Source of the DNA: an uncultured bacterium
Lineage (GTDB): Bacteria; Patescibacteriota; Minisyncoccia; Phycocordibacterales; GWA1-40-21
Assembly: GCA_963804975.1 (NCBI GenBank)
Contig: CAWDSG010000001.1
Location: 118-64,117, forward strand
Length of the DNA stretch: 64,000 nucleotides
Direction: 5' to 3'
In this document: in pieces, positions 1 to 64,000 of the stretch
Layout of the letters: the number at the start of each line of letters is the position of its first letter
Position numbering within the stretch: position 1 is the first letter of the stretch
Notes under the pieces: model-generated
What the model was told of the DNA's origin: nothing
Database searches by the model: none
The model's input: the letters and a program-made list of their open reading frames with translations, nothing else
Made by a program: the position numbers and the translations under genes

Positions 1-30
1 CATATAATTCCGCATTATTCTAGTTTGAAA

Positions 31-94
31 AGGCGGCACGCTTCGCGTGCCGCCTTTTTTGAAATCCCCAAGGTGTAACCTCGGGGATTTTTTT
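31..94. terminator. Two adjacent GC-rich hairpins flanked by A- and T-runs (bidirectional rho-independent terminators) downstream of mgtC-like gene
   Basis: aaaaGGCGGCACGCttcGCGTGCCGCCtttttt and aaatCCCCAAGGtgtaaCCTCGGGGatttttt read directly; T-tract on both strands. Confidence 0.45.
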
Positions 95-584
95 ATTTTT
101 TCATACTGCTCCCTTCCTCAAAATCTTCGCCTTTATGATGTGAAAGCTTGAGAAGCCCTTTTTCCACAAACCAAAAAATCGTAAACACAACGAGTGCCGC
201 TATCGTGCCGATAAGCGCAAGTGAGAAAAATCCAAATCCCGCCGCCATGCCGACGCCGGCGGAAACCCATAACCCGGCAGCTGTCGTCAGACCGGTAACT
301 TTATTGTCCGGGTTGTGAAAAAGCAAAAGTCCTGCGCCGATAAAGCCGATGCCGCTGATGATCGAAGCGGCAAGCGTGAGCGGGCTGACAACCGCCGGAT
401 TTCCGACAAGCACAACGACATTTTCGGAGATAAGAATGAAAACAGCCGAGCCGAGAGAAACCATGGAATATGTCCTCATACCCGCGGTTTTCCCGGCAAA
501 AGTCCTTTCAAGGCCGAGTACGGAGCCGAGGCCGATAGCAATCGCAATTCGTATGATTATTTCGGTTGTAGTGAGTGTTAACAT
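93..584 (-). CDS. MgtC/SapB family membrane protein
   Basis: 163 aa, 4-5 TM, N-terminal GLGSVLGLER motif typical of MgtC family. Confidence 0.7.
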   Translation of the reverse strand: MLTLTTTEIIIRIAIAIGLGSVLGLERTFAGKTAGMRTYSMVSLGSAVFILISENVVVLVGNPAVVSPLTLAASIISGIGFIGAGLLLFHNPDNKVTGLTTAAGLWVSAGVGMAAGFGFFSLALIGTIAALVVFTIFWFVEKGLLKLSHHKGEDFEEGSSMKK

Positions 585-706
585 TTTATTTTAATTAAAT
601 TTTTAATGGAATAATTATAACATTACGGTTTTAAAATAAAAGGCCGAATTTCCGCCTGCCTGCGCAGGCAGGCGGAAATTCGGCCAATTTTTGCTACAAT
701 AGCAGG

Positions 707-2881
707 ATGAATCTTTCCGACCCTATTGAAAAAATTTTCCGCCTGCAGGAGACGCAAAAGAAAGCGTTAAAAAAACTTGGCATTAAAACCATAAGCGATT
801 TGCTTTACCATTTCCCTGTCCGTTATGGCGATACCTCGCAAAAAAAGAATATCGGAAGCTTAGTTTTAGGCGACAAAGCTGTGATTTTTGGAAAAATTTC
901 CGGATTGAAAATGAGCAAAGGTTTCAGAAGCAAAATCCCGATGGCCCAAGCTCAAATCGAGGACGAATCGGGAAAAATAAAAGTTGTCTGGTTCCATCAG
1001 CCGTATATCGCAAAAATGATCCACGAAGGCGCATTTGTGCGCGCCGATGGAAAAGTATCGGAAAGAAAAAGCTCACTTTATCTTTCAAATCCGAAAATAG
1101 AAACTGTAGCAGAGCTTCCGACAGGCATCAGCGATTCCCTTTTTGGCCTGCCCGGCCAGGGTGAAAACAGTGAAAAACATTCTCTTTACCCTGTTTATCC
1201 GGAGAGCCGAGGCATCACGTCAAATTGGTTTTATCACGCCATACAGAAAATTTTCTCTTCCGGAATCACAGATAGTTTGGAAGATCCTATTCCCGAACAT
1301 ATTCTGGAAAAATACAGCTTGCCTACTTTGAAAACCGCCATAATCTGGATTCACGCTCCGCAAAAACAAAATGACGCCTTGGCAGCCAGAAAACGCTTCG
1401 CGTTTGAAGAGGTTTTTTTCATTCAATTGCAGAAAAAGAAAGATAGGATAGTTTGGAACAAAAGCCCGAGCTTCGCCATAGAAAAATCACCGGCTGAAAT
1501 CGCAGGATTTGTGAAAAGATTCCCGTTCAGAGCGACAAACGCGCAAGGAAAAGCAATTGATGTGATTTTGTCGGATTTTAAAAAAGACCACGCCATGGCG
1601 CGGCTTCTTGAAGGCGATGTCGGAAGCGGAAAAACCGCAGTGGCAGCCACGACAGCATACGCCGTCATTACTTCTCGCCCAATTGGACAGGATTTCGGCA
1701 ATCTGCAGGTGGCTTACATGGCGCCGACGGAAATCCTTGCAAAACAGCATTTTGAATCTTTCATAGAATATTTTGAGCATCTTGGAATAAATATCGGCCT
1801 CATTACCGGAAAAGAATGCAGAAAATTCCCGTCAAAAGTAAACCCGAAAAGTTGGACTAATATTTCCCGCACACAGCTTTTGAAATGGGTGGCAAATGGC
1901 GAGATTCCGATTCTTGTCGGCACGCACGCCCTTATTCAAAAATCCGTAAAATTCAAACACTTGGCTTATGTTGTAATTGACGAACAGCATCGTTTCGGAA
2001 CTTTACAGAGGCAAAAACTTACAAAAAAAGAAGGTTTGAATCCGCATTTGTTGTCGATGACCGCAACGCCGATTCCCCGCACGCTTGCACTCACAGTATA
2101 CGGAAATCTTGATTTAACTTTGCTTGACGAGATGCCCGCCGGCAGAAAGCCGATAATCACCGAAATTGTTTTGCCAAATGAAAGGGAAAAAACTTATGAA
2201 AAAATAAAAACAACAATTGAAAACGGAAGACAAGTTTATGTGATATGCCCGAGAATCGATATTCCCGATCCGGAAAAAGAAAGCGCCATAATAGCCAAAT
2301 CGGTGAAAGAAGAAGCCGAGCGTTTGAAAAGGAATGTTTTCCAAAAATATGAAATCGGAATGCTTCATTCCAAAATGCTCCAGAGCGAGAAAGAAAAAGT
2401 GATGAATAATTTCAAAAAAGGAATTATAAATATTCTCGTTGCGACGAGTGTTGTGGAAGTCGGAGTGAATGTGCCGAATGCCACCATAATAATAATCGAG
2501 GGAGCAGAAAGATTCGGCCTTGCGCAGCTTCACCAGCTCAGAGGACGCGTAATAAGAAGCAATCATCAGGCATATTGTTATGTTTTCGCCGAAACGAAAA
2601 CGCAAAAAACCTTGGAACGCCTGAAATCCTTTAAAAATTCTTCAAACGGTTTTGAACTTGCCGAATTTGACCTGAAGCAGCGCGGAGCAGGCGAGCTTTC
2701 CGGAAACAAGCAATGGGGCATCACGGATATCGGCATGGAAGCGATAAAAAATCTGAAAATGGTGGAAGCCGCTCGCACCGAAGCGGACAAACTTCTGGAG
2801 CAAGACGAATCGCTTTCAAAATTCCCTCTTATCGCCAAAAAACTTTCCGAACGAAAAACGGAAGAGATCCACTTTGAATAG
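707..2881 (+). CDS. recG: ATP-dependent DNA helicase RecG
   Basis: 724 aa; N-terminal wedge/OB region, Walker A DVGSGKTAVAA, DEQH box VIDEQHRFG, helicase C motifs QLRGRVIR. Confidence 0.85.
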   Translation: MNLSDPIEKIFRLQETQKKALKKLGIKTISDLLYHFPVRYGDTSQKKNIGSLVLGDKAVIFGKISGLKMSKGFRSKIPMAQAQIEDESGKIKVVWFHQPYIAKMIHEGAFVRADGKVSERKSSLYLSNPKIETVAELPTGISDSLFGLPGQGENSEKHSLYPVYPESRGITSNWFYHAIQKIFSSGITDSLEDPIPEHILEKYSLPTLKTAIIWIHAPQKQNDALAARKRFAFEEVFFIQLQKKKDRIVWNKSPSFAIEKSPAEIAGFVKRFPFRATNAQGKAIDVILSDFKKDHAMARLLEGDVGSGKTAVAATTAYAVITSRPIGQDFGNLQVAYMAPTEILAKQHFESFIEYFEHLGINIGLITGKECRKFPSKVNPKSWTNISRTQLLKWVANGEIPILVGTHALIQKSVKFKHLAYVVIDEQHRFGTLQRQKLTKKEGLNPHLLSMTATPIPRTLALTVYGNLDLTLLDEMPAGRKPIITEIVLPNEREKTYEKIKTTIENGRQVYVICPRIDIPDPEKESAIIAKSVKEEAERLKRNVFQKYEIGMLHSKMLQSEKEKVMNNFKKGIINILVATSVVEVGVNVPNATIIIIEGAERFGLAQLHQLRGRVIRSNHQAYCYVFAETKTQKTLERLKSFKNSSNGFELAEFDLKQRGAGELSGNKQWGITDIGMEAIKNLKMVEAARTEADKLLEQDESLSKFPLIAKKLSERKTEEIHFE

Positions 2882-2883
2882 CA

Positions 2884-2966
2884 GCGCCGCTCATGTGAAA
2901 TTTCTCGCGAGGAACTGTTTGAGCGAAGCGAGTTTTCCGAGAAGAAAATTTCACATGAGCGGCGCG
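2884..2966. repeat. Long inverted repeat (22-bp arms GCGCCGCTCATGTGAAATTTCT) around a GAGCGAAGCGAG core; relative of intergenic repeat families described below; may act as recG terminator
   Basis: arms 2884-2905 and 2943-2965 are reverse complements; core shares GAGCGAAGCGAG with family-1 termini. Confidence 0.5.
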
Positions 2967-3013
2967 GCGTTCAATTGCGGAAAGGCAAAATTTAGTATAA
3001 GATTCCTTTCAAT

Positions 3014-3087
3014 ACGCCTGTAGCTCAGCTGGTTAGAGCGCGAAGCTTATACCTTCGATGTCCCTGGTTCGAATCCAGGCAGGCGTA
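3014..3087 (+). tRNA. tRNA-Ile, anticodon UAU (TAT); no encoded CCA
   Basis: Cloverleaf: acceptor ACGCCTG/CAGGCGT, D-arm GCTCAGCTGGTTAGAGC identical to bacterial tRNA-Ile, anticodon stem CGAAG/CTTCG with loop CTTATAC, T-arm CCTGGTTCGAATCCAGG. Confidence 0.8.
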
Positions 3088-3089
3088 CA

Positions 3090-3118
3090 TTGCAAATAAC
3101 AGAAAATATGCTATAAAT
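3090..3118 (+). promoter_or_regulatory. Candidate sigma70-like promoter for infC-rpmI-rplT (TTGCAA - 16 nt - TATAAA)
   Basis: hexamers read directly upstream of infC; no experimental support. Confidence 0.3.
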
Positions 3119-3186
3119 AACATCTAACGTAGTCCTATTGAAAACCGCGTAAAAGCGCACTTTCAATACATTATTTTAAAAATACT

Positions 3187-3699
3187 TTGAATATAAAAGT
3201 AAGAATCAATCATCAGATAAGGGTTCCGGAGCTCCGGGTCATCACAGACAGCGGAGAAAATCTCGGAGTCATATCTACAAGCGAGGCTCTCAGAAGAGCC
3301 GAGGAAGCCGGTTTGGATCTGGTGGAAATATCGCCAAACACAATTCCGCCGGTTGCAAAAATAACGGATTATGGTAGATTCCAATACGCCGAAAAGAAAA
3401 AACTGAAGGATTCCAAGGCAAAAATACAGAATGTGGAGATAAAAAGCATTCAGGTAAAAATCGCCACAGACGAGCACGACCTTGCCATGAAAGCCGCTAA
3501 AGTTTCAAAGTGGCTCAAGGAAGGAAACCGCGTCAGATTGAATCTTTTCCTGTCGGGCAGGGCGAAATATCTGGACAAAAAGTTCTTGCAGGAAAGGATG
3601 GAAAGGATATTGAAGATGATTACCGAAGAATTCAGAGTATCGGAAGCTCCCCAGAAAAGTTTGAAAGGGATGACAATGATGATAGAAAAGGCAAAATAA
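3187..3699 (+). CDS. infC: Translation initiation factor IF-3; frame opens with TTG (non-ATG start as usual for infC)
   Basis: 170 aa; IRVPELRVITDSGENLGV N-domain and C-domain signature; operon with rpmI-rplT. Confidence 0.85.
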   Translation: MNIKVRINHQIRVPELRVITDSGENLGVISTSEALRRAEEAGLDLVEISPNTIPPVAKITDYGRFQYAEKKKLKDSKAKIQNVEIKSIQVKIATDEHDLAMKAAKVSKWLKEGNRVRLNLFLSGRAKYLDKKFLQERMERILKMITEEFRVSEAPQKSLKGMTMMIEKAK

Positions 3700-3711
3700 T
3701 TAATTCATAAT

Positions 3712-3900
3712 ATGAAAACGAACAAATCATTCTCAAAAAGATTGAAGGTGACAAGAAATGGCAAAATACTCGGAAGAAAAGCCGGGCAGAATCATTTTAA
3801 TGCAAAAGAAAGCAGGAATACCCAATACAAGAAAAAAAAATCAATGATATTGCACTTCACATCAAGGAATAAAGCGAGATTTTTGCCGGGAAGATTTTAG
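3712..3900 (+). CDS. rpmI: 50S ribosomal protein L35
   Basis: 62 aa basic protein, KRxKxT..GK...R..G..H pattern; conserved infC-rpmI-rplT order. Confidence 0.7.
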   Translation: MKTNKSFSKRLKVTRNGKILGRKAGQNHFNAKESRNTQYKKKKSMILHFTSRNKARFLPGRF

Positions 3901-3908
3901 AAATTAAT

Positions 3909-4054
3909 GAGCAAAGCGACTATAATTTCTTAAACCCTGTTAAATAGGGTTGTCGAAAAGAGAGATATTCGCGAAAACAGGTTATATATAATAAAAATAG
4001 TTTATAAACAATAATTTATTTAACAGGGTGGCGATTTTTATAGTCGTTTCACTC
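3909..4054. repeat. Family-1-like nested palindromic intergenic element between rpmI and rplT (termini GAGCAAAGCGACTATAAT ... TTATAGTCGTTTCACTC; inner hairpin AACCCTGTTAAATAGGGTT)
   Basis: outer and inner inverted repeats read directly; contains TATAAT; position corresponds to where L20 autoregulatory leaders occur in other bacteria. Confidence 0.5.
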
Positions 4055-4068
4055 CTTAAAAATCAGCC

Positions 4069-4413
4069 ATGTCACGCGTTAAACGGGGAATCATAAAAAA
4101 TAAGAGGAGAAAAAACGTCCTTAGAATGACGAAAGGATATCGCCTGAACAGGAGAAGCAAAGAAGCTGCCGCCATAGAAGCAATAATGCATGCCGGTGCA
4201 AACGCATTTGAGGGAAGAAGAGATAAAAAGGGCGATTTCAGGCGGCTTTGGAATGTCCGCATTAATGCGGCACTGCGGGAAAACGGTTCCACATATTCAA
4301 AATTCATCGGCGCTTTGAAAAAAAATAAAATAGAATTGGACAGAAAAATCCTCTCTCTTCTGGCAAACGAAAATCCGGAGACATTTAAGAGAGTTATAGC
4401 ACAGGTGAAATAA
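4069..4413 (+). CDS. rplT: 50S ribosomal protein L20
   Basis: 114 aa; MSRVKRG start, RINAALRENGSTYSKFIGALKK core matches L20. Confidence 0.9.
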   Translation: MSRVKRGIIKNKRRKNVLRMTKGYRLNRRSKEAAAIEAIMHAGANAFEGRRDKKGDFRRLWNVRINAALRENGSTYSKFIGALKKNKIELDRKILSLLANENPETFKRVIAQVK

Positions 4414-4430
4414 AGACTCATTCGTTTGCA

Positions 4431-4468
4431 AAAGAAAGGCGAACCGCTTGCGGTTCGCCTTTTTATTT
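4431..4468. terminator. Bidirectional rho-independent terminator between convergent rplT and beta-CASP genes
   Basis: aaaGGCGAACCGCttgcGGTTCGCCttttt. Confidence 0.6.
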
Positions 4469-5836
4469 TAACTCCACACTCTCCCCATACTCTGGATATT
4501 CGGCAGAGACATCAAGCTCATCGCGAAGGCGCTGGACCAGAAATAGCGAAGATTTCGGCTCGCCCATGACGGTAAAAACTTTTTTCAGCTTTCCGCTCTT
4601 TGCCGCCTCTTCCACAAAAGCGACCAGATGATCCGAATCTTTGTGCGACGAATATCCTTCTATTTTTGCAATCTTTGCTTTCACTTTAATATCCTGACCG
4701 TTTATTTTTACCACTTTAGCGCCATCTTCAAGCTGCCTGCCAAGCATTCCGACTGCCTGATATCCGACAAGCAAAATTGTTGCATTTTTATCGCCTGCAT
4801 GATCTTTCTCATGATGGACGATTCTTCCGCCGTTTGACATTCCCGAGCCAGCCATGATTATTTTCGGATTCGGCGTTCTGTCGATATTTTCCGATTCCCA
4901 GAAAAGCGGCGTGTCTTTCAATTTAGGAAACTTGAATACATCATCTCCCGCTTTTATTTCATCACGCACTTTTTCATTCAGATAGCTCGCGTATTTTTCG
5001 TAAATTTTCGTCACTTTGATGGCAAGCGGCGAATCAAGAAAAACAGGAATTGGCTGCAATTCTTTATTCATAAAAAATTCGTTCATTTCATAAAGCATCA
5101 TCTGCGTCCTTTCCACGGAAAACGTAGGTATAATAAGGAGTTTTTTGTTTGCAATCGTGTCTTTAATGGCATCTTTCAGCATTTTTCTTCTCTCATCCTT
5201 CGGCGCATGATTCCTGTCGCCATAAACGCTTTCCATCACGATATAATCGGCGTCAATGATCGGCTCGGTATCATTCAAAAGAAGCGATGGCGAATTGCCA
5301 AGGTCGCCGGTCAGCACCGTTTTTGTTTTTCCGTCACTCATTTCCACCATTGCCGAACCGAGTATATGGCCGGAGTCGTAGAGATAAATGGAAATGCCGG
5401 CGCCAAGATCAAATTTTTGATGATACGGAAGCGTGCTCCAAAGCGTCATGGCTTTTTCCACATCTTTTTTTTCAAACATAGCGAAAACTCCGCTTTTTCT
5501 CGCTTCCGTTTCCAAAATCTGCAAGGTATCTTCCAAAAGCAATTGGGAGATTTCTTTTGTCGGAGGCGTGCTGATTATTTTTCCGCGGAATCCGTCTTTG
5601 ACGATTTTCGGTATCCTGCCGATATGGTCTATATGGCCGTGAGTAATGATGAGAAAATCTATTTCTTCCGGTTTGTAAGGAAACGGGTCGCGATTGAAAG
5701 CGTCTGCAGTTTCTGCGCCCTGCATCATTCCGCAATCAATGAGAATTTTTATGCTTTTGCCGGCGTCATTCGCATGTTCAATCAAAAAATTCGCTCCTGT
5801 CACCGAACCTGTTCCTCCATAAAAAGTCAGTTTCAT
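4463..5836 (-). CDS. MBL-fold beta-CASP ribonuclease (TTHA0252-like, RNA-metabolising metallo-beta-lactamase)
   Basis: 457 aa; GTGSVTGANFL, CGMMQG, ITHGHIDHIGRIPKIV (HxHxDH), GYRG-like KDGFRGKI, beta-CASP and C-terminal RMMBL region. Confidence 0.75.
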   Translation of the reverse strand: MKLTFYGGTGSVTGANFLIEHANDAGKSIKILIDCGMMQGAETADAFNRDPFPYKPEEIDFLIITHGHIDHIGRIPKIVKDGFRGKIISTPPTKEISQLLLEDTLQILETEARKSGVFAMFEKKDVEKAMTLWSTLPYHQKFDLGAGISIYLYDSGHILGSAMVEMSDGKTKTVLTGDLGNSPSLLLNDTEPIIDADYIVMESVYGDRNHAPKDERRKMLKDAIKDTIANKKLLIIPTFSVERTQMMLYEMNEFFMNKELQPIPVFLDSPLAIKVTKIYEKYASYLNEKVRDEIKAGDDVFKFPKLKDTPLFWESENIDRTPNPKIIMAGSGMSNGGRIVHHEKDHAGDKNATILLVGYQAVGMLGRQLEDGAKVVKINGQDIKVKAKIAKIEGYSSHKDSDHLVAFVEEAAKSGKLKKVFTVMGEPKSSLFLVQRLRDELDVSAEYPEYGESVELK

Positions 5837-5867
5837 AATTTGATTATATCATCTGATAATTATTCCT

Positions 5868-5908
5868 GAAACAAAAGAAAAACCGTCCACCAAATGCGAC
5901 GGGTTTTC
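5868..5908 (-). terminator. Rho-independent terminator on minus strand (hairpin AAACCCGTCGCAtttggTGGACGGTTT followed by TTCTTTTGTTTC)
   Basis: read on reverse complement; terminates a minus-strand transcript coming from the 5.9-6.2 kb region. Confidence 0.5.
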
Positions 5909-6221
5909 TATAGGATTATCAGGCGAGCACTACCCTAGATAAATCTAGGTGGGTGTCCTCGATGATGCACCAAGGTGTATCAAAAGTTAGACTCCCTTAA
6001 AAAATATTTTGTCGGATAATGCTTTACTAATAATCCTATCTTTAATTATACTCCCGCCATACGGGTGTCAACAAGAAAAATAAAGAGAAAATCATTTTCT
6101 GGATTTTGTAAACCCCCACACCTTTCGTTTTTAATGAAAGGTGTGGGGGTAAAGTGCAAGGAAAACGCCGATTCGCGGAGCGAATCGGCGTTTTCATTTT
6201 TAACGTATAAAATACGATAAA

Positions 6222-6896
6222 TTACTTTTCTGAAATTTCACCCTTTACTTTTTCTATGTATTTTGCGGCGGCATCCTGTCCTCCAAGACCGAATGCAAGG
6301 CCCAAAGCCAGAGAAACAGCAATGATGATACCCGTGAAAAGAGTATTTATGAACGAAACTGCGATACCAAGCTGCATAATGGCTGCAAGGATTGCAAATA
6401 TCCAGATAGCCCACTTTGCGATTTTACCTGCAAAATTTGCCGATTTTATATTGGCTGCTTTTGCCGAACCAGCCACGATTTTCTGCACCGTCTCTGCGAC
6501 GATAGCCGCGGCAAGTACGATAAGCACCGCAACGATAACTTGAGGCAGATAGCCAAGAACAACGTCTTTAAGGAAGGCGGTGACCTGAGTCAGCCCCAAA
6601 ACGCCAAGAGCCGCAACAAGAAACACGACGATTATAAACCATTCCACCAATTTGCCCAGAAAATAGCCGGAATTAAGCTTAAATCCCGCTTTTTCAACAA
6701 ATTTTTCCAATCCAGTCGCTCTTAAAGCAGAATCAATTCTTGCAAGTTTGACCAGTTCAAAGACAAATTTGAAGAATATTGCACCCACAATCCAACCTAT
6801 GACGGCTATAATTATAGCGGCTAAGAATGTCGGAATAAAAGTAGCAACGCCATTCCATACGCCATTCAAAGAGTTAGAAAATGCTTGTGTCAACAT
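6222..6896 (-). CDS. Multi-pass membrane protein with repeated TM-helix segments (MscS-associated TM_helix-like)
   Basis: 224 aa, 5-6 TM segments, repeated ...AIAGKIA../..GSAKAANI.. helices; no catalytic motif. Confidence 0.4.
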   Translation of the reverse strand: MLTQAFSNSLNGVWNGVATFIPTFLAAIIIAVIGWIVGAIFFKFVFELVKLARIDSALRATGLEKFVEKAGFKLNSGYFLGKLVEWFIIVVFLVAALGVLGLTQVTAFLKDVVLGYLPQVIVAVLIVLAAAIVAETVQKIVAGSAKAANIKSANFAGKIAKWAIWIFAILAAIMQLGIAVSFINTLFTGIIIAVSLALGLAFGLGGQDAAAKYIEKVKGEISEK

Positions 6897-7051
6897 GATA
6901 AATTATTTTTATAAATTAATAAACAAACCTAATAAATATTAAATCCCTTTGGGATATTAACGACCTGTTTGCAACAATAATTATATCATTTCCCGAGAGG
7001 TATTTAAACCTGTGCAAATAGAAGCTGTGGATAACGAAATCCGGCTTCCGA

Positions 7052-7669
7052 CTAAGAATTTATCTTGTCCAAAAGCACCTGATGGGGATAATCCAGGACG
7101 TCTTTTACGAGTTTGTCGCACATGCCAAGGCGATATTGGAAATCCGAGGTTTCAAAGCAAGCGTACATCAATTCTTTGCCAAGCTCGGCTTCTATGGATT
7201 TAATGGTGCTGTTGAGTTTGGGTTTTTTCAGATGATCGCCGACTATGAGCAAGTCCAATCTGCTGTTCTTGTCCTGCGTAAAAACACCGGCAACTGCGAC
7301 AAATTTCAATCTGCCTGACCTTGATAATCTTTTTAAAATTTCACTGCCGTCCAAAGTTTTGGTGCTTAAGAGCAATTGCTTAAGCGCCGCAATATAAGGA
7401 AAATCCTGATTTAAGCGAAACCCTCGTGATTTTACTTTTTTTTCCACCGTTTTTCTTCCCTTTTTTCTTTTTGCCAATTTATAAAAAATTCCTTTCTTAA
7501 TAAAATTTATCTTGCTCAGAACGGCAAATTCTTTTCTTATATTTTTTCTGTCAACTTTGGATTTGCCGTAAACCAAATCAATGTCAAAAAAATCTTCCGG
7601 ATTGAAGATAAATAGGCGCATAATCTTGACTCTGGCTTCGCTTCCCAGCAATTTGCTCAAATATTTCAT
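7052..7669 (-). CDS. Hypothetical protein with N-terminal winged-HTH-like segment
   Basis: 205 aa; SEARVKIMRLFIFNPE resembles ArsR-type wHTH; rest unassigned. Confidence 0.35.
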   Translation of the reverse strand: MKYLSKLLGSEARVKIMRLFIFNPEDFFDIDLVYGKSKVDRKNIRKEFAVLSKINFIKKGIFYKLAKRKKGRKTVEKKVKSRGFRLNQDFPYIAALKQLLLSTKTLDGSEILKRLSRSGRLKFVAVAGVFTQDKNSRLDLLIVGDHLKKPKLNSTIKSIEAELGKELMYACFETSDFQYRLGMCDKLVKDVLDYPHQVLLDKINS

Positions 7670-7828
7670 AATTATATTGTATCACAAATTAAAATTCTTC
7701 GCGTAATTTTTGAAAATCACGATAAAACCGCCCTCGTCAGGGCGGTTTTTCTCTGCTCAAAGAATTTTTTGCTAAAAATTCTTCTCCGCAAGTCTTTTCA
7801 AAAACTACGCGTGCGGATTTTTCAGGTA

Positions 7829-7939
7829 AGCGAGCGAGGTGTTTCGTTTGAAAAGCCTAGGGAGCGCGACGGCGCGAGCTTGAGGAATTTTCTAGCAAGA
7901 AAATATCCGTGCTTTTCAAATAAAATACCGAGCGAGCTT
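7829..7939. repeat. Family-2 intergenic element (AAGCGAGCGAG - complementary arms - GGAGCGCGACGGCGCGAG core - CCGAGCGAGCTTT), directly abutting rplL stop
   Basis: termini, covarying arms and GC-rich core read directly; three full copies in window. Confidence 0.65.
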
Positions 7940-8329
7940 TTATTTCAATGTGATTTTTCCTCCAGCGGCCTCAACATCTTTCTTTAGTTTCTCCGCATCC
8001 TCCTTTTTCATTTCCTCTTTCAAGACCGAAGGGGCTGCGTCCACTAAATCTTTCGCTTCCTTAAGGCCAAGCCCCAAGATTTCTTTTACAACTTTGATGA
8101 CTGCTATTTTCTGGGCGCCGCTTGCAGTGAGTTCGACTTTGAATGTTGATTTCTCTTCTGCAGGTGCAGCTGCAACTGCAGGACCGGCAACCGCAACTGC
8201 TGCGGCTGAGACGCCGAATTTCTCTTCAAGAACTTTTACAAGTTCGTGAAGATCCATAACTGACATTTTTTCTATTTCTCCGACAAGCTTTTCGAATTTT
8301 GCCGGAATTGGTTTTTTTGCTTCTTCCAT
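7940..8329 (-). CDS. rplL: 50S ribosomal protein L7/L12
   Basis: 129 aa; Ala-rich hinge, C-terminal [22 protein letters not shown]...[10 protein letters not shown]. Confidence 0.92.
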
Positions 8330-8368
8330 ATTTTTATTTTAATTTAATTAATAATTTGTATTTTTTGT

Positions 8369-8482
8369 AAGCGAGCGAGGCAATTCAATTTTTAATGCCT
8401 TGGTAGGAGCGTCGGCGACAGACAGAGAAAATTTTTAGCAAAAAATTTTCGTGCATTTAAAATTGAATTGCCGAGCGAGCTT
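8369..8482. repeat. Family-2 intergenic element filling the rplJ-rplL spacer
   Basis: AAGCGAGCGAGgcaattcaattttaa ... ttaaaattgaattgCCGAGCGAGCTTTT with core GGAGCGTCGGCGACAG. Confidence 0.65.
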
Positions 8483-8968
8483 TTAAGCTGTTTTTGTTTT
8501 TGTGATTGCATCCAATACGACCGTAAATCTCTGAATCGGTGAATTGATAAGATTGACGAACTGCGCATAAAGCGTTTTCTGCGAAGGAATAGCCGCAATT
8601 GCGGTCATTTCTTCCACTGTCATATATTTCCCTTCAAAAATACCTCCGACAATTTTTACATTATCATTGTATTTTTTCTGAAAAGCGTAGAATTCTCTGG
8701 CTGGAGCCGTGAGGTCTTCGCCATAAACTATGGCAAGTTCTCCGACAAATTCCGGCATTGTGCCTGCGATTTTCGCGTTATTAAGCGCAATTTTGGCAAG
8801 AGTTTTCCTCGTTACCAGATATCCCACGCCTTCTTTTCTCAAAGCTTTTCTCATCGCCTGGTCATCCGCGACATTCAGGTTGTGAAAGTTCGCAAATACG
8901 ACCGATTTTGAACTTTTGATTGCTTTTCCAATTTCTTCAACTAATTCTTTTTTCTTTGCTTTTGTCAT
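8483..8968 (-). CDS. rplJ: 50S ribosomal protein L10
   Basis: 161 aa; L10 family sequence, adjacent to rplL. Confidence 0.88.
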   Translation of the reverse strand: MTKAKKKELVEEIGKAIKSSKSVVFANFHNLNVADDQAMRKALRKEGVGYLVTRKTLAKIALNNAKIAGTMPEFVGELAIVYGEDLTAPAREFYAFQKKYNDNVKIVGGIFEGKYMTVEEMTAIAAIPSQKTLYAQFVNLINSPIQRFTVVLDAITKTKTA

Positions 8969-8978
8969 TGATTTTTAA

Positions 8979-9089
8979 TGAATGAAGTGAATATTAAAAT
9001 CATGACCCTGTGAAATATTTTGCTTCAGCAAAATGAAAATTTAAAAATTTTCTATTTCACGGGGTGTAGAAATTATTGTCGCTTCGCTC
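8979..9089. repeat. Family-1 intergenic element in rplJ leader (outer IR GAATGAAGTGAAT..TTGTCGCTTCGCTC; inner hairpin CCCTGTGAAATATTTTGC..ATTTCACGGGG)
   Basis: nested inverted repeats read directly; 4 close copies plus 1 variant in window. Confidence 0.65.
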
Positions 9090-9269
9090 TGTAATTTCTA
9101 ACATCGACCTTGTAAATCAAGGCCTCTAAACATAGAGTGTGACCTCGACCAGATTTACGGCTTTCGCCACTGGTTGTCTTTGGCCTTAATATGGTTATAT
9201 TAGCAGAAAATAAAAAAAAGTAAAGAATAAAAAAACCGCCTATAAAAGCGCGGTTTTTAAAAAACCAAA

Positions 9270-9860
9270 CTACTTCCTAAGAGCTAGAAAGCAATCATCT
9301 CCAAACAAATTGAATGGAGTATCAAATTGTGCATCGTACGGATATGGATTATCCGGACGACTTTGTCTTTTCCAATACCTCAGATATCGAATATTAGCAC
9401 CCGATTGTTCAGACTCATAAATTGTTCCGGCAAATAAAATCTTTTTGTCTTCCCACTCATCTGGAACAAGGTATGGCCTGTTCATCAAGTGGTCCAAAAC
9501 GTTAGCATTTAAGACTGGTAATTTCAGATATTCATCAGCAAGATCTTTTATGATAATGTTTCCAAAATTACCTCCTACTGGAAATAATACAATCTCTTTT
9601 GGATCAACGGAAAACATTCCGATTCTTTTATGCGCTCGCACTCTCCAATCTTTATATGGTAGATATGGATCAAGGTCGCAATTGATAAGAGTGAAGAGAA
9701 AGTTAATTTCGGCGTTACCGAGTAATACTTCATGGAATTTCCTGAGTAAACCTTTCCGCTCCGTGAGCATTTTGATTTGCGCATTTGTCCAAGGTCCTTC
9801 ACGCCGAAATGCAGCTTTTAATTCACCAGCCTGATCAACATCGAGCATAAGATCGCTCAT
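9270..9860 (-). CDS. Hypothetical protein inserted between rplB and rplJ
   Basis: 196 aa ORF, no recognisable motif; breaks normal S10/spc synteny. Confidence 0.4.
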   Translation of the reverse strand: MSDLMLDVDQAGELKAAFRREGPWTNAQIKMLTERKGLLRKFHEVLLGNAEINFLFTLINCDLDPYLPYKDWRVRAHKRIGMFSVDPKEIVLFPVGGNFGNIIIKDLADEYLKLPVLNANVLDHLMNRPYLVPDEWEDKKILFAGTIYESEQSGANIRYLRYWKRQSRPDNPYPYDAQFDTPFNLFGDDCFLALRK

Positions 9861-9988
9861 GGTTGACCTCCTTAATTTTATTTGGACGGTGTTCTTTTTA
9901 GTGAACTATGTCCTTTTTGTTTATACCACCAATAAACAATTTTATCAATCGCAACAAAAAACACCCTTCTCGGGTGTTTTTTGAAAAA

Positions 9989-10840
9989 TTATTTCTCTCC
10001 CTTCGCCTTACCCACCTTGCGTCTTGAAACAATTAAATAATTTGAATATTTTTTGGGAGTTCTTGATTTCTGGCCTTTGCCGACATGCTTTCCCCACTTG
10101 GTCTTTGCAAATCTCATGCCTCTTCCGGATTTTCCTTCTCCTCCGCCGTACGGGTGATCCATCGGATTCATAACAGAACCTCTGACTGTCGGTCTGATGC
10201 CGAGATGCCTTGATCTTCCCGCTTTTCCGATGCTCACGAGCCAATTTTCATCGTTTGAAACGCTGCCGATTGATGCCCATGCGTTTTCCGGAACTTTTCT
10301 GACTTCGCTTGAAGGCATTTTTATATGGACATATCCGGCGTCATTTGCCACGATTTGTCCGAAGCTTCCTGCTGACCTTACAAGTTTTGCTCCGCCGCCG
10401 ACTTTGATTTCAACATTGTAAACAAAAGTACCAACCGGAATATTTTTCAAAAGAGTCCTGTTCCCCGCTTTCACTTCCGCTTTATCGGAAACCAAAAACG
10501 TATCGCCGACTTTCATTGATTTCGGCAAAAGGACATATCTTTTTTCTCCATCGGCATAATTCACAAGCCCGATGAATCCGGTTCTGTATGGATCGTATTC
10601 AACTGTCATTATTTTTGCAGGAATATTTTTCTTGTCATATGTAAAATCAATGTCTCTGAAAACCTTTTTGTTCCCGGAACCCTGATGTCTCATTGTGATT
10701 CTGCCTTTGTTGTTCCTTCCGGCATTGTTCTTTTTCCCTTTGGTCAGCGCTTTCAGCGGCCTTGACGCGGTCAAAACTCCCCTGTATGTGACAGTGGACA
10801 TATTCCTTCTTGATGGCGATGTTGGTCTGTAAAATTTCAT
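9989..10840 (-). CDS. rplB: 50S ribosomal protein L2
   Basis: 283 aa; conserved C-terminal GGGEGK..G..R region. Confidence 0.95.
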   Translation of the reverse strand: MKFYRPTSPSRRNMSTVTYRGVLTASRPLKALTKGKKNNAGRNNKGRITMRHQGSGNKKVFRDIDFTYDKKNIPAKIMTVEYDPYRTGFIGLVNYADGEKRYVLLPKSMKVGDTFLVSDKAEVKAGNRTLLKNIPVGTFVYNVEIKVGGGAKLVRSAGSFGQIVANDAGYVHIKMPSSEVRKVPENAWASIGSVSNDENWLVSIGKAGRSRHLGIRPTVRGSVMNPMDHPYGGGEGKSGRGMRFAKTKWGKHVGKGQKSRTPKKYSNYLIVSRRKVGKAKGEK

Positions 10841-10851
10841 AATTGATTTTA

Positions 10852-11151
10852 TTAAATGAATGCGATTTTATCCCCCTTTTTCAAAAATACAAGCGCTTTT
10901 TTGATGGCTGGTTTTATTCCTTTTTTCCCTCTTTTAATGACATTTTTTGCCGGAAGCGTGATCATATTCACTTTTATCGGAGTGACTTTGTAAATCTGCT
11001 TGATTGCTTCCGCTACGGTCTTTTTTGTTGCGCTTGGCAGCACTTCAAAAGTATACATATTTTGCGATTCGGACTTGATGCCGGATTTTTCCGTGACTTT
11101 CGGCTTTTTTATAACCGAAGCGGTATTATATTTCGGAATTATGTTTGTCAT
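10852..11151 (-). CDS. rplW: 50S ribosomal protein L23
   Basis: 99 aa; L23 family, position between rplD and rplB. Confidence 0.85.
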   Translation of the reverse strand: MTNIIPKYNTASVIKKPKVTEKSGIKSESQNMYTFEVLPSATKKTVAEAIKQIYKVTPIKVNMITLPAKNVIKRGKKGIKPAIKKALVFLKKGDKIAFI

Positions 11152-11156
11152 GGCGA

Positions 11157-11951
11157 TTATTTGGCTTTGGCCATCTTATTTTCGATAAATTTGATTGACT
11201 CGGCCGGATTTTCAATGACGATATATTTCATATTCAACAGATCGACAGGATTCATATTCCTGATTTCATCGACTCTGACATTCCCGATGTTCGCAAAACT
11301 TTTTTCAAAGGCGATTTTCTTGCCGGATGTGGCTATGATCGCGCTCGACTTTTTCTTGGTCAGAATATCCGAGCATGTCTTGATTTTGCTCAATGACTTC
11401 AGTATTTCAAGCGCTTCGGTCGTTTTCGGCTTGGCAATCTCAAATTTATCCACAAAAATAACTTCTCCATCCCTCATCTTTTTTGAAAGAATTGTATAGA
11501 GCGCCTTTATTTTCATTTTCTTGTTTATCTTCTTGCTGTAATTTTTCAATGCGTTCGGACCATGAGTAATGCCTCCGCCAACCCAGATTGGCGAACGAAT
11601 GGAGCCGTGTCTTGCCCGACCAGTGCCTTTTTGCTGCCAAGGTTTTTTACCTCCGCCCCTTACTTCTCCTCTGCCTTTTGTATGGGCGTAAATAACTCTT
11701 CTGTCAGCAAGCATTGAGAAAACAACCTGATGCACAAGGTCGGCATTTGGAGTCAGGCCGAAAACATTCGCCGGCAATTTTACTTCTCCGACTTCCTTTC
11801 CTTTTTGGTCATAAACTTTGGCTGTCGAAGGAATTTTCTGAGAAACTTTTTCGGTTTTTTCTGCTTTTTTCGGTTCAGTTTTAACCGCAACCTTCTCCGG
11901 CGCTTTTTTTACAACTTTTTTTGCATTCTTTTTTATAATCTCTTTTTCCAT
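11157..11951 (-). CDS. rplD: 50S ribosomal protein L4 with Lys-rich N-terminal extension
   Basis: 264 aa; GKKPWQQKGTGRARHGSIRSPIWVGGG signature. Confidence 0.9.
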   Translation of the reverse strand: MEKEIIKKNAKKVVKKAPEKVAVKTEPKKAEKTEKVSQKIPSTAKVYDQKGKEVGEVKLPANVFGLTPNADLVHQVVFSMLADRRVIYAHTKGRGEVRGGGKKPWQQKGTGRARHGSIRSPIWVGGGITHGPNALKNYSKKINKKMKIKALYTILSKKMRDGEVIFVDKFEIAKPKTTEALEILKSLSKIKTCSDILTKKKSSAIIATSGKKIAFEKSFANIGNVRVDEIRNMNPVDLLNMKYIVIENPAESIKFIENKMAKAK

Positions 11952-11968
11952 AATAATATATGTAAATT

Positions 11969-12574
11969 TTATCCGCGCACCTCAACGAGCGTTCCTCTCC
12001 TTCCCGGAACCGCGCCGCTTATCAAAAGCTGACTATTTGCCTCGTCAACTCCAAGAATTTTAAGATTTTTTATGGTAACTCTTTCGCCGCCCATCCTTCC
12101 GGCCATTCTCATTCCTTTCGGAACCATATTTCTCAGACCTCCGCTGATGGAACCCGGAGCGTTTTCGGAATGCTTCTGTCCGTGGCTTCTCGGCTGGCCT
12201 TCGAATCCGTGCCTTTTGATGACGCTCTGGTATCCTTTTCCTTTTGAAACAGCGGAAACTTCGATTATGTCCCCAACCGCAAATCCGGAAAAATCTATTT
12301 TATCCCCGACTTTGAATTTTGAAATATCTTCAACTCTGAATTCTTTCATAAATCTCGCATTTACGCCTTTCAGATGGCCTTTCAATGGCTTGTTTATATT
12401 TTTTTCTTTTTTCAGGCCAAAACCGACTTGCAACGCGTCGTAGCCGTCTTTTTCTTTTGTTTTTATCTGAGTCACGGTTAAAGGGCCTGCCGAAAGAATC
12501 GTAACAGGATGCACCTTTCCGTTCTCATCGAAAATCTGGGTCATATTCTGCTTTGTACCGAGTATAAATTTCAT
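11969..12574 (-). CDS. rplC: 50S ribosomal protein L3
   Basis: 201 aa; MKFILGTKQNMTQIFDENG start and L3 core. Confidence 0.92.
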   Translation of the reverse strand: MKFILGTKQNMTQIFDENGKVHPVTILSAGPLTVTQIKTKEKDGYDALQVGFGLKKEKNINKPLKGHLKGVNARFMKEFRVEDISKFKVGDKIDFSGFAVGDIIEVSAVSKGKGYQSVIKRHGFEGQPRSHGQKHSENAPGSISGGLRNMVPKGMRMAGRMGGERVTIKNLKILGVDEANSQLLISGAVPGRRGTLVEVRG

Positions 12575-12587
12575 TTAATTTTCTTTT

Positions 12588-12697
12588 CGAGCGAAGCGAG
12601 TATTGGAAAATTTAACCCTGTGAAATATTTTGCATTAGCAAAATAAAATCTGAAAGATTTTTATTTCACGGGGTAAAAAATTATAATCGCTACGCTC
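12588..12697. repeat. Family-1 intergenic element between rpsJ and rplC
   Basis: CGAGCGAAGCGAG ... CCCTGTGAAATATTTTGCATTAGCAAAATAAA..ATTTCACGGGG ... TTATAATCGCTACGCTC. Confidence 0.65.
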
Positions 12698-12706
12698 TTT
12701 AATTTT

Positions 12707-13099
12707 TTAGTTCATTTTCACATCAATGTTCACACCTGAAGGCAAACTCATGTTGGTGAGAGCTTCAATCACTTTTGCCGACGGATTTATAATATCTATC
12801 AATCTTCTGTGTATCCTCATCTCAAATTGTTCTCGCGCATTTTTGTAGACGAATGACGCACGATTGACCGTGTATTTTTTGATTTCCGTCGGAAGCGGCA
12901 CCGGACCGATGACTTTTGCGTCATGGCGGAGCGCCGTCTCGATAATCTGCTTCACTGAAGCGTCAAGGATTTTGCTGTCGTAAGCCCTGACGCGTATTCT
13001 TAATATTGAAGAACTTTCGATCTTCGCTGGCATTTTCGGCATTTTCACCTTTGATGCGGCCGCTGTTTTCGTATTCTTTTTTATTGCTGTTTTTTCCAT
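12707..13099 (-). CDS. rpsJ: 30S ribosomal protein S10 (true start probably internal Met around 13033-13042)
   Basis: ILRIRVRAYDSKILD... S10 core; N-terminal 20-30 aa of ORF likely leader. Confidence 0.88.
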   Translation of the reverse strand: MEKTAIKKNTKTAAASKVKMPKMPAKIESSSILRIRVRAYDSKILDASVKQIIETALRHDAKVIGPVPLPTEIKKYTVNRASFVYKNAREQFEMRIHRRLIDIINPSAKVIEALTNMSLPSGVNIDVKMN

Positions 13100-13107
13100 T
13101 AATTTTT

Positions 13108-13220
13108 AACGAACGAAGTAACTATAAAAATTATGACTCTGTGAAATATTTTGCATTAGCAAAATAAATTTTTTCAAAAATTTATTTCACGGGATTTAAT
13201 AAAATATAGTCGCTGTGCTC
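13108..13220. repeat. Family-1 intergenic element between tuf and rpsJ
   Basis: GAACGAAGTAACTAT ... GACTCTGTGAAATATTTTGCATTAGCAAAATAAA..ATTTCACGGGA ... ATAGTCGCTGTGCTC. Confidence 0.65.
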
Positions 13221-13229
13221 CTTATTTTA

Positions 13230-14432
13230 TTAAGCAATAACTTTCGTTATAACGCCCGAACCTACGGTCTTTCCTCCTTCCCTGAAAGCAAATCTCATTT
13301 TGTCTTCAAGAGCAATCGGAGCAACGAGCTTTACTTTGAATGTAACCGTATCTCCCGGCATAACCATTTCAACTCCTGATGGAAGAGTAACATCTCCCGT
13401 AACATCTGTCGTCCTCATGTAGAACTGCGGTTTGTAGCCTGTAAAGAACGGCGTGTGCCTTCCGCCTTCCTCTTTCTTCAAAACGTAAACTTCCGCTTCA
13501 AATTCAATGTGAGGAGTGACTGTTCCCGGCTTTGCCAAGACCTGTCCTCTGTGGACATCCTCTTTCTTCGTACCTCTAAGCAAAACTCCGGCATTGTCTC
13601 CTGCATCTACGGTTTGCAGCTGTTTATTGAACATTTCGATACCGGTAATAACTGTTTTTGTTGTTGGTTTTATGCCGACAATTTCAACTTCGTCTCCGAT
13701 TTTTGATCTTCCTCTCTCGACTCTTCCCGTAACAACAGTTCCTCTTCCTTCGATTGAAAAGATGTCTTCTATAGGCATAAGGAATGGCTTATCAATATCT
13801 CGGGTTGGAAGCGGAATATATGTATCAAGAGCGTCCAAAAGTTCAGTAATGCATTTTGCATCAGGATCATCCGCGCTTTTGCAAGCCAAAGCTTTCGTGG
13901 CTGAACCTTTGATAATCGGGGCATTTGCTCCGTCAAAACCATATTTTGTAAGAAGTTCTCTGACCTCCGTTTCAACAAGATCCAAAAGATCTTTGTCGCT
14001 TACAAGATCGCATTTGTTCAAAAATACGACTATTCTCGGAACACCAACCTGCTTTGCCAAAAGAATGTGCTCTCTCGTCTGAGGCATAGGGCCGTCAACT
14101 GCAGACACGACAAGGATAGCGCCGTCCATTTGAGCGGCACCGGTAATCATGTTTTTGACGTAGTCAGCGTGACCAGGACAATCTACGTGCGCGTAGTGCC
14201 TTTTGTCCGTTGAGTATTCAACGTGAGAAATAGCAATAGTGATGATTTTTGAAGCATCTCTTCTGCCGGCCGATTCCGATGCTTTCGCAACCTGATCGTA
14301 TCCGACGGGCTTTGCAAGGCCTTTGAGGGATTGAATGTATGTGATAGCCGCTGTTAAAGTTGTCTTGCCATGGTCAATGTGACCAATGGTACCGACGTTT
14401 ATGTGCGGCTTGTCTCTTTTAAATTCTGCCAT
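13230..14432 (-). CDS. tuf: Elongation factor Tu
   Basis: 400 aa; [21 protein letters not shown] motifs. Confidence 0.97.
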
Positions 14433-14515
14433 ATTGTTTTGCTGATTTTAAAAGCGGAGCGCGCGAGAATTTGGCTCTGCCTAAAAAACCAACTTAAAAT
14501 GATTAATTCCCATCA

Positions 14516-14566
14516 TCCAGCACCTTCTTTTGGTTTTTTAAAAAACCAAAAGAAGGTGCTGGACTG
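14516..14566. repeat. 51-bp perfect palindrome (CCAGCACCTTCTTTTGGTTTTTTaaaaAAAACCAAAAGAAGGTGCTGG) in tuf-fusA spacer
   Basis: exact self-complementarity read directly. Confidence 0.6.
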
Positions 14567-14810
14567 GAAAGCTTATAAATTACGACTCGCAATTTTCGCG
14601 CAATAAAAATCTGCAAAAACAGATAATTAATTCCGCCAAAAACAGCGGAATAAGCACTCAAACGCGTACCGCTGATAATAGCAAAAGAATAAACGGGCGT
14701 CAACTGAATAAATGTTGGCTATTTTACACATACAAAAAAGGGTTTTTGTCCTAAAAAATCGGACAAAAACCCTGCTATTTTCGTTTTAATTTATTTTTTA
14801 TTTCTGAAAA

Positions 14811-14987
14811 AAATCGACAAAAGACAAAACCATCTTATCTATCAACATAGCTAATGCCGTTATTGGAATCAGAATAACAGAAAGTGGCCAAAAAAACTCA
14901 CCAATAACAATAAAAGTACCGGACCACATTTTTTTAAAAAAAGAACTTTTGGGAACGACTTCCGTTTGGTTTTCCATTTCAAATCCT
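14811..14987 (-). CDS. Small (58 aa) single-TM protein, below ORF-track size cutoff; GAGGA RBS 7 nt upstream of ATG
   Basis: translated by hand from reverse strand: MENQTEVVPKSSFFKKMWSGTFIVIGEFFWPLSVILIPITALAMLIDKMVLSFVDFFQK; located downstream of fusA. Confidence 0.35.
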
Positions 14988-15048
14988 CGATTCTGACGAA
15001 TTTATTTTCTAAATTTATATTAATATTATGGCGAAATATTGTCAATCA

Positions 15049-15083
15049 AAAAAGCGGGGCGCCTTCGGCGCCCCGCTTTTTTG
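15049..15083. terminator. Rho-independent terminator downstream of fusA
   Basis: aaaaaGCGGGGCGCCttcGGCGCCCCGCtttttt. Confidence 0.7.
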
Positions 15084-15106
15084 TTTTTATTTTATAATTT
15101 TCAACT

Positions 15107-17271
15107 TTAAACTCTTTGAGTTGTAACTCCGCGTGTTTCAATAATAGTTTTAGCCACATTTGGTGGGACGATTTCATAATGATCAAATTCCATAATCACG
15201 GATGCTCTGCCTTCGGTAAGAGATCTCAAAGTAGTGACATAGCCGAACATTTCGGCAAGCGGAACCATCGCTTTTATGACTTTATTCATTCCTCTGTCAA
15301 ACATTTCCGTTATCTGGCCTCTTCGCGAATTGATGCTTCCCGACACGTCTCCCATAAATTTTTCCGGAGTGACAACTTCTACTTTCATCATCGGCTCAAG
15401 AAGTACCGGTCGTGCCCTTTTTGCGGCGTCCTGAAACGCCATTGAAGCGGCAATCTTGTAAGCAAGTTCGGATGAGTCAACATCGTGATACGAACCGTAC
15501 GTGAGTTCGCAGGAAACATTTACCACCCTGTATCCGGCAAGAATTCCCCTTTCCATCGCCTCTCGGACGCCTTTCTCAACTGCCGGAATAAATTCCTGCG
15601 GAATGACGCCTCCTTTGATTGAATTGATAAATTCAAAATCATCATATCTCTCGACATTCTTGGGAATTTTTGCGCCTTCTTCAAGTTTCTCCATCGGCTT
15701 GATTTTGATAAGCACGTGGCCATACTGGCCTTTTCCTCCGGATTGTTTGATGTATTTTTCTTCTTTTTCCGCCTCGCCGGTGATTGTTTCTTTGTAAGCA
15801 ACCTGCGGTTTGCCGACGTTCGCTTCCACGCCGAATTCTCTTTTCATCCTATCCACAAGAATTTCAAGATGAAGTTCTCCCATACCCGCCATAACCGTCT
15901 CGCCCGTCTCCTGATCGGATTTTATCTTGAATGTCGGATCTTCGTCCGAAAGTTTTTTCAAAGCCAGTCCCATTTTTTCCTGGTCGGCTTTTGTTTTCGG
16001 TTCAATTCTTAAAGTGATAACCGGTTCAGGAAAAATAATTTTATCCAAAAGTATCGGATGGTCTTCATCGCAGAGTGTATGGCTTGTTTTTGCGTTTTTA
16101 AGGCCGACAGCCGCCGCGATTTCTCCGGCAAAAACCGTTTCAACGTCTTCCCTGTCGTTTGCGTGCATTCTGACAACTCTGCCAAGGCGCTCCTTTTCTC
16201 CCGTCGTTGAATTGTAAATGTAAGTGCCGGCTGAAATAGTTCCGGAATAAACTCTGAAATATGTAAGCTGGCCGACAAAAGGATCGTTTTGAAGTTTGAA
16301 GGCAAGGGCGCAGAAGGGCTCCGTCATCGGATGCATGCCTGAAAATTTCTTCGCCTGTTCTCGGATCAATTCCTTTTACCGGCGGAATATCAAGAGGAGA
16401 AGGAAGATAATCCACGACAGCGTCAAGAACCAGCTGAACCCCTTTGTTTTTCAGAGCCGAGCCGGTAAAAACAGGGACTATCGTGTTTGCGATTGTCGCT
16501 TTTCTTAAAACAACTTTCAGTTCATCAACCGGAATTTCTTTTCCTTCCAAATAATCGTTCATGAGCTTTTCGTCGTTCTCGGCGATTTTTTCGACAAGCT
16601 CTGAACGGTATTTTTTTGCCTCCGCCAAAAGATTTGCCGGAATTTCCTCTTGCCTCACTTTGTCGCCCATTTCTCCGTCAAAATAAAATGCCTTCATCGT
16701 CATCAAATCCACAAGGCCTTTGAAATCAGATTCTGCGCCGATAGGAATCTGCATTCTGACCGCATATTTTGTCAGCCGCTCCAAAATTGACTGATATGAT
16801 CTTTCAAAACTTCCTCCTGTCCTGTCCAGTTTGTTTATAAAACAGATTCTTGGAACTTTTCCTTCATCGGCATATCTCCAGTTTGTTTCCGATTGCGGTT
16901 CAACTCCGGCAACACCGTCAAAAACAACGACAGCGCCGTCAAGAACTCGCAGAGATCTTTTTACCTCCGCGGTAAAATCAATATGGCCAGGCGTATCAAT
17001 AATATTAAATCTGACTTTTTTGCTCGTATCCTCTTTCGGCATATATGTCGGATTCCAAAAACAGGTGATGGCGGCGGAAGTGATGGTGATTCCTCTTTCT
17101 CTTTCCTGCTCCATCCAGTCGGTCGTGGTATTTCCGGTCGTGGACTTCGCCGATTTTGTGCTGGGTGCCTGTGTAATATAAAATTCTTTCGGACACGGTT
17201 GTTTTTCCCGCATCAATGTGGGCAATAATTCCGAAGTTCCTGACTTTTTCCAGTGGATAATCGCGTTTCAT
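15107..17271 (-). pseudogene. fusA: Elongation factor G interrupted by two +1 single-nucleotide insertions (three ORF pieces: 17005-17283, 16140-17225, 15107-16369)
   Basis: N-terminus [29 protein letters not shown] shifts frame at gaCCgga (about 17150); second shift at gacgGag (about 16335) between RHASDD and [10 protein letters not shown]; removing one C and one G restores a canonical ~720 aa EF-G. Confidence 0.8.
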
Positions 17272-17276
17272 AATTT

Positions 17277-17747
17277 TTACCACGCAAAATGCGCAAATGC
17301 TTTGTTGGCTTCGGCCATTTTGTGGACATTTTCTTTTTTCTTCACCGCATCGCCCTCGTTTTTTGAAGCGGCAATTATTTCATTCGCCAATTTTTCCGCT
17401 ATCGGCGCGCCTTTTTTCGTCCTGGCGGCTTCCACGATCCATTTCATGGAAAGCGCGGAGCGTCTTGCCGGCCTGACTTCAACAGGCACCTGATAATTCG
17501 CGCCTCCGACTCTTTTTGACCGGACTTCCATGTTCGGAGCGGTGTTTGAAAGGGCAAGCTCGAAAATTTCAACGGGATTTTTGACTTTCGCTTTTTCCTT
17601 TATCAATTCTAAAGTTCTGTAGATATTTTTCTCGGCTACGCTTTTTTTGCCGTCATACATTATATAATTTATAAGCTTTGAAATTTTTTCAGAACTGTAT
17701 TTATAATCCGGTTTCGGCGCTTTTTTTGTTTTTATTTTTCTTCTCAT
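17277..17747 (-). CDS. rpsG: 30S ribosomal protein S7 (start at MRRKIKTKK)
   Basis: [13 protein letters not shown]...; C-terminal S7 core. Confidence 0.9.
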
Positions 17748-17762
17748 GACTAATTTTATTAT

Positions 17763-17849
17763 GAGCAAAGCGAATTTTAAAATTGTCACCCTGTGAAATA
17801 TTTGAATTCTTATTTCACGGGGTTAATAAATTATTCTCACTTCGTTCGT
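17763..17849. repeat. Family-1 intergenic element (shorter copy) between rpsL and rpsG
   Basis: GAGCAAAGCGAATTTT ... CACCCTGTGAAATATTTGAATTCTTATTTCACGGGG ... TTCTCACTTCGTTCG. Confidence 0.6.
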
Positions 17850-17853
17850 TAAT

Positions 17854-18270
17854 TTATTTAACCGGTTTCGGCTTTTTCGCGCCATATTGGCTGCGGCCTT
17901 TTTTTCTTCCTTCCACTCCTGTGGCATCAAGAACCCCTCTTACAATTTGATATCTTAAGCCGACATCCTTGACTCTTCCGCCGCGAAGCAGAACAACCGA
18001 GTGTTCTTGGAGAGTATGTCCCATTCCCGGAATATAAGCTGTGACTTCCATTCCGTTTGAAAGGCGCACTCTTGCGATTTTTCTGATAGCGGAGTTCGGT
18101 TTTTTCGGTGTCTTTGTGGTGACTTTCACGCATACGCCTCTTTTGAAAGGAGAATTCAGTTTGGTCGGCCTGTTTTCAAGAATATTAAAACCCTTCATCA
18201 GAGCGACTGATTTTGGTTTTCTTTTCGCCGTCTTCCTGTTTTGTTTTATTAATTGATTTATTGTAGGCAT
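17854..18270 (-). CDS. rpsL: 30S ribosomal protein S12 (start MPTINQL)
   Basis: [16 protein letters not shown]...; canonical S12. Confidence 0.95.
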
Positions 18271-18494
18271 AAAAAATTTATAGGATTTAAAAAACATTCC
18301 CACCAAAGGTGAAAATGCAACTCTGATACTAGCATCGAGCTATGGACGCTAATGTCGCGATTATACTAATATAAATGGTCAAAAATAGCAATATGGCTAG
18401 TATTAATACATTTGACATATTATTTTTTGTGGCTAGAATGAAAAATAGTAAAAGTTGTACGTTGTAATATCATCAGAAAAAGGGGGCAGTAAAA

Positions 18495-19379
18495 ATGCTT
18501 AAACATCTTGGAAAAGTTTTTGAGCTTCCACTGAAAAAAATCCGCCGGGATAAGAACCAGCCAAGAAAATATTTTGATCGAATCAAAATGGAGAATTTGA
18601 CCATGAGCATCAAAAAAATCGGACAAATAACTCCTATCCAAGTAAAAGTAATTAAAGGTGGCTGGCAAATCGTTACCGGGGAAAGAAGATTTCGTGCTTG
18701 CACTAAGCTAAGACAAAAAACAATAAAAGCATATATCGTCGAGGGAAATGAAGACGACTTTGATGATGCTCAGATCGTCGAAAATTTACTTCACGAGAAT
18801 CTTTCTACCCTTGAAACAGCTCGTATATATTTAAAAAGAAAAGAAAAAGGGCTTACTGAACAGGAAATTGCAGAAAGGTATGGAACATCACAATCAACTG
18901 TGCATCAATATATTTCACTGAATAAGCTTGATCCGAAAGTTCAACGCTTGATGGAGGAAGGAACGAACATTCCGGAAAAAAACAGGATAAAATTCAGCAC
19001 TGCTTTAACACTTGTTTCTTTCCCGCTGGATGTTCAAGTTAAGCTTGCCACACAAATAAGCGAAAATGGTATGACTCTCGCTGACGCAAGGAATCTGATC
19101 GTTCAAACGCTTCAGAAAAGAGGAGTTGTTCCGAATGTTGTCAGAAAGAAAAACCGAGGAAAAGAATACTCTTTCCTTTTTGGTTTTATTTCGCCAGTAC
19201 TTCAACGCCTTGAGATTCTTATCGGGTCAAAAGTCAGCTATATAACCGATACTTTAAGCATAGTTGATCCGCAAAAAAGAAATGGTCTCCTCAAAATGAT
19301 CGGGAAATGCAAGAAACATTTCGGTCAAGTAGAGAAGATGGTGGAAAAAATTCTGAGAGAGGTTGCAAAAAAGAAATAG
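18495..19379 (+). CDS. ParB/Spo0J-like nuclease-domain DNA-binding protein
   Basis: 294 aa; ParB N-domain GERRFRA, HTH EIAERYGTSQSTVHQYISL. Confidence 0.7.
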   Translation: MLKHLGKVFELPLKKIRRDKNQPRKYFDRIKMENLTMSIKKIGQITPIQVKVIKGGWQIVTGERRFRACTKLRQKTIKAYIVEGNEDDFDDAQIVENLLHENLSTLETARIYLKRKEKGLTEQEIAERYGTSQSTVHQYISLNKLDPKVQRLMEEGTNIPEKNRIKFSTALTLVSFPLDVQVKLATQISENGMTLADARNLIVQTLQKRGVVPNVVRKKNRGKEYSFLFGFISPVLQRLEILIGSKVSYITDTLSIVDPQKRNGLLKMIGKCKKHFGQVEKMVEKILREVAKKK

Positions 19380-19392
19380 TACTTGCTTTATG

Positions 19393-19432
19393 TAAAAAGG
19401 CCGCGGTGTGTGACACATCGCGGCCTGTTTTT
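19393..19432. terminator. Bidirectional terminator (AAAAAGGCCGCGGTGTGTGACACATCGCGGCCTGTTTTTT)
   Basis: hairpin + U-tract read directly. Confidence 0.6.
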
Positions 19433-19439
19433 TATCCTC

Positions 19440-19826
19440 CTATTCAATTTTCACATTAGGCATAACCTTTTCAAAATGCTTTTGCAATTTTTCAACTTCT
19501 TCCCTCAATTCTTCATCTTGAGAAAGAAACTCTTCAAAAAGATCCGAATCCGAGTTCCCTGTCATTTTTCTCCTGATGCTTTTGGGAATATATGAGACGA
19601 TTACTCCAGAAGACTTGGTTACATCTTTAATCATAATATATTCGGCAACGCATTTTGCCCAATCAACAACTTGACTGGTTTTTTTGTTGTTTCTGATATC
19701 CTCCGGTTTAATTTCATAAGCAAAAGCAATAAAATCAATTACCGCAAGTAGAGGGCGATCAGCAAAAGATGCAGGTGGTTTCCAATCAACAAAAGCCGGA
19801 GAACACCAAATTTTGGCAGTTTCCAT
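19440..19826 (-). CDS. Hypothetical protein
   Basis: 128 aa ORF, no motif recognised. Confidence 0.35.
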   Translation of the reverse strand: METAKIWCSPAFVDWKPPASFADRPLLAVIDFIAFAYEIKPEDIRNNKKTSQVVDWAKCVAEYIMIKDVTKSSGVIVSYIPKSIRRKMTGNSDSDLFEEFLSQDEELREEVEKLQKHFEKVMPNVKIE

Positions 19827-19902
19827 GATTACCTCCTTGTGAACTTAAATTTCTAGTTTGATATTAGAATAAACTAAAAAAAATGTAAAGTTAAATACTT
19901 TT

Positions 19903-20547
19903 TTAAATTCCAAGTCCTGTAATCAAAGTAAACACCGAAGTAATAAGCGGCATTAGGATTCCGGGCAAAAAAGCGACAATCAATATTATTATCAGAATGC
20001 CATACCTTTCCGCAAACTGCGAAAAAATAAATCTGTTGCCGACGGGAAGAATGGAAAAAAGAATTTTTGAGCCGTCAAGCGGAGGAATGGGAATAAGATT
20101 GAAAATCGCCAAACTTACATTTACAAAAACCACAAAACTAAAAATCAAAACTAAGGGGCCTGCCTGGCCGGTAGGCAGGCTTGGAGATGCGCCGATTGAA
20201 ACCAGAATTCTTATGATTATTCCGAAAATCAAAGCTACGACAAGATTTGAAAGCGGACCGGCAAAAGCCACAAGCGGTTCCGCAAGTTTTCTATTCCTTA
20301 AATTATAAATATTGTAAGGCACCGGTTTCGCCCAACCGATCATAAAACCAACATTTGTTATATATAAAATAAAAGGCAAGATGATTGAACCGAACCAGTC
20401 AATATGCTTGAGCGGATTTAAAGTCAATCTGCCGGCATATTCTGCGGTTTTATCGCCAAAATAAAGAGCCATAAAACCGTGTGAGATTTCATGTATCATC
20501 ACCGAAAAAATAAGTATGATTAGCTGAAAAATAACATTTGTATTCAT
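19903..20547 (-). CDS. Site-2 protease family (peptidase M50) membrane metalloprotease
   Basis: 214 aa; HEISHG zinc motif in TM helix, LDGSKIL motif. Confidence 0.75.
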   Translation of the reverse strand: MNTNVIFQLIILIFSVMIHEISHGFMALYFGDKTAEYAGRLTLNPLKHIDWFGSIILPFILYITNVGFMIGWAKPVPYNIYNLRNRKLAEPLVAFAGPLSNLVVALIFGIIIRILVSIGASPSLPTGQAGPLVLIFSFVVFVNVSLAIFNLIPIPPLDGSKILFSILPVGNRFIFSQFAERYGILIIILIVAFLPGILMPLITSVFTLITGLGI

Positions 20548-20604
20548 ATATTGCTTTTTTATTGCCTTATGATAGCATACAGGGACTGAATTTTAAATTT
20601 TATT

Positions 20605-20844
20605 ATGAAAACTTGTCCAATATCAAAAAGAAAATCAATTGGCGGCGGCGGATATTCCAACAGAACCCGTGCTACTAAGTTTAACCCTACCGGCAAAGTA
20701 ACAAAAAATCTCAATCTTCAAAAGAAAAGAATTTACATTCCAGAGCTTAAAAAAACAATTATTTTAAACATCTCAACAAGAGCTCTTAAAACAATCCATA
20801 AAAACGGCGCTTTTGCCACATTGAAAAAAGCCGGAATTATTTAA
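20605..20844 (+). CDS. rpmB: 50S ribosomal protein L28
   Basis: 79 aa; MKTCPISKRKSIGGGGYSNRTRATKFNPTGK pattern. Confidence 0.7.
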   Translation: MKTCPISKRKSIGGGGYSNRTRATKFNPTGKVTKNLNLQKKRIYIPELKKTIILNISTRALKTIHKNGAFATLKKAGII

Positions 20845-20856
20845 AAAATAAAATTA

Positions 20857-20897
20857 TAAAAGCCGAGCCGCTTATGCGGCTCGGCTTTTATTTATTT
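20857..20897 (+). terminator. Rho-independent terminator after rpmB
   Basis: AAAAGCCGAGCCGCttatGCGGCTCGGCTTTTATTT. Confidence 0.7.
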
Positions 20898-20922
20898 CTA
20901 AATATATCGATTCTCAAACAAA

Positions 20923-21366
20923 TTATTTATTTGTTGTCGAAGGAGTTGAAGTTGCCGGATTCTGCATGATAACCGGGCCGACATTTACAATCACATTTCT
21001 GCTTGGAGAATAGACGATTGCTTTTGCCGCTTTCTGATAGACAAGCACGACATCGCCATTGATTGCGCCGGTATAAAACGCTTGCTGTTTGATAAGGGTT
21101 GAGGCATCATTGATTGTTGCGACAACAGGATTTTCTCCTTTAGGAAGAATGACAAGTTTGCCGACTTTTACTATAAGATCTTTTACTTGGGCTTGGCTCG
21201 TTTGGCTTACCACATCTTGCGCGTTTTTTGCAGTAAAATGATTCCATGCCCAAAGACCTCCGATACCAATAATGATTCCAATAATGAGTCCGATAAAAAC
21301 AGAACTTCCGCCTTTTTTTACTTCATTTTCCATTTGTTTGATTGCTCCGGCTTTAAAACGAAGCAA
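20923..21366 (-). CDS. Hypothetical membrane-anchored protein
   Basis: 147 aa, one N-terminal TM helix. Confidence 0.35.
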   Translation of the reverse strand: MLRFKAGAIKQMENEVKKGGSSVFIGLIIGIIIGIGGLWAWNHFTAKNAQDVVSQTSQAQVKDLIVKVGKLVILPKGENPVVATINDASTLIKQQAFYTGAINGDVVLVYQKAAKAIVYSPSRNVIVNVGPVIMQNPATSTPSTTNK

Positions 21367-21478
21367 ATAATTAAACTAATAATAACAAGCTTTAATGAGC
21401 TTTGTGGAATTTATTATACAGATAATTAAAAAATCAAGCAATATAAGCTGTGGATTATTTAATAAACCAGTTTTTTAT

Positions 21479-22330
21479 TTATATTTTATCTATATTTTGG
21501 CCATCAGATATAAAAACAATGTCTCCGCTTGATGTTTCAAGCACTGTGCTTTTTACGCCGGCAAGTAAATCGAGAGTTTCCTTACCCGGGTATCCGTATT
21601 TATTATTTTTATCAACCGCAATGACGGAAAATTGAGGGGAAACAGCGGAAAGAAACATATCGGAAAGATAATTTTTTGCGCCTGAATGCGAAACGAGAAA
21701 AACTGCGCTTTTTAGTTTGTCGGAAAAAATACTTGTGATGTAATTTTCAATATTTTCCGAAACAGTATCAGGCACGATTAAATAATTCTTCTTTCCATAA
21801 GTGATTTGCGCGACAATATAATTATTTTCATTTTTTTGATCATTAACATAAAGAACATGAAGATATGCACCGGCTCCGAGATCCACTTTGCTTCCTGATT
21901 GCACGAAATTTGTTTTTATTTTTTTTTCTGTGATTTCTTTTTTTATTTCTTTATATGCTTCCCCGCCGTTTTCATTTTCGCTGCCGATATAAGCGCCGAC
22001 TTTGTAATATTTCAAAACTTCCGGCATTCCGCCGATGGAGGCCTGGTCATTATCAATTGCAATGAGAGCGTCAATATTTCTGTCGTAAAACGGCATGACT
22101 CTGCCAAGCGCCCGCAGGATTGAAATATTGCTTCCGGCATTTATTAAAATTTGATTTCCGTTCGGCGTTCTTATAAATACAGCATTGCCGTCTCCAACAT
22201 CGAGAAAAACAACTTTAAAAAGATTGTTGTTTCCATTTCCCGCGATATAAAAAATAAATATAGCGATAAAAATAAATCCGATGATGATTCCTGCGCCGTA
22301 TTTCTTAAAATCCATGTTTTTTATTTTCAT
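21479..22330 (-). CDS. ComEC-associated metallo-beta-lactamase-domain protein (separate MBL module)
   Basis: 283 aa, N-terminal TM, VVFLDVGDGNAVFI and SHSGAKNY histidine motifs; immediately downstream of comEC. Confidence 0.55.
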   Translation of the reverse strand: MKIKNMDFKKYGAGIIIGFIFIAIFIFYIAGNGNNNLFKVVFLDVGDGNAVFIRTPNGNQILINAGSNISILRALGRVMPFYDRNIDALIAIDNDQASIGGMPEVLKYYKVGAYIGSENENGGEAYKEIKKEITEKKIKTNFVQSGSKVDLGAGAYLHVLYVNDQKNENNYIVAQITYGKKNYLIVPDTVSENIENYITSIFSDKLKSAVFLVSHSGAKNYLSDMFLSAVSPQFSVIAVDKNNKYGYPGKETLDLLAGVKSTVLETSSGDIVFISDGQNIDKI

Positions 22331-23951
22331 TATTAAGATTTATTTTTCTTTCATGAAAAATCCAAATTGCGATAAGCGCATACGCGATAAACGTAAAGGT
22401 TGGCGAAAACCACGGAATAAAAACTGAGGAAAACGGCAAATTAGCAAAGAATTCAGCAACATGAATCATATAAAAAAGAAAAATGAACGTAATCCAGGCA
22501 AACGGTATGGATAATAATGCCCAAATGAAACCGAGCATTCCCGTGACAAATCCAAAAAACATCACTGCCGGCACGAATGCCAGTACGAGGATATTCGCGG
22601 GCAAAGCGAAAAACGAAAGCATCCCCATTTTGCAAAGTATGAGAGGCAGAACCAGAATCTGCGCGGAAATAGTCGATGAAACTATATCGCGCAAGCCGTA
22701 TTTTTCGGTAATCCACGAAAATTTATTCTTCAAAATCGGCGCAACATAAATGATCGCCACTGTCGCAACGAAGCTGAGCTCGAATGATATGTCAAAAACC
22801 AATATTTTCGGATTTACCAAAATCATCGCCAGTGCCGCAACAATAAGAGCTCTGCCTACCCGATAATTCCTTCTGGTCATCTGGGACAAAATGACAATGA
22901 GCGCCATGATGCCGGCGCGAATAGCCGTGGAAGAAGAGCCGGACATGATTACAAATAAAATAATTCCGATGATTCCGGTGGAAAGGCCGGCCATTTTCGG
23001 CAAAAAAGAAAGCGCCCGCATAATTGCTCCGGCGACAATGGTAATGTTGTATCCGGAAAGCGCGACGATATGCGACAATCCGGAAATGCGGAACGCATTG
23101 CTTGTTGCCTTGTCTATGGAACTTTTTGCGCCAAGCTCTATTCCTTCAAAAAGTGACGCTTCCGGTTCGGGAATGACGCGGCTGATATTTTCGATAAAGC
23201 CGTTTTTTATTTTATACAAGATTGTTTTTATAAAATTGCCGTGTCCGGAAGAAATAAGCGATACTTTTGCAAAATCAATGGTGTAAAAAATATTGTCTTT
23301 CGCAAGATATGAAACATAATCAAAATCTTTTGTGGCCGGAGAACTTGAGGAATCAATATTTGGCGATGAAGAGAAATTTTTGGGTTTTTCTAATTTGCCG
23401 TATATGCTCACTTTGTCACCGTATTTAAATTCCGGATAAAGGCCGGTGTTCACAAGCGCCTTGCCTGAAACAGGAATGCTTGAACCGGCGCTTATAAAAA
23501 TTTTTAGATCGACATCAAGTGCCGTTCCGGATTCTTTTTTCTGCGGTTCATCTGAAATAATTGCAACAAAAGTCGCCTCCTTGCCGACTGAATTTTCCAA
23601 AAGCACATCGGGAAGATTTGAATCCGCAATCCCGTAGCGCAAAGCGCCAAAAGCAAAAAACAGTAAAAATAAGAGCAGCAAAAATATTTTTCTTTTCTCC
23701 GTATGTTCGGAAACATAAAATTTCTGAAAGACAAAAAGGATGATTGATATTGAAATCAAGCATGCGGAAAAATAAAAATCCAGCTTGAAAAATGAGCAAA
23801 TAAAAATCGCCAGAACAAATCCGGCAATTGAAACAAAAAGAGCGGAATTATTTTTCACCAAGTCATTGTAGCATAAAAAAATTCCCTTCGCGCCAAAAAA
23901 TCGGCGCGAAGGGAAAAATGATCCGTCAGTTTGGAGAAAGAATTCTTTCAT
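22305..23951 (-). CDS. comEC: DNA internalisation competence protein ComEC/Rec2 (DUF4131 + competence domain)
   Basis: 548 aa polytopic membrane protein with ComEC competence-domain signature (LSGYNITIVAG...). Confidence 0.75.
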   Translation of the reverse strand: MKEFFLQTDGSFFPSRRFFGAKGIFLCYNDLVKNNSALFVSIAGFVLAIFICSFFKLDFYFSACLISISIILFVFQKFYVSEHTEKRKIFLLLLFLLFFAFGALRYGIADSNLPDVLLENSVGKEATFVAIISDEPQKKESGTALDVDLKIFISAGSSIPVSGKALVNTGLYPEFKYGDKVSIYGKLEKPKNFSSSPNIDSSSSPATKDFDYVSYLAKDNIFYTIDFAKVSLISSGHGNFIKTILYKIKNGFIENISRVIPEPEASLFEGIELGAKSSIDKATSNAFRISGLSHIVALSGYNITIVAGAIMRALSFLPKMAGLSTGIIGIILFVIMSGSSSTAIRAGIMALIVILSQMTRRNYRVGRALIVAALAMILVNPKILVFDISFELSFVATVAIIYVAPILKNKFSWITEKYGLRDIVSSTISAQILVLPLILCKMGMLSFFALPANILVLAFVPAVMFFGFVTGMLGFIWALLSIPFAWITFIFLFYMIHVAEFFANLPFSSVFIPWFSPTFTFIAYALIAIWIFHERKINLNNENKKHGF

Positions 23952-24453
23952 TCGAAATCTTTCCGATTCTCACGGCAATTTTGCATTGAGAGCCGCAGGA
24001 ATCTTCCCTGTACAGCTTTAAAAACAAAGTTCCTCCTTTGTCCCGCCCGATCACAAACATATGCGGGGTATTTTCCACCATGATTCCGTAGCATTCATTG
24101 ATGGACGGTTTGTGCTTCAGACAGAACTTAAGAATATCTCGATGAGAAGTAAAACCTTGGATTTGGGCGACTTTTTCCCTCAATAAATCAAGGGAAACAA
24201 ATCCTTTTAAACCAAGGTTTCGGGCGAAAAGCACACCCAGGGAAACGCTTTTCGCATCGCTTTTGGTATATTCACCATTGAGCATTTTCTCGGAGACCAG
24301 CGCGTCGATTTGCCAACCTTCAGCTTCAAGGGCTTCTATCAATTCTTTCGGACTTTTTTCATCATCATCCGAAAGCAGGTTGATATTCTTAAAGCATTTT
24401 CCTTTGACCTGAACGTTTGGCTTACCCCCATTACGAACTGCTGTCTTTGCCAT
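23926..24453 (-). CDS. Hypothetical protein
   Basis: 175 aa ORF upstream of comEC, no motif. Confidence 0.35.
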   Translation of the reverse strand: MAKTAVRNGGKPNVQVKGKCFKNINLLSDDDEKSPKELIEALEAEGWQIDALVSEKMLNGEYTKSDAKSVSLGVLFARNLGLKGFVSLDLLREKVAQIQGFTSHRDILKFCLKHKPSINECYGIMVENTPHMFVIGRDKGGTLFLKLYREDSCGSQCKIAVRIGKISNERILSPN

Positions 24454-24639
24454 AAAAACCTTCCTTATTTTTAAATTTTTAAGCTAACCTTTTTAAAGGT
24501 CGGCTTTCCACCGATCAAAAACACAATTACAGCAAAAAATTTCCAAATGAATCAGAAATTTTTTGCCGTAATCGTATAAAAAGGCGGATAATATAAAAAG
24601 AACAAACTGTCAGGAATGATATAACTTATATTTTATTTG

Positions 24640-25137
24640 TCAAATATTTTTTATTCCATAGTCAGCGATTTTTCCGCAAAAAAGCCTGGGGAATTTCCCA
24701 TAGGCAAATGAGGTTGCGATTTCATCGCATCGCTCGTTGCCGGCAATTCCTGCGTGGCCGGCGACATGATTCCATATTATATTTTTGCCTTTCGACGCTT
24801 CCATCAATTCTTCCCAAAGATCGCGGTTCAGCACCGGTTTTTTTGCGGAATTTTTCCAATTATTTTTCCGCCAGCCATAAATCCACTTTGTTATTCCGTT
24901 TATCAAATATGAGGAATCTGTGTTTAAAATTATTTCTCCGAAACTTTTCCCCACAAATTGCAAAGCTTTTATGGCGCCCGTGAGTTCCATTCTGTTATTT
25001 GTCGTATATTTTTTAGCACCGCCTATCTCCACAACACTTCCATCAGGCATTGAAACAATCGCTCCCCAGCCGCCGGGACCGGGATTGCCGCTTGATGAGC
25101 CGTCGGAAAAAATAATAATTTTGGAAATATTTTCCAT
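24640..25137 (-). CDS. rnhA: Ribonuclease HI
   Basis: 165 aa; DGSSSGNPGPGGWGAIV, TNNRMEL, HAGIAGNERCDEIA catalytic residues. Confidence 0.88.
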   Translation of the reverse strand: MENISKIIIFSDGSSSGNPGPGGWGAIVSMPDGSVVEIGGAKKYTTNNRMELTGAIKALQFVGKSFGEIILNTDSSYLINGITKWIYGWRKNNWKNSAKKPVLNRDLWEELMEASKGKNIIWNHVAGHAGIAGNERCDEIATSFAYGKFPRLFCGKIADYGIKNI

Positions 25138-25148
25138 ATATGGTATTT

Positions 25149-25263
25149 AAAGCGAGCGAGACAATGCGATTTTGATGGCTACGGAGCGCGACGGCGCGAG
25201 TATCGAGCAAATTTCCAGCAGGAAATTATGCGTACCTCAAAATCGCATTGCCGAGCGAGCTTT
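25149..25263. repeat. Family-2 intergenic element between cupin gene and rnhA
   Basis: AAGCGAGCGAGacaatgcgattttga ... GGAGCGCGACGGCGCGAG ... tcaaaatcgcattgCCGAGCGAGCTTT. Confidence 0.65.
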
Positions 25264-25266
25264 AAT

Positions 25267-25650
25267 TTATAAATGATCCGCCTTGTCTTTTTCCGCCTCG
25301 GCTTTCGTCCTGTGGACAACGCCGTCTTTGTGATGCGGCGGCATATAGAGAGTGTAGAGTTTAAGCGGCTCGGTTTTTGATGTGTTGTAAACGTTATGCC
25401 GAGAACCGGCAGGAACAACAAAAGCGTTGCCGTCGGAAATGATGAATTTTTCATCGCCAATCACTGCTTTTCCTTCCCCGCTTTCAACGCGAAAAAACTG
25501 GTCGCTGATCTCATGGACTTCAAATCCTATTTCTTCCTCCGGCAGAAGCGACATAAGAACAACTTGGGCATTTGTGGAAGTATAAAGAACCTTCCTGTAA
25601 TCCTTGTTTTTCAAGGTCTCATTTTCTATATTTATACAAAATGGTTTCAT
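25267..25650 (-). CDS. Cupin-domain protein
   Basis: 127 aa; HxH...E...H-type cupin motifs (FEVHEISDQ, VVPAGSRHN). Confidence 0.6.
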   Translation of the reverse strand: MKPFCINIENETLKNKDYRKVLYTSTNAQVVLMSLLPEEEIGFEVHEISDQFFRVESGEGKAVIGDEKFIISDGNAFVVPAGSRHNVYNTSKTEPLKLYTLYMPPHHKDGVVHRTKAEAEKDKADHL

Positions 25651-25711
25651 AAATTTAATAAAATTAACTGATAAAAGCTACGGAATATATTATATCAAAT
25701 TATGATACAAT

Positions 25712-25924
25712 ATGCCTATGGAACAGGATATTTTGAAAAAACTCGCCGAACAGGAAGAAAAAATAGAAAAAATCTATATTTCCGTGGAAAAAACAAGGAA
25801 ATATTTTCTCTGGACAATGATTATCACAATTGTAGTAATCGTCGTGCCGATAATTGGATTGTTTTTCGCTATTCCGTCATTTTTGAACAATTATGTGGGA
25901 AATATTCAGAATTTAAGCCAATAA
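25712..25924 (+). CDS. Small membrane protein
   Basis: 70 aa, one TM helix. Confidence 0.3.
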   Translation: MPMEQDILKKLAEQEEKIEKIYISVEKTRKYFLWTMIITIVVIVVPIIGLFFAIPSFLNNYVGNIQNLSQ

Positions 25925-25943
25925 AAAAATAAATTTTAAAATA

Positions 25944-27029
25944 TTAATTAATAAGATTTTCTAATTCTATTGGAATATCGACTAAACCTTTGTTTTTTAG
26001 AATATGAGTAACACCGTATATAACTGAACCACTTAATAAACAAATTGTTTTTTCCATATCTGCAGACATTCCTTCAATACTATTGCCTTGGAAATTGATC
26101 GGAAATCCATTATTCACAAAAATAACGTTTTTATTTACCACATCTTTATGTATTTCTTTATCTTTTCTAAAATCTGCAACGGGAAATTCTCTATCGGCTG
26201 ATGAAACGCTTATAAGATATAACTGTTTATTTAGAGAAGAAATTTTTTCAATATCTTTTTTGAGCAATACCGGGAAACCTGTAGCCCCTATAATAACATC
26301 TGGTTTTATATTTAAAATATTTTTAATTAAATTATTATGACCGTATTTAACATCAAATCCTTGGATTTTAAAATCATTTTGCTCTAATATTTTTTGCATT
26401 GCTTCCCCTATCGGCCCAAGACCGACTACAAATATTGATGGATTTTTTATATTTTTAACTTGAAAATAATTCTTAATTTTTTCAAAACAATCACGAGCAA
26501 TAAACGGGCTTTCCTGAATCAATTTTGTCTCGGATCTTGCAACATTTACAACAGGAAAATTCATTTTTTTATTCTCAATTTTTCTGAAGCCTGACGATGT
26601 TTGTTCAACGGCAAACAAGACATCTCTTTTATTATCAGCAAAAGTCATTATAAGTTCTGCCCCATCATCCAAAATAACGATTTTTTTATCTTTAGGCACG
26701 AGATCGAGTATCATATTACAGTTGTTTTTATGTTCAATATCAAAAGCTTTGCCGGAAAATTCAGGCTGGAAAACTTTTATGCCTTTATCTTTTAGTTCTT
26801 TTAAAATACTGGTATTTGTTGAGTATATTTTTCCTAAAACAATTATTTTGTTCGGATTAAAGCCAAAATCCACCAAATATTCAAACATTTTTAATTGCGG
26901 TTCAAGTAAATGTTGGCAACAAACTAGATAATAATCGTTCACATCATGAGGAATATTTTTGAAATAACCAAATACTTTTTGTAATAATGGATAATTGTAG
27001 TCCATATTTGACAAGTATATCAGATACAA
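25944..27029 (-). CDS. NAD(P)-binding Rossmann-fold protein of unknown function
   Basis: 361 aa; VVGLGPIGEAMQKIL dinucleotide-binding motif. Confidence 0.4.
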   Translation of the reverse strand: MYLIYLSNMDYNYPLLQKVFGYFKNIPHDVNDYYLVCCQHLLEPQLKMFEYLVDFGFNPNKIIVLGKIYSTNTSILKELKDKGIKVFQPEFSGKAFDIEHKNNCNMILDLVPKDKKIVILDDGAELIMTFADNKRDVLFAVEQTSSGFRKIENKKMNFPVVNVARSETKLIQESPFIARDCFEKIKNYFQVKNIKNPSIFVVGLGPIGEAMQKILEQNDFKIQGFDVKYGHNNLIKNILNIKPDVIIGATGFPVLLKKDIEKISSLNKQLYLISVSSADREFPVADFRKDKEIHKDVVNKNVIFVNNGFPINFQGNSIEGMSADMEKTICLLSGSVIYGVTHILKNKGLVDIPIELENLIN

Positions 27030-27052
27030 AACTTTTGTGATATTATGTCATT

Positions 27053-27799
27053 ATGGCATTAACAAAAAACCAGATAAAACTCATAAAATCCCTTCATGAA
27101 AAGAAAAATCGCAATAAAACGGGGCTTTTTTTGGTGGAAGGGGAAAAAAGCGTCGCGGAACTTCTGGTTTCAAATTTTGAAATTGACTTCCTGCTTGTAA
27201 CGGATGAGTTTTTCAAAAAACATTCCGATTTGATAAAAAAGAGATCTGCAAAATATGAGATTGCAAACCAGGAACAAATTGAAAAAATCGGAACATTGGA
27301 AACAAACGATTCCGCGCTCGCCATAGCTAGGCAGAAAAACAACACTTTCACCAAAATTGGAAGCGATGAAGTGATGATAGCTCTTGAAAAAATCCAAGAT
27401 CCGGGAAATCTCGGCACAATTATAAGAATTGCCGATTGGTATGGGATAAAAAATATTGTCGCATCAAAAAATACCGTTGATTTTTACAATCCGAAAGTTA
27501 TTGCCGCTTCAATGGGCTCATTCACAAGAGTAAATGTTTTTTACGAAGATCTGAAAGAATTCTTGTCAAAAATAAATACACCGATTTGGGGAGCGTTTTT
27601 GCACGGAGAAAATATCCATAAAGCAAGTTTCCCAAAAAGCGGAATTCTCCTTATGGGAAACGAATCAAACGGCATAAGCAAAGATTTGGAAAAATTAATT
27701 ACCAGAAAAATCACCATCCCTTCATTCGGCCACGCTGAATCGCTCAATGTCGCCATCGCAACAGCGGTGATATTGGATAATTGGAAAAATAAAATATAA
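27053..27799 (+). CDS. SpoU/TrmH-family RNA 2-prime-O-methyltransferase
   Basis: 248 aa; DPGNLGTIIRIADWYG, LMGNESNGIS, SLNVAIATAV motifs. Confidence 0.8.
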   Translation: MALTKNQIKLIKSLHEKKNRNKTGLFLVEGEKSVAELLVSNFEIDFLLVTDEFFKKHSDLIKKRSAKYEIANQEQIEKIGTLETNDSALAIARQKNNTFTKIGSDEVMIALEKIQDPGNLGTIIRIADWYGIKNIVASKNTVDFYNPKVIAASMGSFTRVNVFYEDLKEFLSKINTPIWGAFLHGENIHKASFPKSGILLMGNESNGISKDLEKLITRKITIPSFGHAESLNVAIATAVILDNWKNKI

Positions 27800-27842
27800 A
27801 AACCCCGGTTTGCCGTAAAAACAAACTCGGGGTTTAAAAAAT
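27800..27842. terminator. Rho-independent terminator
   Basis: AAAAACCCCGGTTTGCCGTAAAAACAAACTCGGGGTTTAAAAAA. Confidence 0.55.
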
Positions 27843-27853
27843 TTGGCAATGAA

Positions 27854-28192
27854 TTACTTTTTGCACCTCGTCTTAAGATGGCATCTTGGCGTAATATATT
27901 TCAACCGCCAATCATTCCAATGATTATACCAAAAACTAATTTTAAATTTTCTGGCCGTCATTTTGAGAATGTAAAGAAGTTCTTTAAAATCCCTTTTATT
28001 GCTCTGGCAAATTGTTACATGCCACGCTTCTTTCTTGCCGGGTTTACTCAAAAGAAAATCGATTCTCTTGATAGTTAGAATGCCATCTTTTCTTGCTTCC
28101 TTTATCACCTTCTGAATTTTTTCTTTGACCGATGAATCGAGACCAACAAGAGCAAAACCACCGTCGCTTGAACCGCTTTTATTTGACTTCAT
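27854..28192 (-). CDS. Hypothetical protein
   Basis: 112 aa ORF. Confidence 0.3.
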   Translation of the reverse strand: MKSNKSGSSDGGFALVGLDSSVKEKIQKVIKEARKDGILTIKRIDFLLSKPGKKEAWHVTICQSNKRDFKELLYILKMTARKFKISFWYNHWNDWRLKYITPRCHLKTRCKK

Positions 28193-28943
28193 TTTTTCCT
28201 CCTTAAAGGAATCAAAAGTAATTTGTTCGTCGTATTTAGAAAAGTTAAAGATCTGCCAGTTAGAATTCTAGCATATATTAATAAAATTTAATATCAGATT
28301 TTTATCCTTTCTTCTGCTTTCTCACATTCTTGATTCCTTTTCTTCTAACAACGCTTGAAAGCCGCGTTGCTCTCCACATTTTATTTTCACGGAGGGCGAA
28401 TTGCTTGCCGATATTCGGATATTTTTTAGACATTTTTTAATTTCATTAAAATTGATAAATTCCTTCTTGGGGTGCCGTTGTAGAGGATGTAAGAACTGTG
28501 TTTGAGAGGAAAAATGATACGACAATTTATATTCCAAGTTTTTATTATAGGACAGAGACAACTGTTTGATATTCACCCCACCTTTGATTTCACTATATAT
28601 CATCAACTAACTCAACAGCTTCCTCTTCATCAAGTCCTTCTTCGTCCATAAGTTCTTTTACTTTTTCAGCTTCTTCAATATCAATACCTTGATTTTGAGC
28701 TATTTCTGCAATTTCTATTATTTCCTCTGGGTCTTTGTCTTCTAACATATTTTTATTTTTTTATTTTACTCTTCCTTTTATAATTTTCTGGATGTTGCTT
28801 TCGGTCCTCTTTCAATAACCATTCAAAAGCCCCGAGTAAATTGTATGTGGCTTCCCACGCTTCACTGTCAGAATACTCAACCCCATATTGCTCCTTGAAC
28901 ATCTTTTTGAACCTTTCAACAGTTTCTGGAGCTATGTGGACCA

Positions 28944-31490
28944 TTATCTTTTCTTTAGTTCTTCAAATAATCTCACCTGTTCACGCTGGAGGGAGGCATC
29001 AAATATAATGCGATACTCAAAGTTTTTGTTTACACTCTGAAACTCATTAAAACCGATTTCTTTTGCCAACACTTCGTTTGTTAGATTTTCCAACTTTCCT
29101 TTATACATCTTTTTATTTGCTTCATAATCAGCTCTCTCACCTCCACCTTTTGCTTCAATCACAATAAAACGCTCTTTTGAGGTCTCAATAAGAAAGTCTG
29201 GAAAATATCTTCCGACACGCTTCTGTTCTGGGCTCCAGTATTCAAAGTAAAAATCTGTTCGGCTTGGGTCCGCACAGACACGGGCTCCAGTGAAATAGAC
29301 ATCCTTGATAGTTTCTTCTTTATCAAGCACATCTCTCAAGTATCGGAACAAATCCTTTTCATCACCGCTATCAAAAGCATAGGGATTGATATGAAAACCA
29401 AGACGACCCTTTCGTCCGTTATCCTCTTCTTCATTCTTATACACAACTAAAGCACTTCTACCCAACTGAACACTTATTTTGAAAGGAAATAGTTTTGTGA
29501 GTTCAAGTTCTTCTTCCACAATCTCGGTTTTTTCTTCATATTTGTATGCACTCTTGAGAATTTCTTGTATAACAAAAGGAATGAGAGCAAAGTTATCATT
29601 CGCTATCTTTACAAACTCTTCTCGTTTCTTACCACTGCCAAAAATAATACTATCAATCACGACACAGGATAAATGAGTATAACGATTGATGACTTCCGCT
29701 ATCTCATAGAAAGTAAAATCGTTTTTATCTTCAATCTTTCGGACCGCACGGGCTTCGCTGTATCCAGCTTTTCCCTCATCACCAAGGAAAATACCACCTT
29801 CACTTACAAATGATTGATATTGCTCTGGCTTAAACCTTTTGAAATCTATCTTGATACTTTCTGCGTTCGCTTCTTGAACTGCTAAAATCTCTTTGAGCAC
29901 TTTCTTCACCTTGATTGTCTTTCGCTTCTCTACTTCAAGAGTGTGCTCCACCATTTTTTGGTCCTGTGCGTTCAACTCACTGATGCTTGAAGCAAAGTTA
30001 TTCTTTAATTCTTTATCAAGTATTTTGTAGTTTTCTTTTGATAGGAAAATGTGAGCACGAGTAGAATTATCACCAATAGAACGGAGACAGCGTGTCGTTG
30101 ATTGAAGCACAAGAATAGTGCTCTTTGGTTTCTTATAAAGAGCGACAGAAACAAGTGAGCGACAGTTCCAACCTTCAGTTCCTTTTCCGACAAGTAGAAC
30201 AAACTGCTTTTTACTATCGGCGGTATCAAGCTGTTTGAAATCATCGGCGTTATCTTCTGCTTCTGTGTGATATTCCAAAATAGTATCTGGCGAGATATTT
30301 CTTTCAGTAAGAATACGCTCAATCTTTGGTCTCAAATCATTTCTTACATCAGCGATATTTGATGCAAAGAAAACAATCTTCGGCAATCTTCCTTCAAGTC
30401 GTTTTGTGCCATATTCAGAAATAAATGTATCAATGACCTCTTCAAGAAATTTCTGGGACCTTACTACTCCATAATCCAATATACGGACCTGTTTCAAAAT
30501 ACCTTTCTCAATACCTTGTTTGAGACCGAAGTGATAAACGACATCAGAAATCATTTTATTGTTCACATAGGGAGTTCCTGTGAGGTTCACGACAGATACA
30601 AGTGGGGTATGTTTGTGAAGATAATCAATCGTCTGGCGTGTCTTCTTCAAAGTTCCTTCAAGAGTTTTGCCGTATGAGTGATGGGCTTCATCCACAAATA
30701 TCTGGAGCGAGCCAAGCTGTCTGATTGCTTGTAATCGCATATTTTCAACTTCTCTTTTGCCGAGTTCACTCTTATCTCCAAAAAGTCTTTTTGTGGCATT
30801 GTCCCCGTCCCCATTTCTCGTCTTCAAGATTATTTTTTGAGAGTTAGAAACGATAACATTGTAATTGCCGTTTGGAGCAAGGGCTGTATCAGTGCTTTCA
30901 AGATAGTGATATTTTATATTCAAAATTATATTCTCATATTCTTTCGGAAGAACTCTTGAGTAATCAAAAGTTTTAATTTCCTTCAAACTTTCAATAATGG
31001 TTGTGTCGGGAGCAAAGACAAGAGCATTTTTCGCAAATCTTTCATCCTTATCGTGATAAAAAGATAGAACAAAATCATATAGCATCATCACCGCCATCAA
31101 GATTGTCTTTCCCGAACCCATAGTAAGAGCATAGACTTGGTTTGCATAATCCGAGGTCCCGAACTTCTCATCAAGAATTGCTTGTATCTTTTCATCTTTC
31201 TTCTTATCGTATGCAAGCTCAAATGCTTCTTTATCAGAAATACCAAGAGCACGAATAAACTCAAGCTCATTTTCAAATGATTGTCTGAACACTTCCACAG
31301 ATGCCTTATTACCAATTACCTCCTTAAGAAAAATGTATGTCTCCAGTGCTTCTATCTGTGGCTCGTGCAAAAAAGCCACTCGTCTGATATGTGCGAGTAT
31401 GTTTTCTGTTTCTTTATGGACCCCTTTGTATCCATCAGCTCGCCACTTGGCAACTTGCTTTTGTATATTTTGTAGAAAAAAACTATCCAT
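28944..31490 (-). CDS. res: Type III restriction enzyme Res subunit (SF2 helicase + C-terminal PD-(D/E)xK nuclease)
   Basis: 848 aa; Walker A MGSGKT, DEAH box FVDEAHHSYG, helicase motifs, C-terminal FPDFLIE..IEAKGG nuclease motif. Confidence 0.8.
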   Translation of the reverse strand: MDSFFLQNIQKQVAKWRADGYKGVHKETENILAHIRRVAFLHEPQIEALETYIFLKEVIGNKASVEVFRQSFENELEFIRALGISDKEAFELAYDKKKDEKIQAILDEKFGTSDYANQVYALTMGSGKTILMAVMMLYDFVLSFYHDKDERFAKNALVFAPDTTIIESLKEIKTFDYSRVLPKEYENIILNIKYHYLESTDTALAPNGNYNVIVSNSQKIILKTRNGDGDNATKRLFGDKSELGKREVENMRLQAIRQLGSLQIFVDEAHHSYGKTLEGTLKKTRQTIDYLHKHTPLVSVVNLTGTPYVNNKMISDVVYHFGLKQGIEKGILKQVRILDYGVVRSQKFLEEVIDTFISEYGTKRLEGRLPKIVFFASNIADVRNDLRPKIERILTERNISPDTILEYHTEAEDNADDFKQLDTADSKKQFVLLVGKGTEGWNCRSLVSVALYKKPKSTILVLQSTTRCLRSIGDNSTRAHIFLSKENYKILDKELKNNFASSISELNAQDQKMVEHTLEVEKRKTIKVKKVLKEILAVQEANAESIKIDFKRFKPEQYQSFVSEGGIFLGDEGKAGYSEARAVRKIEDKNDFTFYEIAEVINRYTHLSCVVIDSIIFGSGKKREEFVKIANDNFALIPFVIQEILKSAYKYEEKTEIVEEELELTKLFPFKISVQLGRSALVVYKNEEEDNGRKGRLGFHINPYAFDSGDEKDLFRYLRDVLDKEETIKDVYFTGARVCADPSRTDFYFEYWSPEQKRVGRYFPDFLIETSKERFIVIEAKGGGERADYEANKKMYKGKLENLTNEVLAKEIGFNEFQSVNKNFEYRIIFDASLQREQVRLFEELKKR

Positions 31491-31494
31491 AATT

Positions 31495-33312
31495 TTATGC
31501 GTTTATTTCAAAGGTTTCAAAGTATTCCTCACCGAGCACATCCACGATTTTGATTGCGACAGTGTATTTACCCTTCTTTGGGTAATCCCAAGAATACTTG
31601 GCTTTGATAACTTCTTTTTTATCTGGCAAGTCCATAATCTCGGCATTAAATAATTTTCCGTTGTAGTCAACATCAATCGCAACACTGTCAATAATCTGCT
31701 TGAAATCTTCTACTTTTGCTTGGCTCTTTTTTCTCGAGCACTTTTTCATTTTCAATCTCTAGTTTTCGCATCAAAATCGGGGAGTAGAAATCTTTTATCT
31801 CAACAGCGAGCTTCTTGTCTTTTGCTTTCACTTCAATTTTTGCTTCTGGCTTCTTCTTGAAGATGAGATTTTTCTTATCAGTCAAGAATATCTCGGACCT
31901 CTATTTTCACGCCAGTTTTATTTTCCTTCTTTATAAAATCTCGTCACATCAAGCTCCATACCAGAACAAATGACAAGCACACCTTCTTCATAGACTGGCT
32001 TCTCCCGCCTTTGATTTTGCTTTTACTGTAAAAGCTATCAATGCTTGTCTCCAACACTTTTGAAGACGTGTGCGAATATCCATTTTATTGAGAACACGAT
32101 TAAGAGGCATAACCTTCACAAAGTTATTATCAAGAACTCCATCAAAATATGTTCGTTTTACTGGTTCTACTCCATACATTTCCATAACAATTTCTTTCGC
32201 TTCAATTTCATTTTTGAAAACATCATAGTCATTCACATTGAGAATTTTGAAACCAAGAGAACCCTTGAAATCCTCTTTGTCTTTTCTTTTTGCTGGTCCG
32301 TAATAATTTGATTGAGCCGTTTCGTTGTTGTTTGTATTGCTCCGATATTGATGTCGCATCCTATCCATTTTCGTCCGAGTTTTTGTGCGATAACTTGTGT
32401 TGTTCCAGAACCCATAAAGAAATCAGCGACAACATCACCTTCATTTGAAGATGCCATTATAATACGCTCCAGAAGTGCCTCTGGTTTTTGCGTGGGGTAA
32501 TCAACTCTTTCTTTTGCTGTGGCGTATTTGCTGGAAGGACATCACATCACCCCAAACATCTCCTATGTTTTTTCCGTTTTTTATCACATCATCAAGGTAT
32601 ACAATCTCACCTCTACCATCAAAATATAACCTCCCGTCTTTATCTTTTTTATCAAAGCGGTCAAGATATTCTTTTTGTGCGGAACTTTTAACTTATTGAA
32701 AACCTTATTTTGAGATTTTGAATAGAAAAAGATATTATCGTGTCTTCTTATCCATTTGTTTGCTTGGGTTTTGAAACCAGACAAAACAGTAATGTCCCAT
32801 ACTAATTTCATCGCTGGAAGTTTTCAATACCAAATACTTCATCAAGAATTATTTTGACATAATGTGAGCGTTTCTGCCATCGCATATGAACATAAATACT
32901 TCCTTTTTCAGAAAGAAGTTCACGCATCAATACCAATCTTTCATATATAAATTGTAAATACTCATCTTTCTCCCAAATATCTGTATACTGTTTCTCTTCA
33001 AAAAGTCCTTGACCGACACCATTCAACTTTTTCGCCACGGACTTTCACTTTCTTCACATAGTCCGCCTTACTATCAAACGGAGGGTCAATGTATATCAAA
33101 TCTATCACTCCACGATATTCTTTCAAAAGATGCGAAAGCACTTGAAGATTATCACCCCAAAATAATTTATTAAAATCTTTTGCACTCTTATCGCCATACA
33201 CTTCAGTCTCTTGTGCTGGAAAAAATTGCACACTCTCAAGCGGTTTCTTGCCTACCCACTGGAGAAGTGGACGACCCTTTGCTTGTTCTACTTTTTGATA
33301 TTCATTTTTCAT
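31495..33312 (-). pseudogene. mod: Type III DNA methyltransferase Mod (beta-class N6/N4 MTase) broken into at least 7 ORF fragments by frameshifts
   Basis: fragments carry in order: motif IV LIYIDPPF, central ERL.LMRELLSEKGSIYVHM and IVW-like region, C-terminal motif [10 protein letters not shown]; pieces 32998-33312, 32808-33038, 32584-32811, 32233-32457, 31988-32368, 31688-31885, 31495-31755. Confidence 0.75.
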
Positions 33313-33330
33313 TGTAATTGTAATTTTTAT

Positions 33331-33546
33331 TTATAAATCTACGAATGAGAACTGCAAGAAATTGATAATGTCTTCCTTTTTGTATCTTCGCACTCGTTTG
33401 GTCCCGATGCGAATAGCTGGAAGTGTGCCATCTTGGTCCCATCTGCGGAGCGTGTTTGGATGAACTTTTAGTATTTCACACGCTTCGGAAAGTGTTAGAA
33501 GCTCTGGGACATCAAACTTGTCCTTTTTGTCGTTTTGTTGTTGCAT
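33331..33546 (-). CDS. Excisionase/AlpA-family HTH DNA-binding protein (MerR-superfamily HTH_17)
   Basis: 71 aa; LLTLSEACEILKVHPNTLRRWDQDGTLPAIRIGTKRVRRYKKEDI. Confidence 0.65.
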   Translation of the reverse strand: MQQQNDKKDKFDVPELLTLSEACEILKVHPNTLRRWDQDGTLPAIRIGTKRVRRYKKEDIINFLQFSFVDL

Positions 33547-33658
33547 ATTGATTTTATACCTACCTTTTGATACCTTTATCTTACAGCAAAGAGCTCATAT
33601 CTCCAAGAAGTCGCCTGTGGATTAAGCCCTTAAAATTACAATTAACCAAAAATTACAA

Positions 33659-34865
33659 TGGCAAAACAGTATTCAATCAATGGTTTCTTGCACAGTATAA
33701 ATGACTACTCCTTTATTGAGCAGTATTTTCAAAAATGTGGTATTACTGGTTTTTCTTATATTAAAAATCAGGATGGAAAAAAGAAAAAAAGGATGACGAA
33801 CAAATAATTAAAAGTGTTGAAGATATAATTCTGAAACAGGGTGAGGTTGTTCAACAAGAGATTGAGAGAGATTTTTCTGATATAAATAAATTATCAGATG
33901 ACAGGGGCACAGAAAACCTACTTCAAGAAGCAACCGACCAAGACATCAATCCCCCAGTAAGTGTTCTAACACAAAATAACGGACACGAAATTGCCTTTTG
34001 GTTTTTCAATAATCAGAAAAATGTTTTTGACGGAGCAAATGCTGTGCAAGAATTTTTTACAAGCGGTTGGAAGCGAGTGCCCGTGCCAAACAAAGATATT
34101 GCTGTCGTGTCTCAAAATAAAGGAGCTCTTGAAACAGCATTGAAAACATACTATCAAAATAGAGATAAAGGTCTTGGACAGCGATGTTTGATTGACATAT
34201 ACCCGAAGAAAGACAGAGTTTATGTCGTGGCTTACATTTCAGCTCGTGGAGTAAATGATGTTATCCCAGACGAGAAAAATGAAGAAAAACTCATAAAATC
34301 AACACGCAGAGAAAGCATAGAAATCTATTATCTTTATCTACGAAGTGAAGATGATAAAGAAGGAGGAGAACTTGAAATCAAAGCTAAAGGAGGATACACA
34401 ACAGAGAAAGAACTACTCCGAGTATTTTCACAATCTGTATTAAAGCATACACTTGATGACACAAAGCAAAAATACGACTTGGAACCTTTGAAAAATAAAA
34501 ATTTCTCTTTCGTTTATGATACCGAAGATGAGGTGGAGGGATGGTGGCTTAAAGGACTTGATTTGAAAACCCCAGATTTGCAGACAAAAATAAAACTTAC
34601 AACAAAAAATGAGAACGGGGGTGGTGTTGAACCAATGTGGCGACAATTAAATTCCTTGCAACTAGCAGATAAGATGAGCTCTTTGAGGTTAGACAAAGCA
34701 GAAATGAAAATAAAGTTCAAGCCAACAAAAAAGCATCCAAAAGGAACAAAGACTTTTTATATTACTTGGAAAGATACGAGCTCTCTCAACGATATTGACG
34801 ACCTTGATATAAAAGCTGGACAGGTTCTTAAAAAATCAAAAATTGATTGTGGATTTTCTAAATAA
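33659..34865 (+). CDS. Hypothetical protein, split by a frameshift inside a 7-A homopolymer (33784-33790); ATG 33659 frame stops at 33807, downstream frame 33765-34865
   Basis: adding one A joins both frames into a 402-aa ORF; no domain recognised. Confidence 0.5.
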
Positions 34866-34915
34866 ATTACTTACTAAATATAGTCATTTCTCCGATGTGG
34901 TGGCGACAATAGGAG

Positions 34916-35824
34916 ATGTTGAACAAAATAAGAAAGATTTTGATATTTTGTCTGCTTTGGATGTGCTCATTAAGATTAGCGACCCAAAGTATATCTTGGT
35001 GCAAAACCTGCGAAAGTGAGAGTGTTGAGGTCCATTATGTAGCATCACGGAAACAAGCATACACAATCTGCACCCAAGATGAACACGCTAGACGAGATTA
35101 TTTTAATCCATCCGAAATAAGACAATGGCAACTCAATACCCTACCACTACTTTCACTATTTCAAAAATCAATCGGCATACAATCACCAAAAACCACAGAA
35201 AACATTGATGGTCTCTTGTGGGATTTCGGCACACAAAAAGTAAATGGAGTCTTTTATCATTTATTTTTCTGCCGAAACATAAATGATATTGAAAAACCAA
35301 AAATATCCATCATCACAAGTCTGCCACGCTGTGTTGTGTTTTATACTGGAACACCACATATTTCTCTGCCAGATAAAGTTCTTATGGTTCCATTGATTGA
35401 CTTAATAAAAAAGATAACATCCAAAGGTTTATCAATTCACAAGGAGGTTATGGAGCAATTTTTCCCCAAAAATGTATATGCAACGAAGGAGGGGGCGATA
35501 GAACTTGATGAAAATATCGTTCTTCTAAATAATCATCTTCTTTTTGAACCATTACGAGGTGGAAACTTCCAAAAACAATCCAAGGAAAGATTGAGACCTT
35601 TCGGCGTTCGCATAATCACACACCTTTTTGGTATACGAACATATCAAGAAAACTCAAAAACACTTGCGGAACTATCAGAAGCTCTTGGTAGCACAAAAGT
35701 ATCAGTCTCAAACGAGATAAAGAGAATTGAAACAATATGCAAAAATAATAATCTTCAATTTATACTTCATAAATACTCTGGAGATAAATACGGCATCAAT
35801 CCACATTTTAGCTCGTGTAAATAG
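34916..35824 (+). CDS. Hypothetical protein with C-terminal HTH-like segment; N-terminal ~30 aa of ORF look non-protein-like and an overlapping frame (34813-35002) looks better, suggesting another 1-nt indel near 34990
   Basis: 302 aa; TLAELSEALGSTKVSVSNEIKRIE resembles HTH; alternative frame gives ...VATIGDVEQNKKDFDILSALDVLIKISDPKYILVQNLRK*. Confidence 0.4.
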   Translation: MLNKIRKILIFCLLWMCSLRLATQSISWCKTCESESVEVHYVASRKQAYTICTQDEHARRDYFNPSEIRQWQLNTLPLLSLFQKSIGIQSPKTTENIDGLLWDFGTQKVNGVFYHLFFCRNINDIEKPKISIITSLPRCVVFYTGTPHISLPDKVLMVPLIDLIKKITSKGLSIHKEVMEQFFPKNVYATKEGAIELDENIVLLNNHLLFEPLRGGNFQKQSKERLRPFGVRIITHLFGIRTYQENSKTLAELSEALGSTKVSVSNEIKRIETICKNNNLQFILHKYSGDKYGINPHFSSCK

Positions 35825-35884
35825 CTCACTAAATCATTCACCAATTTTCGCTCTTGTGTGGATAACATAAAAGCAAACACATAA

Positions 35885-35920
35885 AAAAAACCCGAGAAAT
35901 CGGGCTTTTTTATTTTTCAA
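35885..35920 (+). terminator. Rho-independent terminator
   Basis: AAAAAAAACCCGAGAAATCGGGCTTTTTTATTTTT. Confidence 0.7.
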
Positions 35921-36020
35921 AATCCATTTTTGACAAGCCATATCGGTGAACCCTTTTGTTTTGATAGTGAAGTTTTCAGTCGGAACCTCACTTATTACAA
36001 ACAACTATTAACCAAACAAT

Positions 36021-36320
36021 ATGACAAATAAAAAAACAGAAAAGTTTTTGTTAGAAGAGGAAAACGAGATTATACCTCTTGAAGACAACAGCAATTTCTT
36101 TTTTAGTTTTGATTTGGGATTAGCGACCGCACTTATAACTGCGGGATTTTCGCTTGTCTCACTGGACCGTAAAAATCTGCATAAAGCCCAATTCATTTTC
36201 CGCCGTGGAGACGGGATGGACGAAGTCGTTGATGCTTACTGGGCAGATAATCTTGAAGTGAAAGCCAGAAAATACTTTGACACTCTCAAGATGCTCAAGA
36301 ACAGATTATATTCCGAATAA
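36021..36320 (+). CDS. Hypothetical protein (element cargo)
   Basis: 99 aa ORF. Confidence 0.35.
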   Translation: MTNKKTEKFLLEEENEIIPLEDNSNFFFSFDLGLATALITAGFSLVSLDRKNLHKAQFIFRRGDGMDEVVDAYWADNLEVKARKYFDTLKMLKNRLYSE

Positions 36321-36322
36321 TT

Positions 36323-36541
36323 ATGGTTTTGTCAGATGAAGACATCATAAAATTCCAAGCACTTTATAAAAGTGAGTTCGGAATGGAAATCAGCAGAGAA
36401 GATGCCTACGAAAAAGGGATAAAACTTTTGCAATTGATGTCTGTTGTCTACAAACCTATGACGGAAAAAGAATACGAGTTTATTCAGAAGCATCGCATAG
36501 ACACGCTCCCTTTATTAGAAAAGAAACTTAAAAATATATGA
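36323..36541 (+). CDS. Hypothetical protein
   Basis: 72 aa ORF, 2-nt spacing to neighbours (operon). Confidence 0.3.
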   Translation: MVLSDEDIIKFQALYKSEFGMEISREDAYEKGIKLLQLMSVVYKPMTEKEYEFIQKHRIDTLPLLEKKLKNI

Positions 36542-36810
36542 AATCATTAGAAAGAAGGTTCCAAAGTATCGCAGAAAAAAATCCTAGTTTTAGTTCTTAC
36601 ATCTGCTTTTCCAAAGCAATAGAAGGACAGAGTTTTAACAAACAAACAGTCCATCGCTGGTTTCAAAAACTGGTTGATAAAGAGGATTATGCAAAAAATG
36701 AAAAGAGAGCCATTTTAGAGCATCTGGATAATCTTTCAAACACCTTGAGGACAACAAAAAAACAAGGCAAAACGGCTCCCCAAGCAATTCTTTTATCAAA
36801 GACGGAGTAA
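36538..36810 (+). CDS. Hypothetical protein
   Basis: 90 aa ORF overlapping previous by 4 nt. Confidence 0.3.
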   Translation: MKSLERRFQSIAEKNPSFSSYICFSKAIEGQSFNKQTVHRWFQKLVDKEDYAKNEKRAILEHLDNLSNTLRTTKKQGKTAPQAILLSKTE

Positions 36811-36840
36811 TTATCATTCACAATTAAATTATCTAACAAT

Positions 36841-38463
36841 ATGAACCTATCAAAAATTACAATCAGAGAATATCTCGCAGAGAAAGGTATCAGTTTTCGT
36901 GAGGGTGGAAATGAGCTCATCACAAAATGCCTTTTCAATGACTGCGACAGAGACAGCAAAGGAGATGACGGACATTTATATTTCAGTATAGAGACGGGAC
37001 AATATGATTGCAAAAAATGCGGAGAAAAAGGCAATCTTATTACACTTGCAAAACACTTCGGTGATACTGGACCAACTCCACGAAAAACAAACACTTTTAA
37101 TGTAGAACTCGTAGAGAAATGCCACGAGGCACTACCACCTCACATCAGAGAGTATTTACACAAGAGAGGGCTCACGGATGCCATTATAAACGAACATAAG
37201 CTCGGCTACGGGCAGTTTTATCGCAAACCTTGGATAACTATCCCTATCAAGGATATTTACGGAAATTACTCATTTTTCAAACTCCGAATGGACCCCGCTT
37301 TTGGCAACGATAAAATCACTTATCCGAAAGGAGCCGAAGCACAACTTTATGACTGGGATAACCTAACAAAACCTAACATTTCCCTTGTCATCTGCGAGGG
37401 TGAACTGGACAGATTACTCCTCCTCTCAAAAGGTGTGCCAGCAATAACCTCTACTCACGGAGCAATGACTTTCAAAGATGAGTGGGTGGAGAAGATAAGA
37501 AAAGATAATAAAATTTATATCTGTTTTGATAATGACGAAGCTGGGAAAAAGGGGTCCGAACGAGTAGCAAAAATGTTGGAAAATGTTGGATGTGAAGAAC
37601 ATATAATCACACTGCCAGATGAAGTCGGAGAAAAGGGAGACATCACCGATTATTTTATAAAACTCGGAGGGTCCGTGGATGACTTGTTTAGCAAATATGC
37701 AAAACCCTATCCAGAAAAGATTGATACCACACAATTTTCTCCGATGAGTTCAGAACAACTTATTGATACGCTCGGGCTCACTATCAAATATGATGCCGAA
37801 AATAAACTGGCAACTTTCTTATGTGAACTTTCTGCTTATACCGAAAGCTCACAATTCAATATCAGCTACAATGCCCCATCATCAACTGGAAAAAGTTATA
37901 TACCAACGGAAATTGCTCGCCTATTTCCACAAGGCGATGTTATGGAGATTGCCTACTGCTCACCCACTGCATTTTTTCACGATGTCGGGCAATATGATAA
38001 AGACAAAAACAGCTACTTGGTGGACTTATCGCATAAAATACTTATTTTTCTAGACCAACCTCACAATGAACTGCTCGCACGATTACGCCCACTTCTTTCA
38101 CACGATAAAAAAGAAATTGCGATAAAGATTACAGACAAAACACAGAAAAACGGGACTAAAACAAAAAACATTCTTTTGCGTGGCTATCCATCAGTTATCT
38201 TCTGCACTGCTGGACTTCGTAAAGATGAACAAGAAGCAACGAGATTTTTACTTCTATCTCCAGAAGTCAATCAAGACAAAATACAGCAAGGTATCAGTGC
38301 CACAATACGCAAAGAAGCAGATAGTGAAAGTTTTGTAAGCTGGCTTGAAGAAAATCCAGAAAGAATACTTCTCAAAGAGCGTATCCGTGCTATTAAACTG
38401 GAAGAAATAAAAGAAATAAATATCACAACGCCAGAAAAAATTGAAGCAGGGTTTTTTGAGTAA
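36841..38463 (+). CDS. Phage/plasmid-type DNA primase (CHC2 zinc finger + Toprim + C-terminal domain)
   Basis: 540 aa; CLFNDCDRDS..HLYFS..YDCKKCGEKGN zinc finger, Toprim LVICEGELD...DNDEAGKKG. Confidence 0.75.
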   Translation: MNLSKITIREYLAEKGISFREGGNELITKCLFNDCDRDSKGDDGHLYFSIETGQYDCKKCGEKGNLITLAKHFGDTGPTPRKTNTFNVELVEKCHEALPPHIREYLHKRGLTDAIINEHKLGYGQFYRKPWITIPIKDIYGNYSFFKLRMDPAFGNDKITYPKGAEAQLYDWDNLTKPNISLVICEGELDRLLLLSKGVPAITSTHGAMTFKDEWVEKIRKDNKIYICFDNDEAGKKGSERVAKMLENVGCEEHIITLPDEVGEKGDITDYFIKLGGSVDDLFSKYAKPYPEKIDTTQFSPMSSEQLIDTLGLTIKYDAENKLATFLCELSAYTESSQFNISYNAPSSTGKSYIPTEIARLFPQGDVMEIAYCSPTAFFHDVGQYDKDKNSYLVDLSHKILIFLDQPHNELLARLRPLLSHDKKEIAIKITDKTQKNGTKTKNILLRGYPSVIFCTAGLRKDEQEATRFLLLSPEVNQDKIQQGISATIRKEADSESFVSWLEENPERILLKERIRAIKLEEIKEINITTPEKIEAGFFE

Positions 38464-39025
38464 AAATAAAACACTCAAACCACGCCACCAAAGAGACATC
38501 AAACGCCTTCTATCACTCATCAAGTCTATTGCCCTGCTAAATGTTTGGTGGAGAGAAAGAAATGGGTCCACAATTACAGCAAACGATGACGATATAAACG
38601 AGGCGTTCAAACTCTGGGACAAAATATCTGTGAGCCAAGAACTCAACCTGCCTCCATATATTTATAATCTCTATAAAGAAGTTATCCTGCCAGCGTGGGA
38701 AGTAAAAAATAATAGCAGAAATGATGCTATTGAAAACATTACAGGCAAACTCGGTCTTTCACGCCAAGAGGTCCTTGAAAAACACTTTGCGGTTTATGGA
38801 AGGATGCTAGACGGACACCAACTTCGCCAACAAATACTCCCAATGCTAGAAACGGCAGGACTTATCGTGCAAGAACAGGACCCCCACGATAAACGCAAGA
38901 TGATGATTTTCCCCTCCTCCCTGTATCATCTTTCTAACGAGACAAAGAATAGTGAAACGGACGGTGGGGTAAAAAACACAGAGCAAGAAAATGATGAAAT
39001 TACTAGCGATGAAATAGATTTCTAA
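38441..39025 (+). CDS. Winged-helix (MarR-like) DNA-binding protein, possible replication/regulatory factor of element
   Basis: 194 aa; ...LGLSRQEVLEKHFAVYGRMLD..QQILPMLETAGLIVQEQDPHDKRKMMIF. Confidence 0.4.
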   Translation: MKQGFLSKNKTLKPRHQRDIKRLLSLIKSIALLNVWWRERNGSTITANDDDINEAFKLWDKISVSQELNLPPYIYNLYKEVILPAWEVKNNSRNDAIENITGKLGLSRQEVLEKHFAVYGRMLDGHQLRQQILPMLETAGLIVQEQDPHDKRKMMIFPSSLYHLSNETKNSETDGGVKNTEQENDEITSDEIDF

Positions 39026-39029
39026 AATT

Positions 39030-39575
39030 ATGGAGGAAACATCACAAAAACAAATTGAAGCCAACAAACTCAACGCAGAAAAAAGCACTGGTCCAAAAAC
39101 TGAAGAAGGTAAGACTGTCAGTAAATACAACGCGATGAAACACGGATTATTGAGTGAGGAAGTTTTATTGGAGGGAGAAGACGAAGAAAAACTAGAGAAA
39201 ATCGGTAAAAATCTACGAGCCGAGCTAGAACCACACACAGAAATTGAATTGATATTGGTGGATAGGATAACCGCGAATGTCTGGCGATTAAAACGTGTTA
39301 TGCAAATGGAACGAGATATGATGGATAATAGCCAAAAAGATATGTTTAGTGGTAAGTTGCAAAAACTTGGACATACATTAACGCACTACGACATTGCTCA
39401 TAACGACATATACGGCAAACTTATTCGTTATGAGGGAAGCATTGAACGAGGTATATACAAAGCATTACACGAGCTTGAGCGTATTCAAGCAAAAAGAAAT
39501 GGTGAAAAGGTGCCACCCCCGATTGCATTAGATATTGATGTATCTGGTGAAAAAGAAAATGGGTTCGTTTCGTAA
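39030..39575 (+). CDS. Hypothetical coiled-coil protein
   Basis: 181 aa ORF. Confidence 0.3.
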   Translation: MEETSQKQIEANKLNAEKSTGPKTEEGKTVSKYNAMKHGLLSEEVLLEGEDEEKLEKIGKNLRAELEPHTEIELILVDRITANVWRLKRVMQMERDMMDNSQKDMFSGKLQKLGHTLTHYDIAHNDIYGKLIRYEGSIERGIYKALHELERIQAKRNGEKVPPPIALDIDVSGEKENGFVS

Positions 39576-39700
39576 AACAATCCAATAAATCGTAAATTAT
39601 CAAAAATTAAAATTAACCATAATCAAAGCTGTTATCTAACTGTTTATCAGTATAATCAAACCTAGTTTCTCAAATGATTTCGGCTGGTTTATAAAAATAT

Positions 39701-40303
39701 ATGACTAAATCAATCGCAGAACAATCTAACGGCTTAAGTATCTTCTGGTTGAAGAAACACGGCTACCTAAACAAAGGGTCTAGCTATCAGTCTGGCGGTA
39801 TTACTTGGACCTATGGATATAGTGAAAATAAAAGCAGTATAAATTTCTCTATAATTAGAAACGACTTGGACACTCCAGAAGAAAGAGCTTATATAAATTT
39901 GAGATACACAAACACAAACAGATATTCTGGTGAAAAGGATGATATGGATTATAAAATTGAACTCACCACTACTCCCTGCCGATATGGAGGCAAGCGATAC
40001 TGGTTTATCTGTCCGTTGAGTAAAAATGGAAAGTATTGCGGGCGAAGAGTAGGAGTAATTTTCGGCATAGGCAAATGGTTCGGTTGCCGACACTGTGGAA
40101 ATATCGCCTATTCTAAACAAATGGAAGGTGGAAAATATAGGTGGAATGGAGTATCAATTCCAGACATAGAGAGAGCGGAGAAGGAAGTGAAACGATACTA
40201 TTACAAAGGAAAACCGACAAGAAAATACAGGCGAGTTTTGAGACTAAATGATAAATTTGAGGAAGGACTTATAGGAATGATGGGCAAACTAGGCAAAATA
40301 TAA
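39701..40303 (+). CDS. Hypothetical protein with Cys4 zinc-ribbon
   Basis: 200 aa; C..(x)..C ... CRHCGN. Confidence 0.35.
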   Translation: MTKSIAEQSNGLSIFWLKKHGYLNKGSSYQSGGITWTYGYSENKSSINFSIIRNDLDTPEERAYINLRYTNTNRYSGEKDDMDYKIELTTTPCRYGGKRYWFICPLSKNGKYCGRRVGVIFGIGKWFGCRHCGNIAYSKQMEGGKYRWNGVSIPDIERAEKEVKRYYYKGKPTRKYRRVLRLNDKFEEGLIGMMGKLGKI

Positions 40304-40444
40304 AACTATGACTTTAATAATAAATAATGTTATAATGTCTGTGTTGTTCCAGTTAGTAATGTATGCAGAAAACACGGGGTATTTTTATGGACAAAACGGA
40401 ACCCGAGAGGGGCGGTTTGCTAACTGTTTTGTCAATCCTCGTGA

Positions 40445-42118
40445 TTGCATCATAGCTGGAACAACCAGACCGTCCCTTTCGGGTTTTTATATATAAAAAA
40501 TATGAAAGAAGAAAATAAAAAAATAATATACTTTCTCTACGCAAGAAAATCATCAGAGAGCGAGGACAGACAGGTCCAGTCTATTGAGGACCAAATCAAT
40601 CGCCTAAAAATACTAGCGAATGACCTTGGCATTTCAATTAAAGAAATACTTACGGAGTCAAAATCAGCAAAGAAACCGAATAATCGTCCTGTGTTTACAA
40701 GTATGCTTGAAAGAATTGAGAAAGGAGAAGCTCAAGGTATTCTCTGTTGGCAAATAAATCGTCTATCACGAAATCCCGTAGATAGCGGAACTCTTGGCTG
40801 GATGCTCCAACAAGGTGCTCTGAAATCAATCCAAACAATAGACCGACAATATCTGCCAGATGATAATGTTCTTCTTTTCAGTGTTGAAAGCGGAATGGCA
40901 AATCAATTCATAATAGACCTAAAGAAAAATAGTATGCGTGGAATGGTTGGTAAAGCGGACCGAGGATGGCTTCCTTCTCGGGCTCCGATAGGATACTTGA
41001 ACGATAAACTTGAACACACGATTATTGAGGATGCACAAAGATTTCATCTGGTCCGAAAAATGTGGGATATGATGCTCACTGGAAACTATACTCCTCCACA
41101 GATAAGAGAAATTGCGAATAATAAATGGGGATTTTTAACTGCAAAGACAAAAAGAGATGGCGGTGTTGAACTGGTGAACAGTGTAATTTATAAAATGTTC
41201 ACAAATATATTCTACACTGGGATGTTTTCGTGGGCTGGAAAAGTTTATCAAGGAAATCACAAGCCGATGATTACTTTGGAAGAATACGACAGAGTGCAAG
41301 TAATTCTTGGAAGAAAAGGCAAGCCGAGAGGACAAACACACGAATTTGCTTACACTGGAGTTATAACCTGCGGTCTTTGTGGTGGAATGATTACAGCAAC
41401 AGAAAAAATGAAAATAGTGAAAACCACTGGGAAGTTAAAAAATTACATTTACTATCACTGCGGACATAAGAAAAAAGATATTGAGTGCAACCAAGAAAGA
41501 ATAACTTTGAAAGAACTTGAAGAACAAATTGATATTGAACTTGAACGAAATACCATCCTACCAAAATTCCAACAATGGGCTCTTGAAATTCTTAATAAAC
41601 ATAATGATAAAGAAATTGAAGAAAGGACCAAGGTATATGAAAACTTACACAAAGCACTTTCTGAAACACAAAAAGAACTTGATACTCTCACAAAGATGAG
41701 ATACCGAGAACTTATTGATGATGAGACATTTATAAAAGATGGAGACGAACTGAAAGCAAAGATTTTGAGAACTAAAACAAATCTACGAGAAACAGAGAGC
41801 AGAGCAGAGAAATGGCTTGAGCTTACAGAAAAAACTTTCACTTTCGCTTGTTATGCACGCAAGGAGTTTATTCTTGGTGGCTTGGATAAGAAAAGAGAGA
41901 TACTCTCGGCACTTGGGCAGAACTTTTCTTTGAAAGACAAAAAAATCGTTATAACACCTAACGAATGGTTCGTTCCAATAGAAAAGGCATATCCTGCGTT
42001 AGAAGCCGAATATAAACGGGTAGAACTGGATAAAAACCTAACAGATACAATGCGAAATGAGCTTTTTGCACAACTTATTCTCTCTTGGGGTGACTATCGG
42101 GAGTTGAACCCGAACTAA
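40445..42118 (+). CDS. Large serine recombinase (resolvase catalytic domain + recombinase domain + zinc ribbon)
   Basis: 557 aa; YARKSSESEDRQ catalytic Ser region, RLSRN, CGLCGG...YYHCGHK zinc ribbon; last codons overlap tRNA-His. Confidence 0.88.
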   Translation: MHHSWNNQTVPFGFLYIKNMKEENKKIIYFLYARKSSESEDRQVQSIEDQINRLKILANDLGISIKEILTESKSAKKPNNRPVFTSMLERIEKGEAQGILCWQINRLSRNPVDSGTLGWMLQQGALKSIQTIDRQYLPDDNVLLFSVESGMANQFIIDLKKNSMRGMVGKADRGWLPSRAPIGYLNDKLEHTIIEDAQRFHLVRKMWDMMLTGNYTPPQIREIANNKWGFLTAKTKRDGGVELVNSVIYKMFTNIFYTGMFSWAGKVYQGNHKPMITLEEYDRVQVILGRKGKPRGQTHEFAYTGVITCGLCGGMITATEKMKIVKTTGKLKNYIYYHCGHKKKDIECNQERITLKELEEQIDIELERNTILPKFQQWALEILNKHNDKEIEERTKVYENLHKALSETQKELDTLTKMRYRELIDDETFIKDGDELKAKILRTKTNLRETESRAEKWLELTEKTFTFACYARKEFILGGLDKKREILSALGQNFSLKDKKIVITPNEWFVPIEKAYPALEAEYKRVELDKNLTDTMRNELFAQLILSWGDYRELNPN

Positions 42119-42160
42119 AAGCTCCACAGGCTTCTGTGCTACCGCTACACCATAGTCACC
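42086..42160 (-). tRNA. tRNA-His (GUG) with encoded G-1 and CCA
   Basis: reverse complement gGTGACTATGGTGTAGCGGTAGCACAGAAGCCTGTGGAGCTTTTAGTTCGGGTTCAACTCCCGATAGTCACCCCA; anticodon loop CTGTGGA; extra 5-prime G pairing with C73 is His-specific. Confidence 0.85.
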
Positions 42161-42219
42161 ATTAATCCTTGCAGGACTTAGGTATTTATAACAGATTTTT
42201 ACAATAAAATCTAGGTTTT

Positions 42220-42765
42220 TTAATATTTTGGAGCTTCTTCTGCACCGGATTCTTTAGCGGAAAATCTTGCAAGAGCATACAACAAGCTTGATAAGCGATT
42301 CAAATAAACTAATGTTTCAGAATCAATTTTAGCAATATTTTCATCACTGACTGCCACAACTCTCCTTTCCGCTCTTCGCGCAATTGTCCTTGCAAAATCA
42401 AAATGCGCTGAAATTTCATTCGCTCCGGGAATCAGGAAACTTTTTATCGGCAGCAATTCTTTTTCTATTTCCGCAATGATTTTTTCCAATTGTTCGGTTT
42501 CCCCTTCGGCGATTTTTTTATCCGCTCCGGCAACCTGCGCCTGAATAATAAAAAGATTGTTCTGGATTTTATTTATAATTTCAAGAATTTCTGCATTTAA
42601 TATTTTATGCTTAAAATCCTTAACTACTGCTTTACAAATACCTAAAAAGGAATTGGTTTCGTCAAGCGAGCCGAGCGCTTCGGTGATTGCCGAACTTTTT
42701 GAAATTTTCTGGTCGCATCCGAATGTTCCGGTTTTTCCTTTATCGCCTTTTCTCGTATATAACAT
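42220..42765 (-). CDS. PduO-type ATP:cob(I)alamin adenosyltransferase (start at MLYTRKGDKGKTG)
   Basis: YTRKGDKGKTG P-loop-like N-terminus and EALGSLDETNSF motif of MMAB/PduO family. Confidence 0.75.
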   Translation of the reverse strand: MLYTRKGDKGKTGTFGCDQKISKSSAITEALGSLDETNSFLGICKAVVKDFKHKILNAEILEIINKIQNNLFIIQAQVAGADKKIAEGETEQLEKIIAEIEKELLPIKSFLIPGANEISAHFDFARTIARRAERRVVAVSDENIAKIDSETLVYLNRLSSLLYALARFSAKESGAEEAPKY

Positions 42766-42859
42766 AAAAACAAGTATATAATATTTGCAATGAAGTAAAA
42801 AGAGCGGCAAGCCCGAAGGGCTTGTCGCTCTTTTTAAAATTTAGCTTTTTCGAATTTTT

Positions 42860-43117
42860 TTAAATTTTTTCAATGATTGAACCGACTTTCGCCTTATTTG
42901 AAATTTTTATCGCAACTTCCTGGCCTTTTTTGGCTGATTCCAGATCCTTATGGTCCAATTGCATTGAAATTACGGTATCCTCAACCTCGCTATCGCCATG
43001 CTTGACTTTAATCTTGTCTCCGACAGAAAGACCTTTGGAAAGTTTTACCACTGCAACGCCGATATGATCGTACCAGTGCGTTACTTCACCTGCAGCATTA
43101 TTTTTTTCTTTAGCCAT
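42860..43117 (-). CDS. Small hypothetical protein (beta-barrel-like)
   Basis: 85 aa ORF. Confidence 0.3.
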   Translation of the reverse strand: MAKEKNNAAGEVTHWYDHIGVAVVKLSKGLSVGDKIKVKHGDSEVEDTVISMQLDHKDLESAKKGQEVAIKISNKAKVGSIIEKI

Positions 43118-43181
43118 AAAATTTCTTGATTAACTTTACCATTAAATCGACCTTTATAATATATAATATATTTGACTTTTG

Positions 43182-43264
43182 TGCACGAGGCGGGATTTGA
43201 ACCCGCATACCCTTGCGGGCGCTACCACCTCAAGGTAGTGCGTCTACCAATTTCGCCACCCGTG
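43182..43264 (-). tRNA. tRNA-Leu (GAG), long variable arm
   Basis: rc GCACGGGTGGCGAAATTGGTAGACGCACTACCTTGAGGTGGTAGCGCCCGCAAGGGTATGCGGGTTCAAATCCCGCCTCGTGCA; anticodon loop TTGAGGT. Confidence 0.85.
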
Positions 43265-43349
43265 CGTTAGAAACCCATAATATAATTTATTTGGGCTTTT
43301 TTCAAGTAAAAATCGCTCTGGCGAGAGCGATTTTATCGTGATTTTTAAA

Positions 43350-43787
43350 CTATTTATCGAGCGAATTTTTATCAGTTTTTTTCTCCGTTTCCACTCTTTT
43401 TGTATCCGTATTGCTTCCTTTTCTCGCTTCCAGAAGCTCGCTTTTCAAATGCCTTCTCAATTCTTTGGTGGCTTTTTCCCTGACATAATAAAGCTTTGAT
43501 CTTCTGACCTGGGCCCTCTTCAGAATCTCTATTGAATCGATTGCCGGTGAATAAAGCGGAAAAATCCTTTCAACTCCTATTTCATCAACAACCTTTCTCA
43601 CGGTAAAAGTTCCGCCCGCTTCTCTGCCGTGTTTTACCGCAAGGACCATTCCTTCAAATGCCTGTAACCTCGTCTTGTCGCCTTCTTTGATTTTCTGCCA
43701 TACGCGGACAGTGTCGCCGGATTGCATTCCTGTGTTCTTTCTTTCTTCCATATTCACCGGTGAAATTTTTATATTTTTCAATTCCAT
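43350..43787 (-). CDS. rplS: 50S ribosomal protein L19
   Basis: 145 aa; [42 protein letters not shown]. Confidence 0.9.
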
Positions 43788-43827
43788 AGCCCTAATAACT
43801 TAACATATTAAATTGCCGTTAGCAATA

Positions 43828-44559
43828 TCATTTTTTTTGAATTTTCTTGATTGCTTCTTCAAAATCTTTCGGATAAGGAGCGATTATGTCCAGTAATTTT
43901 CCTGACGGCAAAGTTATTTCCAATTCCCGCGCATGAAGCGCCAATCTCTTGAATCCCAGCTGGTTTCTCTGCTTCAAATAAAAATTTGTGGCATAAAGCT
44001 CGTCTTTCACCACCGGATGATCTATTGCCTTGAAATGAACTCTGATTTGGTGGGTTCTTCCTGTTTTAGGAATCGCTTCCAAAAAAGTCATATTATTTTT
44101 TCTTTTTAAAACTTTGAAATATGTCACCGCTTCGCGCATCTCGCCCCTCGCTCCTCTTTGCGCCGACCATCTGCGGACATCGTTCGGGCTTCTGCCGATT
44201 TTCCTGTCTATCATTCCCCTGTTTTCTTTTATATTTCCATAAACAAAAATATTGTAAACTTTATGGACTTTCCGACTTTGGAATTGATTTTTCAAAAACT
44301 CGTATGACTTTTTGTTTTTGGCGATTATAAGCACACCGGAAGTTTCTTTATCGATTCTATGCACTATTCCCGGCCTCAATATTTTTGTCCTGTCGTCCAA
44401 AACCATCGGCTCGCCGACATTTTTTATCCGCGGATATTTTTGCAAAATCCAATCAACCAGAGTTTTTTCTTTGCTCTTTCCGTCATTATGAACATTCAAA
44501 CCGGCCGGCTTGTTTATCACAATGACGTCTTTGTCTTCATAAAGAATTGGAATTTTCAT
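43828..44559 (-). CDS. RluA-family pseudouridine synthase
   Basis: 243 aa; HRIDKETSGVLIIAKN catalytic Asp motif. Confidence 0.8.
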   Translation of the reverse strand: MKIPILYEDKDVIVINKPAGLNVHNDGKSKEKTLVDWILQKYPRIKNVGEPMVLDDRTKILRPGIVHRIDKETSGVLIIAKNKKSYEFLKNQFQSRKVHKVYNIFVYGNIKENRGMIDRKIGRSPNDVRRWSAQRGARGEMREAVTYFKVLKRKNNMTFLEAIPKTGRTHQIRVHFKAIDHPVVKDELYATNFYLKQRNQLGFKRLALHARELEITLPSGKLLDIIAPYPKDFEEAIKKIQKK

Positions 44560-44563
44560 AATG

Positions 44564-44637
44564 TGGGCGCTAAGGGATTCGAACCCCTGGCCTTCTCAGT
44601 GTAAATGAGACGCTCTAACCAACTGAGCTAAGCGCCC
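44564..44637 (-). tRNA. tRNA-Val (UAC)
   Basis: rc GGGCGCTTAGCTCAGTTGGTTAGAGCGTCTCATTTACACTGAGAAGGCCAGGGGTTCGAATCCCTTAGCGCCCA; loop TTTACAC. Confidence 0.85.
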
Positions 44638-44667
44638 GATATTTAAATTATCAAAAAATTTCGCATG

Positions 44668-44739
44668 TGCCTCCGGCAGGAATCGAACCTACATCAAAGC
44701 CTTAGAAGAGCTTTGTTCTGTCCATTGAACTACGGAGGC
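44668..44739 (-). tRNA. tRNA-Arg (UCU)
   Basis: rc GCCTCCGTAGTTCAATGGACAGAACAAAGCTCTTCTAAGGCTTTGATGTAGGTTCGATTCCTGCCGGAGGCA; loop CTTCTAA. Confidence 0.85.
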
Positions 44740-44770
44740 ATCTCTTGAAAGCTAAAGCACTATAACAGGT

Positions 44771-45088
44771 TTACAAAGACGGGTCAATCAATTTCTGCAT
44801 TTTCAACTCCGCAGTATTTGCTTTTCTTGATTCAAAATCATTCACGACATTCTGAAGCGCAGCACCGCCAATCGTCTCAAGCTCTAGTTCGCTTTTCGGC
44901 ACGCTTACATACATATCCCCGCTTGCGATATTTTTATAGAGAGATGCGTCATACAAAGCCGCGCTGATAAGCATGACGAAAAATAATGCGAGTAATATCA
45001 TCCAATCTCTTTTTGGATTGACAATTTTATCCGATGCGAAAAATCGCTCCAGAAAATCATTTATAAAAGATAAATTCGTTTTTTTCAT
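44771..45088 (-). CDS. Small membrane protein (possible pilus-assembly accessory, PilP-like position)
   Basis: 105 aa, one TM; position downstream of pilMNO. Confidence 0.3.
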   Translation of the reverse strand: MKKTNLSFINDFLERFFASDKIVNPKRDWMILLALFFVMLISAALYDASLYKNIASGDMYVSVPKSELELETIGGAALQNVVNDFESRKANTAELKMQKLIDPSL

Positions 45089-45096
45089 TTTTTATA

Positions 45097-45657
45097 TTAA
45101 ATATCTTTAAACTTCACGACCGTAAAATCAATGTCAGCGGACCATTGCGGCACATCTTTGCCTTTGACGACATAATCGGTGAATTTTTTCAAAGATACGC
45201 TCCTGATATCGATCTTGAGAGGATAATTTTCAAGCAGTTGCAGGAAAAAATGAATATTGCTCCATGGGCCAAGAGCTGTGATTTTAACATCCAAAAGTTC
45301 GGCGTTAAAAGCCGACAAATTGTTTGATGATTCATAACTGATCGAGCCGACCTGCGATTTCAAACCGCTTGATGCGACTATGCTTTCCATAATTTTTATA
45401 AAATCTGCGACACTGTTACTTTTAACAATATATCCGGAGATCTTATCTTCATTCACTTGATTATCTTCAATGCTTTTTTGCGTCAGCGACAGTGATTCTT
45501 TCTTTTCGATTGCTGTTTTTATTTCATTCTGCTTCTGCATAGTTTCGGAAATCCTGTTTTTCATGAAAAAGAACATGCTGAAATAAACGCTCAGAGAAAA
45601 TAATGCCAGAATAAGCGTAAATGTGGCGAGTGCTTTTGTTTTTTTCTCGGGCATCAT
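45097..45657 (-). CDS. pilO: Type IV pilus assembly protein PilO-like
   Basis: 186 aa; N-terminal TM, coiled coil; in pilM-pilN-pilO order. Confidence 0.5.
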   Translation of the reverse strand: MMPEKKTKALATFTLILALFSLSVYFSMFFFMKNRISETMQKQNEIKTAIEKKESLSLTQKSIEDNQVNEDKISGYIVKSNSVADFIKIMESIVASSGLKSQVGSISYESSNNLSAFNAELLDVKITALGPWSNIHFFLQLLENYPLKIDIRSVSLKKFTDYVVKGKDVPQWSADIDFTVVKFKDI

Positions 45658-45661
45658 ATTT

Positions 45662-46207
45662 TTAATTTATCTTATACGAAAGCGTTATGGTAAACGAAGC
45701 TCCGGTACTCTGTATCAGGCTTGAGACAGGCAAAATTACATTTTGGAACGAACCCTCGCCTTTCAAATTGTTATAAAAAACCGTCAGGTCATCGCGATTT
45801 CCTGAAGTGCCGTTTATGACAATATTTTTAACGTTCGCGCCGGCATTAGACGATATCGAGATAGCCGATATGGTGATGTTAGAATTTTTCAATGAAATGA
45901 TTTTATCGATAAGATCTGTAGTAAGAGCGCTTTCTGATTTGCCATAGGAAAGGGCATTCGCCATTCCGTTTATTTTTTTGACGATCGATGATGAATTTTC
46001 GTATTTGTCCGCATTGGTAAGATTCACAGACTGCGCCTGATCACCGATCGTCTTGTATTTATATTCCGCAAAGAAAAAAGACGGTAAAAAAAACGCAATT
46101 AACACGAAAGATGACGCAAATACGAATAAAAGCAGAAAAATTGATGTTCTGAGCATATACTCGGTGACAATTTGTTTCCTGTTTTTTTGTAAAAGGAAAT
46201 GCAGCAT
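45662..46207 (-). CDS. pilN: Type IV pilus assembly protein PilN-like (start trimmed to internal Met to avoid 190-nt overlap with pilM)
   Basis: basic N-terminus + single TM + periplasmic domain. Confidence 0.5.
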   Translation of the reverse strand: MLHFLLQKNRKQIVTEYMLRTSIFLLLFVFASSFVLIAFFLPSFFFAEYKYKTIGDQAQSVNLTNADKYENSSSIVKKINGMANALSYGKSESALTTDLIDKIISLKNSNITISAISISSNAGANVKNIVINGTSGNRDDLTVFYNNLKGEGSFQNVILPVSSLIQSTGASFTITLSYKIN

Positions 46208-46211
46208 AATA

Positions 46212-47201
46212 TTACGAATTCGCAAGGCCGATAGCGGCAGCAAAATCCAAAGAATTTTCAAATGAAACACGCGGCAAGCGATTATTAATATCAAAAATGT
46301 TGCTCCAAACATTTGCAAGCGTAACTTTTGTGTTTGTATTTTTACTGACATTGCCTGCAAAATCAGGTAAAGCGGCGCTACTCCCGCAAAGAATGATCCC
46401 ATCGATCATGCTGGGTAAAAGAATTCCTTTTCCTTCGGATTTGGACAATAAATATTCGCCGAATTTTTTTATTTCTTCATTTATTGAAGAAAAAATATCT
46501 GTTTTTGACGCATTTTCTTTTACGGCGGAATCGCCAACGGAAACCGTAGATGTAAATCGCACGATTCCGGATACCACAAGAAATAGCCGCGCCGAATTCT
46601 CTTTTATATCAATGATCAAAAAAGTTCCATTTTCCTTCTCCGGCACGACAGATTTCGCCACCATCCGAGATTCCATTTCAAAACTTATTGGAGACAGGCC
46701 GGCAAGAATACATACCTCGGAAAAACTCTCAATGATTTTTTTCGGAATTACGGAAATACTGGCTGTCATATTGCGGATACCGCTTTTTTCGTCTTTTTCT
46801 ATCGTATCATACTCAAAATAAACTTCGTTAACTTTAAATGGAACATTTTCTTCAAGTTTGAATTCTATGGATTCCCTTATATTTGATCCCTTTACAAGAG
46901 GAATCTGCGTATCAAAAATATATGTCTTTTCGTCAGGTATGGAAATTTTCACGAAATCGGACGAAATTTTCTTTTTGACTTCGGATAGGGCTTTTACCAG
47001 GGTATTTTTATCGATAATTTCGCCGTTTTTGACGATATTTGGTAGAAGTGAAACTTCGCCAAAATTTTTTATTGAAAGATTCCCTTTTGAATCTGAAAAT
47101 TCAATGTATCGGACAGATCGATTGTTTATATCGATGCCGGCTGCCTTCATTGAAAGATATCGCGGAGGATAAAAAAGCTTTTTGAAAAAGTTTATCTTCA
47201 T
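46212..47201 (-). CDS. pilM: Type IV pilus assembly protein PilM (actin-like ATPase fold)
   Basis: 329 aa; PilM-like N-terminus binding PilN, FtsA/actin fold. Confidence 0.6.
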   Translation of the reverse strand: MKINFFKKLFYPPRYLSMKAAGIDINNRSVRYIEFSDSKGNLSIKNFGEVSLLPNIVKNGEIIDKNTLVKALSEVKKKISSDFVKISIPDEKTYIFDTQIPLVKGSNIRESIEFKLEENVPFKVNEVYFEYDTIEKDEKSGIRNMTASISVIPKKIIESFSEVCILAGLSPISFEMESRMVAKSVVPEKENGTFLIIDIKENSARLFLVVSGIVRFTSTVSVGDSAVKENASKTDIFSSINEEIKKFGEYLLSKSEGKGILLPSMIDGIILCGSSAALPDFAGNVSKNTNTKVTLANVWSNIFDINNRLPRVSFENSLDFAAAIGLANS

Positions 47202-47239
47202 ATGAACTATGAATAATTATAGCAGGAAATCACTTTATT

Positions 47240-47848
47240 TTAAACTTTCTTTTTCGCCTTTATGATCTCAAAAATCACCGGCAAAAAGGAAATGAAAATT
47301 ATAATAAGAACGACTGGCAACAGGTATGCGTCAAAATTCGGAATAATCCGCCCGAGGAAAAAACCTGCCAAGACCACGATGAAAGACCAGACGAATCCGC
47401 CGGTTATGTTATACATGAGAAATTCCTTGTATTTCATATTGCCAACACCCGCAAGTATGGGAGCGAATGTCCTGACAACCGGCACGAATCTCGCCAGAAA
47501 AATCGTCTTGTTGCCGTATTTGTTATAAAAATCTTCCGTGGTTTTAACATGTTTTTTGCTGAAAAAAAACGAATCTTCCTTGCTGAAAATCTTGACGCCG
47601 ATTTTCCTGCCAAACCAGTATCCGACACTGTCGCCGAGAATTGCGCATAGAAAAACTCCCCAAAGCACAAGCTGGATATTTAAAATATCCTGCGAAGCCA
47701 GAAAACCTGCCGTGAAAAGAAGCGAATCGCCGGGAAAGAAAAAGCCGAAAAATAAGCCCGACTCGGCAAAAACAATAAAAAATAATCCGGCGATGCCGAG
47801 AGTTTTTATAATTGTTATCGGTTCAAGGAAACTTAAGATGTTATGCAT
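47240..47848 (-). CDS. DedA/SNARE-associated family membrane protein
   Basis: 202 aa; GFFFPGDSLLFTAGFLAS and FVPVVRTFAPILAG motifs. Confidence 0.75.
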   Translation of the reverse strand: MHNILSFLEPITIIKTLGIAGLFFIVFAESGLFFGFFFPGDSLLFTAGFLASQDILNIQLVLWGVFLCAILGDSVGYWFGRKIGVKIFSKEDSFFFSKKHVKTTEDFYNKYGNKTIFLARFVPVVRTFAPILAGVGNMKYKEFLMYNITGGFVWSFIVVLAGFFLGRIIPNFDAYLLPVVLIIIFISFLPVIFEIIKAKKKV

Positions 47849-47860
47849 TTGTTTTTGATT

Positions 47861-48619
47861 TTAACTGAGTTCCGTTCCTTCTTTTATAAAATCCGGCACT
47901 TCAAGTATCGCCAGCTTGTCATCGGTCTTTGCCGCAAGAATCATTCCGTTGCTCAAAAGTCCCATCAAAGTTTTCGGTTCAAGATTTGTGGCAAAAACCG
48001 CTTTCTTGCCGGCAAGATTTTGGATATCCGAAAAAAATGGCGCGATTCCCGAAACAATCTGCCTTGGCGCTCCTTCGGCGAAATCCACGGAAAGTTTCAG
48101 AAGCTTGTCCGAACCTTCCACCGGCTCCGCAGAAAGTATTTTGCCGATTTTCATCTCAACTTTCTTGAAATCATCATAAGTAATTTTTTTATTTTGGCTT
48201 TTTTCCGCTTGTTTTTTCTTTTCCTGTCTGGCTTTTTCCTTGTCCAAAAAGGTCTGGAGAATTATGGAAGCGGCGGAAGCGTCAAGCATATCCGTCTTGC
48301 CGAAAGTTTTTTCAACTTGCATTGAAGACATGAATTCGCTTTCCAAAAATACCGGCAATTTAAGCTTCACCGACAAATCTTTCTTAAAAGAGATTATTTG
48401 AGGATTTATTTTATTGTCTTCTCCTTTGTAATTTTTTGATTCGCCAAGAACGATCGCTTCAACGGAAAGTTCTTTGCACATTTCGAATATTTTTTCCAGA
48501 AGTCCTTTATTTTCAAGCACAATCTTGGGAAAAGCGATTTTGCCTTCCACATCGGAAACCGCAATTCCTACTCTTTTTTTGCCATAATCTATGCCGAGAT
48601 ATTTCATATCATTGAACAA
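47861..48619 (-). CDS. Fusion protein: RuvX/YqgF-like pre-16S rRNA nuclease (N) + tRNA-binding Myf/CsaA-type OB domain (C)
   Basis: N: MKYLGIDYGKKRVGIAVSD..IVLGESKNYKGE; K-rich linker; C: KVEMKIGKILSAEPVEGSDKLLKLSVDFAEG...IVSGIA..NLEPKTLMGLLSNGMILAA. Confidence 0.7.
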   Translation of the reverse strand: MFNDMKYLGIDYGKKRVGIAVSDVEGKIAFPKIVLENKGLLEKIFEMCKELSVEAIVLGESKNYKGEDNKINPQIISFKKDLSVKLKLPVFLESEFMSSMQVEKTFGKTDMLDASAASIILQTFLDKEKARQEKKKQAEKSQNKKITYDDFKKVEMKIGKILSAEPVEGSDKLLKLSVDFAEGAPRQIVSGIAPFFSDIQNLAGKKAVFATNLEPKTLMGLLSNGMILAAKTDDKLAILEVPDFIKEGTELS

Positions 48620-48682
48620 TATATCATAATCGGCATTTTTTAGATATTTGATTTTTAAGATCTAATTTACTATAATTAATCC

Positions 48683-48919
48683 ATGGATACACAAGCAATA
48701 AACGCATCTATTATGTCTATTATGTCAGCGCATCCATGGCTCATCGCCGTCGTAATCTGGTCAGCTATCTGGAAGCTTATCGCGCTTTGGAAATCGGCAA
48801 GGAATAATCATATGACTATGTTTATTATCATTGCCATTTTAAACACAGCCGGAATATTGGAAATAATCTATCTGATCTGGCTTTATTACAGAAATAAGAA
48901 AAATCAAAAAACCGCTTAA
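48683..48919 (+). CDS. Small 2-TM membrane protein
   Basis: 78 aa ORF followed by terminator-like AAAACCGCTTAAAAACGGTTTTTT. Confidence 0.3.
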   Translation: MDTQAINASIMSIMSAHPWLIAVVIWSAIWKLIALWKSARNNHMTMFIIIAILNTAGILEIIYLIWLYYRNKKNQKTA

Positions 48920-48973
48920 AAACGGTTTTTTAAATTTCCTTTTTCGCTTTCATAATTATATAATCAGATAATT

Positions 48974-50122
48974 ATGAATGACGATGTGTATAAAAAATCG
49001 CTTGAGCTTCACAGAAAATGCCGCGGCAAGCTTGAAACGAAAAGCAAGATAAAACTTGATTCAAAAGAAATTCTTTCGCTTGCGTATACCCCCGGTGTTG
49101 CGGAAGTTTCAAGGGCTATTGCAAAAGATTCGAAACTTGCAAGAGAATTTACGCTAAAAGGCAATACTGTAGCTATTGTTACCGATGGCTCATCAATACT
49201 CGGCCTTGGCAATCTTGGACCTCTCGCGGCCATTCCGGTAATGGAAGGCAAGGCGGCAATTTTCAAAGAATTTGCCGGAGTAAATGCATTTCCAATCTGC
49301 CTTGATACGCAAGATACCGAAGAAATAATCAAAGCCGTGAAACAAATCGCTCCTGTTTTTGGAGGAATCAATCTTGAGGATATAGCCGCGCCAAAATGTT
49401 TTGAAATAGAATCGCGATTGCGAAAAGAATTAAATATTCCGGTAATGCATGACGACCAATGGGGCGCTGCCACGGTAATATTATCTGCATTGATAAATGC
49501 TTTAAAATTAACCAAACAAAAAAAGGAAGATGTTAAGGTTGTAATCAGCGGAGTTGGAGCTGCCGGCGTCGCCACTGCAAGATTGCTTATCATATACGGA
49601 ATAAAAAATATTTTATTCTGCGACAGCAAAGGAATAATTCATCATGGCAGAACAGACCTTACTTCCGAGAAAAAAGAATTGTTGGAAAAAAGTTCTGCTT
49701 CGGCAAAAGAAGGCGTGCTTTCAGACGCGATAAAAAATGCGAACATTTTTATCGGACTTTCCAAACCGGGAGTGCTCACGCCAGAAATGATAAAAATAAT
49801 GTCAGAAAAACCGGTTATTTTTGCTCTTGCAAATCCAGTTCCCGAAATAATGCCGTCTGATGCGCAGAAAGCCGGCACGTATATCGTGGCAACGGGACGA
49901 AGCGATTTTCCGAACCAAATAAATAATTCTCTTGTTTTCCCAGGCGCGTTCAAAGGAATGCTTGAAGCGGATATTCCCCAATTCAAAATAGAAATGTTCA
50001 GTGCCATTGCGGAAGCTCTCGCAAATCATGTAAAAAATCCTTCTCCTGAAAACATAATTCCTTCAATGTTTGATAAAAAAGTTGTAAAAGTTGTTTCTGG
50101 AATTATAAAAAAATTTGCGTAA
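48974..50122 (+). CDS. NAD(P)-dependent malic enzyme (short form)
   Basis: 382 aa; YTPGVAEVSRAI, GLGNLGPLAAIPVMEGKAAIFKEFAGV, ANPVPE motifs. Confidence 0.88.
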   Translation: MNDDVYKKSLELHRKCRGKLETKSKIKLDSKEILSLAYTPGVAEVSRAIAKDSKLAREFTLKGNTVAIVTDGSSILGLGNLGPLAAIPVMEGKAAIFKEFAGVNAFPICLDTQDTEEIIKAVKQIAPVFGGINLEDIAAPKCFEIESRLRKELNIPVMHDDQWGAATVILSALINALKLTKQKKEDVKVVISGVGAAGVATARLLIIYGIKNILFCDSKGIIHHGRTDLTSEKKELLEKSSASAKEGVLSDAIKNANIFIGLSKPGVLTPEMIKIMSEKPVIFALANPVPEIMPSDAQKAGTYIVATGRSDFPNQINNSLVFPGAFKGMLEADIPQFKIEMFSAIAEALANHVKNPSPENIIPSMFDKKVVKVVSGIIKKFA

Positions 50123-50128
50123 GATTCG

Positions 50129-51145
50129 CTAACTGATTTTTCCGCGATTTGAAGGAAAAGGAACTACTTTTCTAATATCACTTTCTCCTCTTAAAAATTT
50201 CAGAATTCTTGCAATACCAAACCCCCCACCCGAGTGGATAGGCATTACTTTTAATTCCTCAAAAATCTTTAAATACCATCTGAAATCATCCAGACCACCG
50301 CCACTTTTTTTCAAACGCTTAAACATTTCCGAACGAAACAGTCGATCTTTGAAATCTTTGAACTTTTCAACCCTTTGAGCACCACCCAAAGCTTCTCCGC
50401 CAATAGGTAATAATAAATCTACAGATAAAAGCCGTGATGGATTTTTTGAATCAGGAACCATATTGAAAAATTTTATTACTTCAATATCTTTTATATTTTT
50501 CCAAAGAGAATCTGGGTGATGAGTCAGTAATATCGGTTGATTATTAAATTTCTTGATTAACCTTTGTTCCTCCTTTGAAGAAATGTCTTTTCCAAATTTG
50601 GCATTTAAAATCTTAATTGCTTGGTCATAAGTAACTCTTGGAAAATTGGGTTTTATTTTCTTAAGCCTTATCACATCCTGTTTTCTAAGCCCCATTTCTT
50701 TCCGTGTTTTTTCTGGCAAATGTAAAATATCATGGATAATTCTTAACATTATTCTTTCAATATAGTTCAGCAGCTTCTCTAGCCCTCCCACAAATTCTAT
50801 TTCTGCCATTGCAAATTCAATCAGATGCCTTTTTACATCCCCATCGTCGGCCCTAAACGTTGGACCGATTGAAAATACTTTTTTAAGAGAAGGGATTACC
50901 GCCTCCAGATCAAATTGGGCTGTTTGTAAAAGATGGGCACGATGCGGTTTTTTCGGTCGAAACCATAACAGGTTTTTTTCTTTGGCAACATAAAACATGG
51001 TGTTTATGCTTTCGCACGCTCCCGAAGCCCTTACGATCGTCGGCGGAAAAATTTCCACAAAACTTTCGTTTTCAAGAAAATTTCTGAAGGATTTTGTTAC
51101 TTGTAACACCAGCTTGATATTTTGAATTTTTTCTTTTGTTTTCAT
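50129..51145 (-). CDS. Class II aminoacyl-tRNA-synthetase catalytic-core paralog (AsnRS/AspRS-like; archaeal-type AsnA or EpmA-like), no anticodon-binding domain
   Basis: 338 aa; motif-2-like FRADDGDVKRHLIEFAMAE, motif 3 GGGFGIARIL, C-terminal VPFP. Confidence 0.55.
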   Translation of the reverse strand: MKTKEKIQNIKLVLQVTKSFRNFLENESFVEIFPPTIVRASGACESINTMFYVAKEKNLLWFRPKKPHRAHLLQTAQFDLEAVIPSLKKVFSIGPTFRADDGDVKRHLIEFAMAEIEFVGGLEKLLNYIERIMLRIIHDILHLPEKTRKEMGLRKQDVIRLKKIKPNFPRVTYDQAIKILNAKFGKDISSKEEQRLIKKFNNQPILLTHHPDSLWKNIKDIEVIKFFNMVPDSKNPSRLLSVDLLLPIGGEALGGAQRVEKFKDFKDRLFRSEMFKRLKKSGGGLDDFRWYLKIFEELKVMPIHSGGGFGIARILKFLRGESDIRKVVPFPSNRGKIS

Positions 51146-51167
51146 ACATTAAAAACTGAAAATAACA

Positions 51168-51788
51168 TTATTTTTTATATTTTTCAAGAATTTTTGACCA
51201 TTTTTCATAATTTTCTTTGGCAAAATTTTTATGTTCCTCGGAACTGATGCGTTTGAACATCCAATCTAGTTTTTCTTTGATTTTTTTGTATCCTTCAATT
51301 GGCGCTTTTTTGACAACAAACATTTCGGCGTTTGTTTCAAAATAACTTACTGAATCAGCATCCATAAGCGCATTTTGCTCAAAATCACCGCCAACCTCAT
51401 GTTTGCTTATAAGATGTTTGACCGTTTCAACAAGTTCTTTCGGTGCTTTTTGAGTGCTTAGAAATTCTGACATAATTTCAGCGCCTTTTTCCTGATGATT
51501 CCTTAAAAACTCCTGATCAAGATAGTTTTCAGGAACTGATTTGTTTTTGTCTCTGAAAGCGCGTTCAATATCGTGGCTGTATGCAGCGATTTTTTGAGCT
51601 TCCGTTGCTTTAGGCAGAAATTTCTCAATCCAAAATACAGCTCTTTCAAAATGAGGTTTTTGTTTACCTTGAAAAGATTTATCTACATATTCAATTGTTT
51701 TTTGATATAAATTCATTTTCGGTATTGAGATATTCGGATCACATTTATTATTCGAATGAGATGAAATGTTTGAGAGATTCAGACCCAT
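51168..51788 (-). CDS. HD-domain phosphohydrolase
   Basis: 206 aa; H...HD (AAYSHDIERA) metal-binding motif. Confidence 0.65.
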   Translation of the reverse strand: MGLNLSNISSHSNNKCDPNISIPKMNLYQKTIEYVDKSFQGKQKPHFERAVFWIEKFLPKATEAQKIAAYSHDIERAFRDKNKSVPENYLDQEFLRNHQEKGAEIMSEFLSTQKAPKELVETVKHLISKHEVGGDFEQNALMDADSVSYFETNAEMFVVKKAPIEGYKKIKEKLDWMFKRISSEEHKNFAKENYEKWSKILEKYKK

Positions 51789-52233
51789 ATATTTTTATTA
51801 AACCTTGTGTTCTTGTACGCATATCAGGATCTTTCTTTGCAATATTTTCATACCATGTATCAATTGCTGTAGCTATGTCATTACAAAATATATCTATTTG
51901 CATTTGTAAGATACCTTTAAAATTATTCATATGCACGATATTAGCACGAGGAGGTGGGGTAATAAAGTGAACTTTTTCAATTACCATCCGAGTATCCGTA
52001 TCAACACCTTGGTGTAAACAACTACAACGGAAGCACCATGCATCTTCCGCAGAAAACATCGATGTATAAATAGCTAAGTTTTCGTTGAACCATCTTTTGT
52101 ACCTAATCCCGTTTTCTTCATTTGGAGTTTCTATAACTCCACAGATATCTGGCATACAAAGTGCAAGAAAAAGTGCAGCAAACCAATTTTTATCTATTAT
52201 TGCTTTTCTTATTGAGTTTGTGAAATCTTGCAT
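51748..52233 (-). CDS. Hypothetical protein, overlaps HD gene by 41 nt
   Basis: 161 aa ORF. Confidence 0.35.
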   Translation of the reverse strand: MQDFTNSIRKAIIDKNWFAALFLALCMPDICGVIETPNEENGIRYKRWFNENLAIYTSMFSAEDAWCFRCSCLHQGVDTDTRMVIEKVHFITPPPRANIVHMNNFKGILQMQIDIFCNDIATAIDTWYENIAKKDPDMRTRTQGLIKIYGSESLKHFISFE

Positions 52234-52490
52234 ATTTAGTGCTTGGGTAACTCCGATATTTAATTCTCTTGGCGGAGAGGCTCGTGTTCCGAACTTTCTC
52301 GGTCAAGCCCTGTAATGTTATTTCAACGATTTTCAGCATATCAAATTGATGCGTCTCGTGCTACTACAAAAGGTGACACTTTTATTGAGCAAAGATTACA
52401 GTAGTATGTAACCTTTTGTTATTTTATAAGGCTTAAATTAAAAATAAATTGTAACAAAGTTACATTCTAAATTTGAGAATTTTATATATC

Positions 52491-52718
52491 TTAAAGATAA
52501 AATGAAACGAATTGAAGTAAAAATCCAATTGCAAGAAGCCCTACACCGAAAAAACCGATCACTCGATCTGTAGAAAAAAACTTTTTTGCATATGGATTAC
52601 TACCCCAATAAGTTTTGGATTCTTTTTCTATACGGTCTTTAGACCTAATCATCCCCAGTCCTAAAAGTAAGCTTCCAGCAAAATTAAAAAATAGTCCAAT
52701 AAGTTCCAATGCTTTCAT
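52491..52718 (-). CDS. Small 2-TM membrane protein, last gene of lexA-TIR operon
   Basis: 75 aa; two hydrophobic helices; 4-nt gap to upstream gene. Confidence 0.45.
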   Translation of the reverse strand: MKALELIGLFFNFAGSLLLGLGMIRSKDRIEKESKTYWGSNPYAKKFFSTDRVIGFFGVGLLAIGFLLQFVSFYL

Positions 52719-52722
52719 GTTT

Positions 52723-53334
52723 TTATTTTTTTATATCCTCCCTATCTTTTTTAGTAAAGAGTGAATACAGATATAATATTATTGATGTCAGCAAAAGAAG
52801 AAATAAAATGGTGTCCAAAATTAAACCGAAATTTATTTTTTGATACGCATTTACCCACTCCATAATTATTTTAGCTATGGCTGAAATGGTCAACAATGTA
52901 GGGAATGCCAATACGTAGATGAACCATGTCCAGTTTGAAAATGCAGGATAGTCTGATAGGTAGGATTTTCCCTCTCTGGTAATAAGATCCTCTCCAAATT
53001 TATTATTCATTTTATCCTCGATCTTATGAACATACTTGTATTGTCTTTCAATAAAAATCGCGGACTGGAAATATCTCAACGTAAACACAAGTAACAAGAA
53101 CCACACGATATTTCCGATAATGGAGAAATTCAATTCCAAGTTCAGACCATATTTTGACATTAACAGACTTTGTACAATTTGGTTTGACACACTGGGAAAC
53201 AATGCCTGAAAAGCGAAAAAGAAAAGCGTAAGAACAACCCATAACAACGCCCTGTCGCGGCGTTTTATGGTATCATTAATATTCGAACAAGTTTCTTTGT
53301 AATGGTCGTACAAAGTTGAGGTACTATCCAACAT
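52723..53334 (-). CDS. 4-TM membrane protein (candidate effector of lexA-TIR module)
   Basis: 203 aa; four predicted TM helices; start 2 nt after TIR stop. Confidence 0.5.
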   Translation of the reverse strand: MLDSTSTLYDHYKETCSNINDTIKRRDRALLWVVLTLFFFAFQALFPSVSNQIVQSLLMSKYGLNLELNFSIIGNIVWFLLLVFTLRYFQSAIFIERQYKYVHKIEDKMNNKFGEDLITREGKSYLSDYPAFSNWTWFIYVLAFPTLLTISAIAKIIMEWVNAYQKINFGLILDTILFLLLLTSIILYLYSLFTKKDREDIKK

Positions 53335-53336
53335 AT

Positions 53337-53774
53337 TTATCTTTTAGGGTAAGGAGCTTCGTCCAAAGCTTTTATGATATTATCTTCTGTAAAAGAATAG
53401 CACCATGAAGCATTTGCTCCAGTAAGCTCATCCGGTGAATCATAGGTTCTGTCGAGTTTTACTACGGCAATACGCTTACCAAGTTCTTTACTTTTTGCAA
53501 TTTCAAAATTGATCCAATTTTTATAACCGATCAAAGCCCTGTTTCTGTGCGGTGCATTTGCATTTTCTCCGACAATAACAAGAGTGTGGGTTGCTTCTTT
53601 GATTTTTAAAGTAAGTGCAGCTTTTACCCTTCCAACATTTGTGCTGTCAATTTCCTCTGGAGTTGCATCATCAAAGACAAACTCAAATCTTGGGTGTTTA
53701 TTCCATGCTTCTAAAAGAAATTTATATTTTTTATCATCTGTATAATCAAAACTAACGAAAATTTCTGGTTTCAT
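53337..53774 (-). CDS. TIR-like domain protein (DUF1863 / MTH538-type, Thoeris ThsB-like)
   Basis: 145 aa; IFVSFDYTDD start, central ...TLVIVGENANA..., W..FEI.....K.I..V.LD pattern typical of DUF1863 TIR-like fold. Confidence 0.6.
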   Translation of the reverse strand: MKPEIFVSFDYTDDKKYKFLLEAWNKHPRFEFVFDDATPEEIDSTNVGRVKAALTLKIKEATHTLVIVGENANAPHRNRALIGYKNWINFEIAKSKELGKRIAVVKLDRTYDSPDELTGANASWCYSFTEDNIIKALDEAPYPKR

Positions 53775-53786
53775 ATATTTTATGAA

Positions 53787-54404
53787 TTAGTATAGATCAG
53801 TGGGAAGCACAGCCACGACAACTCCCTGAATCTTACAATTATCTGTTAATATAATCGGCTTGTGTGCAGGATTTTTTGATCTTGGTCTCAAAATCACTGC
53901 ATCGTTTGTTCTCTCAAACATTTTCACTGTCGCTTCCTCATCAATCAAAGCTACGACTTTATCACCATTCTCAGCGCTTTCTTGCTGTCGAACCAAAAGA
54001 ATATTTCCGTCATTGATCCCGGCGAGATTCATGGAATCTCCCTCTGCTCTTAAAAGAAAATATTTCGATCCCTTTTTCGCAAGAGCTGTCGATACTGGAA
54101 GATATGTTTCAATATTTTGTTTGGCGAGCATCGGTGCTCCGCACGGCACCGATCCTACTAATGGAATATTGATTGTTGAGATGGAAGTCGGTATGCCGAA
54201 ATCGGTTGATATTATCTTTCCATCCTTTCTTTTGATAAAGCCCTCCTTTTCAAGACGATCGAGCACCAAACTGGCTGAACGGGGAGATTTACCCTTCGTC
54301 ACCTCGTTTATTTCAGCTAGGGTTGGTCCTGTACCAGTATGGATGAACTTGTTCCTGATAAGGATAAGCGCTTTTTTGTCCTTGTCACTTGTGTCTCTTG
54401 GCAT
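53787..54404 (-). CDS. lexA: LexA-like repressor (wHTH + S24 autopeptidase), start at MPRDTSDKDKK
   Basis: ILIRNKFIHTGTGPTLAEINEV wHTH; cleavage-site region VPCGAP; S24 catalytic GDSM and K (…VRQQ..NGDKVVAL). Confidence 0.8.
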   Translation of the reverse strand: MPRDTSDKDKKALILIRNKFIHTGTGPTLAEINEVTKGKSPRSASLVLDRLEKEGFIKRKDGKIISTDFGIPTSISTINIPLVGSVPCGAPMLAKQNIETYLPVSTALAKKGSKYFLLRAEGDSMNLAGINDGNILLVRQQESAENGDKVVALIDEEATVKMFERTNDAVILRPRSKNPAHKPIILTDNCKIQGVVVAVLPTDLY

Positions 54405-54465
54405 ATTGGTATAAGATAGTATACATGAAGGTATAAATATTGCAAGCCAGTTATAAACAGAAAAT

Positions 54466-54876
54466 ATGGAATACAAAATGGAAGCAAAACCGTTCATTCA
54501 AAAAGACGGGGTAAAATATAAAACTATTCAGGTAACCGATATTACTCTTCACTCCGATCATCTCAGAGTAACGGCAAATATCGGCGACAAGATTAAAAAA
54601 GCCTTTGACATAAATCGAGCCGGAAGATTTTACGAGGATTCCGTTCTGAAAGATGTCCTGGAAAATCAAAGAAAATATATTTTGGAAAAATTGAGCAACG
54701 ATCCGAGCTTTCGGGAATTCGTTCTGGAAGAAGAACGCAACGGATACAAGATACTGCTCGATATACCAAAAGAGGGCGTACCCGTTTTGGCGGGAAAAGA
54801 TACCGTAGAATTTTTAAATAGCAAGAACGGCAAGAGAGTTTTACGGGGACTTGCAAAAGAGAAACGAGAGGATTAG
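54466..54876 (+). CDS. Hypothetical protein divergent from lexA-like gene (element early gene?)
   Basis: 136 aa ORF. Confidence 0.35.
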   Translation: MEYKMEAKPFIQKDGVKYKTIQVTDITLHSDHLRVTANIGDKIKKAFDINRAGRFYEDSVLKDVLENQRKYILEKLSNDPSFREFVLEEERNGYKILLDIPKEGVPVLAGKDTVEFLNSKNGKRVLRGLAKEKRED

Positions 54877-55050
54877 AATATGAATGTTCGGGTTTCTGCG
54901 TAGTAAAAAGTAGAATAGCGTACCGCATAAAAAACCGTGCCTATTCCGCGCAAGAAATGAATCAAGATCTAGTCGGTCTTCTTTTATTTCGTTGTGTGGA
55001 GTGGGCTTTTTCTATTTCCATGCATTTTATAAAAATAATTTTTGTAAATT

Positions 55051-56368
55051 ATGCAAAAATTAAAAAGGGAGGTGTCAAAGAAATTAGTTTGGCACACCGA
55101 AGTCAGGAGAGTGCGAGATTTATCCCCTTACAAGAAGAATCCCCGTTTGATTAGCGACGTGCAGATGCAGGCGCTTCAGCGAAGCTTGAAGAAGTTCAAC
55201 CTTGCCGAACTGCCCGCGATCAACAAGGACGGGACTATTGTCGCTGGTCATCAAAGAATAAAGGCTTTGATACTGCTTGGTCGAGAGAATGAAAAAATCG
55301 AGGTGAGAATTCCATCGCGACAACTTACACCATCTGAGTTCAAGGATTATTTGCTCACCTCGAACAGCTCTGGAGGGAGCTGGAATTGGGAAATGCTTTC
55401 CAATGATTTTGATTTTGAAACGCTCAAGACGGTCGGTTTCGACGACATCGACCTGAGTCGTGTGTTTGATGAGCGTATCAAGAAGTCAGAAGATAAATGG
55501 GACGATGAAGCCGAGTTGAAAAAAATAAAGAAGACGAATATCAAAACAGGCGATTATTTCGCCCTCGGCAGACACCGTTTGATTTGCGGTTCATCGCTCG
55601 ACAAAGCAATGGTGAATACACTAATGGACGGAGCAAAAGCTGATCTTGTTGACGATGACGTACCTTTTAATATAGGGCTTTCATACGACAAAGGCGTGGG
55701 CAATAAACGCAATTATGGCGGAACGACAAATGATAATAAAACGGATGAGGAATATAAAACATTCGTCAAGACAATTATCGAGAATGCACTTTCAGTCACT
55801 AACAAAGATGCACATATCATATTCTGGTGCGATGAGCGCTATGTGTGGCTTTTACAGACGCTTTACAAAGAACTTGGGATCGATTCGAAGCGACTCCTCA
55901 TTTGGGTTAAGAACAATTCTTCACCCACACCCACGGTCGCTTTCAACAAGGTGGTAGAGTTTGCCGTATACGGCAGTATCGGAAGACCGTATCTCTCCAA
56001 GATCGCAACCGATCTCAATGAAATACAAAATGACGGAATGACAGGGGGTAACGATCTGCACGATGAGATTATCAACAACTCCAATCTCATGCTCACCAAA
56101 AAGACTTCCAAGCAATCAATACGGTCATCCTACGGAGAAAAGCCCTCTTCTGCATTACAAGGCAATCAGACGCTGTACCAGAGTCGGCGGTATCGTCCTC
56201 GACCTTACAGCGGGTTCAGGGAGCATACTCATGGCGTGCGAAGAATTAAAACGAACAGCATATCTCTGTGAGCTTGAGCCGGTGTTCTGCCAGCTCATCA
56301 TCAATCATTATGAGAAGCTTTCGGGAAAGAAAGCAAAATTAATTGCACGCTCCCATGAAGAAAAATAG
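55051..56368 (+). pseudogene. ParB-like nuclease domain + N6/N4 DNA methyltransferase fusion (phage-type), interrupted by a frameshift near 56110
   Basis: N: ParB motif TIVAGHQRIKAL; MTase continues in ORF 56063-56368 with HPTEKSPLL..VLDLTAGSGS (motif I region). Confidence 0.6.
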
Positions 56369-56771
56369 AATACAAGGAATATTCTTGGAGCATCTGAAAA
56401 CCGTTCCGATCGTGCAGGTATGTTGCGACAAGGCGGGCGTATCAAGAAACAGCGTATACGAGTGGCGAAAGAAAGACCCGAAATTCGCGGAAAATATGGA
56501 CAAGGCGATGATTGAGGGTGAAGCATTCATCAACGATATTAGCGAGGGACAACTCTTCAATCTCATCAAAGAGAAAAGCTGGCCCGCGCTTGCATTTTGG
56601 CTGAGAAGCAGACATCCAAAATTCAAAGAAAAGGTCGAGATTACCGGAACGATAAAAAACGAAGAGAAAGTTCTCGATTACGAGCAGGAGCAATTGCTCA
56701 GAGAAGCGCTCCGTCTTGCATTGCCGAACAATAATATAAAAAATCCAAATGGAAAACCAAAACCGCAATGA
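56343..56771 (+). CDS. Putative phage terminase small subunit (HTH)
   Basis: 142 aa; N-terminal HTH (VCCDKAGVSRNSVYEWRKKDPKFA), immediately upstream of and overlapping terL. Confidence 0.5.
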   Translation: MHAPMKKNRIQGIFLEHLKTVPIVQVCCDKAGVSRNSVYEWRKKDPKFAENMDKAMIEGEAFINDISEGQLFNLIKEKSWPALAFWLRSRHPKFKEKVEITGTIKNEEKVLDYEQEQLLREALRLALPNNNIKNPNGKPKPQ

Positions 56772-58191
56772 GGAATACATCATCGACCAGATGATCAAAG
56801 ACAAGACATTCCGTCTTGCCATGGTGAAGAAAAGCCATTACTGGTTTTTCCATTATTACTTCGGCAGAAAGTATGCAGAATTTCCAACGGCTGATTTTCA
56901 ACGAGAGATTTTCAATCTCACGGAAAATCCCGATCTTCGCAATATCGTCATTACCGCTTTTCGAGGAAGCGCAAAAAGCACGATCATCACCCTCTCATAT
57001 GTCATCTGGTCAATTGTCGGAGAAAAACAAAAGAAATTTATTCTCATATTGGGTCATACTCAAATGAGCACGCAGAAACATTTGATGAATATTAAAAAGG
57101 AATTGGAAAGTAACACGACTTTCAGAGATGACTTCGGACCGTTCAAAGAGGAAGTCGATCAAGACGGAACGCAATCAATTCTGCTTCCTCAATATGAAGC
57201 GAACATATCCACTCGTTCGATCGGACAAAATATTAGAGGTATACGGCACTTTCAGCACAGACCAGACTTGATCATTGCAGACGATATTGAGGATGCCGAG
57301 TCAGTCAAAACGCAAGAGAACAGAGATAAAATGTTCGACTGGCTCACGGGAGATGTCATTCCCGCGGGAGAAAGAAATACCCAACTCGTGTTTATCGGTA
57401 CTCCTTTGCACAATGATTCAACATTGATGAGAATGGAAAAGTTTTTCCAGAACGATGATCCGAGAAATGTCTTTAAAAAATATCCGATTGTCGATGAACA
57501 CAATGTACCGCTCTGGTCAGGCAAGTTTCAAACGCAGAAAGACATCGACGACGAGAAAACAAAATGTCTTGGAAACGAACTGACATGGCAGAGAGAATAT
57601 CTTTTGAAGATCGTCGACAATGATTATCAAATCATCAAAAGAAATGAGATTCACTACTACACCGAACTGCCGACTGTGGCTCCGAGATTCTCCGCCCTTT
57701 CCGTTGATCCCGCACGGTCGCAAAAAGCGACCGCTGATTGCACTGCCATGGTTTCGGGAAGAATATACGGATCGGGCAAGGACAGAAAATTGTACATTCT
57801 GCCGAATCCGGTGAACGAACGACTCACCACCGATCAACTTATAACCAAAGCAAAAAGTATTTCACGGAGTCTGAACAATTCGTCATATGCCCGGGTATAT
57901 GTCGAAGACGTGAACTTTCAAGGAATATTCACCGAGCTTTTGAAAAACGAAGGAGTGCCAGCAAAACCGTTTCCGGTAAAAGGTTGGAGCAAAGAAGATC
58001 GTTTGAATGCGGTATCGGCTTTGATTCAGCTCGGAAAAGTGCTTTTCGCCGACAAAGGCAACGAGGAACTTGTGGAACAGATACTGGGCTTCGGGAAAGA
58101 AAAACATGATGACCTTGTCGATGCGACCACCATGCTGATTCTTCAGATGTTCGAGGATTCGAAATTTACGCCGAGTGTAACATGGATATAG
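56749..58191 (+). CDS. Phage terminase large subunit (ATPase + RNase-H-like nuclease)
   Basis: 480 aa; Walker A AFRGSAKST, Walker B LIIADDIED, nuclease Asp residues (SVDPA, DDLVD). Confidence 0.75.
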   Translation: MENQNRNEEYIIDQMIKDKTFRLAMVKKSHYWFFHYYFGRKYAEFPTADFQREIFNLTENPDLRNIVITAFRGSAKSTIITLSYVIWSIVGEKQKKFILILGHTQMSTQKHLMNIKKELESNTTFRDDFGPFKEEVDQDGTQSILLPQYEANISTRSIGQNIRGIRHFQHRPDLIIADDIEDAESVKTQENRDKMFDWLTGDVIPAGERNTQLVFIGTPLHNDSTLMRMEKFFQNDDPRNVFKKYPIVDEHNVPLWSGKFQTQKDIDDEKTKCLGNELTWQREYLLKIVDNDYQIIKRNEIHYYTELPTVAPRFSALSVDPARSQKATADCTAMVSGRIYGSGKDRKLYILPNPVNERLTTDQLITKAKSISRSLNNSSYARVYVEDVNFQGIFTELLKNEGVPAKPFPVKGWSKEDRLNAVSALIQLGKVLFADKGNEELVEQILGFGKEKHDDLVDATTMLILQMFEDSKFTPSVTWI

Positions 58192-58193
58192 AT

Positions 58194-58850
58194 TTATAGA
58201 CCAACCGCATTGGCTCCATATTCCGCTTGTGCTTCTGTGAACTTGTCATACTCTAGTTGTGTGATTAAACTGCCTCGTGAAAAAGCGGAATAGCTCATGT
58301 AATCTTTTGCCTTTGCAGCCGCCTGTGCATTCCAGTCAGCACCTGAATTATCTGCGCCATAAATCGCATCCGCCTGTGAAAATTGATCGTACTCCAATTG
58401 AGCAACCAATCCATCGTGAGAAAATGCCGTGTAGTTTAAATAATCTATTGCTTTTGCAACAGCATTTGCCTGACTGACCGTTTCGCTTGGCGCTGTCGAT
58501 TGAACTGGAGCAGGTGTCGGTGCTGGTGTTGAAACAACCACAGGAGTTTGCGTAGGTTGAGTCACAACTGCTTTCTTGGTAATGACAGGCGCTTGAGTGA
58601 CTGGCTGTGCAACTGGTGCAGACGTTGTTGCAACAGGTGTTGGATTTTCGGTTGTTGCCACAACAGGTGCGTTTTGTGTCTGAGTGGCTGGAGAAGCTAT
58701 CGCCGCACAGATAAAGAAAAAGACAATGAGTCCACCACCGACCAAGGTGACATCTTTTCGAGATTTCAATTTTACAACTTCCGGTTTTGTTAAACCAACA
58801 ATCAATACAACGATTGATACAAGTATCAGAACAATAAATAATGATTCCAT
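58194..58850 (-). CDS. Ltp-family (host cell surface-exposed lipoprotein) superinfection-exclusion-like protein, 2 repeats, TM anchored, Pro/Thr-rich linker
   Basis: 218 aa; repeats AVAKAIDYLNYTAFSHDGLVAQLEYDQFSQADAIYGADNSG and AKAKDYMSYSAFSRGSLITQLEYDKFTEAQAEYGANAVGL match the Ltp tandem repeat. Confidence 0.6.
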   Translation of the reverse strand: MESLFIVLILVSIVVLIVGLTKPEVVKLKSRKDVTLVGGGLIVFFFICAAIASPATQTQNAPVVATTENPTPVATTSAPVAQPVTQAPVITKKAVVTQPTQTPVVVSTPAPTPAPVQSTAPSETVSQANAVAKAIDYLNYTAFSHDGLVAQLEYDQFSQADAIYGADNSGADWNAQAAAKAKDYMSYSAFSRGSLITQLEYDKFTEAQAEYGANAVGL

Positions 58851-59155
58851 TTTTTATTTTTACTAGCTGATAAAGCCAGTGATGGAATTTTTGGAAAACA
58901 AAAAGCCCACCACATGGGTGATGGCTTGCGCCATCCATACCAGTTTCCCGATATGACCAATGACGATAGCCCCATATGATGGGTTTTCTATTCGTCATTG
59001 GCTTTCTTTCATCATGCCAGCAATTACTCACTGGTTTAGATTACTTCTACTTATTCAGTTGTCAGTGAACATAATAGCTCTTTTGCAACTATTATTCAAC
59101 CGATCATATCGCCGATCACTTCTTTTGCTAAGCGAAGTTGCCAACAGACAAAATT

Positions 59156-59737
59156 CTATTGTATTTGTACAACAATATGGCTCATAGTCCCCAAAACACC
59201 TTCCAGATAGTTACTTAAGAGAAAAGACATCCCAGTTAAAATCGCAGCGATAATAAGTGCAAATATAAAAAATATTTTTTCAGGAGATTTCTGTTTAAGA
59301 AAAGAAATTCCATTGGACACAAATTTTACTCTAAAAAGATAATGCGACACTGGCATTGTAACCATCAATGGAATAATAACTGGCAGTACGAAATGAGATA
59401 AATTTCTGTATAAGATACAGAAAAATGCAACGACAAGAATATAGCCGATAATTAGCACATATTTAAAAGCTCTTAATCTCGGTTCTACTTTTGGTGGAAA
59501 TTTAAAAATAATTTCTGACCATATTAGCATTGCGCCGATCATCATAAGAAGTATAAACGCATATGCAATCAAAATTGCCCAAAGAGGAACAATTTTATTT
59601 ACCATAGTTGCTTGTAACACAGTTCCCAAAACACCTGAAAAACCGAGCATGGTTCCCATAGAAGAAATAAGAAAACTGTTCTCTTTCAAAAAAGATTGCA
59701 GGGATACTTTTTCAGCTGTTTTTTCTTCGATTTCCAT
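59156..59737 (-). CDS. Multi-pass membrane protein (hypothetical)
   Basis: 193 aa, 5-6 TM. Confidence 0.35.
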   Translation of the reverse strand: MEIEEKTAEKVSLQSFLKENSFLISSMGTMLGFSGVLGTVLQATMVNKIVPLWAILIAYAFILLMMIGAMLIWSEIIFKFPPKVEPRLRAFKYVLIIGYILVVAFFCILYRNLSHFVLPVIIPLMVTMPVSHYLFRVKFVSNGISFLKQKSPEKIFFIFALIIAAILTGMSFLLSNYLEGVLGTMSHIVVQIQ

Positions 59738-59844
59738 ATATTGGAAATCTAGTCCTTTTTACAGAAATAGCAAGTCAGAAATTGCCAACGTATTGTCAAC
59801 GATTAGTGCTTAGCAGGGCACTCTTTCTCTGTCATTAATATTGT

Positions 59845-61164
59845 ATGGAAACTAAAGTTGCGATTCCAATATTCAATCAAATTGTGCCACCGGTGGAAAA
59901 AGTGAAATACGTACTGTATGCCAGAAAAAGTACCGAGAGCGAAGAAAGGCAAATCCTTTCGATTGATTCGCAAGTCAAAGAAATGCTGCAACTGGCAGAA
60001 CGTGAAAATCTGGAAATTGTGGATATTCGAAGAGAAGCTCATTCAGCCAAAGATTCAGGACAAAGACCGGTGTTCAAGGAAATACTCTCTGATGTAAGAA
60101 GAGGAAGATTCAACGGCATACTGGCTTGGGATGCAAGCAGAATCAGTCGTAATGCAGGTGATCTTGGAAGTATTGTAGATCTCATGGATCAGAAACTTCT
60201 CCTTGATATTCGTACCTATGGACAGCAATTCAAGAACTCTCCGAATGAAAAGTTTTTGTTGATGATTCTCTGCTCACAGGCAAAGTTGGAGAATGATAAC
60301 CGAGTGATCAATGTAAAGCGAGGGCTTCGCACTCGATGTGAAATGGGACTAAGACCTGGAGTGGCACCGACAGGATATCTCAATGAAAAACGATCAGACA
60401 TGAAATGCCACGCTCGCATTGATCCAGAACGAGCACCTGTGATCAAAAAGATGTTCGAGAAAGTTGCATATGAGAAATGGAGCGGAAAGAAGATATACAA
60501 TTGGTTGAAATTTGAATTGAATTTCAGAACGGCAAATGGCAAGAAGAATTTGAGTTTGGGTAATGTCTTCGTTATTCTCTACAATCCTTTCTATTATGGA
60601 ATGTTTGAGTATCCAAAAGAAAGTGGTAATTGGTATCAAGGAAAACACCAACCGTTAATTACTAAAGAACTTTTCGATGCAGTTCAGGCTCAAATGAAAA
60701 GCAACGTTTTGAGAGTCGGGAACAAAGAATTTGCTTTTACCAAATTGATGACCTGTGGCCTTTGTGGATCGGGTATATGTGCCGATGAAAAATTCAAGAA
60801 ACACAAAAATGGCAATGTTCATAGATATGTTTATTATGGCTGTACCAAAAACAAAGATAAGAATTGTAAATGCGGATATATTGAAGAAAAAGATTTGATC
60901 AAACAGTTTGAATTGCTTCTTGATAAAATAGATATGAATGAAATCAGCATTAAAGAAAAAATTAAAACTGAAGTCGAACGATTTAAAAAATTCAATAGAG
61001 TATTACTCGGAATTACTGACAAAATAGAAATTGTTGATATTGATATAAGGGCTTATACAAAATTCATTTTGAGGGAAGGGACTGATTTGGAAAAAAGAGA
61101 GTTGTTGGGGTGTTTAAGGAGTAGTATCATGTTGAGTAATAAGAAAATCTCACTTAAATTTTAA
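59845..61164 (+). CDS. Large serine recombinase (second copy, homologous to 40445-42118)
   Basis: 439 aa; YARKSTESEERQ, RISRN, zinc-ribbon CGLCGS..YYGCTKNKDKNC. Confidence 0.85.
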   Translation: METKVAIPIFNQIVPPVEKVKYVLYARKSTESEERQILSIDSQVKEMLQLAERENLEIVDIRREAHSAKDSGQRPVFKEILSDVRRGRFNGILAWDASRISRNAGDLGSIVDLMDQKLLLDIRTYGQQFKNSPNEKFLLMILCSQAKLENDNRVINVKRGLRTRCEMGLRPGVAPTGYLNEKRSDMKCHARIDPERAPVIKKMFEKVAYEKWSGKKIYNWLKFELNFRTANGKKNLSLGNVFVILYNPFYYGMFEYPKESGNWYQGKHQPLITKELFDAVQAQMKSNVLRVGNKEFAFTKLMTCGLCGSGICADEKFKKHKNGNVHRYVYYGCTKNKDKNCKCGYIEEKDLIKQFELLLDKIDMNEISIKEKIKTEVERFKKFNRVLLGITDKIEIVDIDIRAYTKFILREGTDLEKRELLGCLRSSIMLSNKKISLKF

Positions 61165-61327
61165 TGTAGTATACAAGGCTATATTTTATATATTGAATCA
61201 TAATTTCTAATTATTTAGATGTTTACAACTTTATTTATGGCCTAATTGCTATATATATATAAAGTTATAATTACCAGGGTTAAATAAGTCGAGGGTTTTT
61301 TATTAATAACTATTTATATAATAATAT

Positions 61328-62971
61328 ATGAAAATGTTTGATAAAGTTTCAGCAATTGTATTGACTTTAGTGACCGTATTCGGTCTTACTGGTCCAATTG
61401 CTGCGTTTGCAGCTGGTCCAGCAACAGTCAATCTTTTATCAGCGGGTAATTATGTAATTTTGGCAAAGACAGCAATTACTACCACTCCTGGAGTAGTAGA
61501 CACCTCAATTACAGGAGATATTGGAGTTAGTCCAGCCGCCGCTGCTTCCATGACTGGATTTGCACAAGTATTAGATGTTTCAAATGCATTTTCTACATCA
61601 GCTTTGGTAACTGGAAAAATATATGCATCTGATTATGCTGTCCCTACTCCAGCTACGCTAACTACTGCCGTTCTTGATATGCAAAACGCATATACAGATG
61701 CTGCCACAAGAATACCAGGTGTTGGTGCTACAAATCTTAACGTTGGTGCTGGAACACTAAATGGACAAAACTTTGCACCAGGAACTTATACCTGGAATGG
61801 ACCAACCAGTAATGTAACTATCACAGGAGACATTACTCTTACTGGTTCAGCGTCAGATATTTGGATTTTTCAAGTAGCTGGAACTTTAGATCTTGCCTCA
61901 GGTAAGAAAATAATATTAGCTGGTGGGGCTCAACCCCAGAACGTTTTCTGGCAGGTTGCGGGTGCAGTAACTCTCGTAACAGGTTCACAATTTCAAGGAA
62001 TTATTTTAGCTCAGACAAATATAGCGATGCAGGACGGAGCTTCCTTAAATGGTAGAGCTTTAGCACAAACCGCAGTTACACTTATAGGAAACACCATTTT
62101 GATTTCTAATCCTGTTGTTGCTGCTCCTATTGTTCATCACAGACGATCAACCCCAAGACCAGTTCCAATTGTGCCAATAATCGGTTTGTTAAAAGTTCCT
62201 TCACCGCTTGCTTTACCAACAGGACCTGGAAAAGTCACTTATAACTATTCAGTTTGGAATGTTGCAAAATTACAGCAATTGACAGATATTACAGTTGTTG
62301 ATGATAAATGTAGTCCAGTAGTTTTGGTTTCTGGAGATACAAATAATAATGGTAAACTTGATTTAGATGAAACCTGGAACTATAGTTGCACGTCCGCACT
62401 TCTTAGTGGCACTACTACAAATACTGCTATAGCTACCGCTCATAGCACTGATGGTTATTACAACACAGCAATAGCTACCGCAATTGCTACAGTCGTTGTT
62501 GGCACGCCTATACAACCACCACTTATTCACATTGTAAAAGTGCCTAGCCAATTAGCACCATTACCATTTGGAGGGGGCGATATAACTTATTCATATACCG
62601 TAACAAATCCAGGTCCCGTTGCAATGAAAAATGTTAATGTTACAGACGATAAATGTTCAAATGTTACTGCTGTTTCTGTTGATCAAAACGGTAATGGTTT
62701 ACTTGATACAAATGAAACGTGGACATATACTTGCAAAACGAATGTTAAAGTTTCAACTGGAAGTGTTGCTACAGTAAAAGGTGATGCAAATGGTTTAACT
62801 GCAATGGCTTATGCATTCACTAATGTTTTGGTGGCAGCTCCTAGCCTTCCTAATACAGCTTTTGGTCCTGAAGGTTTAACTATTTCCTGGTTAGATATTA
62901 CTCTAGCACTCGCCGTCATAATACTTGCGGTCTGGCTTACTATGGTTCTAAAGAAAAGAAAAAATAACTAA
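61328..62971 (+). CDS. Cell-surface protein: signal peptide, DUF3494/ice-binding-like beta-helix region, two TIGR01451-type conserved repeats, LPNTA sorting signal + TM + KKRKNN tail
   Basis: 547 aa; repeats VVDDKCSPVVLVSGDTNNNGKLDLDETWNYSCT / VTDDKCSNVTAVSVDQNGNGLLDTNETWTYTCKT; C-terminal SLPNTAFGPEGL-TM-KKRKNN. Confidence 0.6.
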   Translation: MKMFDKVSAIVLTLVTVFGLTGPIAAFAAGPATVNLLSAGNYVILAKTAITTTPGVVDTSITGDIGVSPAAAASMTGFAQVLDVSNAFSTSALVTGKIYASDYAVPTPATLTTAVLDMQNAYTDAATRIPGVGATNLNVGAGTLNGQNFAPGTYTWNGPTSNVTITGDITLTGSASDIWIFQVAGTLDLASGKKIILAGGAQPQNVFWQVAGAVTLVTGSQFQGIILAQTNIAMQDGASLNGRALAQTAVTLIGNTILISNPVVAAPIVHHRRSTPRPVPIVPIIGLLKVPSPLALPTGPGKVTYNYSVWNVAKLQQLTDITVVDDKCSPVVLVSGDTNNNGKLDLDETWNYSCTSALLSGTTTNTAIATAHSTDGYYNTAIATAIATVVVGTPIQPPLIHIVKVPSQLAPLPFGGGDITYSYTVTNPGPVAMKNVNVTDDKCSNVTAVSVDQNGNGLLDTNETWTYTCKTNVKVSTGSVATVKGDANGLTAMAYAFTNVLVAAPSLPNTAFGPEGLTISWLDITLALAVIILAVWLTMVLKKRKNN

Positions 62972-63089
62972 TCCATCTTTAAAAATAATTTGAGGTATAT
63001 GGAACTTCAAATTATGTTTCAGTTTAATTTGAAAGCAGTAATGGCCCCACCTCGGTAGGGCTATTACTTTAATAAAAAAATTCAAAAAG

Positions 63090-63746
63090 ATGCAGGCAAA
63101 AAAAATATTAAAATGGTCATTACTTGTTACTGGTGTTTTGGCAACCATATTATTTGTAGTGATTACCTTTTTCCCAGTATTGATTATCCCAAACCCAATT
63201 CCTAATCTTGAACCAATACCAATTCCACCCGTTATCAGCCAAGCCCTACAAAATCTGATTGATGCCCAATCTCAAAGCAACGTTTCTTTGGATCAATCAA
63301 AATCTAATCTTCCCATTCGTCTACAAATTCCCACTATCAAGGTTGATGCTGCTGTTGAATATTTAGGTATTACATCTGGAGGAGCAATGGATGTTCCAAA
63401 AGGACCTGATGATGTGGCGTGGTTTGATCTTGGTCCACGTCCAGGAGAAAAAGGTAGTGCCGTTATCGCTGGACATTATGGCTGGAAAAATAACATTCCT
63501 GCAGTGTTTGATAATTTATCTAAATTAAAAATTGGGGATAAAATCCATATTATAGATGACCTTGGGGCGACTACTACTTTTGTGGTTAGTGAAATAGGAA
63601 CTTATGATCAAAATGGGGATGCCGCCAATGTATTTAGTTCAAACGATGGAAAAGCACATCTCAATCTTATTACTTGTGAGGGAGTTTGGAACGTAGCCTC
63701 AAAAAGTCGCCCAAGTCGGTTGGTGATATTTACTAACAAAGAATAA
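63090..63746 (+). CDS. Sortase-family transpeptidase
   Basis: 218 aa; N-terminal TM, catalytic His (VIAGHYG), TLITC-type Cys motif (LNLITCEG), downstream Arg. Confidence 0.7.
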   Translation: MQAKKILKWSLLVTGVLATILFVVITFFPVLIIPNPIPNLEPIPIPPVISQALQNLIDAQSQSNVSLDQSKSNLPIRLQIPTIKVDAAVEYLGITSGGAMDVPKGPDDVAWFDLGPRPGEKGSAVIAGHYGWKNNIPAVFDNLSKLKIGDKIHIIDDLGATTTFVVSEIGTYDQNGDAANVFSSNDGKAHLNLITCEGVWNVASKSRPSRLVIFTNKE

Positions 63747-63791
63747 ATATGTTGTGGGCTTTATTTCTATGACGTGCTAAAATTATTACAT

Positions 63792-64000
63792 TATGAAAAA
63801 CAAAAAAATGGTTAAAAAAATGAAGGTAATTGCCAAAGATGTAGCAAAGAAAACAGGAACATTTATGAAAAAAGCTGGAAAAAAAGCAAATACAGAAGGA
63901 GGGAAAATGGTCAAAGCATTTAAGAAAGAGTGGAAAAAAGAACAACCTCAACGAGAAGAATATAAAAAGAAAATAATGGAGACTGCTAATAAAGCTGGGG
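63792..64000 (+). CDS. Partial ORF (5-prime end only), Lys-rich hypothetical protein running off window
   Basis: ATG at 63792, no stop before window end. Confidence 0.3.

Follow-up and report, generated by a model that had tools for sequence, protein, structure and literature searches.

The segment from ~52,268 to ~61,164 of the window (the whole 64-kb stretch of DNA analysed here) is a copy of a conserved ~9-kb island that is widespread among the ultra-small Patescibacteria/CPR bacteria. It belongs to a large, Patescibacteria-specific family of compact integrative elements, about 8.5–15 kb in length, whose invariant core consists of four genes encoding a ParB-methyltransferase, the small (TerS) and large (TerL) terminase subunits, and a large serine recombinase (LSR) of ~440 amino acids. 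Variable cargo, mostly on the reverse strand and comprising defence, exclusion and membrane genes, occupies fixed slots; one slot is headed by a LOOT RNA and the other ends at a conserved non-coding left end. We consider the chances about even that the island represents a new type of phage-satellite-like integrative element supplying its own terminase. No published description of this element was found in a literature search. The gene content listed in an earlier sequence-only reading (repressor, ParB-methyltransferase, TerS, TerL, Ltp-like protein, membrane proteins and a second LSR) is borne out by Pfam and PHROG matches; the list was incomplete in that it overlooked the LOOT RNA, a conserved 136-aa gene and the organization of the cargo in slots.

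The first core gene (55051–56368, forward strand) encodes a ParB-N-domain/N6-N4 DNA methyltransferase, as identified by Pfam and PHROG. The gene is indeed frameshifted, as had been noted, and reads in two frames (55051–56271 and 56063–56368) because the run at 56098–56102 has one A too many; its product is 65% and then 74% identical to the intact protein of locus L001 across the frame change. A comparable 1-nt insertion is present at ~16313–16328 in the essential EF-G gene of this contig, so the frameshift may be an assembly error rather than decay. The HTH-type TerS (56343–56771, forward) matches phrog_4044 (2.1e-12) and five other TerS PHROGs, and has syntenic homologues in all element loci. 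The ATPase half of TerL (56749–58191, forward; phrog_38, 4.9e-77) matches T7-type TerL in the PDB. Walker A (F71–S77), Walker B (D173–D182) and residues D320, E386, D455 and D458 are invariant among 14 TerL sequences of 44–85% identity, and the protein thereby displays the Walker A/B ATPase and the RNase-H-like nuclease acidic residues of a terminase large subunit. The dN/dS values are 0.04–0.05 for TerL and 0.02–0.09 over all four core genes. Variants lacking TerL, such as L026, retain a full-length TerS. The modules are mosaic: the methylase of the window is L001-like (65% identity versus 36–41% for other lineages), whereas its TerS and TerL resemble those of L004 and L010.

The fourth core gene (59845–61164, forward) encodes the LSR, which comprises Resolvase (1.2e-18), Recombinase (2.3e-15) and Zn_ribbon_recom (6.3e-07) domains. 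In an alignment of nine sequences with 55–76% identity, the catalytic S29, residues R27, R99 and R102, and the Zn-ribbon cysteines are invariant, and dN/dS is 0.02–0.035. The three domains and the catalytic serine identify the protein as a large serine recombinase, and its intact catalytic Ser/Arg set makes it the putative integrase of the element, an enzyme that phage satellites in general encode themselves. About 9 of 30 well-covered LSR loci contain no methyltransferase or terminase homologue, implying that the recombinase is able to exist without the packaging genes.

The left limit of the unit, previously placed at 53787, lies ~1.5 kb further left. A conserved non-coding left end is located at 52268–52419 (no strand assigned), where a profile of nine other loci matches the window at 52266–52378 (nhmmer, E 4e-11), and the unit consequently also takes in three further genes, one for a ThsB-like TIR protein and two for membrane proteins. 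Direct-repeat boxes (CTCGTG ... CTCGTG) occur in the left end, together with an inverted repeat formed by ACAAAAGGTGACA at 52366–52378 and TGTAACCTTTTGT at 52407–52419. Two elements that are 91% identical (L011 and L013) have unrelated left flanks, with the similarity starting exactly at the left end. A structured RNA was considered for this region and rejected, as RNAalifold yielded only −8 kcal/mol with little covariation, and Rfam gave no match; the direct-repeat boxes co-vary between loci, a pattern that suits protein-binding DNA better than RNA. On the right, conservation is limited by the 3′ end of the LSR gene, and similarity between elements stops within its last codons. Host genes are found on both sides of the element, those to the right of the LSR gene encoding an ice-binding-like protein and then a sortase (Pfam).

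The reverse-strand cargo next to the left end comprises the gene of a ThsB-like TIR-domain protein of the defence type (53337–53774; PF08937 ThsB_TIR, 2.9e-10; phrog_6988, 8e-35; PADLOC ThsB, 2.5e-10), that of a 203-aa multi-pass membrane protein (52723–53334; ORF list, no Pfam or PADLOC match) and, as the final gene of the operon, that of a 75-aa two-helix membrane protein (52491–52718; ORF list, no family match). The 203-aa protein is a possible effector partner of the TIR protein. PADLOC returned the ThsB-like match only, with unclassified membrane proteins as neighbours and no ThsA (SIR2/Macro-SLOG) effector of a Thoeris system. Divergent from the packaging operon is the gene of a LexA/CI-type self-cleaving repressor (53787–54497, reverse; Peptidase_S24, 2.6e-30; LexA_DNA_bind, 1.2e-07), which has no homologue at the same position in the other loci compared; it is specific to this copy and lies outside the core. 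The conserved 136-aa protein (54466–54876, forward) is present in a subset of elements, with syntenic homologues 42–55% identical, and its gene directly precedes that of the methylase also in L001, L035, L043, L047, L061, L069, L083, L085 and L118. Its AF2 model (pLDDT 87) matches nothing in PDB or BFVD, and the fold is not recognizable.

Downstream of TerL, the slot is held by the gene of an Ltp-family surface protein of the superinfection-exclusion type (58194–58850, reverse; PF07553, 1.9e-20, two repeats; phrog_4980, 5.6e-32), and carries a different gene in every other lineage. A 193-aa multi-pass membrane protein (59156–59737, reverse; ORF list, Pfam) is encoded between the LOOT RNA and the LSR gene; it is copy-specific and missing at the corresponding place in other loci. 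Across the family, conserved blocks enclose exchangeable cargo in which defence families abound, including SIR2, Shedu SduA_C, DUF8370/8371, helicases and, in the window, ThsB-TIR. With hundreds of members detected, the family would give these reduced genomes a major route for exchanging defence genes.

The LOOT RNA (Rfam RF03000; 58920–59042, reverse) reaches 86.8 bits (gathering score 46.4; E 2.5e-15) and covers the full Rfam model, positions 1–121. That it heads the cargo slot and neighbours the recombinase gene of the element is a new observation of the present analysis. A terminator-like hairpin with a U-run (58906–58918, reverse) is positioned directly 3′ of LOOT and 5′ of the Ltp gene, and an equivalent is found in most of the 17 loci compared. 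Before the metagenome survey, LOOT was present in each of the 11 non-redundant TerL loci scanned (L001, L004, L006, L008, L010–L014, L016 and L017); it also occurs in L019, L020 and 42 of 80 metagenome loci of the LSR family. Our own model R1 contains no more than 16 pairs and falls short of the Rfam model in sensitivity, so counts made with it are lower bounds. LOOT adjoins the recombinase in 33 of the 42 positive loci, including loci without a terminase. None of seven compact methylase-TerS-TerL-recombinase loci tested has LOOT at the Rfam threshold, and the core thus does not need it. Neither of the two papers in the searched library that use the name gives a function for LOOT; this orphan RNA now has a concrete genetic context in which its function is testable.

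The array ParB-methyltransferase, TerS, TerL and LSR recurs in 86 non-redundant loci (those having both TerL and the recombinase), and every one with an identifiable taxonomy is from Patescibacteria. The LSR gene lies 80–343 nt past TerL in 34 of these loci and is separated from it by a slot of 0.45–3 kb in 37. The same array, flanked by host genes, is found at every TerL homologue examined, down to 45% identity, and these loci gave no Pfam match to a structural gene. Hosts include Minisyncoccia, Parcubacteria, Kerfeldbacteria and one MAG labelled as Saccharibacteria, a doubtful label because its flanks show 78–89% identity to a MAG labelled as Parcubacteria. JGI metagenomes contain at least 551 recombinase loci, and tandem or multiple copies of the element occur on some contigs. 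An alignment-based scan of IMG/VR revealed at least 402 TerL relatives; with a single TerL as the query no close relatives were found there. Many copies are listed in IMG/VR as viral contigs on the basis of TerL alone, which inflates virus counts for Patescibacteria, a large share of bacterial diversity whose mobile elements and phage interactions are barely described.

The element TerLs form one clade beside phage TerLs in a neighbour-joining tree without support values. The nearest outside TerLs, at most 48% identical, are from real phages having portal and capsid genes. Portal homologues follow TerL only where the recombinase is missing, as in the LSR-less L141 contig, a full phage with TerS, TerL, portal, protease and major capsid protein (MCP). 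The G+C content of the core is 0.44, with a constant offset of +3–7 points from the host in every host. It was considered as a sign of recent transfer and discarded, since the offset is constant and core G+C tracks that of each host, which suggests long residence instead.

The reported absence of portal and capsid genes was confirmed by tblastn, in which the portal and MCP of a related phage had no match in the window. A PHROG/Pfam scan of the larger ORFs of the window for structural genes returned chromosomal genes or those of a primase element only, no portal or capsid gene was observed in the 86 array loci, and no phage-structural gene occurs within 10 kb at more than 10 loci on contigs of up to 0.9 Mb. 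The window and these related loci thus share with satellites in general the lack of virion structural and lysis genes. The structural module that would adjoin the terminase in an intact or merely truncated prophage is missing; TerL is followed by cargo and the LSR, and the related loci are alike in this respect. Neither the core nor this copy has a primase, helicase or Rep family, the replication module typical of satellites, and no replication gene or origin was found in the element.

A search for att sites as direct or inverted repeats at 33–64 kb gave chance-level matches only. Alignments of left against right ends were inconsistent across loci, without terminal inverted symmetry, and an information-content scan of 91 right flanks revealed no conserved target motif beside the LSR gene; the att sites of LSRs, imperfect inverted half-sites around a shared central dinucleotide, are short, and such repeat and motif searches could miss attL and attR. 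The slot borders have no repeated recombination sites flanking the cargo. Circular or concatemeric contigs were absent from 183 loci, and no excision product was found. A search for the empty site was unsuccessful: homologues of the neighbouring AsnRS-like gene (85% identical) lie in non-syntenic contexts, which makes a presence/absence comparison impossible. No helper phage was identified, the nearest phage TerLs being those at no more than 48% identity.

A comparison with known satellites reveals partial similarities. PICIs and SaPIs are likewise integrated islands of ~10–15 kb; they too have a divergent repressor, their own TerS and cargo of accessory or defence genes, and they lack virion genes. 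The variants without TerL (L026) come closest to them, keeping a full-length TerS as PICIs do. By contrast, PICIs have a tyrosine integrase, followed in order by an Stl-type repressor, pri-rep and terS, whereas the element has a serine recombinase at the opposite end and no pri-rep. It also lacks a primase/replicase, an origin, and capsid-size or packaging-interference genes, encodes its own TerL and a ParB-methylase, and resides in Patescibacteria. The cf-PICIs are satellites that encode both TerS and TerL, like the element, but also portal, protease, major capsid and connector proteins, of which the element has none. P4-like satellites and P2 prophages exchange diverse anti-phage systems in fixed slots between conserved genes, an organization similar to that of the element; P4, however, relies on the terminase of its helper via cos sites, integrates with a tyrosine enzyme and possesses a primase and capsid-size genes. 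The integrases of temperate phages of the phiC31, A118 and SPbeta types have the same Resolvase, Recombinase and Zn-ribbon domains as the element LSR, which differs in being short (~440 aa) and in lying immediately behind TerL, at the place taken by the portal gene in phages. The PICMIs, minimalist satellites of Vibrionaceae, are, like the element, very small and free of capsid-remodelling genes (PMC10803314). They consist of int, alpA and primase without terS and integrate beside fis (PMC10803314); the element has none of these core genes and does have a terminase.

The retention of a packaging motor, a methylase and an integration enzyme without virus-shell genes is most likely that of a hitch-hiker on phages. 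A capsid-hijacking satellite with its own terminase, as had been suggested, is the best available reading, but the element is not a member of the PICIs. The element would reside in the chromosome until its packaging operon is de-repressed, in this copy by cleavage of the divergent LexA/S24 repressor or generally by infection with a helper phage, upon which the recombinase would excise it. TerS would recognize a site on the element DNA, with the co-varying left-end repeats as a candidate, and TerL would cut the DNA and pump it into procapsids of a helper phage of related terminase-portal type, spreading the element and diverting capsids from the phage. The methylase may mark or protect the DNA, and LOOT, with its own promoter-like site and terminator, could control whether the slot cargo is expressed. 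PICMIs offer a precedent: such a small satellite can fill a helper capsid as a concatemer although it has no capsid-remodelling genes (PMC10803314). Several observations argue against a satellite: the families considered (PICI, P4-like, PLE and PICMI) each have a replication gene or origin, the searches yielded no helper phage, att repeats, target motif or circular forms, core G+C is host-like, LOOT is absent from compact loci, and the recombinase also occurs without packaging genes in about 9 of 30 loci. If correct, a satellite type defined by a complete terminase in the absence of capsid genes would here be described for the first time.

The phage-type families of all the genes raise the alternative, proposed earlier, of a decayed prophage, that is, a temperate-phage remnant after deletion of structural, lysis and replication genes. 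The two-frame methylase of this copy and the methylase and recombinase of L005, both split relative to the near-identical L004, would agree with decay. However, 86 non-redundant loci share this truncated gene set, with dN/dS of 0.02–0.09 and invariant catalytic residues, no related locus has a portal, the TerLs form their own clade, and the frameshift may be an assembly error like that of EF-G. This strong purifying selection on a conserved array with host genes on both sides indicates a functional architecture and not random decay; for the family as a whole decay is contradicted, and we regard a remnant as very improbable. It is unlikely that the island is a domesticated chromosomal defence module without capsid transfer, in which the methylase would label the cell's own DNA, TerS-TerL would attack unmodified phage DNA as a sequence-directed, ATP-dependent nuclease or sabotage phage packaging, and the recombinase would merely move or rearrange the island. 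In favour are the invariable pairing of the methylase with the nuclease/ATPase genes, the position of the elements amid defence genes as well as their defence cargo, the host-like G+C, and searches in which no replication genes, att sites or circular forms were found. Yet a ParB-methylase upstream of terS-terL is an ordinary layout of phage packaging modules, and PADLOC has no model matching TerL or the recombinase. The close operon linkage to an integrase-type recombinase, the exchange of modules among mosaic elements and the occurrence of one element in unrelated contexts point to a mobile element.

Less probable still is that the four-gene operon constitutes a capsid-free machine with a terminase exapted to cut and translocate DNA and LOOT as its RNA partner. 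The terminase would then be a site-directed device to move or destroy DNA, and LOOT a packaging-RNA-like motor cofactor, or a cofactor or guide of the LSR at the cargo slot; such a system would be a new Patescibacteria-specific mobile or defence class, not a phage satellite. We also think it improbable that the island is the packaging-integration part of a split prophage or GTA-like system with capsid and tail genes elsewhere in the genome. A complete terminase is otherwise hard to use without a portal, and inspection covered about 10 kb per side of each locus; on the other hand, no phage-structural gene occurs in the 64-kb window or near more than 10 loci, and multiple divergent copies per contig better fit parasitic elements than one host-controlled machine. 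A similarly low probability applies to a cargo-capture platform of integron-like layout, in which the recombinase would insert or exchange cassettes in the slot downstream of LOOT and the methylase-terminase genes would be old, common cargo. The recombinase-LOOT adjacency in 33 of 42 loci, some without terminase, the variation of the gene directly downstream of LOOT between otherwise similar elements, and the better conservation of the recombinase than of TerL are in line with this arrangement. Against it stand the compact arrays (34 of 86 loci, with LOOT at the Rfam threshold in none of the seven tested) and the lack of repeated sites flanking the cargo; moreover, no serine recombinase is known to run a cassette system.

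The two serine recombinases of the window were earlier taken to mark related elements. They are homologous, with 35% identity over 355 aa, but fall into different subfamilies; the first (40445) is located at a tRNA-His gene beside a primase and has no further gene in common with the second element, and the two belong to unrelated elements. The compact LSR subfamily of the island shares no more than 30% identity with the recombinases of 50,697 phage and 72,556 plasmid records and is of possible interest for integrase mining.

The window is a stretch of Patescibacteria (CPR) chromosome, and the best homologues of its proteins are named Patescibacteria or Parcubacteria. The first 26 kb encode RecG, EF-Tu, EF-G, ribosomal proteins, ComEC and ParB, and the region from 42 to 52 kb carries tRNAs and the genes of L19, PilM/N, RuvX, malic enzyme and an AsnRS-like protein. 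Every gene that the sequence-only reading had listed for the terminase-recombinase element was matched by Pfam and PHROGs: a LexA/S24 repressor (53787-54497, reverse strand), a ParB-N6/N4 methylase in two frames (55051-56368), the terminase small subunit (TerS, 56343-56771), the terminase large subunit (TerL, 56749-58191; phrog_38, 4.9e-77), an Ltp-family protein (58194-58850, reverse strand) and a large serine recombinase (LSR, 59845-61164). A membrane protein (59156-59737, reverse strand) was matched likewise. The repressor is part of a left cargo operon that also encodes a ThsB-like TIR protein (PADLOC, 2.5e-10) and two membrane proteins. The TIR gene and the two small multi-pass membrane proteins after it occupy 52491-53774, with no ThsA, and could constitute a TIR-plus-membrane-effector defence pair. 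Residues of an invariant basic C-terminal motif, EF-x-NSKNGKR-x-LRG-x-AK, characterize a 136-aa protein at 54466-54876, whose predicted fold is confident (pLDDT 87) and has no match in PDB or BFVD.

No structural gene turned up in the window. The portal and capsid protein of a related phage gave no tblastn match in it, and the larger ORFs outside the element are chromosomal or part of a separate primase element. The source contig has 64,446 bp, and a structural module just past the window is unlikely because the right flank of the element encodes an ice-binding-like surface protein and a sortase.

A block comparison of elements sharing 83-93% DNA identity revealed two shared blocks. One is the core, which begins roughly 220 nt upstream of the methylase gene and extends into the last LSR codons; the other is a separate non-coding segment of ~150 nt, the left end, located 2.7-4.6 kb upstream, and variable reverse-strand genes lie between the two. 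A profile of the left end matches 11 of 13 non-redundant TerL loci tested, with no match in L017 and L020, both of compact type, and is found in the window at 52266-52378 (E 4e-11). The strongest evidence for the boundary is provided by the related loci L011 and L013, whose elements are 91% identical and whose left flanks are wholly unrelated, the similarity beginning precisely at the first bases of the left end. In locus L016, the left end directly adjoins the LSR stop codon of another element. With the left end as boundary, the element of the window spans ~52,268 to ~61,164, about 8.9 kb, rather than starting at the repressor gene (53787) as had been supposed. On the right side, conservation ends within the last LSR codons, the C-terminal tails differ in length, and the flanks past the LSR share no conserved motif.

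The two elements of L016 stand in tandem (3294-5521): a second LOOT RNA (Rfam RF03000; 3294-3407, reverse strand) and a 488-aa LSR of the other subfamily (3890-5356) end precisely at the point where the terminase element's left end starts (5321). The left-end segment has little RNA-structure support. Its short boxes co-vary between lineages as direct and inverted repeats (CTCGAGC/CTCGAGC, GTGACA/GTGACA/TGTCAC), and because they change together the segment is a candidate protein-binding site, for which we propose a putative role as packaging (pac) site or end-recognition site.

Seven TerL homologues of 45-80% identity were inspected in their own contigs. All show the same arrangement, in which an intact ParB-methylase (~426-453 aa) is followed by TerS (~131-149 aa), TerL and an LSR (~430-460 aa), the last either immediately adjacent or with one or two reverse-strand genes in between. 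Within 10 kb, each of the seven is followed by ordinary host genes, and no structural-gene Pfam was found over the same distance. The array occurs in GTDB representative genomes of Minisyncoccia, Parcubacteria, Kerfeldbacteria and one MAG labelled Saccharibacteria, with synteny confirmed by tblastn; at least 551 metagenome loci were matched by the LSR alignment, and 402 relatives in IMG/VR by the TerL alignment. Among 86 non-redundant loci having both TerL and LSR, 34 are compact (the LSR starts 80-343 nt after TerL), 37 contain a slot of 0.45-3 kb for variable, mostly reverse-strand cargo (1,657 nt in the window), 12 show a distance above 3 kb and three a different order.

All four core genes are strongly constrained by purifying selection, with dN/dS values of 0.02-0.09 at dS 0.5-1.8. 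Across 44-85% identity, TerL has invariant Walker A and B motifs, C-motif and nuclease acidic residues, and the catalytic Ser and Arg and the zinc-ribbon cysteines are likewise invariant in the LSR alignment. Together with the conserved array, these features rule out for the family the decayed prophage that had been offered as one option. The frameshift noticed in the methylase comes down to a single extra A within the run 56098-56102. A comparable insertion splits the gene of the essential EF-G (fusA, 15107-17225) into two overlapping ORFs by one extra G (GATGAC-G-GAGCCC, at 16313-16328), which suggests that the assembly contains indel errors, unless the genome has another fusA copy elsewhere. 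An assembly error is thus a real possibility for the methylase as well, and its frameshift should not be taken as decay.

Several features indicate that the pool of such elements is active. The element in the window is a mosaic with a breakpoint near 56.33-56.44 kb. The 136-aa gene and the methylase resemble those of locus L001 (methylase 65% identical, versus 36-41% for other lineages), and TerS and TerL resemble those of L004 and L010 (61-85%, versus 38% for TerS and 73% for TerL of L001). Otherwise similar elements vary in cargo, which includes SIR2, DUF8370/8371, Shedu SduA_C, large helicases, DUF4352 and bPH_2 proteins, and several contigs contain two elements. The IMG/VR contigs of L108/L133, L122/L151 and L139/L143 harbor two divergent methylase-TerS-TerL-LSR modules, 10-35 kb apart; IMG/VR classes these and many other copies, which have no virion genes, as viral genomes.

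In a set of 30 LSR loci whose upstream sequence extends for 6 kb or more, the full packaging module is found in 16, only the methylase and a TerS-like gene in five, and no MTase or terminase homologue in nine. Variants without TerL, such as L026, still carry LOOT and the LSR together with the methylase and a full-length TerS, and by analogy with PICIs would need the TerL of a helper. L024, one of the nine, has a methylase pair and no detectable terminase. In this LSR/LOOT locus (2142-4222, 7371-7808), the pair is followed by proteins of 134 and 491 aa at the places of TerS and TerL, neither with a PHROG match, and a reverse-transcriptase fragment is also present. An extra gene of ~800 nt separates the ParB-methylase from TerS in L108, L109, L122 and many other IMG/VR loci; the gene at this place in L024 is a second DNA methylase (phrog_498, 2e-60).

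A full-length LOOT RNA is located at 58920-59042 on the reverse strand (Rfam, 86.8 bits), preceded by two promoter-like sites and followed by a short hairpin and a U-run, with the Ltp start codon 70 nt further. LOOT is present in all 11 non-redundant TerL loci scanned ahead of the metagenome survey, and in L019 and L020. In the metagenomes, a crude self-built model detected it in 42 of 80 LSR-family loci, where it is divergent from the LSR gene and less than 600 nt upstream (28), on the same strand just downstream (five), or further away, usually with inserted genes between (nine). The RNA points into variable cargo in every arrangement, and none of seven compact loci tested, all without a slot, contains it at the Rfam threshold; LOOT thus travels with the cargo slot, and is likeliest to be a leader or small RNA controlling the slot cargo. 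The RNA is named in just two papers of the library searched, and they assign it no function. The 3' half of the post-LOOT hairpin can pair further downstream instead, which places the U-run in a loop (window 58906-58850, reverse strand; L008, L014, L019 and L059), and the two alternative structures could gate read-through into the cargo gene.

The closest TerL among 50,697 deposited phage genomes shares 30% identity and belongs to Mu-like Mannheimia and Haemophilus phages; the nearest relative with a solved structure is a T7-type terminase. Within IMG/VR, the methylase-TerS(-LSR) module accompanies TerLs of about 42% identity or more, and those of 34-48% identity that lack an LSR have a portal homologue downstream. 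One of the latter, L141 (IMGVR_UViG_3300033150_000600, 49.7 kb), has the look of a complete tailed phage: it encodes TerS, TerL, a portal, a protease/scaffold and an HK97-type capsid protein. With a TerL 43-48% identical to those of the elements, this phage may represent the helper lineage. The portal is fused to a head-morphogenesis domain, and QueD and thymidylate-synthase/RNR-like genes are also encoded. In a neighbour-joining tree of 127 TerLs, midpoint-rooted and drawn without support values, the element TerLs group in a single clade that excludes the portal-linked TerLs. The simplest reading is one old capture of a phage packaging module, followed by diversification alongside the LSR; donor-type phages survive today and are possible helpers. 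The TerL of L103 (3020-5095) is about 200 aa longer (691 aa), and a gap of 1.3-1.6 kb separates the TerS and TerL matches in L115, L116, L117 and L120; an intein, an inserted domain or an extra gene may account for these differences.

A satellite-like integrative element is the best-supported model, and we give it about an even chance of being correct. The LSR would excise and integrate the element, TerS and TerL would package it in capsids supplied by a related type of helper phage, the methylase would mark the DNA, and the cargo would repay the host with defence and exclusion functions; in this copy, the LexA-type repressor, divergent from the packaging operon, would tie induction to DNA damage. 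Gene content, conservation, phylogeny, slots and boundaries rest on direct observation, and what is inferred is excision, packaging, a helper phage and the functions of the left end and of LOOT. We rate the model no higher because a replication module is lacking, searches for att sites and circular forms found none, the search for an empty site likewise yielded none, and the G+C of the element tracks that of each host. The same genes might instead serve a defence or processing module independent of capsids, which we consider unlikely. A split prophage or a GTA-like system is less probable still, given that structural genes were found neither in the window nor within 10 kb of more than ten related loci, and a cargo platform of LSR and LOOT is rated equally low. 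Simple decay of a prophage, against which the conserved array, the low dN/dS and the invariant catalytic residues stand, is very improbable.

The element works most like a phage satellite, yet it belongs to none of the named families: it lacks the tyrosine integrase and pri-rep of PICIs, the capsid genes of cf-PICIs, the int-alpA-prim core of PICMIs, and the cos, sid and primase of P4. The earlier suggestion of a PICI-like satellite with its own terminase is accordingly retained as to the satellite-like character and dropped as to PICI membership. Across the phage and plasmid collections searched, no recombinase exceeds 30% identity to the LSR, and full-text literature searches found no description of the element. 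Its RNA component, LOOT, is unexplained, and leaves room for a less ordinary explanation.

The second serine recombinase of the window (40445-42118) had been regarded as part of a related element. It is 35% identical to the element LSR, comes after a Toprim primase and overlaps tRNA-His, and belongs to a different kind of element. This separate integrative element (~34000-42159) includes the primase (36841-38463) and several ORFs without family match, and contains no LOOT, terminase or structural genes; the last 33 nt of its 557-aa recombinase gene overlap the tRNA-His gene (42086-42159, reverse strand). In both subfamilies, serine recombinase genes can terminate no more than about 100 nt from a tRNA gene, as seen at 42086-42159 in the window and at 11397-12608 in L087. 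Sites close to tRNAs are not the usual targets of serine integrases.
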